Shown here: piece by piece, positions 1-64,000 of the stretch
How positions within the stretch are numbered: the stretch's first letter is position 1
Layout of the letters: every line of letters starts with the position of its first letter
NCBI RefSeq assembly: GCF_044324875.1
Contig: NZ_CP172185.1
Direction: 5' to 3' (one strand)
DNA: 64,000 nucleotides
Origin: Escherichia coli
GTDB taxonomy: Bacteria > Pseudomonadota > Gammaproteobacteria > Enterobacterales > Enterobacteriaceae
Notes under the pieces: model-generated
What the model was told of the DNA's origin: nothing
The model's input: only the letters and a program-made list of their open reading frames with translations
Databases searched by the model: none
Program-made: the position numbers and the translations under genes

Positions 1-845
1 TTTATCGTTTTCGTGGTGCCAGCAATGCACTGTCGCATCCGGCACTGAACGGGGCGGACCGTCTCTGGCTGACGCAAAGTTTTCGTTTTGGTCCTGCCGT
101 GGCCGGGGTGGCCAGCCAGTTACTGAAGCGTGCCGGCGAGAGCCGTGAGGTGACCGGCAGGGGCGGGGATGATGAAGTGCTGACGGCAGGTGAAATGCGT
201 GCGCGCGTGAAGGCAGGGAAGATGACCGGTCACAGGGCGATACTGAGCCGGACGGTGGCCGGTGTGATTGGCACCGCACTGATGGCGGCAATGCGTGGCA
301 GGAAGGTTTACTGGGTGGGGGGCATTGAAGGCTACAGAACGGAGGCACTGGAAGATCTTTACTGGTTTCAGATGGATATGCCGGAGCGGATGCACAGTGA
401 CAGACTGCGGAAGGACTACCGGGGTTTTGACGAGTACCGTCATATTGCGAAGGTGACGAAGGATGTGGAAATGAATCAGTCCATTCGTCTGCTGGAGCTG
501 TGCTTTCCGCTGCCGAAGAAACTCGAACTTCTCAGAAAGCACACCGTCACGAATGAACAGGAGGCGGATATCACGGTCTCAACGGCACACCGCAGTAAGG
601 GACTGGAGTGGTCACTGGTGGTACTCGATGATGATTTTCAGGATATCACCGACCCGCTGATAAGCGAGCAGGAGCGGCGGGATGAAACCAATCTGCTCTA
701 TGTGGCGGTCACCCGGGCGCGCAGAACGCTGGTTCTCAATGAACTCATGCAGCAGCTGACGGAAGCTGCCGGCGATGGTGGTGCACCCGGAAACGCGCCG
801 GTGCAGGGGAAGGAAGACGATGGTGTGGAGGGAGAGGATGTTTAA
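1..845 (+). CDS. Superfamily-1 (UvrD/RecD-like) DNA helicase, C-terminal part; 5' end lies outside the window
   Basis: Frame 3 is open from position 3 to the stop at 843-845. Translation shows SF1 motifs: YRFRGA (motif III-like) at the window edge, TAHRSKGLEW (motif V), YVAVTRAR (motif VI). Confidence 0.6.
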   Translation, partial: YRFRGASNALSHPALNGADRLWLTQSFRFGPAVAGVASQLLKRAGESREVTGRGGDDEVLTAGEMRARVKAGKMTGHRAILSRTVAGVIGTALMAAMRGRKVYWVGGIEGYRTEALEDLYWFQMDMPERMHSDRLRKDYRGFDEYRHIAKVTKDVEMNQSIRLLELCFPLPKKLELLRKHTVTNEQEADITVSTAHRSKGLEWSLVVLDDDFQDITDPLISEQERRDETNLLYVAVTRARRTLVLNELMQQLTEAAGDGGAPGNAPVQGKEDDGVEGEDV

Positions 846-2367
846 GCGGTTCAGACGTATGCTGCCCGGCACAAAGGGCACGGAGCCTGGCGTGGTCGCG
901 CCGGTGATACCGGCAGGGTTTTATGCGCCGCTCACGGCAGAGGCACTGTTATCACCAGAGCACAGGGAGCTGAGGCTCAGGCAGGTCTGGGATAACAATC
1001 CGATGCCCCGTGATGTATACGACAGGATGTGCCTTGAACCACTCAGCCGGCTGCTGCTGAACACCCAGAACGTCCCGGCAACACGGGAAGGACGGTGGTC
1101 CCGTGCCGGTGGATTTGGTGATCTGACGGTACTGTACACCACGTATGCCGTTCGTCTGGCAAGAGGGTACATGTTTCCACCGGATGCGACCCCGGAAGAC
1201 CAGGCGGCTCAGGCCGCAGTCTGGCATGCGGTGATTTTCTGGTCAGCGCTGTTTTACCACCTGCCCCTGCTGGCGCACCTTGAGGGGGAACTGCTGAGTG
1301 GGCGGGGCTGGCAGCCAGGAATTTCTGTGCCTGACGAACCTTTCCGTTTCCGGTTCAGGAAGACGGCGCCGCAGGGTACGGAAGCGCAACAACTTGCGGC
1401 CCTGACTGCCGGCACGCTGTTACCGGACGGCGCAACGGCCTGGCTTGTGACGGCGCCGGGCGCACTGCAGAATCTGGCCGGGGCGCTCTGGCATCAGCAT
1501 CCCGGGATGGCGCTGATTCGTGATGTGCTGCAGGAAGCGGCAAGGCAGACAGAGAGTCCGCTGAATACCTGCGCTGTCACTGCGCCGGTTACTGCGGAGG
1601 CTTCAGCAGACATCCGTCCTGCTGACCCGGTGGTGACCGGCAGCACGGACAGTGTGGTGGCAGTCACTGAGGTGCAGCCGGCAGAGGAGGTGAAGACTGA
1701 GAGCGTGCAGACAGAGACTGAAGGTGGTGGTGAGTCCGCCGGGGCGTCAGAGGTGCCGTCCGCACAGCAGGAACTGACGGTTCAGACAGCGCCAGTGGTG
1801 ACGGCAGATGATGAAGCGGTCAGTGCTGCTCCTGCGGATCAGGACACAGCAATGCTGCTGAGTCTTTTTTCAGCAGATGAGTCCGAAACTGCTGAACCTG
1901 AAAACAGTATTAAATCGTCAGCCGATCGGGACGGCCAAAGTGACGTACCGGCAGTACAGGGAGAACAAACCAGCGTTATTTATCCGGAGGGCGAAGCAGA
2001 TACGGAAGAGGTGGATTTTATTACTTGGCTGAAATCGGGGTTGTCATCGGGGATGATTGAAATAAATACACCTTCCGCGAGAGTGCATTGTATTGCGGGG
2101 TATGTTTTTTTGTGTGTCCCGGATATTTTTTATCTGTATCAGAAAATGACGGGAAGCCGTCGTGACCGCAGGAGTGTTCAGGCGTTGTTTGAACGTTCCC
2201 GTATTCACAAAATCCGGGAAGGTGAGCGTTTTTTCAGCCTGCATCTGTATAGTGTACCTGACAGAACAGGGAGTTATAAAGCTGTAAGCGGATATCTGGT
2301 TAAAAGCCGTTATCTGTGTGGTTATAACGCAGTGCCCGGGGACAGTGAATACATTGCTTTTCCATAA
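775..2367 (+). CDS. Hypothetical island protein (530 aa as maximal ORF) with a central acidic low-complexity linker
   Basis: Long ORF overlapping the helicase stop. Alternative starts at 820 (AGGAAG upstream) or 838. Residues ~265-420 are rich in T/E/A/V/S/D/Q; N- and C-terminal parts look globular. No family recognised from memory. Confidence 0.5.
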   Translation: MVVHPETRRCRGRKTMVWRERMFKRFRRMLPGTKGTEPGVVAPVIPAGFYAPLTAEALLSPEHRELRLRQVWDNNPMPRDVYDRMCLEPLSRLLLNTQNVPATREGRWSRAGGFGDLTVLYTTYAVRLARGYMFPPDATPEDQAAQAAVWHAVIFWSALFYHLPLLAHLEGELLSGRGWQPGISVPDEPFRFRFRKTAPQGTEAQQLAALTAGTLLPDGATAWLVTAPGALQNLAGALWHQHPGMALIRDVLQEAARQTESPLNTCAVTAPVTAEASADIRPADPVVTGSTDSVVAVTEVQPAEEVKTESVQTETEGGGESAGASEVPSAQQELTVQTAPVVTADDEAVSAAPADQDTAMLLSLFSADESETAEPENSIKSSADRDGQSDVPAVQGEQTSVIYPEGEADTEEVDFITWLKSGLSSGMIEINTPSARVHCIAGYVFLCVPDIFYLYQKMTGSRRDRRSVQALFERSRIHKIREGERFFSLHLYSVPDRTGSYKAVSGYLVKSRYLCGYNAVPGDSEYIAFP

Positions 2368-2397
2368 CAGCACCGGGTCATTCATCCGTTCAGGGAG

Positions 2398-3510
2398 ATG
2401 TATTCCCCTATGAAGAAAGATGTCGAAAAAATAACGTGGGAGGAATTACTCTTTGAGTACTTCCTTGAGAAAAATCTTAAACCTGATACTGAACACAGCT
2501 ACCGCAAAGTTGTCCGTCTGTTTGATAAGTTCCTGGGCGGTGATTCCTGGCCCGGCGATGTCACACCGAGAGACATTCAGCGATGGCGACGTCATATGCT
2601 TAAAGATCAGGGGCGTTCAGTAAACACCTGGAATAACAGAGTGTCACATCTCCGACCGCTCCTGGCGCTTGGGATCAAGAAAAAGTGGTTACCACAGACG
2701 GAAAATCCGCTTGATGGCACTTCAGTGCCCGGGGCATCAAAACAGAAAAAAACGCTCACTGATAAAGAGATGGTCAGGATTTACCGTACAGTTCAGGCTT
2801 TTGCTGAAGCTGAGGCCAATAAGATGGTGATCTGTGACAGGCGGCGCAATGCGATGTACCCTGCATGGTACTGGCTGATCGTGCTGGATACGCTGCGCTT
2901 CACGGGGATGCGTTTTAACCAGCTGAAACATATCAGGCTGAAGGATATTCATGAGGATGAGGCGGTGATTACCCTTCAGCTGGAAGGGAGTAAAACCCGA
3001 CGTGAATGGCGTGTGCCGATTGTGGAATCGTTACGACTTTCACTGAAACATCTTATTGAGTGCGCCCGTGTCAATGGTGCGTCGGATAATGACTATCTCT
3101 TTGATGTCTGCCTGTACAGCGAGCATTACAGTCCCGGGAAATACCAGTACTGTGCCAAAAGAGCGCATCAGTCGGTCAAATCTTTTTTCCGCAGACTGAG
3201 CCGTGAATGTGGTTTTTTTGTCTCGTCACACAGATTCAGACACACACTGGCAACAAAGCTGATGGCGGCACCGGAGCGTAATCTGCACATGGTCAAATCC
3301 ATTCTGGGGCACAGGAGTGTTGCCACCACCATGGAGTATATTGATTTTTCGGTGGAAGTTGCTGCTGAGGCACTGGAGGCTGAACTCGGTTTATCCACGG
3401 ATGAGGCGACAAAAAGACGGATTAAAGAGGCGAAAAAACGCCGTGAGGCCAGTACCGGGAAAAAGGAAAAACAGGAAAGTTCTGGAGGGGAACTTTCTGA
3501 CAAGGAATAA
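2398..3510 (+). CDS. int: Tyrosine-type site-specific recombinase / integrase
   Basis: Conserved catalytic signature: TGMR..QL (box I Arg), HRFRHT (HxxR), GHRSVATTMEY (His and Tyr nucleophile). Adjacent to the tRNA 3' end. Start may be the ATG at 2410. Confidence 0.8.
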   Translation: MYSPMKKDVEKITWEELLFEYFLEKNLKPDTEHSYRKVVRLFDKFLGGDSWPGDVTPRDIQRWRRHMLKDQGRSVNTWNNRVSHLRPLLALGIKKKWLPQTENPLDGTSVPGASKQKKTLTDKEMVRIYRTVQAFAEAEANKMVICDRRRNAMYPAWYWLIVLDTLRFTGMRFNQLKHIRLKDIHEDEAVITLQLEGSKTRREWRVPIVESLRLSLKHLIECARVNGASDNDYLFDVCLYSEHYSPGKYQYCAKRAHQSVKSFFRRLSRECGFFVSSHRFRHTLATKLMAAPERNLHMVKSILGHRSVATTMEYIDFSVEVAAEALEAELGLSTDEATKRRIKEAKKRREASTGKKEKQESSGGELSDKE

Positions 3511-3713
3511 ACATGCTTGACATCGGACCAGAATGGTGTAAGCATTTTTGCGTATGCGAGAGCGTGACACCTGTTACCAGCAGGTGCCACGCTTGAGGAT
3601 ACGATACTGAAACCACAGTGTAACCAGACTTACACGGAGATTTCGTTATGACCGGATCCTGTATTAGACGCCCGTTAAGGATCTCATCCCTTAACCAGCG
3701 TACTTTGATGCGT

Positions 3714-3789
3714 TTGGTGCCCGGAGGCGGAATCGAACCACCGACACGGGGATTTTCAATCCCCTGCTCTACCGACTGAGCTATCCGGG
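3714..3789 (-). tRNA. pheV: tRNA-Phe (GAA anticodon), 76 nt including CCA
   Basis: Reverse complement is GCCCGGATAGCTCAGTCGGTAGAGCAGGGGATTGAAAATCCCCGTGTCGGTGGTTCGATTCCGCCTCCGGGCACCA. Matches E. coli tRNA-Phe except for the T-stem (see findings). Confidence 0.9.
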
Positions 3790-3895
3790 CAACGGGGCGC
3801 ATTAAACCTGATTCGCCTCGTCTCGTCAATCAAATTTCTTCAATTTACTGCAGACTGCACAATCTATCATCACTTTGCCGCTAATGCACGCATTG

Positions 3896-4624
3896 TCAGG
3901 CAAACCAGGCGGTCCAGGCGGCGGAAAGCGGCATTGCCAGAAGGAGTGCTGGAAGCATGTTGACCACCGGGAACATTTTAATGCCACAGATGCGTAATCC
4001 GGTTGCCAGCAGCAATAAACCGCCTACGGCGCTGAAGTCTGCCATCATCGACGGTGTGGTCAGCGGTAATATCAGCGCGGCAGCCCACGCCAGCGTTAAC
4101 TGGATGATCAGTAATGGGATACTAATTACCGACACCGCAATACCCAACGAGCAGGCGAAGATCATCGCCGTAAAGAAATCGAGAAATGACTTGGCGATTA
4201 AAATACTCGGATCGCCGGTCATCCCTTCGTTCATCGCCCCGAAGATCCCGGTGCCGCTGGCGCAAAACAGGACAATAATCGCGACATAATTCTGAATAAA
4301 AGATTCATGCGCTGGCTTCTTACGTGAGTGGCGAAACAGATTTTGTGCTTTGGTGACCGCGGTATTGACGCCTTTTTCCAGCAGACAAATTTCGCCGATT
4401 AATGCACCGAGTAAGGTTGCTAACACCATCGCCGGAAGGTTGGCGCATTTCACCACCAGTAAAATACCAATCCCCAGCGATGCCAGACCAAAAATTGATG
4501 TCATGGAGACGCGGATACGTTCCGGTAAGCGTTGGCTAAGGAGTGCACCGAGAACGCCACCCAGTAATACTGCACTTGCGTTGATAAAAGGACCGATGAC
4601 CACAAGAGTTCCTGTTAGCTGCAT
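3896..4624 (-). CDS. yqgA: Inner-membrane protein YqgA (DUF554 family)
   Basis: Polytopic hydrophobic ORF; sequence and position match K-12 YqgA between pheV and speC. Confidence 0.85.
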   Translation of the reverse strand: MQLTGTLVVIGPFINASAVLLGGVLGALLSQRLPERIRVSMTSIFGLASLGIGILLVVKCANLPAMVLATLLGALIGEICLLEKGVNTAVTKAQNLFRHSRKKPAHESFIQNYVAIIVLFCASGTGIFGAMNEGMTGDPSILIAKSFLDFFTAMIFACSLGIAVSVISIPLLIIQLTLAWAAALILPLTTPSMMADFSAVGGLLLLATGLRICGIKMFPVVNMLPALLLAMPLSAAWTAWFA

Positions 4625-4995
4625 TGTCTGATTTTCTTATTATGAACGTTTGGCTCCTTCGATGGCTTGTTTGTTCGCAAAGTCCTGGCTTGCACGCTCT
4701 GCTGAAAGGTGCCATGATTGCGCGAATTTTCTCCTCTCTGTACGGAGTTTGCCCGATGCACGCCATCTCCTTACATTCTCTCGCTTATCGCCGTTTCGCG
4801 CGAAACTCCTCGCCTTTTCTGCTCATGCGGTGAAGTTAACGCACGCTCACTGCAGGACAACAGTAAAATCAGAGCGTTTCTGCTTTTACTGATGTCTGGC
4901 GGTCGGAGCTGGTGACCAGTTTGACCCATATCTCGTGGGGCAGGGTTTTTCACCTTGTCCGGTATTCTTACTTCCCCGAAACGGGTTTTGCGCTT

Positions 4996-7131
4996 ATGAA
5001 ATCAATGAATATTGCCGCCAGTAGTGAACTGGTATCCCGACTTTCTACTCATCGCCGCGTGGTGGCGTTGAGAGATACTGATTTTACGGACGTCGCGGCA
5101 GTCGTCATTACCGCTGCGGATAGCCGCAGTGGCATTCTTGCGTTGCTTAAGCGCACCGGTTTTCATCTACCGGTGTTTTTGTATTCCGAACATGTTGTTG
5201 AATTACCTGCGGGCGTTACGGCGGTAATCAACGGCAACGAGCAGCAGTGGCTGGAGCTGGAATCCGCAGCCTGTCAGTATGAAGAGAATTTGCTGCCACC
5301 GTTTTATGACACGCTGACGCAGTACGTTGAGATGGGCAACAGCACTTTTGCTTGCCCTGGACATCAACATGGTGCGTTCTTTAAAAAGCATCCTGCCGGA
5401 CGCCATTTTTACGATTTCTTTGGTGAGAACATCTTTCGCGCCGATATGTGTAACGCTGACGTAAAATTGGGCGATCTGCTTATTCATGAAGGATCGGCGA
5501 AAGATGCGCAGAAATTCGCAGCCAAAGTCTTTCATGCCGATAAAACCTATTTTGTCCTGAACGGCACATCGGCAGCGAATAAAGTGGTGACGAATGCGCT
5601 GTTAACGCGTGGCGATCTGGTGCTCTTCGACCGTAACAACCATAAGTCGAATCATCACGGTGCGCTGATTCAGGCGGGGGCGACGCCGGTTTATCTGGAA
5701 GCTTCACGTAACCCGTTTGGTTTCATTGGCGGTATTGATGCGCACTGTTTTAATGAAGAGTATCTGCGCCAGCAAATTCGCGACGTTGCGCCAGAAAAAG
5801 CTGAGTTGCCGCGCCCGTTTCGCCTGGCGATTATTCAGCTGGGAACCTATGACGGCACTGTCTATAACGCCCGCCAGGTGATCGATACCGTTGGGCATCT
5901 GTGTGATTACATTCTGTTTGATTCCGCGTGGGTCGGTTACGAACAATTTATACCGATGATGGCGGATAGCTCGCCGCTGCTGTTAGAACTTAACGAAAAC
6001 GATCCGGGGATTTTTGTGACCCAGTCGGTGCACAAACAGCAGGCGGGATTCTCACAGACGTCGCAGATCCATAAAAAAGATAACCATATCCGCGGACAGG
6101 CGCGTTTTTGCCCGCATAAGCGGTTGAATAATGCCTTTATGCTCCATGCTTCTACCAGCCCGTTCTATCCGCTGTTTGCTGCACTGGACGTTAACGCCAA
6201 AATTCATGAAGGGGAGAGTGGGCGTCGGCTGTGGGCGGAGTGCGTTGAGATAGGGATTGAAGCGCGCAAGGCTATTCTTGCGCACTGTAAGCTGTTCCGC
6301 CCGTTTATCCCGCCCGTTGTTGATGGCAAATTGTGGCAGGATTATCCGACGTCAGTGTTAGCCAGCGACCGCCGTTTTTTCAGTTTTGAGCCGGGGGCGA
6401 AGTGGCACGGCTTTGAAGGATATGCCGCGGATCAGTATTTTGTTGATCCGTGCAAGCTGTTACTCACTACACCAGGTATTAATGCCGAAACTGGCGAATA
6501 TAGCGACTTTGGCGTTCCGGCGACGATTCTGGCGCACTATCTGCGTGAGAACGGCATTGTGCCGGAGAAGTGCGATCTCAATTCCATTCTGTTCTTATTA
6601 ACGCCGGCGGAAAGCCACGAGAAGCTGGCACAACTGGTGGCGATGCTGGCGCAATTTGAACAGCATATTGAGGATGACTCACCGCTGGCTGAGGTGTTGC
6701 CGAGCGTTTATAACAAATATCCGGTGCGCTATCGCGACTACACCCTGCGCCAGTTGTGTCAGGAGATGCACGATCTGTATGTCAGTTTCGACGTCAAAGA
6801 CCTACAAAAAGCGATGTTCCGCCAGCAGAGTTTCCCGTCAGTGGTGATGAACCCCCAGGATGCGCATAGCGCTTATATTCGCGGTGAAGTGGAGTTGGTG
6901 CGGATTCGTGATGCCGAAGGGCGAATTGCGGCAGAAGGGGCGTTGCCTTATCCACCAGGCGTGCTTTGCGTGGTACCCGGAGAAGTCTGGGGTGGGGCGG
7001 TTCAACGTTATTTCCTTGCGCTGGAAGAAGGGGTGAATTTGTTGCCGGGATTTTCGCCGGAGCTGCAAGGTGTCTATAGCGAAACCGATGCAGATGGCAT
7101 GAAACGATTGTACGGTTATGTGTTGAAGTAA
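4996..7131 (+). CDS. speC: Ornithine decarboxylase, constitutive
   Basis: Translation from MKSMNIAASSELVSRL matches SpeC over its full length; start chosen at the conserved N-terminus inside the longer ORF. Confidence 0.95.
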   Translation: MKSMNIAASSELVSRLSTHRRVVALRDTDFTDVAAVVITAADSRSGILALLKRTGFHLPVFLYSEHVVELPAGVTAVINGNEQQWLELESAACQYEENLLPPFYDTLTQYVEMGNSTFACPGHQHGAFFKKHPAGRHFYDFFGENIFRADMCNADVKLGDLLIHEGSAKDAQKFAAKVFHADKTYFVLNGTSAANKVVTNALLTRGDLVLFDRNNHKSNHHGALIQAGATPVYLEASRNPFGFIGGIDAHCFNEEYLRQQIRDVAPEKAELPRPFRLAIIQLGTYDGTVYNARQVIDTVGHLCDYILFDSAWVGYEQFIPMMADSSPLLLELNENDPGIFVTQSVHKQQAGFSQTSQIHKKDNHIRGQARFCPHKRLNNAFMLHASTSPFYPLFAALDVNAKIHEGESGRRLWAECVEIGIEARKAILAHCKLFRPFIPPVVDGKLWQDYPTSVLASDRRFFSFEPGAKWHGFEGYAADQYFVDPCKLLLTTPGINAETGEYSDFGVPATILAHYLRENGIVPEKCDLNSILFLLTPAESHEKLAQLVAMLAQFEQHIEDDSPLAEVLPSVYNKYPVRYRDYTLRQLCQEMHDLYVSFDVKDLQKAMFRQQSFPSVVMNPQDAHSAYIRGEVELVRIRDAEGRIAAEGALPYPPGVLCVVPGEVWGGAVQRYFLALEEGVNLLPGFSPELQGVYSETDADGMKRLYGYVLK

Positions 7132-7132
7132 G

Positions 7133-7170
7133 AAAAAAACGGGTCACCTTCTGGCGACCCGTTTTTCTTT
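7133..7170. terminator. Bidirectional intrinsic terminator between convergent speC and nupG
   Basis: Hairpin CGGGTCACC/GGCGACCCG flanked by an A-run and a T-run. Confidence 0.5.
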
Positions 7171-7176
7171 GCGTAA

Positions 7177-8433
7177 TTAGTGGCTCATCGTCTGTGTGCC
7201 TGTCGGGACACGAACGTGTTTATATTTGAACATCGCCATGAACGCGAAGGCCAGAACCACGGAGTAACCAGCGAAAATCAACCATACGGTCTGCCAGTCG
7301 GTAATGCCGTTTTGGGTGTACATCTCAACAACTTTACCGCTCACGATGCCGCCAAGGATACAGCCGAAGCCGTTAGTCATCATCAGGAACATCCCCTGCG
7401 CACTGGCGCGAATTGCCGGGCTAACTTCTTTTTCGACAAACACCGAACCAGAGATGTTGAAGAAGTCGAATGCGCAACCGTAAACGATCATCGACAGTAC
7501 CAGCAGCACGGTACCGAACGGAGTCGGGTCGCCGTAAGCAAACAGCGCAAAACGCAGGATCCACGCCACAATACTGATCATCATTACGTTCTTAATACCG
7601 TAGCGGCTTAAGAAGAACGGGATAGTCAGAATGAACAGGGTTTCAGAGATCTGCGAAATCGACATGATGATTGACGCATGCTGCACAATAAAGCTGCTGG
7701 CAAACATCGGATCTTTGTCGAAGCTGTGCAGGAAGGTATTACCGAACATGTTGGTAATCTGCAGTTCCGCGCCCAGCAGCATTGAGAAGATGAAGAAGAT
7801 TGCCATACGCTTGTTTTTAAACAGCGCGAATGCATCGAGGCCCAGCAGGGTTGTCCAGCTCTGATTCGCTTGCTGTTTAGCAACCGGAATATGCGGCAGA
7901 GTCAAGGTAAACAGAACCAGAATGGCGGAAAGTGCTGCGCCAATATACAGCTGCATGTGGCTTAATTCGAAGCCAGACAGGCTCACCACCCACATTGCCA
8001 TGATAAAGCCGATGGTGCCCCAGATACGGATTGGCGGGAAGTCAGTAACGATATCCATCCCGGCATTTTGCAGGCGATAGTAAGAGATGGTGTTGATTAA
8101 CCCAAGCGTTGGCATATAAGCAAACGAGTTAATCAATATCACAAGGAACATCGCCTCCGGCGTCGTGACCTGTGCCGCCATGAACAGCGTGATAGCGCCA
8201 ATGGTGTGGCAAATGGCATATACCCATTTCGCACTTAACCATTTGTCGGCCACAATCCCCAGCAGCGCAGGCATAAAGACCGCGGCGATACCCAGTGAAC
8301 TATAAACTGCGCCAATAGAAGCACCGTCAAACTTCAGGGTAACAAACATATAGGAGCCGAGGGTCGTCAGCCAACTTCCCCACAGACAGAACTGCAGAAA
8401 AGAGAGGATTTTCAGCTGCAGCTTAAGATTCAT
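7177..8433 (-). CDS. nupG: Nucleoside:H+ symporter
   Basis: Translation from MNLKLQLKILSFLQF matches NupG (418 aa). Confidence 0.95.
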   Translation of the reverse strand: MNLKLQLKILSFLQFCLWGSWLTTLGSYMFVTLKFDGASIGAVYSSLGIAAVFMPALLGIVADKWLSAKWVYAICHTIGAITLFMAAQVTTPEAMFLVILINSFAYMPTLGLINTISYYRLQNAGMDIVTDFPPIRIWGTIGFIMAMWVVSLSGFELSHMQLYIGAALSAILVLFTLTLPHIPVAKQQANQSWTTLLGLDAFALFKNKRMAIFFIFSMLLGAELQITNMFGNTFLHSFDKDPMFASSFIVQHASIIMSISQISETLFILTIPFFLSRYGIKNVMMISIVAWILRFALFAYGDPTPFGTVLLVLSMIVYGCAFDFFNISGSVFVEKEVSPAIRASAQGMFLMMTNGFGCILGGIVSGKVVEMYTQNGITDWQTVWLIFAGYSVVLAFAFMAMFKYKHVRVPTGTQTMSH

Positions 8434-8549
8434 GTTAATTTCCTCACATCGTGATGCGGATGAGTGTTTGAAAAAGCACATTTGACCGTGCGAGATGATG
8501 GGATTCTATCAACTTCGCGGACTGTTTTTTTGTTACCTGCGGCAAATAA

Positions 8550-8572
8550 TTGCAAACATTCCCAATTTGCAA
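8550..8572. promoter_or_regulatory. Inverted repeat TTGCAAA-N9-TTTGCAA, candidate CytR-type operator in the nupG promoter region
   Basis: Seen in sequence; nupG is a known CytR/CRP-regulated gene. Assignment is inference. Confidence 0.3.
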
Positions 8573-8576
8573 AACG

Positions 8577-8600
8577 AAATTGTGATGCGGATAACATTTT
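8577..8600. promoter_or_regulatory. Candidate CRP site (TGTGA-N6-TAACA) upstream of nupG
   Basis: aaatTGTGAtgcggaTAACAtttt, about 150 bp upstream of the nupG start. Confidence 0.35.
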
Positions 8601-8634
8601 TGCCCCTGAGCATCGTCAGGGGCGGTTAGTGGAA

Positions 8635-9741
<1,107 letters not shown>

Positions 9742-9778
9742 TTATGCAAGTTGCCGGAGGCGTGCTCCGGCACTGTTT

Positions 9779-10057
<279 letters not shown>

Positions 10058-10081
10058 TCATCCTCTTTATCGACTCACGCG

Positions 10082-11134
10082 CTAAACCGGCGCGCCAGTG
10101 CGTAACTGCTGTAACAAACGCTCCACGGGAGCCGCCAGGCCAACTGACGGCGGTTGCGCTAAGTTATACCAGAGCGCATTGCCTTCATCCATGCAGCCGG
10201 TGAATGACGACACGGGAAGCCACATAGGCACAATATCTAAGTGGAAATGGCTGAAGGTATGCCGAAACGCAGTCAGCTGCGTCAGGTTATCGGCAGAAAT
10301 CTGTCGTTGCGCCAGCCACTGCCGCAAACTTTCTTCATCGGCAAACTGCGGGAAACAGTATAAACCGCCCCACAATCCGCTCGGCGGACGCTGCGCCAGC
10401 AATACTTCATCTTCGTGCTGTAACAGCAAAAAGTAGCCGGTGCGCTCTGGCAGCGTCTGTTTCGGTTTTTTGCCCGGATAAAGCGACCAGCTATTGTTGG
10501 CGGCGGCAATACATCCGTTTTGTAGCGGACAGAGCGAACATTTCGGCTTAGAGCGCGTACAAATCATCGCGCCCAAATCCATCATCGCCTGATTAAACCG
10601 TTCCACGCCAACCGCGGGCGTCACCTGCTCGCTCAAACTCCATAGTTTATTCTCGACCTCTTTTTTCCCAGGCCAGCCGCTTACAGCATAGCAGCGCGCC
10701 AGCACCCGTTTGACGTTACCGTCGAGAATCGGAAAGTGCTTACCCAGAGAAAGCGAGAGAATCGCGCCGGCGGTGGAACGCCCGACGCCCGGTAACGCCG
10801 CGACTTCTTCAAAGGTTTCCGGGAATTTACCGCTGTGTAAGGTGGCCACTTGCTGTGCCGCTTTATGCAGATTGCGCGCGCGGGCGTAATAGCCAAGCCC
10901 GGTCCACAAGTGGAGAACTTCATCCAGCGGTGCATTGGCGAGATCGGTCACCGTCGGGAAGCGCGCCATAAAGCGTTCAAAATAGGGGATAACGGTCGCA
11001 ACCTGAGTTTGTTGCAACATCACTTCTGAGAGCCATACTTTGTAGGGCGTCTTGTCAATTTGCCAGGGCAGAGTTTTTCGCCCGTATTTACCGTACCAGT
11101 CCAGAACCTGGGCTGAAAATTGCGACGCTTGCAT
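10082..11134 (-). CDS. mutY: Adenine DNA glycosylase
   Basis: Translation from [14 protein letters not shown] matches MutY; Cys cluster [17 protein letters not shown] present. Confidence 0.95.
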
Positions 11135-11294
11135 GGTCACCGAATTCACTGTTGTTGGGGGCAAGATTGCAGCACAGCGACGGCAGGGTGTAAACCGGAA
11201 CTTTCCGCAGCCACGGCCTTATCATGCTTGCATCCGGCAACTAACTTTGGATAATGCCCGTTTTCAGAACACTTTCACAAGCGACTAAATCTTT

Positions 11295-12014
11295 ATGAAA
11301 AACGACGTCATCTCACCGGAATTTGATGAAAACGGCCGCCCACTGCGCCGTATCCGTAGTTTTGTGCGCCGCCAGGGGCGACTGACCAAAGGCCAGGAAC
11401 ATGCGCTGGAAAACTACTGGCCGGTGATGGGCGTTGAGTTCAGCGAAGATATGCTGGATTTCCCTGCGCTTTTTGGCCGTGAAGCGCCGGTGACGCTTGA
11501 GATTGGTTTCGGCATGGGGGCGTCGCTGGTGGCAATGGCTAAAGATCGCCCCGAGCAGGACTTCCTCGGCATTGAAGTGCATTCACCGGGCGTTGGTGCG
11601 TGCCTGGCTTCTGCGCATGAAGAGGGCTTAAGCAACCTGCGCGTGATGTGTCACGATGCGGTTGAAGTGCTGCATAAAATGATTCCTGACAATTCATTGC
11701 GCATGGTGCAGCTCTTTTTCCCTGACCCGTGGCACAAAGCGCGCCATAATAAACGCCGTATCGTTCAGGTGCCGTTTGCCGAACTGGTAAAAAGCAAACT
11801 GCAACTGGGGGGCGTATTCCATATGGCGACCGACTGGGAACCTTATGCGGAACATATGCTTGAAGTGATGTCTTCTATTGACGGGTATAAAAACCTGTCA
11901 GAGAGCAATGATTACGTACCGCGTCCGGCATCACGTCCGGTGACGAAATTTGAACAACGTGGTCATCGTCTTGGTCACGGAGTATGGGACTTAATGTTCG
12001 AGAGGGTGAAATAA
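11295..12014 (+). CDS. trmB: tRNA (guanine46-N7)-methyltransferase
   Basis: 239-aa ORF matching TrmB/YggH. Confidence 0.95.
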
Positions 12015-12340
12015 TGGCAAAGAACCGTAGCCGTCGTCTGCGTAAAAAAATGCACATCGACGAATTCCAGGAATTAGGATTTTCGGTGGCATGGCGATTC
12101 CCGGAAGGTACATCGGAAGAACAGATTGATAAAACCGTTGATGACTTTATTAACGAGGTTATCGAACCGAACAAACTGGCCTTTGACGGCAGCGGTTATC
12201 TGGCCTGGGAAGGTCTAATCTGCATGCAGGAAATCGGCAAATGCACCGAAGAACATCAGGCGATTGTGCGTAAGTGGCTGGAAGAGCGCAAACTGGGCGA
12301 GGTACGCACCAGCGAACTTTTCGACGTTTGGTGGGACTAA
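12014..12340 (+). CDS. yggL: DUF469 protein YggL
   Basis: [23 protein letters not shown]; start overlaps the trmB stop (ATAATG). Confidence 0.9.
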   Translation: MAKNRSRRLRKKMHIDEFQELGFSVAWRFPEGTSEEQIDKTVDDFINEVIEPNKLAFDGSGYLAWEGLICMQEIGKCTEEHQAIVRKWLEERKLGEVRTSELFDVWWD

Positions 12341-12371
12341 GAAAGCATACGGGCGATGACAAATGCAAAAC

Positions 12372-12455
<84 letters not shown>

Positions 12456-12523
12456 ATGACATGTACTTTGTTATCAATCTGGGGCCAGCAAATGCTGGCC
12501 TGATTTGTTCTTGAGGGAAGACT

Positions 12524-13243
12524 ATGATGCGCAAAATGCTGCTGGCGGCAGCACTTTCAGTGACGGCGATGACCGCTCACGCCGACTACCAGTGCAGCGT
12601 CACGCCGCGTGACGATGTGATTGTCAGCCCGCAAACCGTGCAGGTGAAGGGCGAAAACGGCAATCTGGTGATCACGCCAGACGGCAACGTGATGTATAAC
12701 GGTAAGCAATATTCCCTGAATGCCGCCCAGCGCGAGCAGGCGAAGGATTATCAGGCTGAACTGCGTAGCACGCTGCCGTGGATTGATGAAGGTGCGAAAA
12801 GCCGCGTCGAGAAAGCCCGTATTGCGCTGGATAAAATTATCGTTCAGGAGATGGGCGAAAGCAGCAAAATGCGCAGCCGTCTGACCAAACTTGATGCGCA
12901 GCTGAAAGAGCAGATGAACCGCATTATCGAAACGCGCAGCGATGGCCTGACGTTTCACTATAAAGCCATTGATCAGGTTCGCGCCGAAGGCCAGCAATTA
13001 GTGAATCAGGCAATGGGCGGAATTTTACAGGACAGCATTAATGAAATGGGCGCGAAAGCGGTGCTGAAAAGCGGCGGTAACCCATTACAGAATGTGCTGG
13101 GAAGCCTGGGCGGTCTGCAATCCTCAATCCAAACCGAATGGAAAAAGCAGGAAAAAGATTTCCAACAGTTTGGCAAAGATGTTTGTAGCCGCGTTGTGAC
13201 TCTGGAAGATAGCCGCAAAGCCCTGGTCGGGAATTTAAAATAA
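12524..13243 (+). CDS. yggN: Periplasmic DUF2884 protein YggN
   Basis: Signal peptide MMRKMLLAAALSVTAMTAHA; matches YggN. Confidence 0.9.
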   Translation: MMRKMLLAAALSVTAMTAHADYQCSVTPRDDVIVSPQTVQVKGENGNLVITPDGNVMYNGKQYSLNAAQREQAKDYQAELRSTLPWIDEGAKSRVEKARIALDKIIVQEMGESSKMRSRLTKLDAQLKEQMNRIIETRSDGLTFHYKAIDQVRAEGQQLVNQAMGGILQDSINEMGAKAVLKSGGNPLQNVLGSLGGLQSSIQTEWKKQEKDFQQFGKDVCSRVVTLEDSRKALVGNLK

Positions 13244-13418
13244 TCCTCTATTTTAAGACGGCATAATACTTTTTTATGCCGTTTAATTCTTCGTTTTGTT
13301 ACCTGCCTCTAACTTTGTAGATCTCCAAAATATATTCACGTTGTAAATTGTTTAACGTCAAATTTCCCATACAAAGCTAAGGGATAATGCGTAGCGTTCA
13401 CGTAACTGGAGGAATGAA

Positions 13419-14465
13419 ATGGAGTTTTTCAAAAAGACGGCACTTGCCGCACTGGTTATGGGTTTTAGTGGTGCAGCATTGGCATTACCCAATATCACCA
13501 TTTTAGCAACCGGCGGGACCATTGCCGGTGGTGGTGACTCCGCAACCAAATCTAACTACACAGCGGGTAAAGTTGGCGTAGAAAATCTGGTTAATGCGGT
13601 GCCGCAACTGAAGGACATTGCGAACGTTAAAGGCGAGCAGGTAGTGAATATCGGCTCCCAGGACATGAACGATAATGTCTGGCTGACACTGGCGAAAAAA
13701 ATTAACACCGACTGCGATAAAACCGACGGCTTCGTCATTACCCACGGTACCGACACGATGGAAGAAACCGCTTACTTCCTCGACCTGACGGTGAAATGCG
13801 ACAAACCGGTGGTGATGGTCGGCGCAATGCGCCCGTCCACGTCCATGAGCGCAGACGGTCCATTCAACCTGTATAACGCGGTAGTGACCGCAGCTGATAA
13901 AGCCTCCGCTAATCGTGGCGTGCTGGTGGTAATGAACGACACCGTACTGGACGGTCGCGATGTCACCAAAACCAATACCACCGACGTAGCGACCTTCAAG
14001 TCTGTTAACTACGGTCCTCTGGGATACATTCACAACGGTAAGATTGACTACCAACGTACCCCGGCACGTAAGCACACCAGCGATACGCCGTTCGATATCT
14101 CTAAGCTGAATGAGCTGCCGAAAGTCGGCATCGTTTATAACTACGCTAACGCATCCGATCTTCCGGCTAAAGCACTGGTAGATGCGGGCTATGATGGCAT
14201 CGTTAGCGCTGGTGTGGGTAATGGTAACCTGTATAAATCCGTGTTCGACACCCTTGCAACCGCCGCGAAAAACGGCACTGCAGTAGTGCGTTCTTCCCGC
14301 GTACCGACGGGCGCTACCACTCAGGATGCCGAAGTGGATGATGCGAAATACGGCTTCGTCGCCTCTGGCACGCTGAACCCGCAAAAAGCGCGCGTCCTGC
14401 TGCAGCTGGCTCTGACGCAAACCAAAGATCCGCAGCAGATCCAGCAGATCTTCAATCAGTACTAA
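13419..14465 (+). CDS. ansB: L-asparaginase II (periplasmic)
   Basis: Full-length match to AnsB (348 aa) including signal peptide and TGGTIAG motif. Confidence 0.95.
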   Translation: MEFFKKTALAALVMGFSGAALALPNITILATGGTIAGGGDSATKSNYTAGKVGVENLVNAVPQLKDIANVKGEQVVNIGSQDMNDNVWLTLAKKINTDCDKTDGFVITHGTDTMEETAYFLDLTVKCDKPVVMVGAMRPSTSMSADGPFNLYNAVVTAADKASANRGVLVVMNDTVLDGRDVTKTNTTDVATFKSVNYGPLGYIHNGKIDYQRTPARKHTSDTPFDISKLNELPKVGIVYNYANASDLPAKALVDAGYDGIVSAGVGNGNLYKSVFDTLATAAKNGTAVVRSSRVPTGATTQDAEVDDAKYGFVASGTLNPQKARVLLQLALTQTKDPQQIQQIFNQY

Positions 14466-14472
14466 TCACCTC

Positions 14473-14499
14473 GCCCCGGTAACGTGCCGGGGCTTTTTC
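14473..14499 (+). terminator. Intrinsic terminator after ansB
   Basis: GCCCCGGTAACGTGCCGGGGC hairpin followed by TTTTT. Confidence 0.6.
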
Positions 14500-14581
14500 A
14501 CTTCAGACTTACGTCCATTGCCAATTTTCATCACCCTAATGATAATCACCAGAATAAATTATTCCGCGCGAGGGTTTTCGG

Positions 14582-15589
14582 GTGAAAAAGCAATGGATTG
14601 TTGGCACGGCGCTGATTATGTTGATGACTGGTAATGTCTGGGCAGATGGCGAACCGCCAACTGAAAATATCTTAAAAGATCAATTCAAAAAGCAGTATCA
14701 CGGCATTCTCAAGCTTGATGCTATCAGCTTAAAAAATCTTGATGCTAAGGGTAATCAGGCCACCTGGTCAGCGGAAGGCGATGTCTCTTCCAGTGACGAT
14801 CTCTATACCTGGGTCGGTCAGTTGGCAGATTACGAACTGCTCGAACAGACCTGGACGAAAGATAAACCGGTAAAATTCTCGGCGATGTTAACCAGTAAAG
14901 GAACGCCCGCGTCTGGCTGGTCGGTGAACTTTTACTCTTTTCAGGCGGCAGCCAGCGATCGTGGGCGGGTGGTCGACGATATCAAAACGAATAATAAATA
15001 TCTGATCGTGAATAGCGAAGATTTCAATTATCGCTTTAGTCAGCTTGAGTCTGCGTTGAATAACCAGAAGAACTCGATTCCTGCGCTGGAAAAGGAAGTG
15101 AAAGCGCTTGATAAGCAAATGGTGGCGGCGCAGAAAGCAGCGGATGCATATTGGGGAAAAGATGCAAACGGTAAGCAAATGACCCGCGAAGACGCCTTTA
15201 AAAAAATTCACCAACAGCGTGATGAGTTTAATAAACAGAACGATAGCGAGGCGTTCGCGGTTAAATATGACAAAGAGGTTTATCAACCGGCGATTGCGGC
15301 ATGTCATAAACAGAGTGCAGAGTGTTATGAAGTGCCGATTCAGCAGAAGCGAGATTTCGATATCAACGAACAACGGCGACAGACTTTTCTGCAATCACAA
15401 AAACTTAGCCGTAAATTGCAGGATGACTGGATAACGCTCGAAAAAGGGCAATATCCGTTAACGATGAAAGTTTCAGAAATAAACAGTAAAAAAGTCGCTA
15501 TTTTGATGAAAATTGATGATATCAACCAGGCTAATGAACGCTGGAAAAAAGATACCGAACAACTGCGGCGCAATGGAGTGATTAAGTAA
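14582..15589 (+). CDS. yggM: Periplasmic DUF1202 protein YggM
   Basis: GTG start; signal peptide; matches YggM. Confidence 0.85.
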   Translation: MKKQWIVGTALIMLMTGNVWADGEPPTENILKDQFKKQYHGILKLDAISLKNLDAKGNQATWSAEGDVSSSDDLYTWVGQLADYELLEQTWTKDKPVKFSAMLTSKGTPASGWSVNFYSFQAAASDRGRVVDDIKTNNKYLIVNSEDFNYRFSQLESALNNQKNSIPALEKEVKALDKQMVAAQKAADAYWGKDANGKQMTREDAFKKIHQQRDEFNKQNDSEAFAVKYDKEVYQPAIAACHKQSAECYEVPIQQKRDFDINEQRRQTFLQSQKLSRKLQDDWITLEKGQYPLTMKVSEINSKKVAILMKIDDINQANERWKKDTEQLRRNGVIK

Positions 15590-15607
15590 CTCATGTTAAG
15601 TACCTTT

Positions 15608-15646
15608 GCCGGATAATATAAAAAGTTATCCGGCAAATTATTTTTT
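15608..15646 (+). terminator. Intrinsic terminator after yggM
   Basis: GCCGGATAA/TTATCCGGC hairpin followed by a T-rich run. Confidence 0.55.
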
Positions 15647-16946
15647 ACATTAGCCCTAGTAGCTGTGGAATGAACAAGGATATTTGCGGGATGTAAGTGA
15701 TCATCATCAACGCGATTAACAATGCGGCATAAAATGGCAGCAATGGTTTGATCAAATGTTGAATCTTCACACCTGAAATAGAACAACCAACAAATAGCGC
15801 ACTACCCACCGGCGGTGTTAACAGCCCAATACAAAGGTTAGCCACCATCATAATACCGAAATGTACCGGATCCATTCCCAGCTCTTGTGCAATCGGCAAG
15901 AAGATTGGTGTGAAGATTAGTACAGCCGGTGTCATGTCCATAAAGATGCCGACAATTAATAAGACGATATTAATCAGCAGCAATATGATCAGTGGGTTAT
16001 CAGAAATCCCCATCAACGCGTCGCTGATCATATAAGGAATATCAGCATTGGTCATTGACCAGGACATGCCCACGGAAAAACCGATCAACAGTAATACAAT
16101 CGAAGTGGTAACAACCGATTCCAGAATCAGTTTGGGTAAATCGCGCCATTTTACTTCCCGGTAAATCAGCACCGAGAGAATAAATGTGTAGACAACGGCA
16201 ATCGCAGACGCTTCAGTTGCGGTAAAAATGCCGCCCAGAATGCCGCCCATTACAATGAACACCAGAAGCAAACTTGGTAAGGCATCCAGAAACGCTTTAC
16301 AGGCCTGAGCAAAGGTTGCTCTTTCTGAAAGTGGGTAGCCACGGCGTTTAGCAATAATGCCGCAGACTATCATTACCGCAAGACCCATTAAGATCCCTGG
16401 CAAATATCCCGCCATAAATAACGATGCTACAGAAACGCCGCCAGCTGTCAGGGAAAACACAATTAACACGTTTGAGGGCGGTATCAGTAATCCAGTAATA
16501 CAGGATGAGACGTTTACAGCGGTAGAAAATGCCGGATCATAACCTTCTTTGGTCTGAATGGGATTCAGTGTGCCACCAACGGCAGCAGCTGCCGCAACGG
16601 CTGAACCAGAAATGGAACCAAACATCATATTCGCCAGGACGTTCACATGACCAAGCGAACCAGGAACGCGGCCAACCATTACCTGGGCGAGGTTAATCAA
16701 ACGTATCGCAATACCGCCGCTGTTCATCAGCGTTCCGGCAAAGATGAAAAAGGGGATTGCCAACAGGGCAAAGTTATCCAGTCCATTAGCCAGTCGCTGC
16801 GAAACAGTGATTGCCGCGATATCCCAGGGAAACATCAAAAGCATTGAAGCTACAGTGGCAATACCGATTGAGAACGAAATGGGCACACCAATAAAGACCA
16901 GCACAAAAAAACAGCCAAACAGTGTAAGCGCGATATAACTATCCAT
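15645..16946 (-). CDS. TRAP transporter large permease subunit (DctM family)
   Basis: 433-aa polytopic membrane protein with DctM-like sequence; start overlaps the upstream dctQ-like stop (TAATG). Confidence 0.85.
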   Translation of the reverse strand: MDSYIALTLFGCFFVLVFIGVPISFSIGIATVASMLLMFPWDIAAITVSQRLANGLDNFALLAIPFFIFAGTLMNSGGIAIRLINLAQVMVGRVPGSLGHVNVLANMMFGSISGSAVAAAAAVGGTLNPIQTKEGYDPAFSTAVNVSSCITGLLIPPSNVLIVFSLTAGGVSVASLFMAGYLPGILMGLAVMIVCGIIAKRRGYPLSERATFAQACKAFLDALPSLLLVFIVMGGILGGIFTATEASAIAVVYTFILSVLIYREVKWRDLPKLILESVVTTSIVLLLIGFSVGMSWSMTNADIPYMISDALMGISDNPLIILLLINIVLLIVGIFMDMTPAVLIFTPIFLPIAQELGMDPVHFGIMMVANLCIGLLTPPVGSALFVGCSISGVKIQHLIKPLLPFYAALLIALMMITYIPQISLFIPQLLGLM

Positions 16947-17458
16947 TAACTGGCCTCCTGCGCAGGTTGTTTCAGTTGTTGAATGCTTTGATTAATAAAA
17001 CACAAGGCATAAAACATCATCACCAATCCACTTAATGGCAGAATGATATATACGTATCCCATCGGTATTTGCATCGCGGCAGATACCTGTGATGTTGCCA
17101 GTGTTTTATCAATTAATTTCAGGCCACCAGTCACAATGACCGAACCGGCAAAACCTAAAATAAGAACGTTAATGACTATACTAAGAAGTAATTGCTTGCG
17201 CTTATTCAGGGCGAGAGCAAATAAATCGATAGAGAGATGTCTCTGCGCGCCGACGGTATATGCAGCACCTAATAATCCTACCCAGATCATCAAAAAGCGT
17301 GCTAGCTCATCGGTTAATGTACTTGGCTGGTTAAGTACGTAGCGGCTAAATACTTGCCAGACTACGCATACAACCAGAGCAAGCATTACGGCGACAGAAA
17401 ACGCGGCAATGACGCGGTCTACCGCAAGTTTCAGGCGGTTAAATATCATTGTAAGCAT
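16946..17458 (-). CDS. TRAP transporter small permease subunit (DctQ family)
   Basis: 170-aa four-helix membrane protein lying between the SBP and large permease genes. Confidence 0.8.
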   Translation of the reverse strand: MLTMIFNRLKLAVDRVIAAFSVAVMLALVVCVVWQVFSRYVLNQPSTLTDELARFLMIWVGLLGAAYTVGAQRHLSIDLFALALNKRKQLLLSIVINVLILGFAGSVIVTGGLKLIDKTLATSQVSAAMQIPMGYVYIILPLSGLVMMFYALCFINQSIQQLKQPAQEAS

Positions 17459-17493
17459 CCTGGAAAATCAGGGCCAGAGACTGGCCCGGAATA

Positions 17494-18480
17494 TTATTGA
17501 GCAGCGTTGTCGAATTTCTCTAACAAAGCAGCTTGTTTTGGATCTTTTTTGAAGTCGTCAAACAGAGGCTGAACTGCGGCACGGAATGGGGCTTTATCAA
17601 CCTTAACGATTTCACCACCCATGGCTTTCGCCTGAGCACGTGTGTCAGCGTCAATTTTTTCCCACAATTTTTGTTGATAAGCTTCGGATTTCTTCGCCGC
17701 TGTTTCGAGGATTTGTTGCTGTTCTGGGGTTAATTTATTCCATGTTTTGGTGGAGATAACCAAAAAGTCAGGAATTGAGGCATGTTCATCTTCAGAAAAG
17801 ACTTTGGCAATTTCGATATGTCGAGTCTGCACCCAAGAAGGCACGTTATTTTCTGCGCCGTCTACTACACCTTGCTGCATCGCAGTATAAACTTCGCCAA
17901 ATGAAATTGGAGTGGGTGAGCCCCCCATCAGTTCAATCATTTTGATGGTGGTCGGGCTTGGCTGAACACGAATTTTCAGCCCTTTAAGATCTTCTGGCTT
18001 AGTAATCGGTTTTTTCGCATAGAAACTGCGTGTACCCGCTACATAAGCTGATAAAGCAAAAAAGCCTTTATCTTTTGTTGAATCCATAATTTCTTTACCA
18101 ACTTCACCAAAAACCACTTTGTTGAAGTGCGCCTGATCTTTAAATAAGAACGGCAAATTATAGATAGCATAAATATTATCAAAAGACTCCAGATCACTGG
18201 CGGAACCTTTGGTCATATCCAGTGCACCATTTTGCAACAACTCCATAGTTTCTCGCGCATTACCCATCTGGCTGCTGGGGTAAATACGGATCACCATATT
18301 ACCTTTTGACAGCTGTTTTACTTCTTTCGCCAGCTCTTCAAAACTCTGATGTACAACATGACTTCTTTCCAGGTTGTGTGCTAACTTTAACGTCACTTTT
18401 TCTGCGGCGTTTACGCCAGTGCTAACCAGAGCCAGCAAGGATGCGCAGACTAATGAGCGGGTAAATGACCTCATTTTCAT
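17494..18480 (-). CDS. TRAP transporter periplasmic solute-binding protein (DctP family)
   Basis: Signal peptide plus DctP-like sequence (GTRSFYAKKPI, QGVVDGAEN). Confidence 0.85.
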   Translation of the reverse strand: MKMRSFTRSLVCASLLALVSTGVNAAEKVTLKLAHNLERSHVVHQSFEELAKEVKQLSKGNMVIRIYPSSQMGNARETMELLQNGALDMTKGSASDLESFDNIYAIYNLPFLFKDQAHFNKVVFGEVGKEIMDSTKDKGFFALSAYVAGTRSFYAKKPITKPEDLKGLKIRVQPSPTTIKMIELMGGSPTPISFGEVYTAMQQGVVDGAENNVPSWVQTRHIEIAKVFSEDEHASIPDFLVISTKTWNKLTPEQQQILETAAKKSEAYQQKLWEKIDADTRAQAKAMGGEIVKVDKAPFRAAVQPLFDDFKKDPKQAALLEKFDNAAQ

Positions 18481-18795
18481 AAAAAAACTCCCTGTTGAAG
18501 AATGGAAATTGGTTGATATCTAATTGTGATTATCAGTGCTTTGTGCGACAAATTGGTTAACCTGTCTGACAACTTGTCTATGTTTATCACAACTTGAAAT
18601 AAAGTCAGAAATTAAATATTAATTTTGTGCGCCAGGTTGTACATGTTTATAATCAATAAATGATGAGTAAGTATTCACTAAATATATATAATAAATGTCG
18701 TCGATATTTATTCAGTAAGGAAATATATTTTTGCCGAAGTAAATTAACGCGGGGGATAAAAGAAGTGATTAATGCGCCCGCAGGCGCATTAATGA

Positions 18796-19932
18796 TTACT
18801 CAGCGAGGAATAATTCAAGAAGTGAGTTTAAGAATAATTTACCATGCTCGGTTATCTGCCAGTAATCTGCACATTCTGTGAGATAACCCTGAGCGATAGC
18901 CTCGTCTAACTGAGGGCGAATAACTTCTTCAGAAAGGCCAGTATACTGGCTAAACTCCACGCGCGGCGCGGCTTCCAGCAGACGGAAGCGATTCATAAAG
19001 AACTCAAACGGCTTATCTGCAGCTTCGACATCACGCTGGCTTTCCAGATACCTTCCTTGCATAAAACCACGCGGATGACGCGTTTTGGTGGTACGCAGAA
19101 TGCGCCCATCCGGGAAGGTCACTTTGCCGTGCGCGCCGCAGCCAATACCAATGTAGTCGCCAAATCGCCAGTAGTTGAGATTGTGCTGGCACTGATAACC
19201 GGGTTTGGCGTAAGCGGATGTTTCATACTGCTGATAGCCCGCTGCGGTTAATAACTGATGCCCCTGTTCGAAAATATCCCACAGCGCGTCATCGTCCGGC
19301 AGTACAGGAGGGCGCGAGCCAAACAGCGTATTAGGTTCGATGGTCAGTTGATACCAGGAAAGATGTGGCGGATTCAGTTCAATAGCCTGGCGCAGATCGC
19401 CTAGCGCCTCTTCCAGTGATTGATCCGGCAGCCCATGCATCAAATCAAGGTTAAAACTACGTAACCCTAAACCGCTCGCCAGCTTCGCCGCTCGTTTCGC
19501 TTCTTGCGGGCCATGAATGCGCCCAAGTCGTTTCAGCTTTTCTTCGCTAAAACTCTGCACACCAATAGAGATGCGGTTCACACCAGCACGCTGATAATCG
19601 ACAAAGCGATCGGCTTCAACCGTACCAGGGTTCGCTTCCATAGTAATTTCTGCATCCGCTGCCAGCGGCAAACGCGCACGCACGCCGTCCAGCAGCGTTT
19701 GCATCGCCGGGCCGGAAAACAGGCTCGGCGTACCACCGCCAATAAAGATTGTCTGCACTTCACGGCCCTGAGCGTAAGCCACGTCGTTGTCCAGATCGCA
19801 AAGCAGATGCTGAACATAATCGTCGTGCGGCACTTCTCCTTTCAACGCGTGAGAGTTGAAATCGCAGTACGGGCATTTCTGCACGCACCACGGGATGTGA
19901 ATGTAGAGACTCAGCGGCGGTAATTTAACCAT
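18796..19932 (-). CDS. hemW: Radical-SAM heme chaperone HemW (YggW)
   Basis: CxxxCxxC radical-SAM motif (CVQKCPYC); matches HemW. Confidence 0.95.
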
Positions 19933-20518
19933 TACGTAAAGCGTCCAGCAGCAGTTTCAATGCCTGACCACGGTGGGAAATGGCGCTCTTTTCTTCGCGG
20001 GTCAGTTCGGCAGCGGTTTTCCCTTCGGAAGGTACGAAGAAGATTGGATCATAACCAAAGCCGCCAGTGCCCGCTGGTTCACGAGTAATCACACCCGGCC
20101 AGCTGCCGTGGCACACCAGCGGAGTGGGATCTTCCGCGTGACGCAGATATACCAGCACGCAGTGGAAACGTGCCTGACGTTGGTCGTCCGGTACGTCTTT
20201 CATTGTTTCCAGCAGTTTTTGCAGGTTCTTTTGATCGGTCGCGTCTTCACCGGAATAACGCGCGGAGTAAATACCCGGCGCGCCACCCAGCGCATCTACC
20301 GCCAGACCGGAGTCGTCGGCAATTGCCGGTAAACCGGTCACTTTTGCCGCATGGCGCGCTTTCAGAATCGCGTTTTCGATAAAGGTCAGGCCGGTTTCTT
20401 CAGCGGAATCTACGCCGAGGTCTGTTTGGGCCACGATATCAAGACCGAAGTCGCTAAGCAGCGACGCCAGCTCACGCACTTTACCGGCATTGCCGGTTGC
20501 GAGGACAACTTTTTGCAT
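19925..20518 (-). CDS. rdgB: dITP/XTP pyrophosphatase
   Basis: [16 protein letters not shown]; matches RdgB (197 aa). Confidence 0.95.
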
Positions 20519-20525
20519 AGGATAC

Positions 20526-20828
20526 CTAATTAATTAACGCCGCGATTTCTGGCGGGATTTGTTGCGGATTAATGATTTTAATTTGTTTGTGGCGGCCAAG
20601 TTCGCCTTTTTCAATCACCACCTGGCTTTTGGCAACCCGGAATTGCTTACCGAGAAACTTCACCAGATGGCTGTTGGCCTGGCCGTCAACCGGCGGCGCG
20701 GTAATGGCGACTTTTACCTCGTCGCCATGTAAACCGACAATAGAATCACGGCTGGCTTTCGGCTGAATATAGAGCCGTAAAACCAGACCGTCATCATTAA
20801 TTGTTACGGCACTCATAACGCCATCCAC
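20526..20828 (-). CDS. yggU: DUF167 protein YggU
   Basis: 100-aa ORF in the conserved yggS-yggT-yggU-rdgB-hemW cluster. Confidence 0.85.
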
Positions 20829-21379
20829 AGCCCCGGCAGCAGCATGTTTCCGGTTGCCTGTAATACTTCTGCGACACCCATATTGATGACATACAGCAGC
20901 AGAACGAGGATCATCGGCGAGAAATCAATCCCACCCATTGCCGGTAGCAGGCGGCGAATCGGGCGCAGCAGCGGATCGGCCAGCTGAATCAGCACGTATT
21001 CAATCGGACTACGACCCTGGCTTACCCAGCTCATAATCGCCATCACCAGCAGGACCCAGAAAATCAGCAGGCCGATGGTTTTCAGCAGAATCAGTAAACC
21101 GGCAATCCAGATGATTGGCAGGAAGGTCACCACTTTAAACAGCACGATGGCTTTGATAAAACTGAGAATATAGGCAACCAGCAGCGAGGCGCTGTCAATG
21201 GGTCCCATTGCCGGAATAACGCGGCGCAGTGGCCCGATAATTGGCTGCGTTACCTTCACTACAAACTGTGAGAAGGGGTTGTAAAAATCACAATGAGCCC
21301 ACTGCATCCAGATGCGTAATAACAGCACCATGGTATACAGCTCAATGACCGTTGAAAGCAGGAAAGTCAACGTATTCAT
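20813..21379 (-). CDS. yggT: YggT-family membrane protein
   Basis: 188-aa membrane protein overlapping the yggU start. Confidence 0.85.
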
Positions 21380-21396
21380 GGCGTTCCTTTAATTCC

Positions 21397-33342: not shown

Positions 33343-34074
33343 ATGAAAAAAGGGAAAGTACGTAGCGCGTTGATAGCATTAGCCGTGCTGCTGGCCGGTT
33401 GTTCCAGTAATGCGCAGTATAATAGCAGTGCATCGGGCAATGTCGGCACCGCCTGGGGTGGGGATGTGCACTCATCGGTTCAGGGCGTATCTGCTGAGCG
33501 AGCCTGGCGCGATCCGGCAGAGATGATCGTTATTAGTTATTCGACTAATGTTCCTTCCGGCTATGACCGCGTTTATAGCATTCGTATTAACGAACTGGAA
33601 TATGCTATTCGCGATGGTAATTTTAATTCTCTACCTATTACGCGTTTTTATGATTCATCCAATAATGAACCACGCTATATTGTCCATGCCAGAGTCGGAA
33701 TGAATTATCAATTATATGTCCGTAATTACAGTCGTAACACCAACTACGAGATCGTTGCTACGGTTGATGGCCTGGATGTGCTGAACGGCAAGCAAGGTTC
33801 GCTGAATAACAACGGCTATATTGTGAATGCCGGAGATTCATTAGCGATTAAAGGATTCCGCAAAGATAAACATACCGAAGCGGCTTTTCAGTTCGCCAAC
33901 GTTGCTGATTCCTACGCAGCCAATTCGGCGCAAGGCGATGTGCGTAATACCGGGGTAATCGGCTTTGCCGCCTTTGAATTACAAGGTCCGACGCAAAACG
34001 CGCTGCCGCCGTGCTCTGGACAAGCCTTTCCGGCAGATAACAATGGCTATGCGCCGCCACCGTGTCGGAAATAG
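33343..34074 (+). CDS. Lipoprotein of unknown function (243 aa)
   Basis: Signal peptide with LAGC lipobox; RBS GAGGGA; lies in the speA–speB spacer where, as I recall, K-12 has no gene. Confidence 0.75.
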   Translation: MKKGKVRSALIALAVLLAGCSSNAQYNSSASGNVGTAWGGDVHSSVQGVSAERAWRDPAEMIVISYSTNVPSGYDRVYSIRINELEYAIRDGNFNSLPITRFYDSSNNEPRYIVHARVGMNYQLYVRNYSRNTNYEIVATVDGLDVLNGKQGSLNNNGYIVNAGDSLAIKGFRKDKHTEAAFQFANVADSYAANSAQGDVRNTGVIGFAAFELQGPTQNALPPCSGQAFPADNNGYAPPPCRK

Positions 34075-34141
34075 CAACCTCGCTTGATGCCTCGTCCATT
34101 TAAGGCGATAATTAGCACAAACTTGTGTTTCGCAAATCCAA

Positions 34142-34182
34142 CCCTTCCTCGTCGGGCCTAACGACGCGGAAGGGTTTTTTTA
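34142..34182 (+). terminator. Intrinsic terminator after the lipoprotein gene, upstream of speB
   Basis: CCCTTCCTCGTCG...CGACGCGGAAGGG hairpin followed by TTTTTTT. Confidence 0.6.
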
Positions 34183-34209
34183 TATCGACTTTGTAATAGG
34201 AGTCCATCC

Positions 34210-35130
34210 ATGAGCACCTTAGGTCATCAATACGATAACTCACTGGTTTCCAACGCCTTTGGTTTTTTACGCCTGCCGATGAACTTCCAGCCATATGACA
34301 GCGATGCTGACTGGGTGATTACTGGCGTGCCGTTCGATATGGCCACTTCTGGTCGTGCGGGGGGACGCCACGGTCCGGCAGCGATCCGTCAGGTTTCGAC
34401 GAATCTGGCCTGGGAACACAATCGCTTCCCGTGGAATTTCGACATGCGTGAACGCCTGAACGTCGTGGACTGCGGCGATCTGGTATATGCCTTCGGAGAT
34501 GCCCGTGAGATGAGCGAGAAGCTGCAGGCGCACGCCGAGAAGCTGCTGGCTGCCGGTAAGCGTATGCTCTCTTTCGGTGGTGACCACTTTGTTACGCTGC
34601 CGCTGCTGCGTGCTCATGCTAAGCATTTCGGCAAAATGGCGCTGGTACACTTTGACGCCCACACCGATACCTACGCGAACGGTTGTGAATTTGACCACGG
34701 CACCATGTTCTATACCGCGCCGAAAGAAGGTCTGATCGACCCGAATCATTCCGTGCAGATTGGTATTCGTACTGAGTTCGATAAAGACAACGGCTTTACC
34801 GTTCTGGACGCCTGCCAGGTGAACGATCGCAGCGTGGATGACGTTATCGCCCAGGTGAAACAGATTGTGGGTGATATGCCGGTTTACCTGACCTTTGATA
34901 TCGACTGCCTGGATCCTGCATTTGCGCCGGGAACCGGTACGCCGGTGATTGGCGGCCTGACCTCCGATCGCGCTATTAAACTGGTACGCGGCCTGAAAGA
35001 TCTCAACATCGTTGGGATGGACGTAGTGGAAGTGGCTCCGGCATACGATCAGTCGGAAATCACCGCTCTGGCTGCGGCGACGCTGGCGCTGGAGATGCTG
35101 TATATTCAGGCAGCGAAAAAGGGCGAGTAA
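34210..35130 (+). CDS. speB: Agmatinase
   Basis: Full-length match to SpeB (306 aa). Confidence 0.97.
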
Positions 35131-35167
35131 GCGCCGGATAAGATGCGTTATGCGTCAAATCCGGCGT
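35131..35167. repeat. REP-like palindrome between convergent speB and loiP
   Basis: GCGCCGGAT...ATCCGGCG stem. Confidence 0.4.
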
Positions 35168-35177
35168 AATAAAATGC

Positions 35178-35936
35178 TTACTTAACTCCATCCGCGCTCA
35201 TACGATCGCGAATATGCTGGGCGCGTTCGGCGGATGCTGGATGGTCGTCAAACATTGAGCTTTGACGGCCTTCTTCCAGCTTCGCCAGTTTTTCAAAGCT
35301 GGTGGCAAGACCTGCCGGGCTGATGCCGCGTTGGCGCAGAAGATCGTAAGAATAATCATCGGCTTCTGCTTCCTGGCGCTGGGAGAATTGCGAATTAACT
35401 AATTTCTCGCCCAGATCACCGAGTTGTGATTGAGATAAACTGCCGACAATCCCGCCCGCAGAGGCTGCAGCTACTCGCACGGCATTTGTACCAAGTGCCA
35501 CCTGCATCCCTTTCTTCACATGGCCTAACGCCACGTGCCCCATCTCGTGACCGATCACCGCTTCGACTTCGTTATCCGTCATCATATCCATCAGCCCGCT
35601 ATAGACGCGGATACAGCCGTTAGCCATTGCAAAGGCGTTCACATCCTTCGCCATATACACTTTGTAATTCACCGGCTGACCGTTGATATTGTTGCCTAGC
35701 GCATTGGCAATAGTTGTCAGACGTTTAGCGTATTCGCTATTGGCTGGCGCAATCGTCGCCTTGCTATCCATCTCCTGACATGCCTGATCGCTCAGGGTTT
35801 TCACCTGCGCATCACTCAAACTGTAAGCCTGAAAAGCTTCCGCTCCTGATGAGAGCAGTCCGTTGGAGTCCATATTCTGGCAACCGGTCAGTACCGTTGC
35901 CACGCTCATTGCTACCAATAAGGCGCGAATTTTCAT
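35178..35936 (-). CDS. loiP: Outer-membrane metalloprotease LoiP (YggG), M48 family
   Basis: Lipoprotein signal (MKIRALLVAMSVATVLTGC) and HEMGH zinc motif. Confidence 0.9.
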   Translation of the reverse strand: MKIRALLVAMSVATVLTGCQNMDSNGLLSSGAEAFQAYSLSDAQVKTLSDQACQEMDSKATIAPANSEYAKRLTTIANALGNNINGQPVNYKVYMAKDVNAFAMANGCIRVYSGLMDMMTDNEVEAVIGHEMGHVALGHVKKGMQVALGTNAVRVAAASAGGIVGSLSQSQLGDLGEKLVNSQFSQRQEAEADDYSYDLLRQRGISPAGLATSFEKLAKLEEGRQSSMFDDHPASAERAQHIRDRMSADGVK

Positions 35937-36213
35937 GTTTTCTCTTCCGCACAAGGTCAGGATTATTCTAAAAATGCGCCGTTTGCAGGTGAATCGACGC
36001 TCAGTCTCAGTATAAGGAAAAGCGCAGCGGACGGGCGAGCAGATTGCGCAACATGCGAGCATGATCCAGAGATTTCTGAAGCGGCAAAAGGATGTTCCAT
36101 GTACATGACGCGCGGCTTGCGGTAAATTGTTGGCAAATTTTCCGGCGTAGCCCAAAACGCGCTGTCGTCAAGTCGTTAAGGGCGTGCCCTTCATCATCCG
36201 ATCTGGAGTCAAA

Positions 36214-38205
36214 ATGTCCTCACGTAAAGAGCTTGCCAATGCTATTCGTGCGCTGAGCATGGACGCAGTACAGAAAGCCAAATCCGGTCACCCGGGTGCC
36301 CCTATGGGTATGGCTGACATTGCCGAAGTCCTGTGGCGTGATTTCCTGAAACACAACCCGCAGAATCCGTCCTGGGCTGACCGTGACCGCTTCGTGCTGT
36401 CCAACGGCCACGGCTCCATGCTGATCTACAGCCTGCTGCACCTCACCGGTTACGATCTGCCGATGGAAGAACTGAAAAACTTCCGTCAGCTGCACTCTAA
36501 AACTCCGGGTCACCCGGAAGTGGGTTACACCGCTGGTGTGGAAACCACCACTGGTCCGCTGGGTCAGGGTATTGCCAACGCAGTCGGTATGGCGATTGCA
36601 GAAAAAACGCTGGCGGCGCAGTTTAACCGTCCGGGCCACGACATTGTCGACCACTACACCTACGCCTTCATGGGTGACGGCTGCATGATGGAAGGCATCT
36701 CCCACGAAGTTTGCTCTCTGGCGGGTACGCTGAAGCTGGGTAAACTGATTGCGTTCTACGATGACAACGGTATCTCTATCGATGGTCACGTTGAAGGCTG
36801 GTTCACCGACGACACCGCAATGCGTTTCGAAGCTTACGGCTGGCACGTTATTCGCGGCATCGACGGTCATGACGCGGCATCCATCAAACGCGCAGTAGAA
36901 GAAGCGCGCGCAGTGACTGACAAACCGTCCCTGCTGATGTGCAAAACCATCATCGGTTTCGGTTCACCGAACAAAGCCGGTACGCACGACTCCCACGGTG
37001 CGCCGCTGGGCGACGCTGAAATCGCCCTGACCCGCGAACAGCTGGGCTGGAAATATGCACCGTTCGAAATCCCGTCTGAAATCTATGCTCAGTGGGATGC
37101 GAAAGAAGCAGGCCAGGCGAAAGAATCCGCATGGAACGAGAAATTCGCTGCTTACGCGAAAGCTTATCCGCAGGAAGCCGCTGAATTTACCCGCCGTATG
37201 AAAGGCGAAATGCCGTCTGACTTCGACGCCAAAGCGAAAGAGTTCATCGCTAAACTGCAGGCTAATCCAGCGAAAATCGCCAGCCGTAAAGCGTCTCAGA
37301 ATGCGATTGAAGCGTTCGGTCCGCTGTTGCCGGAATTCCTCGGCGGCTCTGCTGACCTGGCACCGTCTAACCTGACCCTGTGGTCTGGTTCTAAAGCAAT
37401 CAACGAAGATGCTGCGGGTAACTACATCCACTACGGTGTTCGCGAGTTCGGTATGACCGCGATTGCCAACGGTATCTCCCTGCACGGTGGTTTCCTGCCG
37501 TACACCTCTACCTTCCTGATGTTCGTGGAATACGCACGTAACGCCGTACGTATGGCTGCGTTGATGAAACAGCGTCAGGTTATGGTTTACACCCATGACT
37601 CCATCGGTCTGGGCGAAGATGGCCCGACTCACCAGCCGGTAGAGCAGGTTGCTTCTCTGCGCGTGACCCCGAACATGTCTACATGGCGTCCATGTGACCA
37701 GGTTGAATCTGCAGTGGCATGGAAATACGGTGTTGAGCGTCAGGACGGCCCGACCGCGCTGATCCTCTCCCGTCAGAACCTGGCGCAGCAGGAGCGTACT
37801 GAAGAGCAGCTGGCAAACATCGCGCGCGGTGGTTATGTGCTGAAAGACTGCGCCGGTCAGCCAGAACTGATTTTCATCGCGACCGGTTCGGAAGTTGAAC
37901 TGGCGGTTGCTGCCTACGAAAAACTGACTGCTGAAGGCGTGAAAGCGCGCGTGGTTTCCATGCCGTCTACCGACGCATTCGACAAGCAGGACGCGGCTTA
38001 CCGTGAATCCGTACTGCCGAAAGCGGTTACCGCTCGTGTTGCGGTAGAAGCGGGTATTGCTGACTACTGGTACAAGTATGTTGGCCTGAACGGCGCTATC
38101 GTCGGCATGACCACCTTCGGTGAATCTGCTCCGGCAGAGCAACTGTTTGAAGAGTTCGGCTTCACCGTTGACAACGTTGTTGCGAAAGCAAAAGAACTGC
38201 TGTAA
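36214..38205 (+). CDS. tktA: Transketolase 1
   Basis: Translation from [17 protein letters not shown] matches TktA (663 aa). Confidence 0.97.
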
Positions 38206-38214
38206 TCGGTAAGA

Positions 38215-38243
38215 TGCAGGGCCGCGAAAGCGGCCCTTTTTTT
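38215..38243. terminator. Intrinsic terminator after tktA
   Basis: GGGCCGC gaaa GCGGCCC hairpin followed by TTTTTTT. Confidence 0.6.
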
Positions 38244-39150
38244 ACTTAGTAGAGATAAACGGAACTGTACTGCCGGGGATCATGGTATCGGGCAGCTTAC
38301 CGTCCCAACGCTCTGCAGTGGTTAGGGCAACAAGTCCGGGATTATCCCGCAGAGCTTCACCGCGCAGGCGGATAGCTTCTGCTTCAGCCGCACTTTTTAA
38401 ACGAATAGTTTCAGCCTCTGCCGCGCCTCTTACGCGAATAGTCTCAGCTTCTGCTTTGGCTGCCGCCAGTTTACTGTCTGCTTCTGCCTGGGCCTGAGTT
38501 ACCGCTATTTGCGCCTGGATTTTCTCTGTTTCCAGATTTTGCTTACGTGTGGCAATGGCGACTTCTGCTTTCATTCGGTCTTCAATCGACTTTTCATAAG
38601 CGTCAGAAAAATCAATATTTTCAATCTGAACACCATCAATCACCACCGGGCCAACGACGGCTTTACGCATTGCATTTTGCAGATCCTGAACGAGTTTTGT
38701 ACGATCCTGTACGGCGCTGATGGCGGTATATTGGCCGAAAACGTTCTCCAGTTGAGTTGGCAACTGACGGACAATCAGACGATCTTTTAATGCTTCAATG
38801 GTGTTGTAGGTGGTATAAACCGCGCCTGCTTCTGAAGGTTTAATGTGGAAGCTGACTGATACTGTCATTTGTGCCGGTTGCTGGTCGCGGCTGTAGGCCT
38901 GTAATCCCTGATAAACCACAGCCTGATTACGCGTGGAAATTTTCTCCACGCTTTCCATAAAAGGGATCTTAAAACCCAGCCCCGGCTCGGCAACTTTCAC
39001 GATTTTTCCGTAGCGCAGCAAAATGCCGCGTTCACCTTCATTAACGGTGTAATACGAGAGAAATGGCAGCACAACCACGGCAAGCACGCCAATGACGATA
39101 GCAATAGATTTTTGTGGGCGAAATGAGGTTATTGAAACAGGTGCTTTCAT
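38242..39150 (-). CDS. SPFH/band-7 (prohibitin/stomatin-like) membrane protein, about 302 aa
   Basis: N-terminal TM helix, SPFH core, C-terminal Ala/Glu-rich coiled coil (AEAETIRVRGAAEAETIRLKSAAEAEAIRLRGE); start at 39150 has an AAGGAAG RBS. Not in the K-12 gene order I recall. Confidence 0.75.
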   Translation of the reverse strand: MKAPVSITSFRPQKSIAIVIGVLAVVVLPFLSYYTVNEGERGILLRYGKIVKVAEPGLGFKIPFMESVEKISTRNQAVVYQGLQAYSRDQQPAQMTVSVSFHIKPSEAGAVYTTYNTIEALKDRLIVRQLPTQLENVFGQYTAISAVQDRTKLVQDLQNAMRKAVVGPVVIDGVQIENIDFSDAYEKSIEDRMKAEVAIATRKQNLETEKIQAQIAVTQAQAEADSKLAAAKAEAETIRVRGAAEAETIRLKSAAEAEAIRLRGEALRDNPGLVALTTAERWDGKLPDTMIPGSTVPFISTK

Positions 39151-39526
39151 ATGAATCTTCCTTGAGTAAAGTGGGGAATATGTCACATGAGGTGAGGAGA
39201 AAATAGCCGACAGGTGAGAATTCAGAATCTATAAAGGGGTATAGCGAAAAAACATTGCATTAAAAAAGTATGTTTTCGGACATTCAATAAATAAATGGCG
39301 ATATGCAGCACAAATACAACAACAATCAAAATGTTGATTTTGTGATAAACATAGCAAATACAAAGTTGACTTTAAAAATATCAATTTCATGTTGTTGTTA
39401 TTTAAAGTTTTATTATTTTTACTCATGGGGTTTTTCTTCTCGCGTACCCAATTGCTTTCATTAAACCGCACGAGTATTTTATTTTTACCGCCGGACGGTA
39501 CCCTAAAAATAAAATAAGGATAATTT

Positions 39527-39970
39527 ATGCGGTTTATTGATTATTTTCCAGAATCATCAATCTCAGTTATACATTCAGCAAAAGATTGGCAGGAAGCTAT
39601 CGATTTCTCGATGGCATCATTGCTGGATAAAAACTATATCAACGAGAATTACATTCAGGCAATTAAAGATTCCACCATTAACAATGGCCCTTATTATATT
39701 CTCGCGTCAGGTGTGGCAATGCCTCATGCTCGACCGGAATGTGGGGCGCTTAAAACCGGGATGTCTTTAACGTTACTTAAACAAGGTGTTTATTTTCCGG
39801 GGAATGACGAACCGATAAAATTACTCATCGGCCTTTCTGCTGCCGATGCCGATTCGCACATTGGCGCTATTCAGGCGTTAAGTGAATTATTGTGTGAAGA
39901 AGAAATACTCAACCAATTATTAACAGCAGCATCAGAAAAACAATTAGCGGACATTATCAGCCGCGGATAA
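39527..39970 (+). CDS. cmtB: PTS mannitol-family EIIA (cryptic)
   Basis: 147-aa ORF with conserved His region (VAMPHAR); matches CmtB. Confidence 0.9.
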   Translation: MRFIDYFPESSISVIHSAKDWQEAIDFSMASLLDKNYINENYIQAIKDSTINNGPYYILASGVAMPHARPECGALKTGMSLTLLKQGVYFPGNDEPIKLLIGLSAADADSHIGAIQALSELLCEEEILNQLLTAASEKQLADIISRG

Positions 39971-39997
39971 TTACTCTCTCCTCTACAGGATAATATT

Positions 39998-41386
39998 ATG
40001 GAAAACAAGTCTGCTCGTGCAAAGGTCCAGGCTTTTGGGGGTTTTTTGACGGCAATGGTCATCCCCAATATCGGTGCTTTTATTGCCTGGGGCTTTATAA
40101 CTGCGTTATTTATTCCCACCGGTTGGCTGCCGAATGAACATTTCGCCAAAATTGTCGGCCCGATGATTACCTATTTATTGCCCGTGATGATTGGTTCTAC
40201 CGGTGGTCACCTGGTCGGCGGTAAACGCGGCGCGGTCATGGGCGGAATTGGTACGATTGGTGTGATCGTCGGCGCTGAAATCCCGATGTTCCTTGGCTCG
40301 ATGATTATGGGGCCGCTCGGTGGTCTGGTGATTAAATATATCGACAAGGCGCTGGAAAAACGCATACCTGCCGGTTTTGAGATGGTTATCAATAACTTCT
40401 CATTAGGTATCGCGGGGATGCTCCTTTGTCTGCTGGGTTTTGAAGTGATCGGCCCTGCGGTGTTAATTGCCAATACTTTCGTCAAAGAGTGTATTGAGGC
40501 GCTGGTACATGCGGGTTATCTGCCTTTGCTGTCAGTCATCAATGAACCGGCGAAAGTGCTTTTCCTTAATAATGCGATCGATCAGGGCGTCTATTATCCG
40601 CTGGGAATGCAACAGGCATCAGTTAACGGCAAATCCATCTTCTTTATGGTGGCATCCAATCCAGGGCCTGGCCTGGGGCTGCTGCTGGCGTTTACCTTGT
40701 TTGGTAAAGGGATGAGTAAGCGTTCTGCGCCTGGCGCGATGATTATTCACTTCCTCGGTGGGATCCACGAACTGTATTTCCCATATGTGCTGATGAAGCC
40801 ACTGACCATTATTGCCATGATTGCGGGCGGTATGTCTGGCACCTGGATGTTTAACTTACTTGATGGCGGTTTGGTGGCTGGCCCAAGCCCTGGCTCTATT
40901 TTTGCTTACCTGGCACTGACGCCGAAAGGCTCGTTCCTGGCGACAATTGCCGGTGTTACGGTAGGTACCCTGGTGTCCTTTGCTATCACTTCGCTGATAC
41001 TGAAGATGGAAAAAACGGTGGAAACGGAGAGCGAAGATGAGTTTGCTCAGTCAGCCAATGCGGTTAAGGCGATGAAACAAGAGGGTGCATTCTCGTTAAG
41101 CAGGGTTAAGCGTATCGCCTTTGTTTGCGATGCGGGGATGGGCTCCAGCGCGATGGGCGCAACCACCTTCCGTAAACGTCTGGAAAAAGCGGGGCTGGCA
41201 ATTGAAGTAAAACATTACGCGATAGAAAACGTGCCTGCGGATGCGGATATCGTTGTTACTCATGCCAGTCTGGAAGGGCGCGTGAAACGTGTGACGGATA
41301 AACCGCTGATACTGATTAATAACTATATTGGCGATCCAAAACTCGACACTTTATTTAATCAATTAACCGCCGAACATAAAAACTGA
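39998..41386 (+). CDS. cmtA: PTS mannitol-family EIICB (cryptic)
   Basis: 462-aa polytopic ORF with C-terminal EIIB Cys region (FVCDAGMGSS). Confidence 0.9.
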   Translation: MENKSARAKVQAFGGFLTAMVIPNIGAFIAWGFITALFIPTGWLPNEHFAKIVGPMITYLLPVMIGSTGGHLVGGKRGAVMGGIGTIGVIVGAEIPMFLGSMIMGPLGGLVIKYIDKALEKRIPAGFEMVINNFSLGIAGMLLCLLGFEVIGPAVLIANTFVKECIEALVHAGYLPLLSVINEPAKVLFLNNAIDQGVYYPLGMQQASVNGKSIFFMVASNPGPGLGLLLAFTLFGKGMSKRSAPGAMIIHFLGGIHELYFPYVLMKPLTIIAMIAGGMSGTWMFNLLDGGLVAGPSPGSIFAYLALTPKGSFLATIAGVTVGTLVSFAITSLILKMEKTVETESEDEFAQSANAVKAMKQEGAFSLSRVKRIAFVCDAGMGSSAMGATTFRKRLEKAGLAIEVKHYAIENVPADADIVVTHASLEGRVKRVTDKPLILINNYIGDPKLDTLFNQLTAEHKN

Positions 41387-41400
41387 TTGCCGAGGTAAAA

Positions 41401-42678
41401 ATGAAAACCAAAGTTGCTGCTATTTATGGCAAGCGGGATGTCCGTCTGCGCGAATTTGAACTGCCAGAAATTACCGATAATGAACTGTTAGTGAGTGTAA
41501 TTTCTGACAGCGTCTGTTTATCGACCTGGAAAGCGGCGTTACTCGGTAGTGAACATAAACGCGTACCCGACGATTTAGAAAATCATCCGGTCATTACCGG
41601 GCATGAATGTGCCGGGGTTATTGTTGAAGTGGGTAAAAATCTCACCGGCAAATATAAAAAAGGCCAGCGTTTTGTATTGCAACCGGCGATGGGGTTACCA
41701 AGCGGATATTCAGCGGGCTACAGCTACGAATATTTTGGCGGTAACGCCACCTATATGATTATTCCCGAGATCGCCATTAACCTGGGCTGCGTATTACCGT
41801 ACCACGGCTCTTATTTTGCTGCGGCGTCGCTGGCAGAGCCTATGTGCTGCATTATTGGCGCTTATCATGCCAATTATCACACCACGCAATATGTTTATGA
41901 GCATCGCATGGGCGTTAAACCTGGCGGCAATATTGCGCTGCTGGCGTGTGCAGGTCCGATGGGCATTGGCGCTATCGATTATGCTATTAACGGCGGCATA
42001 CAACCGTCGCGGGTGGTGGTGGTCGATATCGACGACAAACGCCTGGCGCAGGTACAAAAGCTGCTGCCGGTGGAACTGGCGGCCAGTAAAGGCATTGAGC
42101 TGGTGTATGTGAATACCAAAGGGATGAGCGATCCGGTCCAGACGCTGCGGGCGCTGACGGATGATGCCGGATTTGATGACGTATTTGTCTATGCAGCGGT
42201 GCCTTCAGTCGTCGAGATGGCTGATGAATTACTGGCGGAAGATGGCTGCCTGAACTTCTTTGCCGGGCCGACGGATAAAAACTTCAAAGTGCCGTTTAAT
42301 TTCTACAACGTCCATTACAACAGCACGCATGTCGTCGGTACGTCCGGCGGTTCAACGGACGACATGAAAGAGGCGATTGCGCTTAGCGCCACGGGGCAGT
42401 TACAGCCGTCGTTTATGGTGACCCATATCGGTGGCCTGGATGCAGTGCCAGAAACCGTGCTCAATCTGCCGGATATCCCCGGAGGTAAAAAACTCATTTA
42501 TAACGGCGTGACCATGCCGCTGACTGCCATTGCCGATTTTGCCGAAAAAGGCAAAACCGATCCGCTGTTTAAAGAACTGGCGCGGCTGGTTGAGGAAACG
42601 CACGGTATCTGGAATGAACAGGCCGAGAAATATCTGCTGGCGCAATTTGGCGTTGATATTGGGGAGGCCGCGCAATGA
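41401..42678 (+). CDS. yggP: Zinc-type polyol/sugar-phosphate dehydrogenase YggP
   Basis: 425-aa ORF matching YggP. Confidence 0.9.
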   Translation: MKTKVAAIYGKRDVRLREFELPEITDNELLVSVISDSVCLSTWKAALLGSEHKRVPDDLENHPVITGHECAGVIVEVGKNLTGKYKKGQRFVLQPAMGLPSGYSAGYSYEYFGGNATYMIIPEIAINLGCVLPYHGSYFAAASLAEPMCCIIGAYHANYHTTQYVYEHRMGVKPGGNIALLACAGPMGIGAIDYAINGGIQPSRVVVVDIDDKRLAQVQKLLPVELAASKGIELVYVNTKGMSDPVQTLRALTDDAGFDDVFVYAAVPSVVEMADELLAEDGCLNFFAGPTDKNFKVPFNFYNVHYNSTHVVGTSGGSTDDMKEAIALSATGQLQPSFMVTHIGGLDAVPETVLNLPDIPGGKKLIYNGVTMPLTAIADFAEKGKTDPLFKELARLVEETHGIWNEQAEKYLLAQFGVDIGEAAQ

Positions 42679-43640
42679 TGTCCCTGGCGTGGCCATTATT
42701 TCGCGTTACGGAACAGGCAGCGTTGGCTGCCTGGCCGCAAACCGGATGTGGCGACAAAAATAAAATTGATGGCCTGGCGGTCACCGCGATGCGCCAGGCA
42801 TTAAACGACGTCGCTTTTCGTGGGCGAGTGGTTATCGGCGAGGGAGAGATTGACCATGCGCCGATGCTGTGGATTGGCGAAGAGGTGGGCAAAGGCGATG
42901 GGCCAGAAGTCGATATCGCGGTTGATCCCATTGAAGGTACGCGGATGGTGGCGATGGGGCAGAGCAATGCGCTGGCGGTCATGGCTTTCGCACCTCGGGA
43001 TAGCCTGTTACATGCGCCCGATATGTATATGAAAAAGCTGGTTGTTAATCGACAGGCTGCCGGGGCGATTGATCTGTCTTTGCCTCTGGCGGACAACTTG
43101 CGAAACGTGGCGAAAGCGTTAGGCAAACCGCTGGACAAACTGCGCATGGTTACGCTGGATAAACCGCGCCTGAGTACCGCAATTGAGGAAGCAACACAGC
43201 TGGGCGTGAAGGTTTTTGCCCTGCCGGATGGCGATGTCGCCGCCAGCGTGCTGACCTGCTGGCAGGATAATCCTTACGATGTGATGTACACCATCGGCGG
43301 TGCGCCGGAGGGCGTGATTTCTGCCTGTGCCGTTAAAGCATTAGGCGGGGATATGCAGGCCGAGCTGATTGACTTTTGTCAGGCTAAAGGGGATTACACG
43401 GAAAATCGGCAGATTGCAGAGCAGGAGCGCAAGCGTTGCAAGGAAATGGGCGTTGACGTTAACCGTGTGTACTCGCTCGATGAACTGGTGAGGGGGAACG
43501 ATATCCTCTTTAGCGCTACGGGCGTGACGGGCGGCGAGTTGGTGAACGGTATCCAACAGACGGCGAATGGGGTGCGGACGCAGACATTACTGATCGGCGG
43601 CGCGGACCAAACGTGTAATATAATAGACTCCCTGCATTGA
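42675..43640 (+). CDS. yggF: Fructose-1,6-bisphosphatase class II paralogue (GlpX-like)
   Basis: 321-aa ORF matching YggF. Confidence 0.9.
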   Translation: MMSLAWPLFRVTEQAALAAWPQTGCGDKNKIDGLAVTAMRQALNDVAFRGRVVIGEGEIDHAPMLWIGEEVGKGDGPEVDIAVDPIEGTRMVAMGQSNALAVMAFAPRDSLLHAPDMYMKKLVVNRQAAGAIDLSLPLADNLRNVAKALGKPLDKLRMVTLDKPRLSTAIEEATQLGVKVFALPDGDVAASVLTCWQDNPYDVMYTIGGAPEGVISACAVKALGGDMQAELIDFCQAKGDYTENRQIAEQERKRCKEMGVDVNRVYSLDELVRGNDILFSATGVTGGELVNGIQQTANGVRTQTLLIGGADQTCNIIDSLH

Positions 43641-43661
43641 TGGTGATCTATCGGAAGACCA

Positions 43662-44171
43662 ATGGCGACGCTGACAGAAGATGATGTGCTTGAGCAACTG
43701 GAGGCACAGGACAATTTATTTTCATTTATGAAAACGGCGCATTCTATTTTGCTCCAGGGGATACGCCAGTTTCTACCGTCGCTGTTTGTCGATAACGATG
43801 AAGAGATCGTCGAATATGCAGTGAAGCCGTTACTCGCCCAAAGCGGCCCGCTTGACGATATTGATGTTGCACTGCGTTTGATTTATGCGCTGGGGAAAAT
43901 GGATAAATGGCTGTACGCCGATATCACGCACTTTTCCCAGTTCTGGCATTACCTGAACGAACAGAATGAAATGCCCGGATTTGCCGATGATATGACCTGG
44001 GATTTTATCAGCAACGTCAATAGCATAACCCGCAATGCGACGCTCTATGACGCGTTGAAAGCGATGAAGTTCGCCGATTTCGCCGTCTGGTCAGAGGCGC
44101 GTTTTAGCGGGATGGTCAAAACGGCGCTGACGCTGGCAGTAACGACCACCTTAAAGGAATTAACGCCGTGA
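43662..44171 (+). CDS. yggD: MtlR-like regulator YggD
   Basis: 169-aa ORF matching YggD. Confidence 0.9.
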   Translation: MATLTEDDVLEQLEAQDNLFSFMKTAHSILLQGIRQFLPSLFVDNDEEIVEYAVKPLLAQSGPLDDIDVALRLIYALGKMDKWLYADITHFSQFWHYLNEQNEMPGFADDMTWDFISNVNSITRNATLYDALKAMKFADFAVWSEARFSGMVKTALTLAVTTTLKELTP

Positions 44172-44881
44172 AAATTGAATTAACGGTGAATGGTCTGAAG
44201 GTACAAGCACAGTACCATGTTGATGAGATAGAAAATGTACATAAACCGTTGCTGCGCATGTTGGCGGCCTTACAGACGGTAAATCCGCAGCGGCGTACGG
44301 TGGTTTTTCTTTGCGCTCCGCCGGGGACGGGTAAATCTACCCTAACCACCTTCTGGGAATATCTCGCGCAACAAGACCCGGAACTACCCGCTATACAGAC
44401 GCTGCCGATGGATGGTTTTCACCATTACAATAGCTGGCTGGATGCGCATCAATTGCGCCCCTTCAAAGGCGCACCAGAGACATTCAATGTAGCGAAACTG
44501 GCGGAAAACCTGCGCCAGGTCGTGGAAGGGGATTGTACGTGGCCACAGTACGATCGACAAAAGCATGATCCTGTTGAAGATGCGTTGCACGTTACCGCAC
44601 CACTCGTCATCGTCGAAGGAAACTGGTTGTTACTGGATGATGAAAAGTGGCAGGAGTTGGCATCTTTCTGCGATTTTTCTATTTTTATTCATGCACCTGC
44701 TCAAATTCTGCGGGAGCGCTTGATTAGTCGTAAAATTGCGGGAGGATTATCGCGGCAAGAAGCCGAAGCTTTTTATGCCCGAACCGATGGTCCCAATGTC
44801 GAGCGTGTGCTGGTGAATAGTCGTCAGGCCAATCTGATAGTAGAGATGACCGAAGAAGGCAGATATCACTTCAAAAGCTGA
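44168..44881 (+). CDS. yggC: P-loop kinase-like protein YggC
   Basis: GTG start; Walker A PPGTGKST; matches YggC. Confidence 0.9.
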   Translation: MKIELTVNGLKVQAQYHVDEIENVHKPLLRMLAALQTVNPQRRTVVFLCAPPGTGKSTLTTFWEYLAQQDPELPAIQTLPMDGFHHYNSWLDAHQLRPFKGAPETFNVAKLAENLRQVVEGDCTWPQYDRQKHDPVEDALHVTAPLVIVEGNWLLLDDEKWQELASFCDFSIFIHAPAQILRERLISRKIAGGLSRQEAEAFYARTDGPNVERVLVNSRQANLIVEMTEEGRYHFKS

Positions 44882-45165
44882 CAATTTATTCCAGTTATTG
44901 CAGGGGTATTATTACGCCAGCCTGGAATAAAGCCCCCTACAAAAGGGGATAAAAGTGTGATGTAAGTCAGATAAATGTCTTCTTCGGCTGGACAATCATT
45001 CCTTTTATTCCACGTTTCGCTTATCCTAGCTGAAGCGTTTCAGTCGATTAAATGTTCGACAATTAACCAATCAGTCGCAGTTTGCGACAGGTAAGGTTTC
45101 CCCGGACGATTTGCTGGATTACTCTGTCTGGCAAATTTGCTCAGGGAAAACCTTGCAGGAGATCT

Positions 45166-46185
45166 ATGACCGTACGCGTAGCGATAAATGGCTTCGGTCG
45201 CATCGGGCGTAATGTGGTTCGTGCCTTGTATGAATCCGGACGCCGGGCGGAAATTACCGTGGTGGCAATCAACGAACTGGCGGATGCTGCGGGCATGGCG
45301 CATTTGTTGAAATATGACACCAGCCATGGCCGTTTTGCATGGGAAGTACGACAGGAACGCGATCAACTTTTTGTTGGTGATGACGCCATCCGCGTATTGC
45401 ATGAACGTTCACTGCAATCGCTCCCCTGGCGTGAACTTGGCGTTGATGTAGTCCTCGACTGCACCGGCGTATATGGCTCCCGCGAGCATGGCGAAGCGCA
45501 TATTGCCGCCGGGGCCAAAAAAGTGCTCTTTTCACATCCTGGCAGTAACGATCTCGACGCGACCGTTGTTTACGGCGTCAATCAGGATCAACTTCGTGCG
45601 GAACACCGCATCGTTTCTAACGCTTCCTGTACCACGAATTGCATAATTCCCGTCATCAAATTGTTAGATGATGCGTACGGTATTGAGTCCGGCACTGTGA
45701 CCACAATTCACTCCGCCATGCACGATCAACAGGTTATTGATGCATACCATCCTGACCTGCGTCGCACTCGGGCAGCCAGCCAGTCGATCATTCCGGTCGA
45801 TACTAAACTGGCCGCCGGTATCACACGATTTTTTCCGCAATTTAACGATCGCTTTGAAGCGATTGCGGTACGTGTGCCAACCATAAATGTGACGGCAATC
45901 GATTTAAGCGTGACGGTGAAGAAACCTGTAAAAGCCAATGAAGTCAACCTGTTGCTGCAAAAAGCAGCACAAGGTGCATTTCATGGTATAGTTGACTATA
46001 CGGAATTGCCGTTGGTCTCTGTAGATTTTAACCACGATCCGCACAGTGCCATTGTCGATGGCACCCAAACCCGGGTCAGTGGCGCACACCTGATCAAAAC
46101 GTTGGTCTGGTGCGATAACGAATGGGGCTTTGCTAACCGAATGCTCGACACGACGTTAGCTATGGCTACTGTTGCTTTCAGGTAA
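45166..46185 (+). CDS. epd: Erythrose-4-phosphate dehydrogenase
   Basis: Translation from [15 protein letters not shown] matches Epd (339 aa). Confidence 0.95.
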
Positions 46186-46234
46186 GACGCAAGCAGCGTC
46201 TGCAAAACTTTTAGAATCAACGAGAGGATTCACC

Positions 46235-47398
46235 ATGTCTGTAATTAAGATGACCGATCTGGATCTTGCTGGGAAACGTGTATTTATCCGTGCGGATCTG
46301 AACGTACCAGTAAAAGACGGGAAAGTAACCAGCGACGCGCGTATCCGTGCTTCTCTGCCGACCATCGAACTGGCCCTGAAACAAGGCGCAAAAGTGATGG
46401 TAACTTCCCACCTGGGTCGTCCTACCGAAGGCGAGTACAACGAAGAATTCTCTCTGCTGCCGGTTGTTAACTATCTGAAAGACAAACTGTCTAACCCGGT
46501 TCGTCTGGTTAAAGATTACCTCGACGGCGTTGACGTTGCTGAAGGTGAACTGGTTGTTCTGGAAAACGTTCGCTTCAACAAAGGCGAGAAGAAAGACGAC
46601 GAAACCCTGTCCAAAAAATACGCTGCACTGTGTGACGTGTTCGTAATGGACGCATTCGGTACTGCTCACCGCGCGCAGGCTTCTACTCACGGTATCGGTA
46701 AATTCGCTGACGTTGCGTGCGCAGGCCCGCTGCTGGCAGCTGAACTGGACGCGCTGGGTAAAGCACTGAAAGAACCTGCTCGCCCGATGGTGGCTATCGT
46801 TGGTGGTTCTAAAGTATCTACCAAACTGACCGTTCTGGACTCCCTGTCTAAAATCGCTGACCAGCTGATTGTTGGTGGTGGTATCGCTAACACCTTTATC
46901 GCGGCACAAGGCCACGATGTGGGTAAATCCCTGTACGAAGCTGACCTGGTTGACGAAGCTAAACGTCTGCTGACCACCTGCAACATCCCGGTTCCGTCTG
47001 ATGTTCGCGTAGCAACCGAGTTCTCTGAAACTGCACCGGCTACCCTGAAATCTGTTAACGATGTGAAAGCTGACGAGCAGATCCTGGATATCGGTGATGC
47101 TTCCGCTCAGGAACTGGCTGAAATCCTGAAGAATGCGAAAACCATTCTGTGGAACGGTCCGGTTGGCGTGTTCGAATTCCCGAACTTCCGCAAAGGTACT
47201 GAAATCGTGGCTAACGCTATCGCAGACAGCGAAGCGTTCTCCATCGCTGGCGGCGGCGACACTCTGGCAGCAATCGACCTGTTCGGCATTGCTGACAAAA
47301 TCTCCTACATCTCCACTGGCGGCGGTGCATTCCTCGAATTCGTGGAAGGTAAAGTACTGCCTGCAGTAGCGATGCTCGAAGAGCGCGCTAAGAAGTAA
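46235..47398 (+). CDS. pgk: Phosphoglycerate kinase
   Basis: Translation from [15 protein letters not shown] matches Pgk (387 aa). Confidence 0.97.
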
Positions 47399-47461
47399 AA
47401 AAATCACAGGGCAGGGAAACCTGCCCTTGTTGCAGCGCGCTTTTAAAGCACGCACTTTTTC

Positions 47462-47586
47462 ATACTCTAAATAATTCGAGTTGCAGGAAGGCGACAAGAG
47501 AGTGAATCCCATGAGCTTACATAAGTAAGTGACTGAGGTGAGCGAACGCAGACGCAGCACATGCAACTTGAAGTATGACGAGTATA
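47462..47586 (+). repeat. ERIC (IRU) repetitive element, copy 1, pgk–fbaA spacer
   Basis: Contains the ERIC core GTGAATCCC..GAGCTTACATAAGTAAGTGACTG.GGTGAGCG; near-identical to the inverted copy at 60520-60648. Confidence 0.7.
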
Positions 47587-47612
47587 AGGCCCGACGATAC
47601 AGGACAAGAGAC

Positions 47613-48692
47613 ATGTCTAAGATTTTTGATTTCGTAAAACCTGGCGTAATCACTGGTGATGACGTACAGAAAGTTTTCCAGGTAGCAAAAGAAAACAACT
47701 TCGCACTGCCAGCAGTAAACTGCGTCGGTACTGACTCCATCAACGCCGTGCTGGAAACCGCTGCTAAAGTTAAAGCGCCGGTTATCGTTCAGTTCTCCAA
47801 CGGTGGTGCTTCCTTTATCGCTGGTAAAGGCGTGAAATCTGACGTTCCGCAGGGTGCTGCTATCCTGGGCGCGATCTCTGGTGCGCATCACGTTCACCAG
47901 ATGGCTGAACATTATGGTGTTCCGGTTATCCTGCACACCGACCACTGCGCGAAGAAACTGCTGCCGTGGATCGACGGTCTGCTGGACGCGGGTGAAAAAC
48001 ACTTCGCTGCTACCGGTAAGCCGCTGTTCTCTTCTCACATGATCGACCTGTCTGAAGAATCTCTGCAAGAGAACATCGAAATCTGCTCTAAATACCTGGA
48101 GCGCATGTCCAAAATCGGCATGACTCTGGAAATCGAACTGGGTTGCACCGGTGGTGAAGAAGACGGCGTGGACAACAGCCACATGGACGCTTCTGCACTG
48201 TACACCCAGCCGGAAGACGTTGATTATGCGTATACCGAGCTGAGCAAAATCAGCCCGCGTTTCACCATCGCTGCCTCCTTCGGTAACGTACACGGTGTTT
48301 ACAAGCCGGGTAACGTTGTTCTGACTCCGACCATCCTGCGCGACTCTCAGGAATATGTTTCTAAGAAACACAACCTGCCGCACAACAGCCTGAACTTCGT
48401 ATTCCACGGTGGTTCCGGTTCTACTGCTCAGGAAATCAAAGACTCCGTAAGCTACGGCGTAGTGAAAATGAACATCGATACCGATACCCAATGGGCAACC
48501 TGGGAAGGCGTTCTGAACTACTACAAAGCAAACGAAGCTTATCTGCAGGGTCAGCTGGGTAACCCGAAAGGCGAAGATCAGCCGAACAAGAAATATTACG
48601 ATCCGCGCGTATGGCTGCGTGCCGGTCAGACTTCGATGATCGCTCGTCTGGAAAAAGCATTCCAGGAACTGAACGCGATCGACGTTCTGTAA
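47613..48692 (+). CDS. fbaA: Fructose-bisphosphate aldolase class II
   Basis: Translation from MSKIFDFVKPGVITGDD matches FbaA (359 aa). Confidence 0.97.
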   Translation: MSKIFDFVKPGVITGDDVQKVFQVAKENNFALPAVNCVGTDSINAVLETAAKVKAPVIVQFSNGGASFIAGKGVKSDVPQGAAILGAISGAHHVHQMAEHYGVPVILHTDHCAKKLLPWIDGLLDAGEKHFAATGKPLFSSHMIDLSEESLQENIEICSKYLERMSKIGMTLEIELGCTGGEEDGVDNSHMDASALYTQPEDVDYAYTELSKISPRFTIAASFGNVHGVYKPGNVVLTPTILRDSQEYVSKKHNLPHNSLNFVFHGGSGSTAQEIKDSVSYGVVKMNIDTDTQWATWEGVLNYYKANEAYLQGQLGNPKGEDQPNKKYYDPRVWLRAGQTSMIARLEKAFQELNAIDVL

Positions 48693-48715
48693 GATATTCC
48701 TTTCTGCTTATCTCA

Positions 48716-48742
48716 AGGCCCGCTCTGCGGGTCTTTTTTTTG
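48716..48742 (+). terminator. Intrinsic terminator after fbaA
   Basis: CCCGCtctgCGGG hairpin followed by TTTTTTTT. Confidence 0.6.
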
Positions 48743-48756
48743 CTAAAAGAAAAATT

Positions 48757-48857
48757 GCCTGATGCGCTACGCTTATCAGGCCTACACGTATCCTGCAATA
48801 TATTGAATTCGCAGGTTTTTGTAGGCCGGATAAGGCGTTCACGCCGCATCCGGCATG
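48757..48857. repeat. REP/BIME cluster
   Basis: GCCTGATGCGCTACGCTTATCAGGCCTACA and GTAGGCCGGATAAGGCGTTCACGCCGCATCCGGCA units. Confidence 0.6.
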
Positions 48858-48883
48858 ACAAAGCGCACATTGATATCTGTCTG

Positions 48884-48908
48884 AGCCCCGCTCTGCGGGG
48901 ATTTTTTC
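48884..48908 (+). terminator. Second terminator-like hairpin (CCCCGCtctgCGGGG plus T-run)
   Basis: Near-duplicate of the hairpin at 48716-48742, on the other side of the BIME. Confidence 0.5.
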
Positions 48909-49049
48909 GCCAAAAGCAAGGTGATGCAGATGAGAAATCTGTGATCTATTTGGCAAAATTATGCTTTATTGTTTACCCTTGTCAGACTGCCCGTCATAAG
49001 GCGGCGGAGTGTATTTCTCCATTTTGAGTCAGTTGAAAAGGAATATTGA

Positions 49050-49925
<876 letters not shown>

Positions 49926-49966
49926 TCATGTAAAGCGCCCATGAAGTTCATGGGCGCACTACCAAT

Positions 49967-51010
49967 TTAACGCATTGTTTCATCGAGTATATTGGCAACT
50001 TTTTGCATGACTTCCCCGGCTTTCTCCACGCCTTCCTTATTTTGCTTTTCTACCCACTGTGCTTGTTCTTGCTGATAACCGATCGCTTTCTGCCAGGCGT
50101 CCAGCCCTGATTTTTTCAGATAGCGAACCTGTGCACCTTCCTGCTCAAGCGTTTTTACCATGCTGATCAGGTTGTTATCTAATGCCTTGCCCAGTGCTTT
50201 CTCGGTTGTAATGGCAGCTCGTTGAATAGCCTCACGATCTCTGTTATCAAGGTTTTCCCACGATTGTTTATTCATTACCAACAGATAAACATGACCAAGC
50301 CAGAGAGAAGGTGAGAGCAACACATTCGGCGCAGCACGTTCAGCATGGATGTCATATCCGCTATCGAGATTGACCATTAAACCATCCAGTTTTCCATCCA
50401 TGAGTGCTTTAGTTATTTGATCATTCCACGGTAAAGTTACGGTTTTTGCCCCCGTATGAGTTAAATAAGCCCGATGCCAGAAACTGGCTGTTCGCCAGGT
50501 GGTTCCCTGAAGCGCAGTCAATTTATCAATGGGCCTGGTAGAGAAAAAGCCTACCGGGTAGCCAAGGAAAAACTGTAAATTCACGATATTGTTACGCTCA
50601 AGTTCAGCGTTAAATTCGGGAATTTCCGCATATACGCGACGAAAGAATTCTACCTGACTGGCTCCATGATCCGGGCCAATAGCAAAGCTCTTGAAGATTT
50701 GATGAAGCGGCAATTGTTTCGCGGTGTATTCCGGCACCACTATACCCATATCAGCTTTGCTGCCATCGCTTATTGTCGTCAGAGCGTCATAGCTGATGGC
50801 GGTTTCACCGTTCCAGTGTGGTTCGATTTTCAAACGCCCCTGCGACTCTTTTTCAATTTCTGCAAAAAATATCTCTTTAATTATTTGTGTACGCATTCCC
50901 CCGTAGGGTTCATGGTCTGTATAACGAAGAATTTTTTCAGCAGCAAAAATCGAGGGAGATAACAGAAGAAATCCTGATAAAAGAAAGGGGAGTAATTGTC
51001 GGTAGTGCAT
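49967..51010 (-). CDS. Orphan periplasmic solute-binding protein, DctP (TRAP) family, 347 aa
   Basis: Signal peptide; aligns by eye with the dctP-like protein at 17494-18480 (WRTAS vs GTRSF, LMDGKLDG vs QQGVVDG, LVMNKQSWENL vs LVISTKTWNKL). No permease genes adjacent. Confidence 0.7.
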   Translation of the reverse strand: MHYRQLLPFLLSGFLLLSPSIFAAEKILRYTDHEPYGGMRTQIIKEIFFAEIEKESQGRLKIEPHWNGETAISYDALTTISDGSKADMGIVVPEYTAKQLPLHQIFKSFAIGPDHGASQVEFFRRVYAEIPEFNAELERNNIVNLQFFLGYPVGFFSTRPIDKLTALQGTTWRTASFWHRAYLTHTGAKTVTLPWNDQITKALMDGKLDGLMVNLDSGYDIHAERAAPNVLLSPSLWLGHVYLLVMNKQSWENLDNRDREAIQRAAITTEKALGKALDNNLISMVKTLEQEGAQVRYLKKSGLDAWQKAIGYQQEQAQWVEKQNKEGVEKAGEVMQKVANILDETMR

Positions 51011-51125
51011 ATCTGTTCCTTCAGTTTATTAATTCAACTTATACTATATTAATTTTATCAATTATCCCTAATGTTATTCCTGCGCTATAGTCTGCGCATC
51101 AGATAATTAGCCCGGAATTAATTAC

Positions 51126-51760
51126 GTGATATCTTATTACTTTCAAGGTCTTGCACTTGGGGCGGCTATGATCCTACCGCTCGGTCCACAAAATGCTTTT
51201 GTGATGAATCAGGGCATACGTCGTCAGTACCACATTATGATTGCCTTACTTTGTGCTATCAGCGATTTGGTCCTGATTTGCGCCGGGATTTTTGGTGGCA
51301 GTGCGTTATTGATGCAGTCGCCGTGGTTGCTGGCGCTGGTCACCTGGGGCGGCGTAGCCTTCTTGCTGTGGTATGGTTTTGGCGCTTTTAAAACAGCATG
51401 AGCAGTAATATTGAGTTAGCCAGCGCCGAAGTCATGAAGCAAGGCAGATGGAAAATTATCGCCACCATGTTGGCAGTGACCTGGCTGAATCCGCATGTTT
51501 ACCTCGATACTTTTGTTGTTCTGGGCAGCCTTGGCGGGCAACTTGATGTGGAACCAAAACGTTGGTTTGCGCTCGGGACAATTAGCGCTTCTTTCCTGTG
51601 GTTCTTTGGTCTGGCTCTTCTCGCTGCCTGGCTGGCACCGCGTCTGCGCACGGCAAAAGCACAGCGCATTATCAATCTGGTTGTGGGATGTGTTATGTGG
51701 TTTATTGCCTTGCAGCTGGCGAGAGACGGTATTGCTCATGCACAAGCCTTGTTCAGTTAG
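51126..51760 (+). pseudogene. argO: Arginine exporter ArgO (LysE family), disrupted by a 1-bp frameshift at about 51397
   Basis: Two overlapping ORFs (91 aa ending ..GFGAFKTA, then [12 protein letters not shown].. of 120 aa) together reconstitute 211-aa ArgO; junction reads GCATGAGC where GCAATGAGC would keep the frame. Confidence 0.7.
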
Positions 51761-51852
51761 GCGCTATCTGATGGAAAAATAAAACAGAGGCGCTAAGCTT
51801 GCCTCCAGAGGTCCTGAATTTTAGGCAAGTCAATTAACACGGAGAGACTAAC

Positions 51853-52593
51853 GTGAAGTTCAAAGTTATCGCCCTGGCGGCATTAATGGGTATTAGCGGG
51901 ATGGCAGCGCAGGCTAACGAATTGCCGGATGGACCGCATATTGTCACCTCCGGTACGGCAAGCGTGGATGCGGTGCCAGACATTGCCACTCTTGCGATTG
52001 AAGTCAACGTGGCCGCGAAGGATGCCGCTACTGCCAAGAAACAGGCGGATGAGCGCGTCGCACAATACATTTCCTTCCTTGAACTCAATCAGATCGCGAA
52101 AAAAGATATCAGCTCAGCGAACTTACGCACCCAGCCAGATTATGATTATCAGGATGGTAAAAGTATCCTGAAAGGCTACCGTGCTGTGAGAACGGTGGAA
52201 GTCACGCTCCGTCAGTTAGACAAACTGAATTCCTTGCTGGACGGCGCGCTGAAGGCGGGTCTTAACGAAATTCGTTCTGTGTCGCTGGGCGTGGCGCAGC
52301 CGGATGCCTATAAAGACAAAGCGCGTAAGGCAGCGATTGATAACGCGATTCATCAGGCGCAGGAACTGGCGAACGGCTTTCATCGTAAACTGGGGCCGGT
52401 ATATAGCGTGCGCTACCATGTTTCCAACTATCAGCCCAGCCCAATGGTGCGGATGATGAAAGCCGATGCCGCGCCGGTGTCCGCCCAGGAAACTTACGAG
52501 CAGGCCGCTATTCAGTTTGATGATCAGGTCGATGTGGTCTTCCAGTTAGAACCTGTGGATCAACAACCCGCTAAAACACCTGCCGCACAATAA
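51853..52593 (+). CDS. yggE: Periplasmic SIMPL/DUF541 protein YggE
   Basis: 246-aa ORF with signal peptide; matches YggE. Confidence 0.9.
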   Translation: MKFKVIALAALMGISGMAAQANELPDGPHIVTSGTASVDAVPDIATLAIEVNVAAKDAATAKKQADERVAQYISFLELNQIAKKDISSANLRTQPDYDYQDGKSILKGYRAVRTVEVTLRQLDKLNSLLDGALKAGLNEIRSVSLGVAQPDAYKDKARKAAIDNAIHQAQELANGFHRKLGPVYSVRYHVSNYQPSPMVRMMKADAAPVSAQETYEQAAIQFDDQVDVVFQLEPVDQQPAKTPAAQ

Positions 52594-52760
52594 TACTTGT
52601 AGCCCGACGTATTGGTCGGGCTAATGCCTTTACCCGATATTGCCTCCTTTTTCTGTAATTTTCTGTAAAACCATGACGTAATCACCTATCTTTGCTCGCG
52701 GTTTCATCAAGGATAGGCTGACTGAAACGGTTAAGCGGACAAGGATGCGGGGGAGCGGGG

Positions 52761-53657
52761 ATGGACATTTTTATTTCGAAAAAGATGCGCAATTTCATTT
52801 TATTAGCGCAAACCAATAATATTGCCCGGGCGGCAGAAAAAATCCATATGACGGCTTCGCCATTTGGCAAAAGCATTGCCGCGCTGGAAGAACAAATTGG
52901 CTATACGCTATTTACCCGCAAAGATAATAATATCAGCCTCAATAAAGCCGGGCAGGAACTGTATCAAAAACTGTTCCCGGTTTATCAACGACTTTCTGCG
53001 ATTGATAATGAAATCCATAACTCAGGACGTCGTTCACGAGAAATTGTGATAGGCATAGATAATACTTATCCGACCATTATTTTTGATCAGTTGATTAGTC
53101 TCGGAGATAAGTACGAAGGCGTGACCGCCCAGCCAGTTGAGTTCAGCGAAAACGGCGTTATCGATAATCTTTTTGACCGTCAGTTAGATTTTATTATCTC
53201 CCCACAGCATGTATCTGCACGAGTTCAGGAACTGGAAAATCTGACTATCAGTGAACTACCACCGCTGCGATTGGGCTTTCTCGTTTCTCGCCGTTATGAA
53301 GAGCGTCAAGAGCAAGAGCTGCTTCAGGAGCTGCCCTGGCTACAAATGCGCTTTCAGAACCGGGCCAACTTCGAAGCAATGATTGATGCGAATATGCGAC
53401 CTTGTGGGATCAATCCAACCATTATTTATCGTCCCTACAGTTTTATGGCCAAAATCAGCGCCGTGGAGCGCGGACATTTTCTGACGGTGATCCCGCATTT
53501 TGCCTGGCGACTGGTGAATCCGGCAACGCTGAAATATTTTGATGCACCGCACAGGCCGATGTATATGCAGGAATATCTTTATTCAATCAGAAATCATCGT
53601 TATACCGCCACGATGCTTCAGCATATTGCTGAAGATCGTGACGGGACGAGTCATTAA
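52761..53657 (+). CDS. ygfI: LysR-family transcriptional regulator YgfI
   Basis: 298-aa ORF with N-terminal HTH (NNIARAAEKIHMTASPFGKSI). Confidence 0.9.
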   Translation: MDIFISKKMRNFILLAQTNNIARAAEKIHMTASPFGKSIAALEEQIGYTLFTRKDNNISLNKAGQELYQKLFPVYQRLSAIDNEIHNSGRRSREIVIGIDNTYPTIIFDQLISLGDKYEGVTAQPVEFSENGVIDNLFDRQLDFIISPQHVSARVQELENLTISELPPLRLGFLVSRRYEERQEQELLQELPWLQMRFQNRANFEAMIDANMRPCGINPTIIYRPYSFMAKISAVERGHFLTVIPHFAWRLVNPATLKYFDAPHRPMYMQEYLYSIRNHRYTATMLQHIAEDRDGTSH

Positions 53658-55132
53658 CCCAGCATCGAGCCGGTTGCAATTAAATTACGGTGTAAATCGA
53701 AGACGTGGCTAAGATCGTGGTGAATATGTCCGCCGGGCGCATTTTCCAGATAGCGATGCAGATAATCCCGATACATAGGATGTGCACAATTATCAATGAT
53801 AGTGCGGGCGCGTTGAAGCGGGGAAAGACCACGCAGATCGGCGATCCCTTGTTCGGTGATGATCACTTTGACGCTGTGTTCGCTGTGATCAACATGGCTG
53901 CACATTGGCACGACGGTTGAGATCTTGCCTTCTTTAGCAATCGACGGGGCCATAAAGATCGACAGATACGCGTTGCGTTCAAAATCGCCGCTGCCACCGA
54001 TGCCGTTCATCAGATCGACCCCGGCTACGTGCGTTGAGTTGGCATGCCCGTAAATATCAAACTCCAGGCCGACGTTCAGAGCGATGACGCCCAGACGACG
54101 GATGATTTCCGGGTTATTGGAAATCTCCTGCGGACGCAACACAATGCGGCTGGCAAAGTAATCCATATTGTCGTAAATCTTGCGCAGGGAATCGGCCGAG
54201 ATAGTCAGGCTGGAGGCGCTGGCCCCGCTGATTTTGCCCGTTTCCAGTAAATGCACCACCGATTCCTGTAGCACTTCCGAATACATCATAAACGGAGGAA
54301 TTTCCGGATTTTCCCCCAGACGCGCCATTACCGCATTATTGATGTTGCCCACGCCACTTTGCAGCGGCAGAAATTCCGGCGGAATACGCCCATGCGCCAT
54401 TTCCTGCAACAAGAACGTGACCACGTTATCGGCAATCTGCTGGCACATGGGATTTTGCTTATCCAGCATATTACCGGCGTCGGGCAAGTTGGTTTCCACG
54501 ACGGCGACAATCTTTTTCGGATCGATTTGCACATAGCGGGTACCGACGCGATCCATTGCATGGAAGATCGACACGCTATTGCGCCGCGGTGGCGCGCCAG
54601 GAATCACAATATCTGCCAGTTCTGCAACGCGCGGATCGTGATAGTGATTGAGTTCAATGATCACTTTCTTCGCCCGCAGCAGCCAGGTCGGCGCATTACC
54701 GATCCCGCTGGTTAACCAGACTCGACCATCCGGTGCCAGTGCCGATGCTTCAATGACGGCAACATCAATTTCGCCGAAGAAACCGTAATTGACCATTTGC
54801 GCCACTTCGCTCAAATGCAGGTCAACGAAACTCACCGCGCCCTGATTGATCTTTTTACGTAAACCGGACGATGTTTGATATGGCGCACGCTAGGAAACAG
54901 CATCGGCGTCAGAAAGTACATCGTCAGCGGCGGCGCTGATTGACGCCCCCGTCAGCAGGCGAATTTGATACGGCTTTTTGGCCTCATGCTGTTCGTTAGC
55001 TCTGCGGGCAATCGCGGTGGGTAAGGCTTTCGGCGAACCCGCTGGGGTAAAGCCGCTAAATGCCACCATGTCGTTATGCTGGATAATTTCTGCCGCTTCA
55101 TCGGCGGTCATCCTTGTCCACTGAGTTTCCAT
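53654..55132 (-). pseudogene. scpC: Propionyl-CoA:succinate CoA-transferase ScpC (YgfH), interrupted by an in-frame TAG at 54890-54892
   Basis: 80 codons (METQWTRMTADEAAEII...DADAVS), then TAG, then the same frame continues RAPYQTSSGLRKKINQGAVSFVDLHL... for another 411 codons to the natural stop. Confidence 0.7.
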
Positions 55133-55155
55133 TTTAACTCCTTCGTTCGCAGGGA

Positions 55156-55941
55156 TTAATGACCAACGAAATTAGGTTTACGTTTTTCGAGGAAAGCGTT
55201 CATCCCTTCCTGGTAATCTTCGCTGTCATAAACCGCGCGGCGCATCCCCTGAATACGTTCAAATTCATCGGAGTTCATGGTGTGTGCTTCGCCCAGTACA
55301 CGCAGCTCTTCTTTGATAACGGCAATGGCTAACGGCGCTTTCTCAGAGATGTGGTGCGCCATTTGTAAGGTGAAATCTTCCAGTTCTTCCACTTCCACAA
55401 CATGGTTGAGGATGCCGACAGCCAGCGCGCGCTGGGCGGTGATTGGCGAAGCGGTAAAAATCAGCTCTTTGACAATGTGGAAGCCCGCGTCGCGGGTCAG
55501 GTTGTGAATGCCGACCAGGTTATACGGGACGCCGAGGTTTACAGGTGTCATTGAGAAGGTTGAGGTACTGGCGGCGATGATCAGATCGGAACTCATGATC
55601 ATTTCAAATGCGCCACCCCAGACACTACCTTCCACCATCGAAATGATCGGTTTCGGGAATTTTTGGATCATGCGGGTGATTTGACGCAATGGATCATCAT
55701 AGGAGAGCGGATCGCGACCGCCAGACGGCAGTTCGTGAATATCGTGACCTGCGGAGAAGACTTTGGATCCACTCGGCGCGCGCAAAATGATACAGCGAAT
55801 TTCCGGCCGGTTGAGATCGCTTAACGCCTGCATAAGATCATCAATAAAGACTTTACTTAAGGCATTAAGTTTTCGGCCATAGTTAAACTCAATGACCGCC
55901 ACTTTGTTGATAGTGACAACGTTCACATACTGATAAGACAT
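55156..55941 (-). CDS. scpB: Methylmalonyl-CoA decarboxylase
   Basis: Translation from MSYQYVNVVTINKVAVIEFN matches ScpB/YgfG (261 aa). Confidence 0.9.
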   Translation of the reverse strand: MSYQYVNVVTINKVAVIEFNYGRKLNALSKVFIDDLMQALSDLNRPEIRCIILRAPSGSKVFSAGHDIHELPSGGRDPLSYDDPLRQITRMIQKFPKPIISMVEGSVWGGAFEMIMSSDLIIAASTSTFSMTPVNLGVPYNLVGIHNLTRDAGFHIVKELIFTASPITAQRALAVGILNHVVEVEELEDFTLQMAHHISEKAPLAIAVIKEELRVLGEAHTMNSDEFERIQGMRRAVYDSEDYQEGMNAFLEKRKPNFVGH

Positions 55942-55951
55942 AAAAATTCCT

Positions 55952-56947
55952 TTAATCAAAATATTGCGTCTGGATAAATTCACTGAGCTGCCGCAGGCCG
56001 GTGCGCGGTGAGAGCGTATTGTTTTTGACCGCTAAAAGCGTCTGGCGGTAATAGCGATCGAAATCTTCATTCGCGAACAGGTGATTCAGTACTTCTTCTT
56101 CGGTTTGTTTACGCAGCCATTCCACCGATTGTTGTTGCCGCACTTGTTGTAATCGACCACTGGCAGTTAGCGCGGTTTTGAAGTCGATGATGGCGTGCCA
56201 GATCTCATCGATTCCACGTTTTTCCAGTGCGCTACAAGTCAGAACCCGTGGCTGCCATTCGTCGTATTTACGTCGCAGAATATGCAGGGCACTCTCGTAC
56301 ATATGCCGGGCAATGGCGATATTGGTATGGTTATCGCCATCGTCTTTGTTGATAACGATCAGATCTGCCACTTCCATCAGCCCCTTTTTAATGCCCTGCA
56401 GATCATCGCCGCCACCGGCAATTTGCAACGAGATAAAACAGTCCACCATGCGGGCGACTTCCGTTTCTGACTGCCCGACGCCAACCGTTTCGACAATCAC
56501 TACGTCATAACCCGCCGCTTCGCATAACAGCATTAATTCCCGCGCTCGCTGACTGGCACCGCCCAGATGGCCGGAGGAGGGTACCGGGCGAATAAACGCC
56601 GCCTCGGCACGCGCCAGGTCATTCATGCGGGTTTTATCCCCGAGGATGCTACCGCCAGTGACCGGGCTGCTAGGATCGACCGCAATAACCGCAACCTTTA
56701 ATCCATCACGAATCAACAACATGCCAAAGGCTTCAAGAAAGGTACTTTTCCCCGCGCCGGGTGTGCCGGTAACGCCCAGTCGCAGGGCGTTACCACAGAA
56801 CGGCATAATGGCATCAAGCAGCTGCGTACTTAGCGCCTGATGACGCGGGTGACGGCTTTCTACCAGCGTCATGGCCTGGGCGAGCGTGGCACGCTCACCC
56901 TGACGTAAGCGGCGAATACTTTCTGCCAGCGTGGCTTCATTAATCAT
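55952..56947 (-). CDS. argK: Methylmalonyl-CoA mutase-associated GTPase (MeaB-like)
   Basis: P-loop GTPGAGKST; matches ArgK/YgfD (331 aa). Confidence 0.9.
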
Positions 56948-59084
56948 GATGCTGGCTTATCAGATTCAGTACGTCGCGCACGCTGTCGAGCATAGGTGTA
57001 CCTGGACCATAAATCGCCGCCACGCCGCGCTCTTGCAGGAAGGCGTAATCCTGCGGCGGAATGACGCCACCCGCGACCACGCAGATATCTTCGCGTCCCC
57101 ATTTTTTCAGCGCTTCGACCAGTTCCGGGATCAGCGTTTTATGACCGGCAGCCAGTGAAGATGCGCCCACTACGTGAACGTCGTTTTCTACTGCCAGGCG
57201 GGCGATCTCTTCAGGTGTAGAGAACATCGGGCTTAAATCTACGTCGAAACCGAGATCGGAATAGGCGCTGGCGATCACTTTTGCGCCGCGATCGTGCCCA
57301 TCCTGGCCCATTTTGGCGATCAGAATGCGCGGGCGACGACCATTGTCGGCAAGGAACTGCTCCGTTTGCGCAACAATGGCATCGAACTCGGTGGCCGATT
57401 TCTCAGACTGATGATAGCTTTGCGCAATCACGCCGGTAACACACTGGCTTGGCACCAGATAACGGTCAAATGCCGCTTCCAGCGCATCGGAAATTTCACC
57501 AAGCGTTGCGCGAACGCGAGCGGCATTAACAGCGGCAGCCAGCAGGTTTTCGTTATGCTGTGCGGCGTGAGTCAGGGCGTTCAACGCGGCGGTTACGGCG
57601 GCATCATCACGGGTGGCGCGAATGCGTTCCAGCGAAGCAATTTGCTCGTTACGCACCATCACGTTGTCGATCTCAAGTACATCGGTTTCGTCTTCGTGAT
57701 CCAGTTTGTACTTGTTGACACCAACGATGACACGCTTGCCCTGGTCGATCAACGACTGTTCGCGCGCGGAAGCCTCTTCGATCATTCGTTTTGGCAGACC
57801 TGCTTCGATCGCTTTCGCCATGCCACCGGCTTCGTCGATCTGTTGGATAATGGCTCTGGCTTGTTTGACGATTTGATCGGTCAGCGATTCAACGTAATAG
57901 GATCCGGCCAGTGGATCGACGGTGCGGCAGAGTTCTGATTCTTCCTGAATGATGATCTGGGTGTTGCGGGCAATGCGTGCTGAGAAATCGGTAGGCAAAC
58001 CAAGCGCTTCATCAAAGGCGTTGGTATGCAGTGACTGAGTACCGCCCAGCGTTGCAGCCAGTGCTTCAATGGTGGTGCGGATAACGTTGTTATACGGATC
58101 CTGTTCAGTCAGGCTCCAGCCTGAGGTCTGGCAGTGGGTACGCAGCGCCAGTGATTTCGGATCCTGTGCGCCAAATCCACTGACCGCTTCGCTCCATAAA
58201 TAACGTGCCGCACGCAACATGGCGACGTTCATAAACAGATCCATGCCAATGCCGAAGAAGAACGACAGGCGAGGAGCGAAGTCATCAATTTTCAGCCCGG
58301 CGGAGATTGCTGCTTTGATGTACTCAATCCCATCAGCGAGCGTAAATGCTACCTGCTGCACGCAGTTGGCACCCGCTTCACCCATATGGTAACCGCTGAT
58401 ACTGATGGTATTAAATCGCGGCATGTTGCCGGAACACCAGGCGATGATGTCTGCGATAATACGCATTGACGGTTTTGGCGGGTAAATATAGGTGTTGCGG
58501 CAAAGATACTCTTTGAGGATATCGTTTTGAATGGTGCCGGTCAGTTTATCGGGTGTAACACCTTGCTCTTCTGCGGCGACAATATAAAACGCCAGTACTG
58601 GTAGTACTGCGCCATTCATGGTCATCGAAACCGACATTTTATCCAGCGGGATCTGGTCGAACAGGACTTTCATATCTTCCACGGTGTCGATAGCAACGCC
58701 CGCTTTGCCGACGTCGCCCGCCACGCGCGGGTTATCGGAGTCGTAGCCTCGGTGGGTGGCAAGGTCAAACGCAACGGAAAGACCTTTTTGCCCGGCGGCC
58801 AGGTTACGGCGATAAAAAGCGTTGGACTCTTTTGCTGTTGAAAAACCAGCATACTGACGGATGGTCCACGGTTGGGCGGTATACATAGTGGCACGCGGGC
58901 CACGAACGTAGGGCGGCAAACCAGGAAGGGTACCTGTCACCTCCAGATTATCGAGATCGGCTTCGGTATACAGCGGCTTGATGGCGATCCCTTCCGCGGT
59001 TTGCTGAACCAGCGAGTCGACAGTTTTCTCCCGACGGCTCAATTCCTTGTTGGCAAGCTGTTGCCACTCCTGCACCTTAGACAT
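56940..59084 (-). CDS. scpA: Methylmalonyl-CoA mutase
   Basis: Translation from [16 protein letters not shown] matches ScpA/Sbm (about 714 aa). Confidence 0.95.
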
Positions 59085-59286
59085 TATTTGCTCCGTAAAA
59101 CGCAATCAAAATGAGGGTATTTGCGCTTACGGTGAGCTTTTTACGTGGGTTTGTCGCCAGCAAAAAAATGCATTCAGACGTCGTTTTTTGCCGCCTGAGA
59201 TTTGTCTATTTTGTGATGTGATTCAAGGAATACAAAAAGAAGTGAGGATAACGCCTGATATGTGCTATCAGGCATTATTTGATGGA

Positions 59287-60180
59287 TTAATCCTGACGAA
59301 GGACTTTGTGACCATAATCGAGCAACGCATCAGTGACTTTACGCATCATGCGGCTTTCAGGAGCAAAGCGGTGCCAGTAGAGCATCCGGCGTTGAAATAG
59401 CCCTGGCGTTAAGTCAATCAGTTCACCGCTGGCCAGTTCTTTCTCGATTTGCAGGTGCGGGATCATACAGCAGGTGGTGCCCTGGCGAGCAAGTTGCACG
59501 AACGCTTCTGAAGAATTAACGATATGGCACGGTACGCTGCCTGGGGGCAGATCGAAGTTTTGCTGCAAAAAGGCCTGGTGCATATCGTCAAGATGGTCAA
59601 AGGCGACCACAGGTGCTTTCAGTAATGCCGAACGCGTTACGCCGTTAGGGAAATATTTTTCGGCAAACGGTTTTGAGCTGACGAACAGATAGTCGAGCGC
59701 ACCGAGCTTATCGACAAGACAGCTCGGCAGCGCCTGATGTTGAATACTCACCGCGCCGACCACTTCGCCGCGGCGCAGGCGTTCCTGAGTGCGGGTTTCA
59801 TCTTCTACCTGCAAGTTGAGGCGGATAGGCGAATCAGCCAATACAGGAGCCAGCGCCGGAAGCAACCACGTCGCCAGACTGTCGGCGTTGACCGCCAGTG
59901 AAAGCAGCAGCGGAGTCGAACCGGTTTGTTCATCGCCCAGCCACTCTTCTTCCAGCAACTCCACCTGGCGCAGCAGTGCCAGCAGTTTTTGCCCTTGTTC
60001 TGTCGGGCGCGGTGGTACGGTACGCACCAACAGCGGCTGCCCGAACATATTTTCCAGTTGCTTAATGCGTTGTGAGACGGCTGATTGTGTAATGCACAGC
60101 TTTTGTGCCGCGCGCTCAAATCCTCGTTCACGTATCACCGCATCCAGTGCCTGTAATGTTCTGTAGTCCGGGCGTTTCAT
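59287..60180 (-). CDS. argP: LysR-family regulator ArgP (IciA)
   Basis: Translation from [28 protein letters not shown] matches ArgP (297 aa). Confidence 0.9.
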
Positions 60181-60519
60181 TGCTGTTGTCTGCTCCTGGT
60201 AAATGCTTTTTCCTGCACTATGACACAATTTTGTGTCAGGTTGCATATACCGAAGCCGTCGGTGGGTAACATTTGTATCAATGGTTAAACGCGCAGCTTA
60301 AAAGATCAGGGATTTGCGCTATTGCATTTCGCTTAGCGACTTCGCGCCCTGGTTATGTTGAATGGCGTGGCGTTATTGCCTCTGATCGCACCGTGGAGCG
60401 GCATACCCAGACCGTTATATGCTTTATTTGCCGGGCGAAAGGGGATGCCTGCCATTGCGCGATATTTTATGGATGAGTTAACCACGCGGCTTGCCAACGG
60501 GGTCTGAATCGCTTTTTTG

Positions 60520-60648
60520 TATATACTCGTCATACTTCAAGTTGCATGTGCTGCGTCTGCGTTCGCTCACCCCAGTCACTTACTTCTGTAAGCTCCTGGG
60601 GATTCACTCTCTTGTCGCCTTCCTGCAACTCGAATTATTTAGAGTATA
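60520..60648 (-). repeat. ERIC (IRU) repetitive element, copy 2, inverted relative to copy 1
   Basis: Reverse complement is near-identical to 47462-47586; lies immediately upstream of rpiA. Confidence 0.7.
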
Positions 60649-60684
60649 ATGCGTGTGAAATTTCATACCACAGGCGAAACGATC

Positions 60685-61344
60685 ATGACGCAGGATGAAT
60701 TGAAAAAAGCAGTAGGATGGGCGGCACTTCAGTATGTTCAGCCCGGCACCATTGTTGGTGTAGGTACAGGTTCCACCGCCGCACACTTTATTGACGCGCT
60801 CGGCACGATGAAAGGCCAGATTGAAGGGGCCGTTTCCAGTTCAGATGCTTCCACTGAAAAACTGAAAAGCCTCGGCATTCACGTTTTTGATCTCAACGAA
60901 GTCGACAGCCTTGGCATCTACGTTGATGGCGCAGATGAAATCAACGGCCACATGCAAATGATTAAAGGCGGCGGCGCGGCGCTGACCCGTGAAAAAATCA
61001 TTGCTTCGGTTGCAGAAAAATTTATCTGTATTGCCGACGCCTCCAAGCAGGTTGATATTCTGGGCAAATTCCCGCTGCCAGTAGAAGTTATCCCGATGGC
61101 ACGTAGTGCAGTGGCGCGCCAGCTGGTGAAACTGGGCGGTCGTCCGGAATACCGCCAGGGCGTGGTGACCGATAACGGCAACGTGATCCTCGACGTCCAC
61201 GGCATGGAAATCCTTGACCCGATAGCGATGGAAAACGCCATAAATGCGATTCCTGGCGTGGTGACTGTTGGCTTGTTTGCTAACCGTGGCGCGGACGTTG
61301 CGCTGATTGGCACACCTGACGGTGTCAAAACCATTGTGAAATGA
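60685..61344 (+). CDS. rpiA: Ribose-5-phosphate isomerase A
   Basis: Translation from [18 protein letters not shown] matches RpiA (219 aa). Confidence 0.95.
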
Positions 61345-61599
61345 TCTGACGGGGGAACCTCCCCCGTTAAAAAAATTCTCTTCATTAAATTTGGTGACAT
61401 GTGTCACGTTTTTACCTGGCTATTGTCGATTGCTCTAAATAAATCTTCTAAACCAGCATATTCATCCAAGAAATACCTTTGCGTGATATTTCCTCAACAT
61501 CGCGACGCAAACGTTCATATTGCCGCAATATTATTTTTTGATATGTTGAAAGGCGGATGCAAATCCGCACACAACATTTCAAAAGACAGGATTGGGTAA

Positions 61600-62832
61600 A
61601 TGGCAAAGGTATCGCTGGAGAAAGACAAGATTAAGTTTCTGCTGGTTGAAGGCGTGCACCAAAAGGCGCTTGAAAGCCTTCGTGCAGCGGGTTACACCAA
61701 CATCGAATTTCACAAAGGCGCGCTGGATGATGAACAATTAAAAGAATCCATCCGCGATGCCCACTTCATCGGCCTGCGATCCCGTACCCATCTGACTGAA
61801 GACGTGATCAACGCCGCAGAAAAACTGGTCGCTATTGGCTGTTTCTGTATCGGAACAAACCAGGTTGATCTGGATGCGGCGGCAAAACGCGGGATCCCGG
61901 TATTTAACGCACCGTTCTCAAATACGCGCTCTGTTGCGGAGCTGGTGATTGGCGAACTGCTGCTGCTATTGCGCGGCGTGCCGGAAGCCAATGCTAAAGC
62001 GCACCGTGGCGTGTGGAACAAACTGGCGGCGGGTTCTTTTGAAGCGCGCGGCAAAAAGCTGGGTATCATCGGCTACGGTCATATTGGTACGCAATTGGGC
62101 ATTCTGGCTGAATCGCTGGGAATGTATGTTTACTTTTATGATATTGAAAACAAACTGCCGCTGGGCAACGCCACTCAGGTACAGCATCTTTCTGACCTGC
62201 TGAATATGAGCGATGTGGTGAGTCTGCATGTACCAGAGAATCCGTCCACCAAAAATATGATGGGCGCGAAAGAGATTTCACTAATGAAGCCCGGCTCGCT
62301 GCTGATTAATGCTTCGCGCGGTACTGTGGTGGATATTCCGGCGCTGTGTGACGCGCTGGCGAGCAAACATCTGGCGGGGGCGGCAATCGACGTATTCCCG
62401 ACGGAACCGGCGACCAACAGCGATCCATTTACCTCTCCGCTGTGTGAATTCGACAACGTCCTTCTGACGCCACACATCGGCGGTTCGACTCAGGAAGCGC
62501 AGGAGAATATCGGCCTGGAAGTTGCAGGTAAATTGATCAAGTATTCTGACAATGGCTCAACGCTCTCTGCAGTGAACTTCCCGGAAGTCTCGCTGCCACT
62601 GCACGGTGGGCGTCGTCTGATGCACATCCACGAAAACCGTCCGGGCGTGCTAACTGCGCTGAACAAAATCTTCGCCGAGCAGGGCGTCAACATCGCTGCC
62701 CAGTATCTGCAAACCTCTGCGCAAATGGGTTACGTAGTTATTGATATTGAAGCTGATGAAGACGTTGCCGAAAAGGCGCTGCAGGCAATGAAAGCTATTC
62801 CGGGTACCATTCGCGCCCGTCTGCTGTACTAA
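61600..62832 (+). CDS. serA: D-3-phosphoglycerate dehydrogenase
   Basis: Translation from MAKVSLEKDKIKFLLVEG matches SerA (410 aa). Confidence 0.97.
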   Translation: MAKVSLEKDKIKFLLVEGVHQKALESLRAAGYTNIEFHKGALDDEQLKESIRDAHFIGLRSRTHLTEDVINAAEKLVAIGCFCIGTNQVDLDAAAKRGIPVFNAPFSNTRSVAELVIGELLLLLRGVPEANAKAHRGVWNKLAAGSFEARGKKLGIIGYGHIGTQLGILAESLGMYVYFYDIENKLPLGNATQVQHLSDLLNMSDVVSLHVPENPSTKNMMGAKEISLMKPGSLLINASRGTVVDIPALCDALASKHLAGAAIDVFPTEPATNSDPFTSPLCEFDNVLLTPHIGGSTQEAQENIGLEVAGKLIKYSDNGSTLSAVNFPEVSLPLHGGRRLMHIHENRPGVLTALNKIFAEQGVNIAAQYLQTSAQMGYVVIDIEADEDVAEKALQAMKAIPGTIRARLLY

Positions 62833-62851
62833 TTCCCCTTCTCTGAAAATC

Positions 62852-62885
62852 AACGGGCAGGTCACTGACTTGCCCGTTTTTTTAT
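62852..62885 (+). terminator. Intrinsic terminator after serA
   Basis: AACGGGCAGGTCA/TGACTTGCCCGTT stem followed by TTTTTTT. Confidence 0.6.
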
Positions 62886-62989
62886 CGCTTCTCCACACCG
62901 TTGCCGCGTTGTGCATTCGGCTTTGCGAGTCTGCTCCAGAAAATAAATCAAAGTCAGATCAATGCGTTGTGTTTATTTAATGGGGATTT

Positions 62990-63140
62990 ACGATGGCAGG
63001 GCAGCATGGTGCTGTAACGGTAAAGCCCTCACCGAAGCGAGGGCTTGAAGGAGAAGGGTTATGATGCGACTTGTCATCATACTGATTGTACTGTTACTCA
63101 TAAGTTTCCCAGCTTATTAACAGTCAGTCTCAGGGGAGGA
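62990..63140 (-). ncRNA. sibC: Antisense antitoxin sRNA SibC (approximate boundaries)
   Basis: Inferred from the ibsC position and the known antisense arrangement; ends not determinable by eye. Confidence 0.35.
63061..63120 (+). CDS. ibsC: Type I toxin small hydrophobic peptide IbsC (19 aa)
   Basis: MMRLVIILIVLLLISFPAY with RBS GGAG upstream, in the serA–ygfA spacer where the sibC/ibsC locus lies in E. coli. Confidence 0.6.
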   Translation: MMRLVIILIVLLLISFPAY

Positions 63141-63220
63141 GTCATCCTCCCTTACCCTTACTCACTAAATTAGGTTAAAGAATCAACGATGTCAATCAGG
63201 GCGATGCAGGTGTGTCGCCC

Positions 63221-63769
63221 TTACCACTCCCAGACTTTCGACGGTGTAACCACCGCAGGAAGTGGGATATCCCACTCTTCAACGGGGAGTTTTTCCACCA
63301 ACTGACAATCATGCGCATAACCCACCGGTTGCATTTGATAGCGCTGCCAGTTTTGTAAGGTCCGATCATAAAAACCACCGCCCATTCCCAGGCGCTGACC
63401 GTACTCATCAAAGGCGACCAGCGGTGTGATCAACACGTCTAATCGGGAAAGGGGTAGCACGTCACGCACATCCAGTTTTGGCTCATGGATCTTCAACCTG
63501 TTCATCACCAGTTCGCTTTGCGGATGGTAATTCAGGAACAGCAAATTACCGGCACTAAAGGGATGCAAAACTGGAAGATATACGCGCTTACCGGCGCGCC
63601 AGAGTTGTTCTATGAGTGGCTGGGTGTCGAGTTCGCCATCAAAAGAGAGGAATACAGCGACCGTATGTGCCATCACCACTGGGGGATAAGTCATCATCCG
63701 GGTAGCAGCTTGTTGACCCATTTCCTGCTGTTGTTCCGGCGTTAACGCACGACGACGTTGCCGAATCAT
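63221..63769 (-). CDS. ygfA: 5-formyltetrahydrofolate cyclo-ligase
   Basis: Translation from MIRQRRRALTPEQQQEMGQQ matches YgfA (182 aa); the longer ORF upstream overlaps ssrS. Confidence 0.9.
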   Translation of the reverse strand: MIRQRRRALTPEQQQEMGQQAATRMMTYPPVVMAHTVAVFLSFDGELDTQPLIEQLWRAGKRVYLPVLHPFSAGNLLFLNYHPQSELVMNRLKIHEPKLDVRDVLPLSRLDVLITPLVAFDEYGQRLGMGGGFYDRTLQNWQRYQMQPVGYAHDCQLVEKLPVEEWDIPLPAVVTPSKVWEW

Positions 63770-63841
63770 TTTGCGGATTTCTTGTCGGGATAATGTCAGT
63801 GGGAGTTCTGGTAGTTGCGTCATGGCTGGTGCCAGATAAGA

Positions 63842-64000
63842 AGGGAATCTCCGAGATGCCGCCGCAGGCTGTAACCCTTGAACCCTTGGTTCAAGGTGAA
63901 TGTGTCGTCGCAGTTTTAAGGCTTCTCGGACGGACCGAGCATGCTCACCAACCGCGGAGCGCCACATTCTTGTGGTATGAAATATCGGCTCAGGGGACTG
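63842..64000 (-). ncRNA. ssrS: 6S RNA, 3' 159 nt (5' end beyond the window)
   Basis: Reverse complement matches the 6S RNA sequence ...CAGUCCCCUGAGCCGAUAUUUCAUACCACAAGAAUGUGGCGCUCCGCGGUUGGUGAGCAUGCUCGG...GGAGAUUCCCU; directly upstream of ygfA as in E. coli. Confidence 0.8.

Follow-up and report, generated by a model that had tools for sequence, protein, structure and literature searches.

Introduction

E. coli K-12 has been described as having four SPFH proteins. In the 64,000-nucleotide stretch of E. coli DNA analysed here (hereafter, the window), a further SPFH gene stands alone between tktA and cmtB. Its presence raises the question of whether it was added to this genome or lost from others, and of what its product may do. 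According to our preferred reading, to which we assign a probability of roughly 0.6, the gene encodes a fifth, lineage-variable E. coli SPFH paralogue that would form a periplasm-facing homo-oligomeric cage, and that was ancestral beside tktA and lost toward K-12. The gene already bears the RefSeq annotation 'prohibitin family protein' and belongs to a known superfamily; our literature searches found no paper on it.

Annotation of the gene and its control region

The gene occupies positions 38242–39150 of the minus strand, with its stop codon at 38242–38244, and encodes a 302-residue SPFH/Band_7 protein, as indicated by the open reading frame, Pfam, the RefSeq CDS and dN/dS values. The ORF finder had called a longer frame starting with GTG (38242–39186, minus strand, 314 aa). 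The true start is the ATG at 39150, since an AAGGAAG ribosome-binding site (39157–39163) lies 6 nt upstream, orthologues keep the same start, and the 99.9% identical copy of O158:H23 has a 909-bp CDS in RefSeq. The frame was confirmed as a real gene rather than a chance ORF by its more than 3900 homologues at E ≤ 1e-10 and by dN/dS values of 0.01–0.06 against orthologues. Its GC3 was 44.9%, versus 54–63% in the neighbouring genes.

The gene is monocistronic; tktA, which ends at 38205, is convergent with it, and cmtB, which starts at 39527, is divergent. A terminator scan identified, at 38218–38237, a GC-rich hairpin with T-runs, which read as A-runs on the opposite strand. This hairpin is invariant in the orthologous loci of Escherichia and serves as a bidirectional terminator common to tktA and the SPFH gene. 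On the opposite side, positions 39151–39526 form an AT-rich divergent control region (31.9% GC) between the SPFH gene and cmtB. The locus thus has the layout given by an earlier, sequence-only reading of this DNA, namely an opposite-strand gene between the tktA terminator and an AT-rich stretch before cmtB. Within the control region, which also contains the ribosome-binding site, a cross-genus alignment revealed a conserved upstream block, TTTATAGATTCTGAATTCTCA (39215–39235), and, as read by eye, a candidate extended −10 element, TGACATATT (39177–39185). We infer the promoter from this candidate, and the assignment is putative because a promoter scan of the locus did not find a full sigma-70 consensus. 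An Rfam search of the spacers around the gene returned no structured RNA at E ≤ 1.

Architecture and predicted topology of the protein

Pfam Band_7 (PF01145) matched residues 47–222 of the 314-residue ORF translation (E = 6.3e-32; 111.5 bits for a cut-off of 23.6). From the N- to the C-terminus, the 302-residue protein, encoded throughout on the minus strand, was characterized by an N-terminal membrane-anchor helix (residues 14–32; 39055–39111), modelled as a helix by AF2 and preceded by K2, R11 and K14; an SPFH (Band 7) alpha/beta domain (residues 33–181; 38608–39054), delimited from Pfam, Foldseek and an AF2 pLDDT of about 90; a single long Ala/Glu-rich helix (residues 183–269; 38344–38604), with 22 Ala and 13 Glu in its 87 residues; and a conserved C-terminal tail, ALRDNPGLVALTTAERWDGKLPDTMIPGSTVPFISTK (residues 266–302; 38245–38355). 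The protein had first been described, from the letters of the DNA, as an SPFH membrane protein with an Ala/Glu-rich C-terminal coiled coil, and this description was upheld. The AF2 monomer model as a whole (pLDDT 83) showed the membrane helix, the SPFH domain and the single long helix, followed by a disordered tail; the low pLDDT of the tail in a monomer is compatible with folding on assembly and is no proof of it.

The long helix contains three tandem 11-residue (33-bp) repeats, AEAETIRVRGA, AEAETIRLKSA and AEAEAIRLRGE (38356–38454, minus strand), which were visible in the protein alignment and, at 33-nt spacing, in a DNA repeat search, and were not reported by TRF. The Escherichia protein carries one such unit above the family norm. 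Indeed, the anchor-to-anchor spacing of the coil was 83 in 124 homologues, 94 in 16, 72 in 6 and 105 in 2, and in 148 of 155 homologues the length of the helix changed in steps of 11 residues, as would be expected if a packed cage wall requires the helix register to be kept.

Family alignment of the tail showed that N270, L276, A279, W282, G284, L286, P287, P292 and P297 are invariant, and phrog_38808 matched residues 245–302 (E = 1.7e-19). The tail was also the best-conserved part of the protein in the homologues of P1-like, Stx2a and Pseudomonas phages, and is a family-specific signature.

Foldseek matched the model to known cage protomers with a probability of 1.00, namely HflC (E = 6.8e-18), PHB2 (6.2e-16), QmcA (5.8e-12), and also PHB1, erlin, HflK, stomatin and flotillin. 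Searched against the PDB, the family profile aligned over its full length with HflC (9e-20), HflK (9e-13) and the prohibitins (1e-11 to 2e-7).

Charge bias at the anchor and lipobox variants predict that the SPFH domain faces the periplasm. Among 165 homologues, the N side of the anchor had a net charge of +1.7 versus −0.35 on the C side, with the N side exceeding the C side in 148; a lipobox-like Cys was present at the end of the anchor in six. A periplasmic orientation has likewise been predicted for SPFH3 and SPFH4 (PMC2636767). The product would therefore be a bitopic inner-membrane protein with a cytoplasmic N-terminus and one membrane helix, exposing its SPFH domain, the approximately 87-residue helix and the tail to the periplasm. 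The solved assemblies of HflK/C, prohibitin, erlin, stomatin, QmcA and flotillin suggest, by analogy, that it would most likely form a closed homo-oligomeric cage covering a patch of the inner membrane, with the long helices as its wall and the C-terminal tails as its cap. Such a cage might serve, on the periplasmic side, to sequester membrane proteins or to scaffold them, with FtsH as the default candidate client, as for HflKC and mitochondrial prohibitin.

The phenotypes of bacterial SPFH mutants are often weak. In P. aeruginosa, the deletion of nine SPFH genes had little effect (PMC13086221).

Relation to known SPFH proteins and the question of partners

Compared with the K-12 SPFH proteins, the sequence gave E-values of 1.8e-13 for HflC, 8e-11 for HflK and 7.8e-7 for QmcA; YqiK was similar in the coiled coil only (E = 0.012). 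The NCBIfam equivalog cut-offs were missed by a wide margin, with scores of 60.2 versus 134.4 for TIGR01932 (hflC), 53.1 versus 427 for NF008259 and 37.2 versus 159.4 for TIGR01933 (hflK). Judged by these comparisons, the protein is distinct from HflK, HflC, QmcA and YqiK, as had been suspected from the outset.

It also seems to fit neither the HflK/C nor the prohibitin subfamily cleanly. Despite the RefSeq name, HflC outscored PHB by phmmer, by profile and by Foldseek, and was the best solved-structure match by both sequence and fold. The protein shares with HflK and HflC the succession of a single N-terminal membrane helix, SPFH domain, long helix and C-terminal tail, as well as the predicted periplasmic orientation and the lack of an NfeD partner. 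However, it is only about 24% identical to HflC, its tail and coil length are unlike those of HflK/C, and it is encoded by a single gene rather than an hflK-hflC pair, outside the hfq-hflX-hflK-hflC operon. With the prohibitins (PHB1/PHB2, SPFH4), it has in common the RefSeq name, a size of about 270–300 aa, a full-length profile alignment (1.4e-11 to 2e-7) and a Foldseek match (6e-16), together with the SPFH4 traits of having no NfeD identified and a predicted orientation away from the cytoplasm. Eukaryotic prohibitins nevertheless showed weaker similarity than HflC, and PHB1/2 form a heteromer, whereas we presume a homo-oligomer here. Moreover, in E. coli the protein exists alongside HflKC, whereas members of SPFH4 are seldom found together with SPFH3 (Hinderhofer et al. 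2009, PMC2636767). QmcA-YbbJ and YqiK-YqiJ belong to the same superfamily of membrane-anchored cage protomers, but face the cytoplasm and have a co-transcribed NfeD gene, in contrast to the opposite orientation predicted for the tktA-linked protein and to a gene flanked only by tktA and cmtB.

Neighbour clustering over 65 loci of the family revealed neither an NfeD gene beside the SPFH gene nor any neighbour conserved across genera; the recurrent neighbours of homologues were DUF4442, nucleotidyltransferase, BA14K, DUF418, DUF1684 and alpha/beta hydrolase genes, and the neighbours checked on mobile elements had no NfeD domain. The yqiJ-yqiK pair, by contrast, is present in K-12. The gene was thus rightly described as lacking an adjacent NfeD partner, but not as an exception on that account. 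NfeD pairing is limited to SPFH1, SPFH2 and SPFH5, and no NfeD homologue has been identified for HflK/C (SPFH3) or the bacterial prohibitins (SPFH4) (PMC2636767); a solitary gene is therefore no anomaly.

The gene order could still mislead if the protein worked with partners encoded elsewhere, either in mixed cages with HflK/HflC or with an NfeD protein in trans (YbbJ or YqiJ), 'stand-alone' then describing the gene order only. HflC is the closest solved relative, especially in the membrane helix and the first half of the SPFH domain, and shares with HflK the orientation predicted here; SPFH cages are often hetero-oligomers (HflK/C, PHB1/2, erlin1/2 and flotillin1/2, all among the Foldseek matches); and Hinderhofer et al. 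leave room for NfeD partners from another operon (PMC2636767). We nevertheless consider such partnerships improbable, given the 24% identity to HflC, the differences in coil length and in the family-specific tail, and the occurrence of the family in phages and plasmids as a single gene without adjacent hflKC or nfeD. Moreover, YbbJ/QmcA and YqiJ/YqiK are placed on the cytoplasmic side by published work, opposite to the orientation predicted for this protein.

Distribution among E. coli genomes

A survey of 5426 complete E. coli genomes placed the gene at the tktA-cmtB locus in 1830, the carriers including ST131 and the probiotic Nissle 1917, both B2; 3595 genomes, including K-12 and O157:H7, have an unrelated-looking 234 bp in its place. 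The variable segment of the window measures 1242 bp (38207–39448): homology to K-12 breaks off at 38206 and is regained from 39449 onward. In a K-12-lineage genome, cmtB comes immediately after tkt, in agreement with the sequence-only reading, which expected no gene here in K-12. That reading had also asked whether a conserved core gene with a known annotation occupies this position. The position is indeed conserved and the gene annotated in RefSeq, but it is accessory rather than core in E. coli and its name is generic. Its distribution in the Enterobacteriaceae is patchy.

A simple deletion in K-12 was ruled out, as the 234 bp of the K-12 spacer differ in sequence and contain a terminator of their own. 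This spacer aligned with the upstream spacer of the SPFH gene with a score of 56, versus 26.7 ± 4.5 in shuffles, and part of it is a strongly diverged homologue of that upstream spacer.

Two further groups of variants were considered. The existence of highly divergent E. coli alleles was rejected: the 92.6% copy (L017) lies in a 13-kb locus that is 92–95% identical to the window over its whole length, and thus represents a distant lineage rather than a special allele. Clusters of 245-aa and 266-aa 'partial' proteins did not consist of pseudogenes, as the loci checked for the 245-aa cluster (3 out of 3) stop at contig ends.

Absence from 3595 genomes, the adjoining cryptic cmt operon, the lack of a consensus sigma-70 promoter in the scan and the existence of a frameshifted variant (P0015, 7 members) might suggest a decaying or silent remnant without function. 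This explanation is strongly disfavoured and we give it hardly any weight. Indeed, at the DNA level, coverage of the gene reached 80% or more in 1818 of the 1830 copies, the 245-aa partial cluster is a contig-end artefact, and the ribosome-binding site, the start codon and the upstream blocks are conserved across genera in the alignment. Moreover, dN/dS was 0.009–0.028 within Escherichia and 0.063 against Pseudocitrobacter, and the gene is under strong purifying selection.

Ancestry and relatives on mobile elements

Beside tktA, the SPFH gene was also found in E. albertii (96% aa identity), E. whittamii and the cryptic clades (99%), Kluyvera (82%) and Pseudocitrobacter (85%). The Klebsiella copy (88%) adjoins epd-pgk-fbaA-mscS on a contig that ends before tktA; in Kluyvera, the epd-pgk-fbaA block adjoins the SPFH gene. 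Amino-acid identity drops with host relatedness, from 96–99% within Escherichia to 82–88% in other genera. A genomic island was sought and rejected, as the locus has no tRNA, no integrase or mobility genes and no bounding direct repeats. Since it is linked to tktA in several genera under strong purifying selection, the gene is ancestral at this position in Escherichia and related genera, was vertically inherited, and was lost on the lineage that gave rise to K-12 and to some two thirds of sequenced E. coli. The gene is therefore neither a new insertion nor an addition to the source genome.

Homologues also occur on mobile elements, including F-type tra operons. Full-length homologues (40–53% aa identity) were found in the jumbo phages GAP32, CBB and fHe-Yen9-04, in Rhizobium phages and in phage Skarpretter, and residues 14–243 matched phrog_200, a family of phage SPFH proteins labelled 'lipoprotein' (E = 4e-63). 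Plasmids of Enterobacter and Kosakonia encode homologues with 72–74% identity, and pCAR1 and other Pseudomonas plasmids encode homologues with 58%. On the conjugative Enterobacter plasmid pMB9539_2 (IncFII/IncR), traB and traV flank the homologue within the tra operon, and in K. oxytoca a copy is found with TraF, HNH, ArdC and CbtA genes around it, in an ICE-like island. The early or accessory regions of P1-like phage, a Stx2a prophage and Bruynoghevirus encode Band_7 proteins that share this C-terminal tail. The phrog_200 and plasmid 'prohibitin family' proteins share the architecture and the C-terminal signature RGEALRxNP...WxGxLP...VPF, the closer ones being 40–74% identical, but their genes are carried by mobile elements, tra operons or the early or accessory regions of phages, whereas the window gene is chromosomal, tktA-linked and vertically inherited. 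PADLOC-DB v2 gave 0 defence-system families at E ≤ 1, and a defence-system identity was rejected.

Given close relatives of 58–74% aa identity on conjugative plasmids and in an ICE-like island, and more remote ones in phages, the chromosomal copy could have been acquired long ago and could serve a function linked to mobile elements. As mobile-element cargo fixed in the chromosome, it might scaffold or protect envelope-spanning transfer machinery, mediate superinfection or entry exclusion, or tune host FtsH so as to bias the lysis-lysogeny decision of phages. The presence/absence polymorphism at a locus adjoining an AT-rich tract would also agree with this origin. We regard it as unlikely, although worth keeping in mind, because the gene holds the same tktA position in several genera, its identity tracks host relatedness, mobility genes, tRNA and att-like repeats are absent from the locus, purifying selection has been very strong over a long divergence, and PADLOC gave no match.

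More speculatively, and with less conviction than for fixed cargo, the whole tail-bearing clade might form periplasm-facing cages with one purpose common to chromosomes and to mobile elements, from F-type tra operons and ICEs to P1-like and Stx prophages and jumbo phages. This purpose might be either guarding or scaffolding envelope-spanning machines or setting FtsH activity, thereby influencing conjugation, phage lysogeny or exclusion. In carriers, among them ST131 and Nissle 1917, the chromosomal copy could then partly back up HflKC and mask hflKC phenotypes defined in K-12.

Significance

The reach of these findings is limited, as the gene already has an annotation, is part of a known superfamily and, having been lost in two thirds of E. 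coli, is dispensable. However, the SPFH biology of E. coli was worked out in K-12, whereas roughly one in three complete genomes of the species codes for a fifth SPFH protein. Since this protein probably faces the periplasm like HflKC, the two may be partly redundant, and redundancy could affect how far hflKC phenotypes, such as aminoglycoside and oxidative-stress tolerance, respiration and FtsH substrates, carry over to clinical strains. Finally, the occurrence of the same type of protein in tra operons and phage early regions may offer a tractable entry to the roles of bacterial prohibitin-like SPFH proteins.

Gene structure and upstream region

tktA stops at 38205 and cmtB starts at 39527; in the interval, ORF finder detected a single long ORF on the minus strand. 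The program placed its start at a GTG (39186), but the true start is the ATG at 39150, which gives a protein of 302 aa (38242-39150). This ATG is preceded by AAGGAAG (39157-39163), and in a cross-genus alignment the orthologues of Escherichia, Kluyvera and Pseudocitrobacter begin at the same codon; for the copy in an O158:H23 strain, which is 99.9% identical, RefSeq gives a 909-bp CDS. The protein matched Pfam Band_7 (E=6.3e-32). An AlphaFold2 monomer model (32 homologues as input, mean pLDDT 83) comprised a membrane helix (residues 14-32), an SPFH alpha/beta domain (residues 33-181), one unbroken helix (residues 183-269), 40% of which is Ala and Glu, and a C-terminal tail of low confidence. 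These data bear out the sequence-only reading of an SPFH membrane protein with an Ala/Glu-rich coiled coil, encoded on the opposite strand between tktA and an AT-rich stretch before cmtB. The SPFH gene and tktA converge on a GC-rich hairpin identified by terminator scan (38218-38237), and on its upstream side cmtB is transcribed divergently, across a 376-bp spacer of 31.9% GC; the gene is thus monocistronic.

No consensus sigma-70 promoter for the SPFH gene was found in a promoter scan. In the cross-genus alignment, Escherichia, Kluyvera and Pseudocitrobacter had three conserved upstream blocks in common: TTTATAGATTCTGAATTCTCA (39215-39235); ATGTGACATATT, which holds a possible extended -10, TGACATATT (39177-39185); and the RBS (39157-39163). 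The AT-rich spacer, common to the SPFH gene and the cmt operon, suggests putative H-NS silencing; this operon is cryptic in K-12.

Between tktA and the SPFH gene, about 175 bp of REP/BIME-like palindromic units (compared locus L003, 6918-7137) were observed in E. albertii and in L017, a divergent genome labelled E. coli. Apparently the same units occur in other E. coli copies (H2-H5), which are about 170 bp longer than the 1.5-kb query. These units lie between two terminator hairpins of the sequence GGGCCGCGAAAGCGGCCC; the window (38206-38241) and the O158:H23 strain carry a single hairpin, without REP units.

Relation to known SPFH proteins

When compared with all PDB sequences, the protein matched HflC (1.8e-13), HflK (8e-11) and QmcA (7.8e-7), and more weakly prohibitins (4e-5 and 4.5e-4) and stomatin (1.6e-3). 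A family profile matched HflC over the first half only (9e-20), and prohibitins over the full length (1e-11 to 2e-7). YqiK shared only Ala/Glu coiled-coil similarity (E=0.012), and scores against the NCBIfam HflC and HflK equivalog models were far under the cut-off. Foldseek ranked HflC, PHB2, PHB1, erlin1/2, HflK, stomatin, QmcA and flotillin, all of them closed-cage protomers. On these scores, the protein differs from each of the four SPFH proteins of K-12 (HflK, HflC, QmcA and YqiK), as had been proposed from the sequence, and stands between the HflK/C and prohibitin types, falling cleanly into neither.

The sequence-only reading had also pointed out that SPFH proteins are usually paired with an NfeD partner and that this gene stands alone. 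Neighbour clustering of 65 loci from a scan of species-representative genomes showed neighbours to be conserved within genera only; the recurrent ones were DUF4442, nucleotidyltransferase, BA14K, DUF418, DUF1684 and alpha/beta hydrolase, with no NfeD among them. Nor was an NfeD domain found in the neighbours of plasmid and phage homologues. The gene is indeed alone, but this is the norm for its SPFH type: no NfeD homologue was identified for SPFH3 (HflK/C type), SPFH4 (bacterial prohibitins) or SPFH6-12 by Hinderhofer et al. (PMC2636767). The same study reported that SPFH4 seldom co-occurs with HflK/C, and its table has SPFH4 entries for E. coli E22 and several Shewanella. P. aeruginosa PA14 has nine SPFH genes, whose deletion mutants had little phenotype (PMC13086221). 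Work on E. coli SPFH proteins centres on K-12 and lists four of them; our literature searches found no paper on the tktA-linked gene. The gene is real, already generically annotated, uncharacterised and of a known kind.

Distribution in E. coli and the gene-less allele

The 1.5-kb region had matches in 5425 of 5426 complete E. coli genomes, with full coverage in only 1816; the remaining genomes matched the tktA and cmtB flanks only. The CDS alone matched 1830 genomes (coverage of at least 80% in 1818), including an O25b:H4-ST131 strain, Nissle 1917 and an O145 strain, and E. coli copies were always annotated "prohibitin family protein". In a K-12-lineage genome, tkt is followed directly by cmtB, with a spacer of 313 bp, in agreement with the sequence-only reading that no gene is known here in K-12. 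Homology between K-12 and the window stops exactly at the tktA stop and restarts at 39449, 1242 bp in the window corresponding to 234 bp in K-12. The K-12-type 234 bp were found in 3595 genomes, O157:H7 among them. As 1830 and 3595 add up to 5425, the locus has two essentially exclusive alleles in E. coli.

The 234 bp (compared locus L001, 3108-3341) contain a different tktA terminator of their own and an AT-rich stretch. About 165 bp are weakly colinear with the window spacer at 39253-39417 (score 56 versus 26.7 ± 4.5 in 300 shuffles), whereas the flanks are 96-97.5% identical to the window. Given this terminator and the residual alignment to the upstream spacer, the K-12 allele is an old form of this locus that lacks the gene and has diverged strongly. 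A clean deletion in K-12 was ruled out by the different terminator and the only weakly aligning AT-rich stretch.

Ancestry of the locus

The gene lies between cmtB and tktA in E. albertii (96% aa identity) and in E. whittamii and cryptic-clade Escherichia (99%). It adjoins tktA in Pseudocitrobacter (84-85%), and Kluyvera intermedia (82%) has the order tktA-SPFH-epd-pgk-fbaA-mscS, without the cmt operon. In a Klebsiella contig that stops short of tktA (88%), it adjoins epd-pgk-fbaA-mscS. Nei-Gojobori dN/dS was 0.009-0.028 within Escherichia (dS 0.27-0.68) and 0.063 against Pseudocitrobacter, and no tRNA, bounding repeats or mobility genes were found near the locus in the window. Based on the tktA synteny across taxa, the low dN/dS and the lack of mobility marks, the simplest reading is that the gene is ancestral, kept by selection and lost from K-12-type lineages; likewise, the cmt-ygg cluster would most simply have been inserted between the SPFH gene and epd in Escherichia. 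The feature is a K-12 loss, not a novel insertion. Its patchy distribution within Enterobacteriaceae makes it necessary to assume repeated loss or recombinational exchange.

The locus at 35100-42600 looks mosaic: identity to O158:H23 strain CFIAFB20140388 is 99.9% in the CDS but 97.7% across these 7.5 kb, and identity to K-12 is 95.9% on the cmt side and 97.5% over loiP-tktA. No other copy in a complete E. coli genome exceeds 98.2% identity to that of the window, and the source strain belongs to a lineage rare among complete genomes. A 100% identical protein is encoded by PLSDB record NZ_CP134663.1, a 4.9-Mb gull E. coli record in a plasmid collection that is evidently a chromosome.

Relatives on mobile elements

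The protein matched phrog_200 (4e-63), and full-length homologues (40-53% identity) were found in jumbo phages, Rhizobium phages and phage Skarpretter. Plasmid homologues (58-74% identity) were present in Pseudomonas (pCAR1 type, near an sppA-like gene in pCAR1), Enterobacter and Kosakonia. In pMB9539_2, a conjugative IncFII/IncR plasmid of Enterobacter hormaechei, a 73.6% identical homologue (locus L096, 3905-4789) lies within the F-type tra operon (traA-traL-traE-traK-traB-hyp-SPFH-hyp-traV-traC) and could serve the conjugation machinery as an accessory factor. A chromosomal K. oxytoca copy (72%) is located amid TraF, HNH, ArdC and CbtA genes. Moreover, Band_7 proteins of about 275 aa bearing the same tail are encoded between dam and ban in a P1-like phage (L091, 2371-3198), near xis and int in an Stx2a prophage (L092, 2371-3198) and in the early region of Bruynoghevirus Ab22 (L093, 1835-2659). 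Over the last 60-90 residues they share about 40-50% identity with the E. coli protein, but their SPFH domain has diverged past BLAST detection. These proteins are mis-annotated variously as 'lipoprotein' or 'serine protease'. With such relatives, a function tied to mobile elements remains the main rival explanation; they do not, however, override the tktA synteny of the chromosomal copy, for which ancestry with loss in K-12 is still the simplest reading.

Predicted topology and assembly

Among 165 homologues, net charge was +1.7 before the hydrophobic anchor versus -0.35 over the 15 residues that follow, and in 148 the N side was the more positive. In six homologues, a lipobox-like Cys ends the anchor (e.g., LSGC, VAGC), implying that the rest of these proteins would be exported. 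Together, these features predict an N-in topology with a periplasmic SPFH domain, as in HflK/C; for SPFH3 and SPFH4, a periplasmic orientation was predicted by Hinderhofer et al. (PMC2636767).

Coil length was measured in 155 homologues as the spacing between the invariant xIExRMxAE and WxGxLP motifs. It was 83 residues in 124 homologues, 94 in 16 (Escherichia among them), 72 in 6 and 105 in 2, and a rule of 83 ± 11n held in 148. The extra Escherichia unit is the middle of three 11-residue repeats (residues 233-265; 38356-38454); one E. albertii variant is short of two units. Steps of 11 residues would preserve helix register, which fits a cage wall built of laterally packed helices, with a height that would change in steps.

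One cluster comprises 759 'partial' proteins of 245 aa that break off at ...RGAAE, within the region of the 33-bp repeats. All three loci checked (L098-L100, draft assemblies) stop at a contig end, suggesting that short-read assemblies break in this region. A variant, P0015 (7 members), is frameshifted there.

Conservation in the family is highest over the last 37 residues, and BLAST alignments to the more distant phage homologues cover nothing else. In the monomer model these residues are disordered, as would suit a tail that forms a cap or contact upon assembly only. By analogy, the protein is predicted to form a cage, with FtsH as the default candidate client.

Follow-up and report, generated by a model that had tools for sequence, protein, structure and literature searches.

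Two inverted ERIC elements in an Escherichia coli genome: a fixed copy between pgk and fbaA and a rare insertion bordering the rpiA −10 box

The window analysed here, a 64-kb stretch of Escherichia coli DNA (64,000 nucleotides), carries two near-identical repeats in inverted orientation, which differ in history and do not form a functional pair. The reading that we hold with good confidence is that both are ordinary ERIC elements: copy 1, between pgk and fbaA, is a fixed and transcribed element, and copy 2, upstream of rpiA, is a derived insertion that rebuilt the −10 box of the rpiA promoter. The element family is a known one; the polymorphic insertion site upstream of rpiA is new.

The repeat pair and the ERIC family

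The original prediction described two near-identical ERIC elements in inverted orientation, one in the pgk–fbaA spacer and the other in the argP–rpiA spacer. The copies are indeed reverse complements of each other, and the gene context agrees with the gene calls (Table 1); argP lies on the minus strand, and a remnant of a LysR-type gene is located between it and copy 2. A repeat search of the window returned inverted arms at 47462-47510/60599-60647 (49 nt, 100% complementary) and at 47508-47586/60522-60600 (79 nt, 96%), and gapped alignment joins them into one unbroken repeat, about 125 nt long, in which the copies differ by four substitutions and one 1-nt indel (95-96% identity). The 44-nt ERIC core, which has one mismatch to copy 2, has a chance expectation of 0 in 100 shuffles of the window, and copies 1 and 2 are the only ERICs (n = 2) in the 64 kb.

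Table 1. Coordinates of the two ERIC copies and of neighbouring features, counted from the first letter of the window
Feature	Position	Strand	Description
pgk	46235-47398	+	Gene upstream of copy 1
GC-rich hairpin	47408-47427		Directly past the pgk stop codon, before copy 1
ERIC copy 1	47461-47586	+	126 nt by comparison with the published 127-nt form; pgk–fbaA spacer
Intervening segment	47587-60521		12,935 nt; fbaA, mscS, TRAP-SBP gene, argO, yggE, srsR, scpC-scpB-meaB-scpA, argP
fbaA	47613-48692	+	Gene downstream of copy 1
LysR-family C-terminal remnant (yqfE-like)	60355-60507	+	Pseudogene beyond argP; intact in some strains
Left junction TATATA	60520-60525	+	(TA)n run entered by the ERIC; from aligned filled and empty alleles
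ERIC copy 2	60522-60648	-	127 nt (TATAC...GTATA), 5' of rpiA; measured against the published 127-nt form
rpiA −10 hexamer TATAAT	60645-60650	+	Bases 1-4 coincide with the TATA end of the 127-nt ERIC
Inferred rpiA TSS	60657	+	Downstream of the ERIC, 28 nt before the ATG; transferred from empty-site strains
rpiA	60685-61344	+	Coding sequence, downstream of copy 2

The ERIC, IRU or RU-1 elements of the Enterobacteriaceae were reportedly described by Sharples and Lloyd in 1990, by Hulton and co-workers in 1991 and by Wilson and Sharp in 2006. Both repeats belong to this family, whose members are miniature inverted-repeat elements of 127 bp, and both fall into one nearly identical E. coli subfamily. 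Measured against the reference sequences, for which the published 127-nt form TATAC...GTATA was used (Delihas 2007, PMC2759123, Table 1a), copy 1 is 85-90% identical, with 88-90% for the 127-nt forms, and copy 2 agrees with the E. coli ERIC consensus of the same table at about 115 positions and with Salmonella SeRU-1 at 118/127; taken over the published E. coli and Salmonella sequences, identity is 87-93%. ERICs are characterized by terminal inverted repeats with 5'-TA-3' at each terminus (PMC2229807, Table 1), and the termini TATACTC...GAGTATA are common to copy 2, the K-12 pgk–fbaA copy and the ybhI–ybhJ copy. As RNA, each copy folds into a long hairpin (−37.3 kcal/mol, z = −3.5, for copy 1; −39.7 kcal/mol, z = −5.2, for copy 2), and 0 of 200 shuffles fold as well in either case. 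The site of primer ERIC2 has no mismatch in copy 2 and one in copy 1, and that of primer ERIC1R has one mismatch in copy 2 and is broken by an indel in copy 1. ERICs are multi-copy in this species, with a median of five megablast places per E. coli genome, and loci were confirmed at pgk–fbaA, ybhI–ybhJ, rpnC–panC and upstream of rpiA.

In other words, the repeats resemble the family in their length (126-127 nt), their TATAC...GTATA termini, a central core with the ERIC1R and ERIC2 sites, the long imperfect hairpin, their intergenic location, their multi-copy nature and a TA-rich insertion site. Copy 1 shows no difference from a typical member, whereas copy 2 is located 5' of a promoter −10 box and not within a transcription unit, is a presence/absence polymorphism in E. 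coli, and has an expected 2-bp TA duplication that is not cleanly recoverable. Both copies also align over positions 1-129 of the Rfam model RF02818 (V_AS5, Vibrio antisense RNA AS5), with 41.4 and 36.0 bits (E = 5e-6 and 1.5e-4). The gathering score of 96 bits is much higher than either value, and membership of V_AS5 was rejected; the matches are supportive only, and fit the presence of ERIC-like repeats in vibrios.

Copy 2 as an insertion upstream of rpiA

Copy 2 is a rare, derived, single-origin insertion, found in about 1% of E. coli (66 of the 5,426 complete genomes) and in one cryptic Escherichia lineage. The empty allele reads G(TA)3ATGCG, and the filled allele G(TA)3CTCG...AGAG(TA)2ATGCG; the filled one is longer by a net 123 nt, gained within a (TA)n run in which the exact boundaries are ambiguous. 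If the element arrived by transposition, as we presume, a 123-nt unit with a TA duplication would predict a gain of 125 nt, and the observed gain is one TA fewer. All the filled alleles have the same junctions, the same orientation and a private C (CTTCTGTAAG). They occur in B2 EPEC E2348/69, in pig ETEC O139:H1, in human, bovine and avian strains, and in the cryptic lineage. Between the window and Escherichia sp. MOD1-EC7003, the ERIC is identical at 127/127 positions and the neighbouring 10.9 kb is only 95% identical, which fits recombinational spread of the element, but would fit gene conversion or recurrent insertion at this one site as well. Copy 2 is 1 nt away from the K-12 pgk–fbaA ERIC and 2 nt away from the ybhI–ybhJ ERIC of ATCC 11775; judged by sequence, both loci are possible donors, too close to be separated.

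The rpiA-site element also occurs in longer forms. In strain 06-00048 it is 198 bp long and holds one nested 72-nt insert, and in E2348/69 it is 276 bp long and holds two nested inserts; the inserts in these two forms are of 72 nt and about 80 nt and occupy mirror-image positions within the element, and the 72-nt insert is identical to that of the rpnC–panC ERIC in O157:H7. The site is found in four allelic states: without an ERIC, with a 127-bp ERIC, with a 198-bp form holding one insert and with a 276-bp form holding two. Enlarged ERICs, which carry internal insertions of about 70 bp, were reportedly described by Sharp in 1997 and by Wilson and Sharp in 2006. The alleles of 06-00048 and E2348/69 resemble these, whereas both copies in the window are of the short form.

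The original prediction also noted a TATAAT hexamer about 35 bp before rpiA and attributed it to the ERIC. The hexamer does overlap the end of copy 2, and 34 nt separate it from the rpiA ATG, but the box itself pre-exists in the empty alleles, which carry GTATATAATGCG, that is, TATAAT without an ERIC. It stands at the same distance from rpiA in the empty sites of K-12, O111, E. whittamii and Escherichia sp. E1V33; the empty site of E. albertii reads CTATAAT, and between TATAAT and the ATG the filled and empty alleles do not differ. In two empty-site strains, EDL933 (PMC10469882, supplementary file 6) and K-12 (RegulonDB), the mapped rpiA TSS precedes the ATG by 28 nt, and this position is 7 nt past the hexamer, so that the mapped start already fits the same box where the ERIC is absent. 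A secondary rpiA TSS has been reported in EDL933 at 133 nt upstream of the ATG (PMC10469882, supplementary file 6), and would map into the LysR-family remnant.

The ERIC landed in the (TA)3 run that borders the rpiA −10 box on its upstream side. As the element ends in ...GAGTATA, TATAAT was regenerated and the sequence downstream of it (TSS, leader and ATG) restored without change, and an ERIC arm took the place of the spacer, the −35 region and the DNA further upstream. A consensus scanner called no full sigma-70 promoter in the filled or the empty rpiA allele, and the promoter argument therefore relies on the mapped TSS. No good −35 is present in either allele: the −35-like hexamer of the filled allele, CTGCAA in the ERIC arm, matches TTGACA at 3/6 positions with a 16-nt spacer, and that of the empty allele matches at 2/6. 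Each allele has a perfect −10 box but lacks a recognisable −35, so that the insertion was probably tolerated, with rpiA expression probably little changed by it; the slightly better CTGCAA could alter promoter strength. Little change in expression would explain the survival of copy 2 and its spread by recombination.

Two other accounts of the rpiA site have to be weighed against an insertion that left the box intact. One of them makes copy 2 ancestral and the empty site the product of precise excision or deletion in most lineages. The diverse backgrounds of the filled alleles, with the cryptic Escherichia lineage among them, speak for it, and a 123-nt net gain without a visible duplication makes a "precise" empty site compatible in sequence with excision. 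However, the site is empty in 98.8% of the genomes (K-12, O157, O111 and CB6837 have empty sites) and in E. albertii, E. whittamii, and Escherichia sp. E1V33 and SCPM-O-B-8794. The filled ERICs, moreover, are only 0-1 nt apart, as against up to 8/250 in the rpiA flanks (right side only, a comparison of low power), and they share the private substitution, which is missing from the two other subfamily loci compared. This low divergence and the shared private substitution argue for a young, single-origin insertion, and we regard an ancestral copy 2 as very improbable.

The other account holds that copy 2 supplies the −10, and perhaps the −35, so that rpiA is driven by a mobile-element promoter in the filled strains. 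Four of the six TATAAT bases (60645-60648) do fall within the canonical 127-nt ERIC, CTGCAA lies in the ERIC arm 16 nt upstream, and other ERIC ends create −10-like hexamers, TATAAG at both pgk–fbaA and rpnC–panC. Against this stand the same hexamer at the same distance in empty alleles and outgroups, its agreement with the TSS of empty-site strains and the lack of a scanner call in either allele; examined as a promoter-donating element, copy 2 supplied no hexamer that the empty site lacks. We therefore consider an ERIC-borne rpiA promoter unlikely. Copy 2 is like the hybrid-promoter mobile elements (for example, an IS with an outward −35) in that it abuts a −10 and provides the DNA at the −35 position, but here the −10 box is older than the element and a consensus −35 is not supplied. 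The favoured reading thus remains a derived insertion next to a box that was already there.

The left-flank divergence among the filled alleles is uninformative, being dominated by indels in the LysR pseudogene.

Copy 1 and the intervening segment

Copy 1 is an old element that is fixed in E. coli: 5,422 of the 5,426 complete genomes have its native junction. Its orientation is the "forward" one of Hulton and of Wilson and Sharp relative to pgk→fbaA transcription. The only fbaA promoters detected lie upstream of pgk, with no TSS detected in the pgk–fbaA spacer, and copy 1 is co-transcribed in the epd-pgk-fbaA polycistronic mRNA (PMC2759082); the consensus promoter/terminator scanner likewise called no full sigma-70 promoter in this spacer. 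In the accounts of De Gregorio et al. 2005 given in PMC2229807 and PMC3184786, Yersinia ERICs modulate mRNA stability via RNase E. By analogy with these, copy 1 probably influences the processing or stability of the RNA between pgk and fbaA: it, too, is co-transcribed between two operon genes and has the same kind of hairpin, whereas its effect on RNA is extrapolated from Yersinia.

Compared with the K-12 pgk–fbaA ERIC, copy 1 of the window has three changes that are missing from copy 2. Gene conversion between copies 1 and 2 in this lineage was considered and rejected on this ground.

It had also been proposed that the pair can mediate inversion of the fbaA–argP segment, which would make it an active substrate of RecA and a source of structural variation in populations. 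The copies do have suitable features: they are inverted, share 95-96% identity over about 126 nt and contain uninterrupted identical tracts of up to 49 nt, besides 79-nt arms at 96%; the minimal homology for RecA recombination is generally accepted to be less than 49 nt. Chimeric queries for both predicted junctions, at a coverage of at least 80%, found neither in any of the 5,426 complete E. coli genomes (0/5,426), whereas the native junctions were present (copy 2 in 66 genomes). The two copies occur together only in these 66, a small sample for a rare event, and the search covered finished assemblies, not reads. An inversion would turn fbaA onto the other strand, following an ERIC, and cut it off from the epd/pgk promoters, and the pgk–fbaA spacer has no detected TSS of its own (PMC2759082). 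As a gene, fbaA is essential in E. coli, and the inversion would probably be lethal. Because it would detach fbaA from its promoters in this way, the pair is best seen as a possible but unrealised substrate, and ongoing inversion seems to us highly unlikely.

Implications for ERIC mobility

ERICs are common typing targets (ERIC-PCR) and are usually regarded as static in E. coli; to our knowledge, neither a mobilising enzyme nor a function has been established for them. The filled/empty polymorphism upstream of rpiA, with its outgroup polarity, exact junctions and nested variants, constitutes a defined recent insertion event, usable for studying target choice (a TA run in a −10 box) and the possible donor copies, and its natural alleles allow the effect size on the promoter of an essential-pathway gene to be determined. 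For genome scanning, the pair illustrates that near-identical inverted repeats alone are no sign of structural variation. We offer as a speculation, with a modest chance at best of being right, that the site, where the insertion sits on the −10 box of a housekeeping promoter, records ERIC mobility during the history of E. coli and that ERIC termini may favour TATA-type −10 boxes as targets and regenerate them. If so, an ERIC would be a mobile element able to exchange a promoter's upstream half without destroying the promoter, and the four natural rpiA alleles would be a ready series for examining promoter rewiring by a MITE and for finding the enzyme that mobilises it.

The ERIC pair and its gene setting

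The two near-identical inverted repeats are real: a repeat search of the window returned two adjoining inverted arm pairs, one of 49 nt with 100% complementarity and one of 79 nt at 96%, and on gapped alignment these merge into a single repeat of ~125 nt, in which the two copies differ by four substitutions and an indel of one base. The original prediction was also right to name them as ERICs. Copy 1, in the pgk-fbaA spacer, and copy 2, upstream of rpiA, are both canonical ERIC (IRU / RU-1) elements, which match the published 127-nt E. coli consensus and Salmonella SeRU-1 (Delihas 2007; PMC2759123, Table 1a). Elements of this family are ~127 bp long, with terminal inverted repeats, TA at their termini, and a target-site duplication (PMC2229807; PMC3184786). 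Copy 2 (127 nt) has the termini TATAC...GTATA, is identical to SeRU-1 at 118 of 127 positions, and has ~115 matches to the E. coli consensus; copy 1 (126 nt) shows 85-90% identity to published ERIC sequences. Both fold into a long imperfect hairpin (-37.3 kcal/mol, z = -3.5 for copy 1; -39.7 kcal/mol, z = -5.2 for copy 2), and both give a full-length match to Rfam V_AS5 with a sub-threshold score. The ERIC2 primer site is kept in both copies (no mismatch in copy 2, one in copy 1) and the ERIC1R site of copy 2 has one mismatch. The elements themselves are nothing beyond textbook ERICs, and the 64-kb window holds none besides these two.

According to the annotation of a collinear genome, the left part of the region runs epd, pgk, copy 1, fbaA, mscS, a TRAP substrate-binding gene, argO, yggE, and srsR, followed by a minus-strand block (scpC-scpB-meaB-scpA, argP) and, on the right, by a LysR pseudogene remnant, copy 2, rpiA, and serA. 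The window is 98.8-98.9% identical to many complete E. coli genomes across 18 kb, and this 18-kb query is covered to at least 80% in one place in only 4,242 of 5,426 genomes, a figure to which the TRAP gene, presumably absent between mscS and argO in K-12, may contribute. Downstream of fbaA are two REP-like hairpin repeats, AGGCCCGCTCTGCGGGTCTTTTTT and AGCCCCGCTCTGCGGGGATTTTTT, matched by Rfam ES036 above the gathering threshold and by naRNA4 at a score under it. Farther right, a SIB antitoxin RNA (136 bits) adjoins the position at which an Ibs type I toxin gene is annotated in the collinear genome, and the 3' part of 6S RNA (ssrS) continues past the window end.

Coordinates of the features discussed, in the window or in loci of other strains with their own numbering
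Feature	Sequence	Position	Strand
ERIC copy 1	window	47461-47586	+
ERIC copy 2	window	60522-60648	-
49-nt inverted arm pair	window	47462-47510/60599-60647	
79-nt inverted arm pair	window	47508-47586/60522-60600	
REP-like hairpin repeats	window	48716-48907	
C4-dicarboxylate TRAP transporter substrate-binding gene	window	49967-51010	-
LysR-family remnant	window	60273-60507	+
PGAP 66-aa 'hypothetical protein'	window	60333-60533	-
Second EDL933 rpiA-associated TSS, as mapped	window	~60430 (region ~60415-60430)	+
TATAAT	window	60645-60650	
rpiA TSS, position carried over from K-12 and EDL933	window	~60657	
rpiA CDS	window	60685-61344	+
SIB antitoxin RNA	window	63045-63195	-
6S RNA (ssrS), 3' part	window	63844-64000	-
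198-bp rpiA ERIC, strain 06-00048	L008	1201-1397	
276-bp rpiA ERIC, E2348/69	L009		
rpnC-panC ERIC with 72-nt insert, O157:H7 PV15-279	L024	617-815	
Intact LysR-family gene (CB6837, SCU-172, GF4-3)	L005; L010	730-1626 (L005)	

The native copy-1 junction is present in 5,422 of 5,426 complete E. coli genomes; copy 1 is fixed, and it is transcribed together with pgk and fbaA as an RNA hairpin lying between them. Three changes in its central stem (C>T, C>A, and the loss of one G) set it apart from the K-12 pgk-fbaA ERIC; they are a lineage haplotype and not a sequencing error, because the pgk 3' end and copy 1 match at 100% across 625 bp in at least 15 other genomes. In Olvera et al. (2009), the 214-nt pgk-fbaA spacer had no detected transcription start, and fbaA was concluded to be transcribed from upstream promoters in the epd-pgk-fbaA operon (PMC2759082). 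In Yersinia, ERICs have an orientation-dependent, RNase E-linked effect on mRNA processing or stability (summarised in PMC2229807 and PMC3184786), and by analogy with those elements, for which the effect has been shown, copy 1 probably affects the processing or stability of its polycistronic mRNA.

It had also been proposed that the pair could invert the 13-kb segment from fbaA to argP. We built chimeric queries for both predicted ERIC-by-ERIC junctions, pgk-ERIC-reverse(argP side) and reverse(fbaA)-ERIC-rpiA, and none of the 5,426 complete E. coli genomes covered at least 80% of either; the best matches reached 56% coverage and ended at the ERIC. Both copies occur together in only 66 genomes, so that the search has low power for rare events. 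No inverted arrangement has become fixed. The fbaA gene is essential in E. coli, and inversion would turn it away from the epd-pgk-fbaA promoters. Inversion through the pair is possible in principle, unobserved, and probably counter-selected, and the ERIC pair is not a functional unit.

Distribution and origin of the rpiA insertion

The site upstream of rpiA occurs with the element (filled) or without it (empty). A 281-nt query made of the ERIC with flanking sequence on either side reached at least 80% coverage in only 66 of 5,426 genomes, and the native copy-2 junction query mostly gave 89% coverage, split in two or three pieces. The element is wholly absent from this site in K-12, O111, and CB6837, and O157:H7 genomes gave only partial two-piece coverage, as is typical for empty sites. 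Among the species representatives of the outgroup check, E. albertii, E. whittamii, Escherichia sp. E1V33, and the divergent E. coli SCPM-O-B-8794 are empty, and Escherichia sp. MOD1-EC7003 is filled. Junctions and orientation are common to all filled alleles examined, all of which also have a private substitution, reading CTTCTGTAAG in place of the CTTATGTAAG of the other ERIC loci compared. With the polarity given by the empty representatives, these common features mark copy 2 as a derived insertion of single origin.

Filled sites occur on diverse backgrounds, among them pig ETEC O139:H1, isolates from cattle, birds, and humans, and the B2 EPEC strain E2348/69. Between the window and MOD1-EC7003 the ERIC is identical at 127 of 127 positions, whereas identity falls to 95% across the 10.9 kb next to it. 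Copy 2 most likely spread by homologous recombination. As for its source, copy 2 is 1 nt apart from the K-12 pgk-fbaA ERIC and 2 nt apart from the ybhI-ybhJ ERIC of ATCC 11775, and a near-identical subfamily member may have been the donor. The three changes of copy 1 relative to the K-12 ERIC are missing from copy 2, which speaks against recent gene conversion between the two.

The rpiA site is in fact a four-state polymorphism (empty, 127-bp, 198-bp, and 276-bp). The 198-bp ERIC of strain 06-00048 contains a 72-nt insert between GGGGAT and TCACTC, and the 276-bp ERIC of E2348/69, AST215, and VCSW5/7 combines this insert with a related ~80-nt insert at the mirror position. In O157:H7 PV15-279 the rpnC-panC ERIC has the identical 72-nt insert at the corresponding internal position. 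Of 5,426 genomes, 615 have this insert, almost all of them in a single copy, which points to a nested element that inserts site-specifically or to conversion from one ERIC copy to another.

The rpiA promoter

Empty alleles read CGC T7 G TATATAAT GCGTGTG, and filled alleles read CGC T6-8 G TATATA CTCG...ERIC...AGAG TATAAT GCGTGTG; from TATAAT through to the ATG the sequence is the same in both. The insertion point is the (TA)3 run that borders the -10 hexamer on its upstream side. Because the net gain at the filled site is 123 nt, one TA short of a 123-nt unit plus a TA duplication, the duplication is not unambiguously readable.

The original prediction had the ERIC supplying a -10 box to rpiA. 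Four of the six bases do now lie within the terminal TATA of the element, but the hexamer was already there in the empty alleles. The rpiA TSS is 28 nt 5' of the start codon in both RegulonDB (K-12) and Cappable-seq data (O157:H7 EDL933) (PMC10469882 supplementary file 6). Both of these TSS-mapped strains carry the empty site, and the TSS falls 7 bases after TATAAT. The hexamer is not donated by the ERIC. Because it is the same in the empty alleles and matches the TSS mapped in empty-site strains, TATAAT is the genuine rpiA -10 box and is older than the ERIC. Hove-Jensen & Maigaard in 1993 reportedly placed a well-conserved rpiA -10 region 34 bp before the start codon.

What the insertion altered is the DNA upstream of the -10 box. 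Neither allele has a credible -35, the best match to TTGACA being 2/6 in the empty and 3/6 in the filled allele (CTGCAA, 16-nt spacer). Such an insertion would be tolerated by a promoter that depends on its -10 box, which would explain the persistence of the allele. A second rpiA-associated TSS in EDL933, 133 nt upstream of the ATG (PMC10469882 supplementary file 6), maps within the LysR remnant, after a TTATAT motif, and a longer transcript from it would carry the ERIC hairpin in its leader in filled strains. Of the LysR-family gene, the window, K-12, and O111 retain a short remnant, and CB6837, SCU-172, and GF4-3 have the intact gene (298 aa); in CB6837 its neighbour is an FMN-dependent NADH-azoreductase gene instead of argP. 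In filled strains PGAP annotates a 'hypothetical protein' antisense to the remnant, with ~12 nt of its coding sequence inside the ERIC; this is probably an artefact of annotation.

In the literature accessible to us, which leaves out the catalogue of Wilson & Sharp 2006 (reportedly a survey of where ERICs are present or absent among the small number of genomes of that time), there is no mention of a promoter-abutting, polymorphic ERIC insertion at rpiA. The rpiA ERIC is a new site of a known kind of element, and not a new mechanism. As a MITE insertion, copy 2 rebuilt the -10 box and was tolerated; its position and conservation are observed directly, and we infer its neutrality. The rarity and derived state of this insertion are invisible from one sequence alone, and we judge them the more interesting finding.

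Follow-up and report, generated by a model that had tools for sequence, protein, structure and literature searches.

Introduction

REP and BIME sequences are among the most abundant repeats in Escherichia coli, and one review describes REPs as being without MITE signatures. The BIME-1 class consists of a Y REP, an L linker with an IHF site, and a Z1 REP, and a motif in the linker is reported to bind IHF (PMC3333891). The Y1 transposase TnpA-REP has been held responsible for spreading REP and BIME sequences; its relatives of the IS200/IS605 type leave no target repeats (PMC3333891, PMC2817692). Elsewhere, the mechanism of REP dissemination is described as one that “remains to be elucidated” (PMC8266576). 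BIME-1 elements, their presence/absence polymorphism, and the BIME in front of mscS are already known. The excision of whole BIME-1 elements was reportedly described by Bachellier et al. in 1997.

Here, we analyzed a 64-kb stretch of E. coli DNA (the window) in which such an element lies between fbaA and mscS. Like the BIME-1 elements described from E. coli, it has the same parts in the same order and sits between genes at the 3' end of a transcription unit (PMC3333891), and like them it is present or absent among strains as a whole element. It differs from a typical BIME-1 in its truncated left arm and in the 37-bp direct repeats around it, each of which contains a complete terminator; moreover, BIME-1 elements were described as single copies (PMC3333891), whereas two of the genomes considered here carry a tandem pair. 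We consider it very probable that a BIME-1 insertion in the common ancestor of E. coli, E. whittamii, and Escherichia sp. E1V33 duplicated a segment of ~37 bp from the fbaA terminator.

Terminator repeats in the fbaA-mscS spacer

The window has the gene order pgk-fbaA-mscS, with a spacer of 357 nt between the end of fbaA at 48692 and the start of mscS at 49050, and the first hairpin begins 23 nt past the fbaA stop codon (Table 1).

Table 1. Features of the fbaA-mscS region (window coordinates)
Feature	Position	Strand	Remarks
fbaA CDS	47613..48692	+	Translation starts MSKIFDF; homologous loci are fbaA in RefSeq
T1, native fbaA intrinsic-terminator-like hairpin	48715..48743	+	Stem of 9 bp, loop of 3 nt, 8 T; terminator scan
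DR1, upstream copy of the terminator module	48716..48752	+	Hairpin, T-run, 12-nt tail
BIME-1 (= RIP or RIB), 131 bp	48753..48883	.	Aligned with a consensus built from 13 full-length BIME-1 copies
Y-type REP GCCTGATGCGCTACGCTTATCAGGCCTAC	48757..48785	+	Inverted repeat with the Z1 REP
Long L linker of BIME-1	48786..48820	.	1 mismatch to CTGCAATATATTGAATTTGCA
Z1-type REP, inverted	48821..48854	-	Partial Rfam naRNA4/REP match
Right outer arm ATGACAAAGCGCACATTGATATCTGTCTG, 29 nt	48855..48883	.	Variant of the consensus ATGAACAAAGCGCACTTTGTCAACAATCTGA
DR2, downstream copy of the terminator module	48884..48919	+	
T2, second intrinsic-terminator-like hairpin	48886..48908	+	Stem of 6 bp, all GC, loop of 3 nt, A, 6 T; terminator scan
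Conserved mscS upstream region, outside the duplication	48920..49049	+	Almost invariant among Escherichia alleles
mscS CDS, downstream gene	49050..49925	+	

The first-pass annotation had described two near-identical hairpins with T-runs on either side of the REP/BIME cluster, and the repeat search and the terminator scan agree with this description. The hairpin cores are CCCGCTCTGCGGG at 48719-48731 and CCCCGCTCTGCGGGG at 48886-48900, with T-runs of 8 and 6 T, and the 13-mer core occurs at only these two sites in the 64 kb (0.08 expected). DR1 is composed of the hairpin AAGGCCCGC-TCT-GCGGGTCTT, 8 T, and then GCTAAAAGAAA, while DR2 is composed of the hairpin CCCCGC-TCT-GCGGGG, an A, 6 T, and then CGCCAAAAGCAA. 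Both T1 and T2 have a GC-rich stem-loop directly before a T-run, and both were labeled terminator-like by the scan. T1 is the stronger structure and the native terminator (predicted RNA fold of -15.1 kcal/mol, z score of -3.8, versus -11.6 kcal/mol for T2); between the two, a G:T pair in T1 corresponds to C:G in T2, and the next pair is lost in T2.

The likeness extends beyond the hairpins. The repeat search returned the pairs 48716-48739/48884-48907 (24 nt, 88% identity, spacing of 168 nt) and 48735-48752/48902-48919 (18 nt, 83% identity, spacing of 167 nt), and these are one gapped direct repeat of ~37 nt. The terminator duplication that had been proposed therefore stands, but not its length of about 30 bp, as the duplicated segment measures ~37 bp and runs ~11 nt past the end first reported. 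The local alignment of DR1 and DR2 scored 37, compared with 15.9 ± 2.4 and a maximum of 30 in 1,000 shuffles of the spacer; the K-12-like allele, in which the 18-nt tails match perfectly, scored higher for this reason (52, with 28 as the highest shuffle score). Of the 37 positions, 4 distinguish DR1 from DR2 in K-12-like alleles and 6 do so in the window.

The DR1 tail of the window (48734-48752) has three substitutions clustered within 12 nt relative to the K-12-like allele (C>T, C>T, and C>A), and these interrupt the 18-nt perfect identity with DR2. One of the changes in this tail, GCAA>GAAA, is common to the window strain and Escherichia sp. E1V33. Approximately 245 records match the window allele at 99% identity or more.

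Other features lie further downstream. The sequence TGTGATCTATTTGGCAAAA is found at 48940-48958, upstream of mscS, and its TGTGATC core, which has the same relative position in most enterobacterial species examined, may be a regulatory or promoter element. MscS has 291 amino acids in the window and 286 in K-12; the two proteins have 1 difference in 284 aligned residues (N283 versus D283), and the C-terminal tail past residue 284 is longer and different in the window.

The BIME-1 element between the repeats

The element contains one Y REP and one inverted Z1 REP with complementary arms, separated by the long L linker, which has 1 mismatch to a core found at 26 other loci. It is extragenic and present as a single copy in the window; the exceptions to single-copy occurrence at fbaA-mscS are Escherichia sp. 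E1V33 and E. coli SW070917, each with two tandem BIMEs. The outer arms are less complete. Relative to the consensus (GAGACTGATGACAAACGCAAAA ... TTTGTCAACAATCTGA), the left arm at fbaA-mscS is short by ~11 to 13 nt and the right arm is present as a variant, and truncated arms were also seen at several other loci. By sequence homology to the reported IHF-binding motif, the linker holds a putative IHF site.

In the Rfam scan, only families derived from REP or BIME sequences were matched (ES036 and naRNA4). The match to RF02751 (ES036), above its gathering score, covers window positions 48778-48820 on the minus strand, i.e., the BIME-1 linker, and the family (ES036/CssrF small RNA) may describe a piece of the repeat element and no distinct small RNA gene. 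Weak matches to GcvB, RyhB, and other families were far under their gathering scores and were taken as chance.

Among the 13 full-length BIME-1 copies, conservation falls sharply beyond (T)GAGACTGATGACAAACGCAAAA ... CTTTGTCAACAATCTGA, and 12 of the outer 15 nt of the consensus pair with each other. Judged from these alignments, BIME-1 appears to have defined termini that resemble imperfect terminal inverted repeats, a possible MITE-like trait, although the left one is absent at fbaA-mscS. In the older BIME nomenclature, these ends probably correspond to the flanking motifs “A” and “B.”

The window holds a second BIME-like element (12355-12481). Outer arms and both REP types (Y and Z1) are present in it, but its linker is short and not of the L type, and only its right end is adjoined by a GC hairpin, GGGCCAGCAAATGCTGGCC.

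Alleles with and without the element in E. coli

Among 5,426 complete E. coli genomes, at least 3,719 carry the full 541-nt filled region, and the filled alleles are uniform. Another 1,620 (~30%) have no BIME and show a single-terminator junction in one piece. In an alignment of Nissle, O145 RM11626, and UPEC132, these BIME-less alleles are exactly 167 bp shorter. Empty-allele sequences were read for these three strains and for two further ones (L005 and L008); in the three that were aligned, the single terminator consists of a DR1-type hairpin, 7 T, and CGCCAAAAGCAA, followed by the sequence that comes after DR2 in filled alleles; conversely, the DR2 tail and the sequence beyond it run on unbroken in the alignment, as in the empty allele. 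The empty site thus holds one copy of the repeat, and in filled alleles the repeats directly abut the ends of the element.

A single terminator in BIME-less strains was the outcome that the first-pass annotation had set as its check, and the 1,620 genomes bear it out. The contrary case named there, both hairpins without the REP cluster, was not seen: no allele with two terminators and no BIME was found in the sampled records from the 5,426 E. coli genomes or in the outgroup species. With two terminators in filled alleles, one in empty alleles, and a length difference of 167 bp, the proposed tie between the duplication and the REP insertion is supported.

Two other sources of the second hairpin were ruled out. 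DR2 was not imported with the BIME from a paralogous locus, as the terminator module occurs at one place per genome, and the hairpins are not part of the element, as they are locus specific and the fbaA hairpin already exists in other genera.

The BIME-less allele of E. coli 536 (positions 460-520 of locus L214, homologous to window positions 48716-48925) has an 18-nt sequence, TCTTTTTTTCGCCAAAAG, twice in succession directly past the fbaA hairpin, and the 3' arm of this hairpin has a 1-nt deletion. In RefSeq, fbaA of this strain is 1,266 nt, compared with the usual 1,080.

Outgroups, polarity, and age of the insertion

A genome scan with MscS returned 80 loci, among which E. albertii, E. fergusonii, and Salmonella were not included. 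In 53 non-Escherichia species of the Enterobacteriaceae, the fbaA-mscS spacer is 158 to 218 nt, and no REP was found in the displayed sequence of these spacers. The outgroups for which the hairpin region was displayed have one GCCCGC...GCGGGC hairpin with a T-run ~25 nt past the fbaA stop codon; in two further species (L022 and L037) the spacer is longer and unrelated. In the outgroups, GCCATTTCAA is the homolog of the E. coli tail GCCAAAAGCAA, which is therefore native target sequence and no part of the element. The ancestral state is one terminator without REP, and the derived state is a terminator, BIME-1, and a second terminator.

E. whittamii (spacer of 361 nt) and Escherichia sp. E1V33 have a BIME at the same place, and the truncated left junction AAAAG[C/A]AA|AATTGCC is common to both and to E. 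coli. This shared, idiosyncratic junction argues for a single old insertion; the linker and the right arm of the BIME have diverged considerably between E. coli and these two. The divergence between DR1 and DR2 exceeds the between-species divergence of the neighboring spacer, which implies either an old event or imprecise copying. Given an old insertion, the empty alleles in E. coli and in strain E69 are most simply read as secondary, precise deletions between the repeats; it is also possible that they are a retained ancestral polymorphism or the result of recombinational replacement. In E. whittamii the T2 hairpin has decayed, and T2 is therefore not universally maintained.

Gains have occurred as well. 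Escherichia sp. E1V33 (L007, positions 974-1500) has three terminators and two BIMEs, and E. coli SW070917 (L215, positions 260-800) carries the 167-nt unit twice in perfect tandem, again with three terminators and two BIMEs. The allele structures indicate that the repeats now act as substrates for recombination or slippage, leading to precise loss of 167 bp and to tandem gain, and that they make fbaA-mscS a small hotspot of both. E. coli strains differ in having one, two, or three terminators between pgk-fbaA and mscS.

The same pattern at other BIME-1 loci

A metagenome scan for the linker core retrieved 120 contigs, representing 26 distinct BIME-1 loci, and a locus-specific GC hairpin is present on both sides of the element at many of them. 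When the 50 nt on the left of each element were compared with the 50 nt on its right, 8 of the 26 loci scored above the 99th percentile of control pairs whose two flanks had been taken from different loci. In an nhmmer census with a model of the 13 copies, in which hits were de-duplicated by strand as the palindromic element matches both strands, 34 distinct loci were found; 7 of these were above the 99th percentile of mismatched flanks (0.34 expected), and in 5 of the 7 the direct score equaled or exceeded the inverted score. At fbaA itself the direct scores were 40 to 64 and the inverted scores 12 to 15, ruling out for this locus a right flank copied from the left in inverted orientation by a template switch within the BIME palindrome.

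Filled and empty alleles could be paired at four further loci. The empty allele has one hairpin in each case: CCGGGTGGTAATACCACCCGG at metE-ysgA, CACCGCCGGTAATCCCGGCGGT at ymdF-rutG, TCCCCCCGAGCGGGGGGA at mog-satP (where K-12 is empty), and AGCGGCGTGGTTAGCCGCTT at yacH-lpdA. The filled alleles have a hairpin, BIME-1, and a hairpin, and they were found in 1,734 genomes for ymdF-rutG, 467 for mog-satP, and 494 for yacH-lpdA, while that of metE-ysgA comes from only one metagenome contig of a non-coli Escherichia. At these four loci the repeat (18 to 23 nt) comprises little more than the stem-loop, and the position of the element between the hairpin and the T-run is clear at metE-ysgA and ymdF-rutG. 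The two metE copies differ by a double change, T:A to C:G. Because two of the loci established by an empty allele do not pass the flank test, this test is conservative, and decay of the repeats is plausible.

Terminator duplication around BIME-1 is thus not peculiar to fbaA-mscS, although this locus is atypical in that its 37-nt repeat includes the T-run and its left arm is truncated. Repeat lengths at the five loci were 37, 21, 22 to 23, 18 to 20, and 20 nt, without the fixed length of an ordinary target site duplication. The signature of one hairpin in the empty site and a hairpin on both sides in the filled site provides a testable constraint on how BIME-1 spreads, and this doubling is not predicted by the favored Y1-transposase model.

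A further locus, chbG-katE, was rejected as a filled/empty pair, as its alternative allele has a different hairpin and is no empty site. The BIME-less allele there (E. coli DH5alpha, L212, positions 300-460, compared with L111) has the stem-loop GGTAAGGTCAC...GTGACCTTATC; the spacer is replaced, with no simple filling or emptying.

Proposed origin of the duplication and possible role of the second terminator

We propose that BIME-1 integrated just past the native intrinsic terminator of fbaA and that this integration would have duplicated the hairpin, the T-run, and 12 nt, leaving one copy on each side of the element. The target was probably extruded as a hairpin or cruciform from the AT-flanked terminator; AT-rich flanks, which are typical of terminators, favor cruciform extrusion. 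The two strands would then have been broken on opposite sides, at the feet of the hairpin, and gap filling would have copied the whole hairpin. Breaks at the hairpin feet would explain why the length of the duplication tracks the hairpin and is not a fixed number. At fbaA the scheme would have been irregular, with the right-hand break 16 nt past the hairpin and the left tip of the element lost, or, as is also possible, a later conversion may have restored the T-run to the upstream copy. Because the transposases of the IS200/IS605 group leave no target repeats, the staggered-break step is one that we infer. As to function, T1 probably ends most pgk-fbaA transcripts, and T2 is a candidate spare terminator that likely also shields mscS.

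We suggest, more tentatively and with some doubt, that BIME-1 is in general like a MITE whose integration targets are extruded terminator hairpins and whose target duplication is defined by structure and variable in length. If so, such integration would explain why REP and BIME sequences are found at the 3' ends of transcription units, and it would conflict with a simple Y1 “peel-and-paste” reaction, which leaves no duplication. Terminators would then be the targets of the element and, through the repeats, also the means of its later precise loss or tandem growth.

A rather improbable but live alternative is template switching during replication, in which the fork would have halted at the hairpin, used a BIME-1 at another site as its template, and restarted upstream of the hairpin by way of short homologies. 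No transposase is known to make such repeats, and this leaves room for a replicative origin. The fbaA locus is where it fits best: the repeat is longer there (37 nt, T-run included), both joints fall in sequence that is similar between target and element (GCCAAAAGCAA and GACAAACGCAA are alike at the left joint, as are TTATCTCAAGG and ATCTG(TCTG)AG at the right), and the truncation of the left arm at fbaA and several other loci is consistent with imprecise copying. It does not extend well to metE-ysgA, ymdF-rutG, mog-satP, and yacH-lpdA, where a full-length element with sharp ends has no visible homology at its joints, and the sharp consensus ends with their 12/15 inverted repeat look like termini recognized by an enzyme.

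A different explanation, about as improbable, concerns selection: the pair may be kept as a dual terminator or attenuator, with T2 and the BIME insulating or tuning mscS behind the very highly expressed fbaA and the likeness of the hairpins resulting from structural selection. In its favor, the 6-bp GC stem of T2 is still perfect after a double change that preserved pairing (G:T to C:G), and its T-run is retained; the filled E. coli alleles are uniform; and BIME-plus-terminator elements upstream of mscS and other genes have been proposed as attenuators (PMC2965389). However, double changes within a hairpin can also come from intrahairpin templated mutation, the T2 hairpin is destroyed in E. 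whittamii, and the second terminator is missing in ~30% of E. coli and in all other genera examined and is therefore dispensable. Such a role would in any case account for the retention of the pair and not for its origin. Whatever the role of T2, annotation pipelines and screens for terminators or attenuators will count the duplicated copies as independent terminators.

It is very improbable that tandem slippage duplicated the terminator first and that BIME-1 was later inserted between the copies by coincidence. Small tandem duplications do occur at the fbaA terminator, as the doubled 18-nt sequence in E. coli 536 demonstrates, but the two-module, BIME-less intermediate was missing from the sampled E. 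coli records and the outgroup species, and the element would have had to land exactly on the joint, and to do so again at four loci with unrelated hairpins. That the two hairpins are unrelated and alike by chance or convergence is hardly credible, for although a GC hairpin with a T-run is common in spacers (the scan found six terminator-like sites in 900 bp), the likeness covers an 18-nt nonhairpin tail (18/18 identical in K-12-like alleles), the DR1/DR2 alignment score is far outside the shuffles, and the exact 167-bp presence/absence difference takes out one hairpin copy with the BIME.

Comparison with known systems

Insertion of BIME-1 with duplication of the terminator invites comparison with several described systems. 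The screen of Naville and Gautheret (PMC2965389) already contained this BIME and the terminator that follows it ahead of mscS and read them as part of an attenuator regulon, with no mention of the second terminator as a duplicate of the fbaA terminator or of the polymorphism of the element. Apart from this screen, a literature search on the fbaA/mscS terminator gave nothing useful. Neither the duplication of the fbaA terminator around the BIME nor, more generally, hairpin-length repeats flanking BIME-1 was found in the searchable literature; key older papers lie outside that search and could describe them.

Two predicted hairpins ~170 nt apart past a highly expressed operon are also reminiscent of operons such as rrn, in which two intrinsic terminators follow one another and a short RNA lies between the two (PMC8144298). 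At fbaA-mscS, in contrast to those pairs, T2 is a copy made by the insertion and is missing in ~30% of strains.

Among mobile elements, the REPIN-RAYT (TnpA-REP) system is similar in that its mobile unit is presumed to be a REP doublet in inverted orientation, and tandem REPIN clusters in Pseudomonas repeat flanking sequence too (PMC3116915), as do the terminator-BIME arrays described here. The difference lies in the target, since Y1 transposases of the related IS200/IS605 group leave the target unduplicated and repeats are seen here. ERIC/IRU and Correia elements are like BIME-1 in being small and noncoding, with ends that look like imperfect terminal inverted repeats (12/15 in the BIME-1 consensus) and a flanking repeat that is present once in empty sites, but the BIME-1 repeat is 18 to 37 nt and coincides with the target hairpin, with no set stagger of a few base pairs, and no transposase matching BIME-1 is known.

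Class C bacterial group II introns, according to what Robart, Seo, and Zimmerly are said to have reported in 2007, home to intrinsic terminators. These introns encode a reverse transcriptase and insert after the T-run, and the hairpin is not duplicated. They are therefore like BIME-1 as mobile elements that choose terminator stem-loops and unlike it in being retroelements that leave the hairpin in a single copy.

Follow-up and report, generated by a model that had tools for sequence, protein, structure and literature searches.

A DctP-type binding-protein gene between mscS and argO in Escherichia coli and its solitary clade

This work finds that a DctP-like substrate-binding protein (SBP) of 347 aa, encoded alone between mscS and argO in a 64,000-nucleotide stretch of Escherichia coli DNA (contig NZ_CP172185.1; hereafter the window), is one member of an entirely solitary clade, its orphan status being a property of the clade and not of local permease loss. 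We propose, with a probability of about one half, that it is a stand-alone periplasmic carboxylate-capture protein without a dedicated TRAP permease. The existence of the gene is already known, since public databases catalogue and name it; what appears undescribed in the literature searched is the solitary state of the entire clade, the conserved site of the gene in Enterobacteriaceae, and the fusion of the domain to hydrolases or FMN-binding modules elsewhere. The same searches brought up no work on this gene, on solitary clades of DctP proteins or on fusions of DctP to enzymes.

The locus between mscS and argO

The whole interval from the mscS stop to the argO start spans 49926-51125 and is larger than the SBP ORF, which occupies 49967-51010 on the minus strand and is the sole long ORF there in the ORF list of the window; the coordinates of the first-pass annotation are those of the whole interval, and the 347-aa protein divergent from argO that it described is this ORF. 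The ORF is convergent with mscS (49050-49925, plus strand) and divergent from argO (plus strand, start at 51126), from which it is separated by 115 bp (51011-51125) holding the argO control block and an AAGGA ribosome-binding site ahead of the SBP-gene ATG. Between the stop codons of mscS and the SBP gene lies a perfect hairpin at 49935-49957 with an 11-bp stem (GCGCCCATGAA-G-TTCATGGGCGC), which folds with an MFE of -20.1 kcal/mol (z -5.6; 0/200 shuffles fold equally well) and is likely a bidirectional terminator for both genes; a simple terminator scan did not call it, because it has no long T run.

Alignment of the divergent spacers revealed a block, with the pattern TTATTAgT…ATTAAtATTATCAATTTCCgCTAATGA…TATAGTCTG, that is conserved across 25 loci from all genera and in E. 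coli without the SBP gene, and that we take to be the ArgP/Lrp-bound control region of argO. In the window this block runs from TTATTAAT at 51026 to about 51095, with a -10-like TATAGT at 51086-51091, and it is kept, not displaced. The SBP start codon lies just 15 bp from the edge of the block, and therefore the SBP promoter must overlap it; a simple sigma-70 promoter scan of the 115-bp spacer gave no site for the SBP gene. From this arrangement, co-regulation of the SBP gene with argO would be possible. The argO gene of the window (51126-51760, plus strand) is itself broken into ORFs of 91 and 120 aa by a 1-bp deletion near 51398, which is shared by 0 of 5419 complete E. coli genomes.

The SBP gene is present in 216 of 5426 complete E. 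coli genomes (4.0%), SMS-3-5 and O145:H28 strains among them, always chromosomal and single-copy, with 156 copies at least 99% identical; each carrier genome among the matches listed has it annotated as an intact CDS. A 2.8-kb query of mscS, the SBP gene and argO matched 5425 of the 5426 genomes, over most of its length in 195, and the exact protein was found on at least 1000 contigs. In strain C4 the 2.8-kb region is 99.4% identical in DNA to the window and the mature parts of the two SBPs are identical; its protein, WP_000559340.1, carries the RefSeq product name "C4-dicarboxylate TRAP transporter substrate-binding protein". As had been stated in the first-pass annotation, mscS and argO are direct neighbours in K-12, which is seen in MG1655 and in other genomes without the SBP gene, and with about 96% of complete genomes lacking it the gene is not a conserved component of typical E. 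coli.

Compared by BLASTN with a genome without the gene, the accessory segment covers 49903-51047, i.e. 1145 bp in place of 68 bp of K-12-like spacer. Its left breakpoint falls within the last mscS codons, and for this reason MscS of the window has an altered tail and 291 aa, versus 286 aa in genomes without the SBP gene; this variant C-terminal tail travels with the SBP gene. The GC content of the segment is only mildly lower (0.39-0.46), and its listed ORFs showed neither transposase nor repeats. Moreover, the SBP gene sits between mscS and argO in at least ten genera of Enterobacteriaceae (26 loci, 25 with full flanks), namely in E. marmotae, E. whittamii and another Escherichia, and in Superficieibacter, Yokenella, Enterobacter, Huaxiibacter, Citrobacter, Lelliottia, Silvania, Kluyvera and Klebsiella spallanzanii. 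Because at least ten genera have the gene at this site, the locus is an old accessory locus, which most E. coli lack, and not an insertion; together with the mild GC drop and the lack of transposase or repeats, this rules out a recent mobile-element insertion. The survey of the mscS-argO spacer thus upholds the accessory character of the gene in E. coli, but not the earlier picture of an insertion.

The SBP and its flanks differ in their affinities. The Escherichia SBP shares 73-81% identity with its counterparts in Superficieibacter and the MAG UBA5654 and just 56-59% with that of Citrobacter, whereas MscS behaves in the opposite way (81-84% on the Superficieibacter/UBA5654 side, 91-93% on the Citrobacter side), and the variant MscS tail is common to the window and the Superficieibacter/UBA5654 group. 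Given this discordance with the flanking genes, homologous recombination in the conserved flanks has probably served to exchange the cassette, which E. coli may either have lost widely or have regained. Two allele types of the locus occur in Escherichia, that of the window with the 115-bp spacer to argO and a longer one with a different signal peptide and an extra 309-aa gene upstream of the SBP gene, the latter gene being present in E. marmotae and some E. coli. This 309-aa protein has no match in Pfam, NCBIfam or PDB, and the searches of these collections gave no support to a DUF1963-like resemblance. The signal-peptide part of the SBP differs between E. coli alleles, and with a dN/dS of 0.12-0.25 across Escherichia alleles the gene is under purifying selection. 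A functional tie of the SBP to mscS or argO was rejected, as their adjacency is restricted to Enterobacteriaceae and no MscS or LysE neighbour recurs elsewhere.

Fold, binding site and solitary clade

Several comparisons place the protein in the DctP family, as had been claimed at first pass. It matches Pfam DctP (PF03480) with E 2.2e-17 and 63.8 bits (cut-off 23.4), over residues 48-310 and profile positions 18-275 of 286, and scores 54.9 bits on NCBIfam TRAP_S1, just over the cut-off of 50; on the dctP subfamily model TIGR00787 it reaches 16.7 bits, far under the cut-off of 175. An AlphaFold2 model built from a 50-sequence alignment (pLDDT 92.5, pTM 0.87) retrieved by Foldseek against the PDB a set of which the best 50 listed are all TRAP SBPs (TM 0.67-0.85, 14-22% identity), and on the strength of this model we are confident that the predicted fold is the two-lobed TRAP-SBP (DctP) fold, in which two alpha/beta lobes are joined by a hinge and followed by a long C-terminal helix. 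The periplasmic location proposed earlier also accords with the N-terminus, where residues 1-23 (50942-51010, minus strand; MHYRQLLPFLLSGFLLLSPSIFA followed by AEK) read by eye as a Sec signal peptide, having a positive N-region, a hydrophobic core and a cleavage site between IFA and A. An N-terminal signal is found in every family member, and those of the alphaproteobacterial ones look Tat-type (SRRLFL).

The candidate carboxylate clamp is R173 (codon 50492-50494, minus strand, checked in the sequence), within the motif GTTWRTASFWH. This Arg, whose conservation had been singled out for checking, is invariant in 50 of 50 family sequences and aligns with the Arg of 4nap/4pgn and, by hhalign, with R147 of SiaP, the sequence used for the latter being identical to PDB 2cex. 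An Arg at the SiaP R147 position occurs in 96.8% of DctP SBPs and serves as a carboxylate selectivity filter (PMC4646407); since R173 matches this conserved Arg, a carboxylate ligand is a reasonable expectation, and the SBP would bind it through R173. Forty-one columns are invariant across the 50 family members, including D32, H33, R40, W66, E94, Y95, Q104, K107, W172 and R173, as well as S176, W178, H179, N214, D216, S217, W237, H240 and Y242. The other invariant residues may line the cleft, because their positions correspond to loops after beta-strands; N214 is off by one column from SiaP N187 in hhalign.

Among characterized proteins, the best matches are TarP, the TRAP SBPs for lignin-derived aromatic acids (7NR2, 7NRA, 7NTD), and Dde_0634 of Desulfovibrio alaskensis (4NAP, 4PGN), with TarP_Sse, in its cinnamate and coumarate complexes, and Dde_0634 leading the Foldseek results and the same proteins coming first by profile search (Foldseek E about 3e-20, TM 0.73-0.85; profile E 6e-20 to 8e-17). 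They resemble the SBP in the two-lobed fold and the position of the Arg, yet share just 18-22% identity with it, and unlike them the SBP clade has no DctQM. By entry titles TarP_Sse binds coumarate and cinnamate, and TarP_Csal ferulate; by the same token the best PDB relatives, at 18-22% identity, bind aromatic acids or pyroglutamate, and the RefSeq name of the SBP gets no support from the tests run here and looks generic. SiaP of Haemophilus influenzae, the reference DctP-type SBP, has the same fold and the equivalent of R173 in R147, but is about 18% identical and its R127 has no counterpart in the SBP. SiaP is encoded with siaQM and required for transport.

The window carries a TRAP operon of its own at 15645-18480, all on the minus strand (DctP 17494-18480, DctQ 16946-17458, DctM 15645-16946), between a DUF1202 gene (yggM in RefSeq) and a radical-SAM/HemN-like gene (hemW in RefSeq). 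This is the only DctQ/DctM pair in the window, lies 32 kb away and has its own SBP, and no DctQ or DctM gene neighbours the orphan, which is in line with the earlier statement that the orphan has no permease partners. The operon's SBP scores 283.8 bits on Pfam DctP versus 63.8 for the orphan, and the two members of this Pfam family share 20% identity (BLASTP E 0.003), bearing out the distant relation that had been supposed. The operon occurs in 1489 of 5426 complete E. coli genomes (27%), seven times the frequency of the orphan and mostly without it, while in the orphan-positive O145:H28 RM13516 and 2018-05-2CC, which belong to other lineages, hemW adjoins yggM with no TRAP operon there; because of these two carriers the orphan and the operon are independent. 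The low identity, the unequal frequency and the two carriers without the operon together led us to reject the orphan as a partner of the nearby operon.

Solitude extends across the family. A scan of one genome per species gave 80 family loci, 43-100% identical to the query SBP, from Enterobacterales, Rhizobiales, Rhodobacterales, Synergistaceae, Bacteroidales, Fibrobacter and others. When 89 family loci (1.47 Mb) were searched with DctM and DctQ queries from the window and two other sources, DctM was found in just two (L057, L066), a count that covers the stored locus flanks and hence speaks of absence nearby, not of absence from the genome; as a positive control, the same query picked up DctM in a sister-clade locus with E 4e-29. 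In a HMMER search of 1.84 billion representatives, four or five scored over 400 bits before a drop to 244 bits, and this nearest full-length relative outside the family lies in a DctP-DctQ-DctM operon. With the sister clade in a DctPQM operon and the family solitary, descent from canonical TRAP receptors follows, the permease link having been lost at the origin of the clade. An unbiased neighbour search of all family loci likewise found no conserved membrane-protein neighbour common to different taxa.

Orphan TRAP SBPs are known to exist, although most TRAP SBPs by far are operonic with a permease (PMC12344293), and two known cases resemble ours in part. The orphan TTT proteins, such as Bordetella Bug and AdpC of Rhodopseudomonas palustris, bind carboxylates in the periplasm and have no nearby membrane component (PMC5812351), but they belong to the unrelated family TctC (PF03401) and represent a lineage-specific expansion, whereas the SBP forms a single-copy, cross-phylum clade. 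BP0403 TAXI-GltS of Bordetella pertussis is a TRAP-type SBP of non-canonical architecture and also has no TRAP membrane partner (PMC12344293); it differs in being of the TAXI subfamily and in an extra domain bridging to a GltS permease, a conserved membrane partner of a kind that was not found among the SBP family loci.

Enzyme fusions and candidate functions

In Synergistaceae MAGs the DctP-like domain makes up the C-terminal end of secreted proteins with several domains, the junction lying directly at its first strand (…LTYSDHEP…). It is fused to a carboxylesterase type B domain (COesterase) in L076 and L089, which are full-length and also have an N-terminal FMN_bind region, and in L063, which ends at the contig end; to Abhydrolase_1 in L079 and L082; and to tandem FMN_bind modules in L060, L081, L090 and P0123. 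A metagenome protein (P0127) combines a metallo-beta-lactamase fold and a Cu_amine_oxidN1 domain with the DctP-like domain. Neighbours at the Synergistaceae loci comprise a CocE/NonD-type hydrolase, Amidohydro_2, a secreted nitroreductase-like protein, an aldo/keto reductase and MarR; a secreted esterase lies downstream in one Bacteroidia locus and a lipoprotein-type Amidohydro_2 in another MAG, and where Enterobacterales carry the gene at sites other than mscS-argO, its neighbours on the same strand are diverse small-molecule enzymes, namely SnoaL_4, PhzF, GST, SDR and GFO_IDH_MocA. The recurring theme is suggestive of periplasmic chemistry on small molecules of ester or aromatic type, not of transport. 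The evidence for this enzyme link derives from MAGs belonging to distant phyla, with 43-49% identity, of which the fusions show 46-49%; the Enterobacteriaceae loci have no conserved enzyme neighbour, and the surroundings of the E. coli gene show nothing like the fusions.

In nine Rahnella loci the family gene follows a TonB-dependent receptor, and the annotated cluster of one of them (L009) also has FecCD-type ABC genes. An iron or siderophore role was set aside, since the arrangement is found in this one genus and the cluster carries its own Peripla_BP_2 binding protein.

The stand-alone capture role is suggested by the fusion of the same domain, elsewhere, to secreted esterases, an MBL-fold hydrolase and FMN-binding modules. 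First, the SBP would be exported via Sec to the periplasm, where it would most likely close around one specific organic acid, the carboxylate being held by the invariant R173 in a predicted pocket with lining residues that are nearly invariant across the family. Upon binding, it may hold the acid or hand it over in the periplasm as a free-standing capture module. The acid may be aromatic or phenolic, released from esters; this guess at the ligand class is a weak one, because the Foldseek scores for TarP and Dde_0634 barely top those of other TRAP SBPs. In its broadest form, and as a tentative possibility, the cross-phylum clade would have left transport to capture small molecules for extracytoplasmic enzymes, as a free-standing protein in Proteobacteria and Bacteroidales and as a fused domain in Synergistaceae, or would itself be catalytic.

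The strongest competitor, which we nonetheless consider unlikely, is that the SBP acts as a conventional TRAP receptor in trans, handing its ligand over to DctQM components whose genes lie elsewhere, a mode of action already proposed for orphan Bug/TTT proteins. E. coli has further TRAP membrane components, yiaMN, so that the use of these, or of the pair in the operon at 15645-17458, would be possible. The derivation of the family from canonical TRAP SBPs and the retained Arg clamp suit such a role, as does the Enterobacillus locus L057, where a complete TRAP operon lies divergent beside the family member; however, 87 of the 89 loci have no DctM nearby, and the two orphan-positive E. coli named above lack the accessory TRAP operon. 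Orphan TTT SBPs that share few permeases offer a precedent (PMC5812351), but a TRAP SBP normally shares an operon with its permease (PMC12344293), and the C-terminal placement of the domain in large secreted Synergistaceae enzymes fits permease docking poorly.

The first-pass annotation remarked that orphan SBPs can serve other transporters or signalling, and some SBPs do stimulate sensor kinases or chemoreceptors (PMC8050422); no conserved signalling link emerged here. A role as periplasmic co-sensor, in which the ligand-bound SBP would dock on a sensor kinase, a chemoreceptor or another signalling protein, is accordingly rather improbable. It draws on four alphaproteobacterial loci where the family gene is divergent from an OmpR-type regulator and a HAMP/HisKA kinase, but the conserved neighbours at the Enterobacteriaceae, Bacteroidales and Synergistaceae loci do not include signalling genes. 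Moreover, the regulators near family genes vary by taxon (TetR, PadR, LysR, AraC, MarR or the OmpR/HisKA pair), which is rather the pattern of a regulated target.

It is doubtful, still more than the co-sensor role, that the SBP fold has turned enzyme, acting as a hydrolase, lyase or isomerase on a carboxylate in the manner of other enzymes derived from binding proteins. The unusually dense invariant polar set (D32, H33, E94, Y95, K107, R173, S176, H179, N214, D216, S217 and H240) could be read in this way, but such strong pocket conservation is equally expected from one shared ligand, and no catalytic motif can be recognised. The fusion or proximity of the domain to several different hydrolases also speaks for an enzyme; to our knowledge, no enzyme of the TRAP-SBP fold has been described. 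Finally, a decaying, functionless remnant of a lost TRAP operon, which might be thought of for a gene missing from 96% of E. coli beside an argO frameshifted in the window, is strongly disfavoured, being contradicted by selection and conservation: dN/dS is 0.12-0.25, the CDS is intact in every listed carrier, identity across phyla is 43-60% with 41 invariant columns, and at least ten genera have the gene at the same site.

Significance for E. coli and for DctP-type proteins

For E. coli itself, the SBP gene is a minor accessory gene, tightly divergent from the ArgP-controlled argO promoter. For the family the consequences could be wider, as TRAP SBPs are usually read as a proxy for the substrate of a transporter, and a clade without permeases would be mis-annotated everywhere. 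DctP and TAXI SBPs have been stated to consist solely of the two-lobed unit (PMC12344293); if the clade has indeed left transport to serve enzymes, or is itself catalytic, DctP-type proteins would gain a functional class and a domain architecture that are both new. A capture module for periplasmic esterases or reductases would widen the known uses of SBP folds, and would point to a so far unrecognised acid, perhaps plant- or diet-derived, handled alike by some gut Enterobacteriaceae, rumen Synergistaceae and Bacteroidales.

Alterations in mscS and argO and the longer SBP allele

In Escherichia carrying the SBP gene, MscS is 291 aa long with a variant C-terminal tail, encoded in the window at 49903-49925 and also found at family loci L004 and L016-L019 of other genomes, while the K-12-type protein has 286 aa and ends in ...KEDKAA. 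This variant tail is similar to the MscS tails of Superficieibacter and UBA5654, a likeness that probably marks a recombination breakpoint falling inside mscS. On the other flank, argO (51126-51760) is broken near 51398 by a 1-bp deletion, the missing base being the G in the context ...AACAGC-ATGAGC..., and it is thereby left as ORFs of 91 aa and 120 aa. No other case of this deletion occurs among 5419 complete E. coli genomes, in which the closest argO match has 98.8% identity with one gap; either the arginine exporter has been inactivated by a private mutation or the missing base is a sequencing error.

A gene for a 309-aa protein precedes the SBP gene by 55 bp, in the same orientation, in E. 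marmotae and in the longer E. coli allele (5017-5946 in L004; 3566-4496 in L003, where it is frameshifted); in strain SCU-316 it is split over two frames. Its product has no signal peptide and gave zero matches to Pfam, NCBIfam and PDB, and the signal peptide of the SBP itself differs where the 309-aa gene is present.

Export signals, neighbours and labels across the family

The signal peptides of the enterobacterial family members are Sec-type in appearance; twin-arginine-type signals (…SRRLFLATAAGAA…) are found on the alphaproteobacterial members and one 'Pantoea' member (L058, L059, L064, L070, L075 and L077).

At nine Rahnella loci (L009, L042-L054), the family gene follows a TonB-dependent receptor gene of the same orientation at a distance of about 210 bp. 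In L009, which is annotated, the receptor cluster includes SIP/FAD_binding_9, FecCD-type ABC and Peripla_BP_2 genes, and from this gene content it looks like an iron-uptake cluster; the adjacency is restricted to one genus and may therefore reflect no more than synteny. At L085, L086, L080 and L066, which belong to Bacteroidales, Fibrobacter and one Rhizobium, the family gene is followed, within distances of 25 bp to 1.2 kb, by a gene for a hexapeptide protein of the maltose-O-acetyltransferase type (Pfam Mac and Hexapep).

Two public records (L013; L025) carry taxon labels that look wrong, judging from their sequences: a 1.4-kb contig assigned to a 'Collinsella sp.' MAG matches the window's SBP gene and flanks at 100% identity, and a 'Chryseobacterium sp. 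18061' contig has the complete enterobacterial synteny mscS-SBP-argO-yggE.

Complete TRAP operons in the window and beside a family member

In the window, the DUF1202 gene yggM is separated from hemW, a radical-SAM HemN-like gene, by an inserted and complete accessory TRAP operon (15645-18480, minus strand; DctP 17494-18480, DctQ 16946-17458, DctM 15645-16946). Of 5426 complete E. coli genomes, 1489 carry this operon. In Enterobacillus tribolii (L057, 6523-11014), a complete canonical TRAP operon, including its own DctP, is divergent from the adjoining family gene, and this is the sole family locus with such a neighbour. L057 could serve as a natural test case for the use of a permease in trans by a family member.

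Follow-up and report, generated by a model that had tools for sequence, protein, structure and literature searches.

A one-base deletion shared by a clonal Escherichia coli lineage probably makes the arginine exporter gene argO a pseudogene

In E. coli K-12, ArgO (YggA; LysE family, TC 2.A.75) is encoded by a 211-codon gene at the mscS-argO-yggE locus, with argP nearby. The stretch of E. coli DNA analysed here (64,000 nt of contig NZ_CP172185.1, assembly GCF_044324875.1; hereafter the window) has the same locus, with argO present as two partly overlapping ORFs of 91 and 120 codons. The locus therefore raises the question of whether these ORFs are the remains of a gene broken by mutation, an intact gene misread in sequencing or assembly, or a gene that still yields an exporter, be it in two pieces or by restoration of its frame. 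The features referred to below are listed in Table 1.

Table 1. Position and nature of features in the window.
Feature	Coordinates	Strand	Remarks
tRNA	3718..3790	-	Rfam, gathering score
ES036/CssrF sRNA	48778..48820	-	fbaA-mscS spacer; Rfam, gathering score
Gene for orphan TRAP-type DctP-like substrate-binding protein	49967..51010	-	347 aa; between mscS and argO
argO upstream (regulatory) spacer	51011..51125	+	DctP-linked haplotype; same in strains with intact argO
argO 5' fragment	51126..51401	+	Begins at the native GTG; codons 1-91 with three hydrophobic segments; profile matches and hydropathy
Deletion site	51398..51398	+	Lone A remaining from ancestral AA of GCA ATG, codon 91/92 junction
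argO 3' fragment	51398..51760	+	120 aa, ATG start; native codons Met92-Ser211 open
argP, LysR-type activator gene	59290..60180	-	Intact, 297 aa, 99.7% identity to reference
Sib antitoxin RNA	63045..63195	-	Rfam, gathering score; adjoins Ibs toxin position in reference
6S RNA	63844..64000	-	Cut by window end; Rfam, gathering score

The NCBIfam ArgO model NF006801 was matched by the 91-aa ORF at positions 1-91 of 211 (E 2.3e-55) and by the 120-aa ORF at positions 92-211 of 211 (E 4.6e-68). Together the two pieces hence cover the model over its whole length and represent a single gene severed once, not a chance pair of ORFs; the conserved position (mscS ... argO-yggE) and the presence of argP are likewise those of the ArgO family. 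The uninterrupted coding sequence of ~211 codons that the family requires is lacking in the window, and the pieces on their own score 187.4 and 228.9 bits, short of the 298 bits set as the cut-off of NF006801. The Pfam LysE domain (PF01810) is also divided, with positions 2-81 in the 5' piece and 90-192 in the 3' piece, and the joined pieces match it at positions 2-192 with 187.6 bits. Hydropathy, from which the segment layout was taken, gave six hydrophobic segments for ArgO, with a hydrophilic loop at approximately residues 88-110 separating two three-segment halves. The PF01810 domain, the six segments and the central hydrophilic loop are as in Corynebacterium glutamicum LysE and the LysE superfamily but, unlike in these, the two repeats lie on separate ORFs in the window. 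No solved structure matching ArgO by sequence was detected.

Positions 51390-51403 of the window read AAAACAGCATGAGC (51386-51406, TTTTAAAACAGCATGAGCAGT). The two ORFs overlap in the four nucleotides ATGA (51398..51401), in which A51398 both completes the Ala91 codon (GCA) and opens that of Met92 (ATG), and the stop codon of the 5' ORF is the TGA at 51399..51401, put in frame by the deletion. Since this TGA follows Ala91 immediately, the truncated product would carry no frameshifted tail residues.

Alignment to intact argO genes revealed one 1-nt gap at this site and no further indel in the gene. Compared to K-12-type argO, the window gene has F2I (4T>A, 6T>A), seven synonymous substitutions and 274delA, and nothing more; the missing A corresponds to K-12 argO nucleotides 273/274, and its absence breaks the frame with no in-frame read-through. 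At the protein level the C-terminal 120 residues are identical to those of K-12 ArgO and the N-terminal 91 differ only by F2I. K-12-type alleles read GCAATGAGC at the site, and three strains of the haplotype with the DctP-like gene read GCGATGAGC. The 91-aa and 120-aa pieces, when joined, give exactly a protein that is encoded uninterrupted on 29 public contigs (P0033, e.g. HAM9649939.1), with the same gene order and the GTG ATA start, and all ten DNA copies retrieved for this exact repaired protein have GCAATG, within GCAATGAGC. Intact argO genes with F2I (P0033, WP_104858344.1 and WP_000626875.1) are, in contrast to that of the window, uninterrupted, with GCAATG or GCGATG, and their backgrounds are ~1% diverged from it. 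A 65-nt probe spanning the site had zero exact matches among 5419 complete RefSeq E. coli genomes, its top matches there being 65/66 to K-12-type alleles with one extra base. Across the 8.7 kb aligned, the only other indels were three in the pgk-fbaA spacer, none of them in coding sequence. Loss of one A of GCA ATG is, on these alignments, the most economical reconstruction of the lesion. The first-pass annotation of this DNA had described argO as split into a 91-aa and a 120-aa ORF with a 4-nt overlap and had ascribed the split to loss of one A from GCAATGAGC; the ORF coordinates and the model positions agree with the former, the GCAATG of all intact alleles of the same protein and the single 1-nt gap with the latter, and the alignment to reference argO that it had proposed as a check gave just this gap.

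The same annotation had suspected, from the first codons (GTG ATA TCT), an N-terminus unlike that of K-12, and rightly so: the protein begins MISYYF, compared to MFSYYF in K-12. MISYYF is also found in the intact, annotated ArgO proteins WP_104858344.1, WP_000626875.1 and P0033, of strains with the DctP-like gene upstream, and F2I is hence a natural feature of this haplotype and not damage. The DctP-like gene, divergent from argO, marks the F2I haplotype but plays no part in the lesion, and K-12-type strains are without it. The window also differs from K-12 in having the upstream spacer of the DctP-linked haplotype. Over the ~78 bp between ~51048 and the start codon, this spacer is homologous to the K-12 spacer but ~25% diverged, and the divergence extends through codon 2. 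A simple sigma-70 scan upstream of argO gave no promoter on the plus strand, a scan that is uninformative for an activator-dependent promoter.

A genome that truly reads GCAATG, with argO intact, would give the same picture if the window contained a sequencing or assembly error, which the first-pass annotation had put forward as an alternative of the homopolymer type. Single-base indels are the commonest type of assembly error, and zero complete RefSeq E. coli genomes in the collection carry the deletion. Compared with 5426 such genomes using 751-nt, 1.5-kb and two 25-kb pieces, the window had a best identity of only 98.6-98.9%; the lineage is thus not represented in the complete-genome collection, and the absence of the deletion there carries no weight and is silent on the rarity of the allele. 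The site, moreover, is a mere AA dinucleotide and no error hotspot, and thousands of assemblies with identical flanks retain both As. All 22 neighbouring genes in the last 25 kb of the window align over their full length without gaps, which indicates that the window assembly is not error-prone.

Against an error speaks also the recurrence of the identical deletion in all nine independent data sets inspected at the DNA level, namely five NCBI assemblies (GCA_002467655.1, GCA_958308375.1, GCA_049991865.1, GCA_044162285.1 and GCA_044693565.1) and the Logan assemblies of four unrelated SRA runs (SRR31121697, SRR31121307, SRR21141798 and ERR3328720), which are 99.98-100% identical to the window with scattered SNPs. 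GCA_002467655.1 (NMMD01000008.1) is identical to the window over 12.3 kb and GCA_958308375.1 over the stretch compared, and each Logan assembly departs from the window at one or two further sites in 8.6 kb. The other three NCBI assemblies, traced through the unusual yggC allele of the lineage, share the deletion at 99.99-100% identity to the window across 15-20 kb; their records list no product in the interval from dctP to yggE, which would follow if argO had been annotated there as a pseudogene. Contigs on record with the exact 91-aa product number 52, and those with the yggC allele 102, one of them of 5.75 Mb. An error in the window, including one of the homopolymer type, is thus highly improbable; as read from these independent isolates and read sets, the deletion is real, inherited and common to the whole clonal lineage.

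Altogether, we estimate a probability of about 0.88 that a one-base deletion arose once in the ancestor of this clonal lineage and has been inherited since, leaving argO a pseudogene. Following the loss of one A of GCA ATG in that ancestor, ribosomes starting at the native GTG must stop at the TGA directly after Ala91, and only the N-terminal half, with three of the six hydrophobic segments of a LysE-family exporter, would be released. Translation ending there would yield no full-length ArgO, and the 91-residue fragment, with half of the segments, is presumably incapable of acting as a complete LysE-type exporter. Judged by its reading frames, the locus is argO by descent without encoding an ArgO protein. 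ArgP is the activator of argO, and loss of ArgO in K-12 leads to canavanine hypersensitivity, according to the passages of PMC8498466 that cite Nandineni & Gowrishankar (2004). With no full-length ArgO, diminished arginine export and canavanine hypersensitivity are to be expected, and the lineage most likely lacks ArgP/arginine-induced arginine export and is hypersensitive to canavanine.

Because the window gene differs from that of K-12 only by F2I and synonymous changes besides the deletion, and argP is intact, the loss is probably recent and struck a gene formerly under purifying selection. Four samples compared across 8.6 kb showed six within-lineage variants, two of which, both non-synonymous, fall in the 363-nt 3' half of argO, numbers that are small. 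One, Q139L (51540 A>T), is present in 29 Logan contigs and GCA_044693565.1, which form one sublineage, and the other, A208G, in one contig. All intact orthologs aligned (from E. coli, Klebsiella and Leclercia, and one IMG sequence) retain Q139, and A208 is variable. These changes hint at drift after inactivation, with a signal of relaxed constraint that consists of two SNPs only.

The place of the break is nevertheless one at which the protein might tolerate being cut. LysE-superfamily proteins have a 3+3 repeat architecture in which a large hydrophilic region separates TMS3 from TMS4 (PMC4608589). In the window the cut lies within the central hydrophilic loop, exactly between the three-helix repeats, and both halves are otherwise undamaged, the first without an aberrant tail and the second beginning at the native Met92. 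For some secondary transporters, LacY among them, the halves of a split protein are able to complement one another. Both halves of ArgO could then be made, the second by termination-reinitiation at ATGA, and assemble into a two-piece exporter. A stop-start overlap of this kind can support termination-reinitiation, but there is no Shine-Dalgarno sequence before the second ORF, whose pairing energy is -1.5 kcal/mol, when the starts of argO itself and of yggE reach -3.5 and -6.6, respectively; the overlap is present, and an initiation signal proper to the second cistron is lacking. The restart codon, moreover, seems an accident of the allele, since Met92 is unconserved: Klebsiella orthologs have Phe at this position. 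Q139L, which alters a conserved residue, and A208G, with no accompanying synonymous changes, resemble drift and not the upkeep of a working half. Nor is the split kept across diverged taxa: it is confined to one near-clonal lineage, and every other ortholog examined, from E. coli, Klebsiella and Leclercia, is a single gene. A two-piece exporter is hence improbable, though it would be of interest if true, as a natural fission reversing the ancestral 3+3 duplication that would provide new information on LysE-family architecture.

Full-length ArgO might also be restored in some cells through +1 frameshifting, transcriptional slippage or slipped-strand mutation. Like +1 sites of the prfB type, the frameshift coincides with a stop codon (GCA TGA), but re-pairing from GCA to CAU would be non-cognate and no upstream Shine-Dalgarno stimulator is present. 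Similarly, TTTTAAAA lies 5 nt upstream of the frameshift but outside the slippery X_XXY_YYZ register for the 0 frame. As for phase variation, an AA dinucleotide is far too short, and all lineage members examined are in the same state. The chance that recoding or phase variation rescues the gene is accordingly minute, and a pseudogene is the reading we retain.

Public assemblies contain other, independent argO lesions: W74* (221G>A; SRR9203232 and SRR30359030), 224delG (SRR29176785) and 227insG (complete genome AP027807.1), as well as a double deletion (SRR915717). W74*, 224delG and 227insG lie in the first half of argO, at sites that differ from that of the window deletion, and leave the same 120-aa 3' ORF; their independent occurrence indicates that argO is dispensable and has been lost repeatedly. 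The backgrounds of these other lesions (loci L007-L011) match K-12 at 1863-1865 of 1866 bases, lesion included, and their carriers may be laboratory derivatives. Two further candidates (loci L004 and L006) were rejected as plain assembly noise, with many broken neighbours. A literature search for a described argO pseudogene returned only Argonaute papers or irrelevant matches.

The argO case is an ordinary lineage-specific frameshift pseudogene, an event of a kind already known, and of little general significance as one more such pseudogene in a dispensable E. coli gene. For annotation, the 91-aa and 120-aa ORFs should be entered as one broken argO rather than a pair of LysE-family genes; in some public records the pieces appear as separate proteins (SRB13925.1 and SRB13927.1). 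The predicted canavanine hypersensitivity or export defect could matter for studies of arginine physiology and for the use of these strains as hosts. Together with a nonsense mutation in scpC (W81*), the argO deletion provides a handy clonal marker of the lineage.

The scpC gene (propionyl-CoA:succinate CoA transferase; 53654..55132, minus strand) has TGG>TAG at codon 81, with the stop at 54890..54892, which leaves ORFs of 80 and 393 aa and is common to all loci of the lineage. The 80-aa fragment is found on 192 contigs, more than the argO deletion, and W81* may be older than the latter, or recurrent. In SRR31121307 (locus L015), an extra C in srsR at the position matching window 52812 shortens the called product to 269 aa, and is either a further frameshift private to this lineage member or a fault of the run's assembly. 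The yggC allele of the window is unusually diverged, with 88.5% amino acid identity to that of strain E200086, and the yggC-epd spacer (~44881..45082) is without the ~3.1-kb ECF-transporter cluster (two ATPases, T and S components and a PPC-domain protein) present there in E200086. Finally, an element of ~126 nt, which we take to resemble an ERIC/IRU repeat, occurs in two copies in inverted orientation, in the pgk-fbaA spacer (47462..47586) and the argP-rpiA spacer (60522..60647); the copies are complementary over 49 nt at 100% and 79 nt at 96%, and flank a 13-kb block that includes argO.

Follow-up and report, generated by a model that had tools for sequence, protein, structure and literature searches.

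Why an otherwise intact gene should carry a single amber codon near its start, and whether the same stop has appeared in other Escherichia coli lineages by one route or by several, were the questions raised by scpC in the stretch of DNA analysed here (64,000 nt, referred to as the window). The gene and its remaining reading frames were located as follows.

53654..55132, minus strand: scpC (ygfH) pseudogene, propionyl-CoA:succinate CoA-transferase, 492 codons plus stop, broken at codon 81.
54890..54892, minus strand: in-frame amber TAG at codon 81, ancestral TGG (Trp81), from translation and reference alignment.
54890..55132, minus strand: residual N-terminal ORF of 80 aa plus TAG, the sole product expected from the normal start, from the ORF list.
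53654..54835, minus strand: predicted downstream ORF of 393 aa from an internal GTG (codon 100), from the ORF list.

Translation of 55132..53654, beginning with the ATG at 55132 on the minus strand (N-terminus METQW...) and ending with the natural stop at 53656..53654, yielded 493 codons. The sole internal stop was codon 81, directly after ...DADAVS, where the minus strand reads GTT TCC TAG CGT and the plus strand reads cgCTAGGaa. The earlier note had reported this in-frame TAG within 54887-54895, and it was confirmed at 54892..54890 on the minus strand, inside that interval. The frame was also open beyond the stop, as the earlier note had described, with 411 further sense codons before the natural end of the gene. 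To identify the gene, the 1479-nt scpC was searched by megablast against 5,426 complete E. coli genomes, 5,423 of which matched. The matched features were annotated as 'scpC: propionyl-CoA:succinate CoA transferase', and the best match among the complete genomes, a PGAP-annotated scpC, was 99.5% identical in DNA across the full 1479 nt. Compared with the annotated gene of E. coli strain 104, scpC differed by 8 substitutions in 1479 nt, including TGG>TAG at codon 81, and the resulting amino-acid changes were N39T, W81*, and D121E. Alignment to a reference gene, which had been proposed as the way to identify the ancestral codon, thus gave TGG (Trp81). The mutation, at nt 242 of the gene, was a single G>A transition, equivalent to C>T at window position 54891 on the plus strand. 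No second lesion was observed in scpC, and the description of a single substitution in an otherwise intact gene was therefore upheld.

When Trp81 was restored, the 492-aa ScpC agreed at every residue with a very common intact allele that occurs in 11,133 index blocks of a public protein collection. Given this identity, T39 and E121 are ordinary polymorphisms, and no amino-acid change has built up behind the stop. The lack of both a second lesion and a private amino-acid change supports a young pseudogene, and the suggestion of recent inactivation instead of old decay is accordingly favored. The conceptual full-length product aligned over residues 8-491 with the solved class I CoA-transferases 2NVV (E=4e-166) and AarC 4EU3, and the Pfam domains AcetylCoA_hydro and AcetylCoA_hyd_C are recorded on an intact ScpC orthologue. 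Thus, more than 80% of one conserved fold, spanning residues 8-491, is lost through the stop at residue 81. The 393-aa remainder, which public-contig gene callers report as an identical ORF, would miss the first 99 residues of this fold, in which the alignment to homologues begins at residue 8. The TAG may be read through at a low level, or translation may restart at the internal GTG. With its frame interrupted at codon 81, scpC here is, judging from the truncation, a loss-of-function allele and an ordinary nonsense pseudogene.

The other genes of the operon and the convergent regulator were located next to scpC.

55156..55941, minus strand: scpB, methylmalonyl-CoA decarboxylase, 261 aa, intact; 786 of 786 nt aligned, with no gaps, stops, or amino-acid differences.
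55952..56947, minus strand: meaB/argK, mutase-associated GTPase, 331 aa, intact; aligned without gaps or stops.
56940..59084, minus strand: scpA (sbm), B12-dependent methylmalonyl-CoA mutase, 714 aa, intact; aligned without gaps or stops.
52761..53657, plus strand: srsR/ygfI, LysR regulator, convergent with scpC and sharing 4 nt with its 3' end.

The gap-free and stop-free alignments of scpA, argK, and scpB to the genes of E. coli strain 104 bore out the claim that these three genes remain intact. Gene order was colinear with strain 104, namely, argP, scpA, meaB, scpB, scpC, convergent srsR, yggE, argO, mscS, fbaA, pgk, and epd. As scpC is the last gene of the operon, its stop has no downstream gene on which polarity could act. 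The sbm ('sleeping beauty mutase') operon of E. coli K-12 matches that of the window in its four genes, their order, and its neighbors argP and srsR/ygfI, but in the window the final enzyme, ScpC, is cut short at residue 80. The operon scpA-argK-scpB-scpC has been described as silent in E. coli (PMC5512728). Moreover, at least 80% of scpC was covered in just 4,308 of the 5,423 matching complete genomes, and the operon was partly missing from about one fifth. Since this dispensable operon is reported as silent and is partly absent in about one fifth of genomes, loss of scpC is probably neutral or weakly deleterious.

As the mutated base lies within an ancestral CCWGG motif, the Dcm sites of scpC were considered.

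54890..54894, plus strand: former Dcm site, now CTAGG and ancestrally CCAGG, with the mutated base 54891 being the inner (5-methyl) cytosine; from the sequence and site enumeration.
54683..54687, plus strand: second scpC Dcm site, CCAGG, overlapping codon W150; intact in the window and mutated to TAG in other E. coli lineages.

Each position of the wild-type scpC at which one C>T or G>A transition yields a stop was enumerated. Only 2 of the 26 such positions fell on the methylated base of CCWGG, namely, W81 (nt 242) and W150 (nt 449). The change observed at codon 81, C>T on one strand and G>A on the other (TGG>TAG), is of the class expected at a Dcm base. If deamination of 5-methylcytosine made the allele, W81>TAG and W150>TAG should recur, while TGA in the same codons and stops at W139, outside any Dcm site, should not.

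Accordingly, these alleles were counted in the 5,426 complete genomes using 40-mers that carried the mutant base at position 20, which forced each 28-nt megablast seed to include that base. The wild-type TGG at codon 81 was present in 3,999 complete genomes. At the two Dcm positions, TAG was observed at W81 in 5 complete genomes and at W150 in 9 records, two pairs of which were apparently duplicate assemblies. None of the four alleles outside Dcm positions was observed (W81-TGA, W150-TGA, W139-TAG, and W139-TGA, each 0 of 5,426). Counted by haplotype, the two Dcm alleles represented 7 independent lineages (4 + 3) and the four control alleles 0, and simple arithmetic from the haplotype counts gives a chance of (1/3)^7, or approximately 5e-4, for a 7:0 outcome at equal rates. 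The five genomes with TAG at codon 81 were E. coli FORC_042, EH53, HCP6S3_I2, HCP30S3_I2, and GMF065. In all five, PGAP annotated scpC as a pseudogene with an internal stop, as it did in the fetched carriers of W150-TAG. All five shared the W81 TAG allele and the operon context of the window, while their scpC genes differed from that of the window by 15-17 substitutions. Thus, owing to their different haplotype backgrounds, their mutations were independent of the lineage of the window.

Public contigs gave a similar picture on a larger scale. The exact 80-aa product of W81* was found in 192 contigs (290 index blocks), where records with this exact sequence bear the label E. coli, with 65 and 4 further contigs for two N-terminal variants; the exact product of W150* was found in 84. 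The eight truncated products used as non-Dcm controls ranged from 0 to 24 contigs (W139* 18, Q97* 20, Q86* 19, Q112* 14, Q226* 24, Q56* 2, R137* 0, and Q202* 0). These numbers count contigs, not independent events, and are inflated by clonal sampling. Some control matches were genes cut at contig ends, and the controls are therefore overcounted if anything. Many other truncated forms of ScpC were also present, in clusters of 12-353 members, which together with the partial absence of the operon fits weak constraint on scpC.

To assess independent origins, the 7.4-kb argP-srsR block was aligned across the fetched carriers. W81* spanned 10 haplotype groups that were 30-140 substitutions apart, equal to species-wide diversity. 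All 17 W81* carriers read TTTCCTAGCG. Although TAG and TGA yield the same protein, each of the 17 sequences had TAG and none had TGA (10:0 by group, binomial p=0.002). At W150, eight groups were observed, five with TAG and three with TGA. Two of the three TGA carriers were on an ACA-TGG haplotype that lacks the Dcm site, where no TAG was found (n=2). Where W150 was in Dcm context, TAG and TGA were found in 5 and 1 groups, respectively, a less clean bias based on small numbers. The non-Dcm W139 (TCTGG) was interrupted on four haplotypes, two by TAG and two by TGA. Overall, the TAG:TGA ratio was 14:1 in Dcm context versus 2:4 elsewhere (Fisher p=0.011). For three of the W81* groups (L009/L038, L011/L037, and L003/L018/L028), siblings retaining TGG at codon 81 differed by no more than 5 SNPs over the 7.4-kb block. 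The lineage L003/L018/L028 had been struck in three separate ways, as L003 carried W81*, L018 W150*, and L028 W139*. On the sequences compared, the identical W81>TAG knockout is a recurrent homoplasy, with independent origins in at least ten E. coli lineages other than that of the window.

Consequently, with a probability of approximately 0.85, we consider that C>T at the Dcm-methylated inner cytosine of CCAGG made the Trp81>amber loss-of-function allele of scpC in the window. Dcm would methylate the inner cytosine of CCAGG on the non-coding strand of scpC (54891), and the 5-methylcytosine would then deaminate spontaneously to thymine. The resulting T:G mismatch would sometimes escape Vsr very-short-patch repair, and replication would fix CTAGG, which is TAG in the frame of scpC. 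Translation would halt after 80 of the 492 residues, with the presumed loss of the CoA-transferase step of the succinate-to-propionate (sbm) pathway, while scpA, meaB, and scpB would stay intact. Because CCAGG at codon 81 would be a hotspot, the same allele would arise repeatedly in unrelated E. coli lineages, and it would stay rare and limited to the tips of the tree.

Several other explanations were weighed against this one. A random G>A substitution, with a coincidental CCWGG and a recurrence produced by the huge number of sequenced genomes, would be consistent with the recurrence of non-Dcm nonsense alleles, such as W139* on four haplotypes and several Gln>stop products on 14-24 contigs, and with the absence of a Dcm excess in deep divergence described below. 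However, only the two Dcm alleles were seen in the 5,426 genomes (5 and 9 versus 0, 0, 0, and 0), the adjacent G of codon 81 was never mutated despite giving the same protein (10:0), and TGA predominated at W150 only where the Dcm site was missing, so that this explanation is quite unlikely. An error of sequencing or assembly, such as Nanopore basecalling at a Dcm motif in a truly intact gene, had to be considered because approximately 70% of the consensus errors of default ONT models fall in CCAGG/CCTGG (PMC6591954). In the window, however, all 173 CCWGG sites were intact, 54891 was the only C>T among approximately 308 methylated-C positions compared with two relatives, and the frameshifts, present in 2 of approximately 60 genes, were not in homopolymers. 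The same allele was also present in assemblies with short-read-like contig names (k111_/k141_ contigs and METAG scaffolds) and in drafts matching the haplotype of each complete-genome carrier (L002=L012, L003~L013, L004/5~L007, and L006=L008), which are independent assemblies. An artefact was thereby excluded by observation as the source of the recurrence, and for the window itself it is very unlikely. Reading of the TAG by an amber suppressor tRNA or by recoding, with full-length ScpC still being made, had no direct support; the intact remainder of the frame would agree with it but is predicted equally well by a young pseudogene. The single tRNA in the window was tRNA-Phe(GAA), and the TAG was rare and derived instead of conserved (5 versus 3,999 complete genomes with TGG, on scattered tips), which makes such decoding highly improbable.

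The remaining two explanations accept the allele as real and concern its spread. The locus does recombine, as the operon of the window is itself a mosaic, and one old TAG allele could in principle have been distributed by homologous recombination or gene conversion. However, the carriers had no common private flanking variant. The nearest sites polymorphic among carriers were nt 228 and 249, lying 14 nt before and 7 nt after the mutated base, respectively, and any common imported tract would therefore be shorter than 21 bp. At no flanking polymorphic site, not even the one 7 nt away, did L009 or L011 depart from its intact sibling, and the W150 Dcm site showed the same behavior. As the carriers kept the flanking SNPs of their own lineages, the pattern is one of recurrent mutation, and spread by recombination, excluded by these observations for the carriers compared, is exceedingly improbable. 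Positive selection for scpC loss in some niches, with the hotspot merely supplying the mutation, would be additive to deamination at the Dcm site. It agrees with the many truncated forms (clusters of 12-353 members), with the lineage L003/L018/L028 that was struck in three separate ways, with the additional loss of scpA in L013, and with the coverage of at least 80% of scpC in only 4,308 of 5,423 genomes. In contrast, each nonsense allele was limited to approximately 0.1-0.2% of complete genomes in small tip clades, the intact protein occurred in 11,133 index blocks, and selection would not prefer the two Dcm sites to the remaining 24 at which a transition makes a stop. Positive selection is thus rather unlikely. 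The break in scpA of L013 was considered as a further Dcm event, but this was rejected because it was CAA>TAA at a non-Dcm site.

Deamination at the Dcm site thus remained the preferred explanation, and its trace was also sought over longer times. In the between-lineage divergence of the window, no C>T excess was found at Dcm positions (1 of approximately 308 versus a background of approximately 1%). Therefore, the hotspot is visible solely in tip-level alleles. The missing excess in deep divergence may be due to selection, ascertainment, or Vsr-biased back-conversion. As the nonsense alleles were rare and at the tips while intact ScpC was extremely common, long-term purifying selection on scpC is not absent. 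A decidedly unlikely idea is that Trp81 and Trp150 serve as a rough on/off switch, operated reversibly by mutation. In that case, the forward step would be 5-methylcytosine deamination (CCWGG>CTWGG), and the reverse step would be Vsr repair of T:G in CTWGG back to CCWGG, which would raise the reversion rate. Populations would then continually carry scpC-off variants and regain scpC-on faster than at an ordinary site. Such a switch would fit alleles that are recurrent yet confined to the tips, as well as the lack of a long-term C>T excess at Dcm positions.

The behavior of scpC resembles that of the classical hotspots in lacI. According to PMC12606429, Coulondre, Miller, Farabaugh & Gilbert (1978) found 2 of 26 potential lacI nonsense sites, both amber, to be over-represented approximately 10-fold. 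Both were G:C>A:T changes at the second C of CCAGG, and, in the same account, the hotspots were missing in strains without cytosine methylation, while a new site created a new hotspot (PMC12606429). A review adds that T:G mismatches arising from deamination undergo very-short-patch repair by Vsr/MutS/MutL. In scpC, G:C>A:T at the second C of CCWGG likewise gives amber codons, and among approximately 26 nonsense sites the few Dcm sites dominate. The lacI hotspot is gone in E. coli B; for scpC W150, the two events on the ACA-TGG haplotype, both TGA, point in the direction expected for such a loss (n=2). The two cases differ in that the lacI changes arose under laboratory selection as CAG>TAG changes of the coding strand, whereas those of scpC are natural alleles in public genomes, TGG>TAG, in which the non-coding strand bears the methylated C. 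Unlike for lacI, dcm dependence is suggested for scpC by sequence context. A genome-wide rate estimate is reportedly available from Cherry 2018; compared with this, scpC represents one specific site with a gene-inactivating outcome.

Thus, this is a known mechanism in a fresh example, and what is added here is the Dcm-site 5-methylcytosine cause, at the probability given above, and the recurrent homoplasy of scpC W81>TAG. In this genome, one enzyme of the cryptic B12-dependent succinate-to-propionate pathway would be lost, and scpC should be annotated as a pseudogene. W81 and W150 of scpC can be regarded as natural counterparts of the lacI amber hotspots. Owing to these hotspots, identical nonsense alleles in unrelated strains would be homoplasies caused by Dcm, and their recurrence would be no evidence for shared ancestry, recombination, or selection. 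This is relevant for SNP phylogenies, for convergence scans that take recurrent knockouts as adaptive, and for niche inferences based on pseudogenes. Moreover, W81 and W150 together with their neighboring non-methylated G's, mutation of which yields the same protein, form a built-in control and could be used to gauge 5-methylcytosine deamination and very-short-patch repair in natural populations.

Dating of the mutation through close intact relatives was attempted and failed, as the operon is mosaic and no close intact scpC sibling was found. Look-ups with the repaired ScpC and with ScpA gave no near-identical intact relative of the scpC allele of the window, and the repaired ScpC was matched only on distant DNA backgrounds. 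The exact ScpA protein of the window was present in 459 index blocks. Strains with this ScpA had identical scpA-meaB DNA and TGG at codon 81, but their scpC differed at 15-16 sites and their srsR at 11-14. As scpA-meaB was identical while scpC-srsR was divergent, the operon of the window is a recombinational mosaic.

In the wider neighborhood, approximately 57 of 60 genes of the window were intact and 3 of approximately 60 were broken. Neither dcm nor vsr is among the genes of the window. No IS elements or repeats were found in the window apart from one 126-nt element. A 1.1-kb insert adjoining mscS was considered as an IS element, and this was rejected because it proved to be a DctP-like solute-binding gene. 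The closest complete E. coli genomes were 98.6-98.8% identical to the window over 20 kb. This distance and the three broken genes raised the idea of a Shigella origin, which was rejected in view of the missing IS elements, the largely intact gene content, and the E. coli label on records with the exact 80-aa product. Contig NMMD01000008.1 of GCA_002467655.1 (L016) was 100% identical to the window over 44890-64000 (19,111 nt), and it shared the split argO, the DctP-like gene, and the 291-aa MscS.

Loss of the scp operon recurs in E. coli. Within a single lineage, represented by three E. coli sequences separated by at most 3 SNPs per 7.4 kb (L003, L018, and L028), three scpC nonsense alleles were found, each in a different isolate, namely, W81 TAG, W150 TAG, and W139 TGA. 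Among the other E. coli sequences compared, L013 carried an additional nonsense allele in scpA, Q573* (CAA>TAA), at a non-Dcm position, and L042 carried a frameshift on top of W150*. A separate, clonally expanded scpC lesion was represented by a truncated ScpC product from the public protein collection (P0003), 78 aa in length and ending in ...AAADGGVNQRRR, which was present on 83 contigs, those of strains DEC4D and 08BKT055439 among them; this lesion is apparently a frameshift near codon 70. Moreover, at least 80% of scpC was covered in only 4,308 of 5,423 complete E. coli genomes, roughly a fifth of the complete genomes thus having only partial scpC.

The ancestry of the operon was evaluated by comparing window 52761-60180 with the complete E. 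coli genomes L050-L053. Several complete genomes with intact scpC were identical to the window in the scpA-meaB DNA, while the same genomes differed from it at 15-16 sites in scpC and 11-14 sites in srsR. The scp operon of the window is a recombinational mosaic. When the whole window was compared with the E. coli sequences L041 and L001, no excess of C>T at Dcm inner-C positions was observed in between-lineage divergence, the counts being 0/210 and 1/98 against a background near 1%. In this respect, the Dcm positions between lineages contrasted with the tip-level hotspot behaviour of scpC, where the W81 and W150 TAG alleles recur in scattered lineages.

Two other genes of the window were also broken:

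51126-51760, plus strand, argO (arginine exporter), 1-nt deletion near 51397
22119-23089, plus strand, yggR (PilT-like ATPase), frameshifted, 10-nt gap near 22774 compared with E. coli E200086

The argO deletion (CAGCGATG>CAGCATG) was located outside any homopolymer and left two ORFs of 91 and 120 aa; argO was split identically in L016, the sequence identical to window 44890-64000. In yggR, the gap relative to the reference E200086 resulted in a frameshift with two in-frame stops, and yggR is the third pseudogene of the window.

Accessory genes, a probable element end, and small RNAs were located as follows:

49967-51010, minus strand, orphan DctP-like TRAP solute-binding gene between argO and mscS
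49050-49925, mscS with a variant 291-aa C-terminus
15645-18480, minus strand, accessory operon for a TRAP transporter, with DctP-, DctQ/YiaM-, and DctM-like genes, between yggM and hemW
99-3790, helicase-like fragment, PFGI-1-class ICE relaxase (TraI/MobH), and tyrosine integrase, adjoining tRNA-Phe (3715-3790)
63045-63195, minus strand, SIB RNA (SibC-type antitoxin adjoining ibsC)
63844-64000, minus strand, 6S RNA, truncated at the window boundary
48778-48820, minus strand, ES036/CssrF sRNA in the fbaA-mscS spacer

The argO/DctP-like/mscS layout (49050-51010) was common to several other E. coli lineages (L015, L017, L020, L047, and L048), and the TRAP operon was missing in E200086. The 99-3790 segment resembles one terminus of an integrative element, with pheV as the insertion site. 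All three RNAs matched Rfam at the gathering score. Furthermore, a 126-nt element, by its size a candidate ERIC/IRU element, was present in two inverted copies (47462-47586 and 60522-60647; 96.8% identical), one in the pgk-fbaA intergenic region and the other in rpiA-argP.

Follow-up and report, generated by a model that had tools for sequence, protein, structure and literature searches.

An intact, apparently ordinary ibsC/sibC toxin–antitoxin module with the common proline-17 toxin allele in Escherichia coli

Introduction

[quoted passage not shown] As known from the literature, which includes Han et al. 2010 (PMC2943612), K-12 IbsC is toxic upon overexpression and this toxicity is relieved by the cognate antisense RNA, SibC. 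The RNA acts through two recognition domains, TRD1 and TRD2. The target of TRD2 is located in the ibsC translation initiation region, and in TRD1 the exchange of a single triplet, G49CU51 for UGC (the SibD triplet, complementary to ibsD GCA), redirects TRD1 to ibsD. Variable TRD regions have already been proposed to discriminate between paralogs (Han et al. 2010, PMC2943612). The same study placed the 5' end of the ibsC mRNA 18 nt past the SibC 3' end and described pairing of the mRNA residues G50, G51 and G53 with SibC C110, C109 and C107, respectively.

Here, we consider a 64,000-nt stretch of an E. coli chromosome (contig NZ_CP172185.1, assembly GCF_044324875.1), referred to as the window, in which a sequence-only reading had proposed an ibsC/sibC locus with a notable proline substitution near the end of the toxin. 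The analysis indicates that the window very likely holds an intact, ordinary ibsC/sibC module at its usual place between serA and fau, in the commonest natural allele, and that proline at residue 17 (Pro17) is not a mutation of note. Both the toxin–antitoxin system and the Pro17 allele are already known.

Results

The locus and its neighborhood

The ibsC/sibC module is found between serA, for which the ORF (61600..62832, plus strand) ends at 62832, and the minus-strand gene fau (ygfA), followed by the 6S RNA gene ssrS (Rfam match at 63844..64000, minus strand, cut by the window end). This position between serA and fau, upstream of ssrS, as read from the window ORFs and the 6S RNA match, is that of ibsC/sibC as opposed to the other Ibs/Sib paralogs. 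The gene order rpiA–serA–ibsC–fau–ssrS–zapA surrounds the same 211 bases in annotated E. coli chromosomes (GN25, C600 and MG1655 records). A 19-codon ORF, a match to the Rfam model RF00113 and a serA–fau synteny as in K-12 thus bear out the identification of the locus as ibsC/sibC. The extent originally given for it, 62990..63145, takes in the whole ORF and the greater part of the ibsC mRNA, but stops short of the sibC 5' end (63159) and the sibC promoter (63167..63195, minus strand). Features of the locus are listed in Table 1.

Table 1. Features of the ibsC/sibC locus and its upstream boundary (window coordinates)
Feature	Position	Strand	Basis
serA intrinsic terminator hairpin, then T-run; upstream boundary of the intergenic region	62852..62878	+	consensus scan
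Putative weak ibsC promoter; -35-like GTTGTG/TTGTGT, -10-like TACGAT at 62989..62994	62966..62994	+	inferred from K-12-mapped ibsC start (Han et al. 2010)
ibsC mRNA, 159 nt	63001..63159	+	K-12 coordinates transferred over gap-free alignment
ibsC Shine-Dalgarno AAGGAG, target of SibC TRD2	63048..63053	+	read directly; Han et al. 2010
ibsC ORF, 19 codons and stop, MMRLVIILIVLLLISFPAY	63061..63120	+	translation; identical to RefSeq IbsC WP_071525914.1
Codon 17, CCA (Pro); K-12 AGC (Ser); complement of SibC +51..+49	63109..63111	+	alignment; mapping checked against MG1655 annotation
SibC antitoxin RNA, 141 nt; +1 = 63159, +141 = 63019	63019..63159	-	RF00113 match and MG1655 annotation
Predicted SibC terminator hairpin P7 (+114..+137), 10-bp, GC-rich, then UUUAC	63023..63046	-	MFE fold; 3' end from MG1655 annotation
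SibC TRD2 (+99..+115), single-stranded J1/7, complementary to the ibsC ribosome-binding site, spans AAGGAG and start codon	63045..63061	-	Han et al. 2010; identical to K-12
SibC TRD1 (+46..+68), P5 hairpin loop	63092..63114	-	domain definition from Han et al. 2010; loop unpaired probabilities
Probable sibC promoter; -35 TTGACA (63195..63190), 17-nt spacer, -10 TAATTT (63172..63167); start 8 nt downstream of -10, at 63159	63167..63195	-	read directly

Several other features of the window and of related genomes were observed along the way. The mechanical fau ORF (63221..63967, minus strand, 248 codons) runs through ssrS, and the fau start is annotated inconsistently: 603 nt in RefSeq records (63221..63823 equivalent) versus only 549 nt in MG1655. 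Elsewhere, the window holds a tRNA gene (3718..3790, minus strand) and an Rfam match to the ES036 (CssrF) sRNA at 48778..48820 (minus strand), which at 42.5 bits is just over the gathering score of 37.6. One of the ~7,295 matches to the ibsC/sibC region in the E. coli genome collection is found on a plasmid rather than a chromosome.

The toxin ORF and its mRNA

The hydrophobic peptide MMRLVIILIVLLLISFPAY follows the Ibs family pattern MM-(basic)-x-VIIL…SF-x-(A/T)-Y and, at 19 residues, lies within the 18–19 codons of the family. Its ORF aligns without gaps to the K-12 ibsA, ibsC, ibsD and ibsE ORFs and to 41 enterobacterial ORFs. The 18-nt overhang and the base pairs described by Han et al. 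place the start of the ibsC mRNA at 63001, and the window bases 63050, 63051 and 63053 are all G, in agreement with residues G50, G51 and G53. The stretch assigned to the putative ibsC promoter, 62966..62994, is identical to that of K-12. This promoter is a weak match to consensus and was not called by the generic consensus promoter/terminator scan.

The antisense RNA

On the opposite strand, the Rfam SIB_RNA model (RF00113) matches at 63045..63195 (minus strand) with all model positions, 1–147, and a score of 136.5 bits, where the gathering score is 56 (E = 5e-29), i.e., far above chance. A covariance-model check for sibC thus recovers a full-length SibC antisense to the ORF (RF00113, 136.5 bits), and the cis-encoded RNA of ~140 nt covers the whole ORF and its ribosome-binding site, as expected for an Ibs/Sib pair. 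The Rfam model and the annotated RNA are out of register: the model begins with ~36 positions of sibC promoter (from the -35 element TTGACA), which is thereby covered by the 5' part of the match, and it ends before the SibC terminator hairpin, so that Rfam coordinates are unfit as transcript ends. The transcript was mapped from the MG1655 annotation, where sibC is 141 nt long and SibC +40 faces the final base of the ibsC stop; with the gap-free K-12 alignment, SibC position n is found at window position 63160−n.

Probable -35 and -10 hexamers and a GC-rich terminal hairpin of sibC are readable and identical to those of K-12, with one differing base in the promoter spacer (63176). The generic scan called neither signal; it missed the promoter because the -10 element matches only three of six consensus positions. 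The silence of the scan, which found only the serA terminator, was considered as proof that ibsC/sibC signals are absent and was rejected as such, given that the hexamers and terminator hairpin are those of the characterized K-12 locus. TRD2 is identical to that of K-12, as is TRD1 save for the loop triplet at +49..51, which is UGG in the window, GCU in K-12 SibC and UGC in SibD. The predicted fold comprises P1, P2, P5, P6 and P7 as in K-12, and both alleles yield the same predicted structure and energy (−55.3 kcal/mol, MFE).

If the locus operates as the literature describes for K-12, the plus strand would yield an mRNA of ~159 nt for the 19-residue hydrophobic IbsC, and the minus strand the 141-nt, fully complementary SibC. 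Contact between the two would be made via two single-stranded elements, i.e., the TRD1 hairpin loop with the loop at codon 17 and TRD2 with the ribosome-binding site. Pairing would then spread, translation would be blocked and the ibsC mRNA degraded, where the function of the TRDs and the mode of repression are taken from published work.

That the locus could instead be a decaying, non-functional remnant is highly improbable. Some strains do carry an ibsC pseudogene (strain 33E, with CGA changed to TGA at codon 3), and the ibsC promoter is weak and missed by the consensus scan. However, the window ORF is intact, the Shine-Dalgarno sequence, TRD2, SibC terminator hairpin and sibC hexamers are those of K-12, and the RF00113 match is full-length and well over threshold.

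The codon-17 difference from K-12

K-12 IbsC does end in ISFSAY, as stated in the sequence-only reading: the K-12 peptide is MMRLVIILIVLLLISFSAY. Codon 17 is CCA in the window and AGC in K-12, such that all three bases differ, while the remaining 57 bases of the ORF are identical in the alignment. Over the 211 aligned bases, without gaps, there are 7 differences, of which 3 make up codon 17 and 4 are spread over the other 208 bases: in the SibC P2 loop (63142-63143), the sibC promoter spacer (63176) and the ibsC 5' UTR (63010).

Such a replacement of a whole codon points to selection, to a polymorphism of long standing or to a multi-nucleotide event. In the small sample of loci that were read, there were no intermediates between CCA and AGC. 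The difference may also be written as a deletion of CC with an insertion of GC. An inversion of the hairpin loop (quasi-palindrome template switching) was considered for the K-12 and window loops and rejected, as the reverse complement of TTTCCCAG is CTGGGAAA, not TTTCAGCG.

Frequency of the Pro17 allele

Allele frequencies were determined in 5,426 complete E. coli genomes by counting exact 30-mers that run from codon 14 through the stop codon and include the next 9 bases. The window type, ISFPAY with the UGG TRD1 triplet, was found in 2,789 genomes (51%), the K-12 type, ISFSAY, in 2,165 (40%), and the O157 type, ISLPAY, in 346 (6%). These three add up to 5,300 genomes, i.e., about one single or distal copy per genome, with Pro17 in ~58%. 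A further ending, ISFGAY, belongs to an extra tandem copy (1,843 genomes, 34%). Pro17 is thus the most frequent codon-17 state in E. coli.

The exact 60-nt ORF of the window is found unchanged in 1,199 of the 5,426 genomes, and its peptide is identical to the RefSeq protein WP_071525914.1, named "type I toxin-antitoxin system toxin IbsC". The view of Pro17 as a notable substitution is therefore not borne out. Reference ibsC alleles with the same sequence, which the sequence-only reading itself had named as the outcome that would speak against it, do exist, e.g., in ATCC 25922. What holds of that interpretation is the identity of the locus and the Ser/Pro difference from K-12; what does not is the framing of the difference as a notable proline substitution. 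The apparent substitution is an artifact of using K-12 as the reference.

Ancestral state and tandem copies

Outgroup loci come from a single scan in which species-representative genomes were searched for an Ibs ORF pattern, and were placed by similarity to serA and fau of the window. Escherichia sp. E1V33 (serA 94% and fau 92% identical) has a single copy with CCA (SLPAY). A second genome, SCPM-O-B-8794 (NZ_JAATUR010000026.1), carries a tandem pair with GGA and CCA, in which the CCA copy encodes the exact window peptide. It is labelled E. coli, yet its serA is only ~90% identical to that of the window; from the identity of the serA 3' end (89.6%), it probably belongs to a divergent Escherichia lineage rather than to E. 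coli proper. In Citrobacter sp. MGH106 the same locus has GCA. Because CCA is found at serA–fau in divergent Escherichia, Pro is probably the ancestral state there and the K-12 Ser derived. Judged from these sequences, with two Escherichia outgroup genomes, CCA/Pro is thus probably ancestral in Escherichia at this locus and AGC/Ser derived in the K-12 lineage.

About a third of complete E. coli genomes carry a tandem ibs/sib duplication at serA–fau (1,843 by exact 30-mer; 1,871 with two places), which the window is without. In two tandem loci (L003, 883..1334; L004, 490..942) the serA-proximal copy ends in …SFGAY (GGA) and the distal copy in …SFPAY (with V5A) or …SLPAY; the ISFGAY copy is serA-proximal in all three tandem loci that were read. 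In RefSeq, the name ibsC goes to the proximal copy; the distal one, which is equivalent by position, is just an "Ibs family toxin". The GGA and CCA pair already present in SCPM-O-B-8794 suggests that the duplication is old.

In strain 33E (L008, 883..942), a Pro17-type ibsC with a CGA to TGA change at codon 3 is annotated as a pseudogene with an internal stop. This stop indicates that the toxin can be lost naturally while the sibC sequence stays.

Residue 17 and toxicity

Residue 17 is variable throughout the family. Among the K-12 paralogs it is Q (CAG) in IbsA, P (CCC) in IbsB, S (AGC) in IbsC, A (GCA) in IbsD, which ends in …VSFAAY according to the MG1655 record, and P (CCG) in IbsE. In 41 distinct 60-nt Enterobacteriaceae ibs ORFs the residue is A in 14, P in 10, Q in 7, H in 6, S in 2, and T and G in one each. 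Codon 17 has the highest amino-acid entropy of these ORFs, 2.34 bits, followed by codon 4 with 2.22 bits. The codons on either side of it, which form the hairpin stems, hardly vary, but this is in part a product of the search pattern, which imposed codons 1–2, 6–7, 15–16 and 18–19 on the 41 ORFs. Codons 8–14, on which the pattern placed no constraint, are less variable than codon 17 as well.

The possibility raised originally was that Pro17 alters membrane insertion or helix geometry and hence the toxicity of IbsC, which would make the window gene a functionally distinct toxin allele. Proline is a helix breaker, and the whole codon is replaced, with a change in all three bases. According to a review of Mok et al. 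2010, the C-terminal part contributes to IbsC toxicity in deletion analyses and region 6–19 (C-terminal) is needed for toxicity in truncation analyses; with these residues needed, a quantitative effect of S17P is possible. Against a distinct toxin allele stands, first, the finding that Pro17 is the majority state in E. coli. Second, proline is found in the K-12 paralogs IbsB and IbsE, of which IbsE (…SFPTY) is annotated as a "toxic peptide" in MG1655. Third, across enterobacteria proline is the second commonest residue at this position, which takes A, P, Q, H, S, T and G. Furthermore, an alanine scan of Salmonella IbsA found only residues 3 and 11, i.e., His3 and Leu11, to be essential (bioRxiv 10.1101/2025.05.26.656083). 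The majority state, the IbsE annotation and the Salmonella IbsA scan together point, indirectly, to the absence of any large effect of Pro17 on toxicity. An altered toxicity is therefore clearly unlikely, and we infer that P17 IbsC would be as toxic as S17 IbsC.

Codon 17 as the TRD1 loop triplet

Positions +49..+51 of SibC are the complement of 63111..63109, i.e., exactly codon 17. In MFE and partition-function folds of both alleles, this triplet belongs to the loop at the tip of the SibC P5 hairpin (+48..+55) and to that of the complementary ibsC mRNA hairpin, where the ATAAG/CTTAT flanks form the stems around it. As SibC is transcribed from the same DNA as ibsC, any change of the triplet automatically preserves the complementarity between toxin and antitoxin. 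Between E. coli strains, this TRD1 triplet is also the main polymorphism at the locus, which modestly extends the idea of Han et al.

This observation offers a reading, compatible with that of an ordinary module, in which it is mainly the RNA that shapes codon 17: as a kissing-loop "address" in TRD1, kept different among the Sib/ibs copies of a genome, the triplet would restrict each SibC to its own ibs mRNA, and the amino acid would simply follow. The triplet is exactly G49CU51, the swap of which retargets SibC to ibsD (Han et al. 2010), and it falls within the apical loop of both the SibC and the ibsC mRNA hairpin. No two of the five K-12 copies share a triplet, and the same holds for the tandem GGA/CCA copies and for the copies of every multi-copy genome seen. 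Three of three triplet bases differ from K-12 as compared to 4 of 208 elsewhere. On the other hand, old paralogs may owe their different triplets to inheritance and not to selection, the chance of finding no collision within a genome is ~0.05 (a rough figure from pooled triplet frequencies in genomes that are not independent), and loop bases that encode an unconstrained residue could simply drift. In addition, the longest contiguous match between SibC TRD1 and ibsD increases only from 12 to 14 nt upon the change of allele. With these points on either side, we consider a role of the RNA in shaping codon 17 possible, at somewhat less than an even chance.

The window triplet, UGG, is one base from that of SibD, UGC. 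When contiguous TRD1 complementarity was computed for all Sib/ibs pairs, the increase for SibC–ibsD from 12 to 14 nt was too small for a claim of cross-talk, which was rejected. A more far-reaching proposal, that the S, P and G alleles of codon 17 are strain-level TRD1 addresses, maintained because selection acts on cross-talk between Sib/ibs pairs and not on the peptide, is doubtful. If it were true, the wiring of the Sib–ibs repression network would differ from one E. coli lineage to the next, with the tandem GGA and CCA copies kept orthogonal, and the multi-base replacement without intermediates would reflect selection or a loop-specific multi-nucleotide mutation process.

Discussion

From the above, it becomes apparent that the main consequence of the analysis is the correction of a K-12-centered view: the textbook Ser of IbsC is a minority and probably derived allele, and Pro is the usual one. 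Otherwise, the allele of the window is of little consequence. Any construct or designed peptide that starts from K-12 IbsC stands for only ~40% of strains, and variation of the peptide at residue 17 is to be interpreted together with the antisense RNA.

Among the closest known systems is the RefSeq IbsC WP_071525914.1 in GN25, where the peptide and ORF are identical to those of the window, as are all 211 of the 211 bases compared. The reference strain ATCC 25922 has the same peptide and ORF, with a few differing flanking bases. The K-12 MG1655 ibsC/sibC pair (b4665/b4446; Fozo et al. 2008; Han et al. 2010) shares with the window the serA–fau locus, a 141-nt SibC, TRD2, the Shine-Dalgarno sequence, the terminator hairpin and the -35/-10 hexamers, as well as 57 of 60 ORF bases and 18 of 19 residues. 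It differs in having Ser17/AGC with the TRD1 triplet GCU, whereas the window has Pro17/CCA with UGG.

K-12 IbsB and IbsE, as well as the distal tandem copies of O157 and B1-type strains, have, like the window, a proline third from last (…SFPAY, …SFPTY, …SLPAY) in an antisense arrangement. In contrast to the window gene, however, IbsB and IbsE are found at other loci (yegL–mdtA and yqiK–hldE), the distal copies come with an extra tandem copy at their locus, and the TRD1 and TRD2 sequences differ. Salmonella IbsA is likewise a 19-residue Ibs toxin with a basic residue 3 and Leu11, and the window peptide retains Arg3 and Leu11. It is, however, a different paralog, and it is for IbsA that the Fo a and b subunits of the ATP synthase are reported as the target (bioRxiv 10.1101/2025.05.26.656083).
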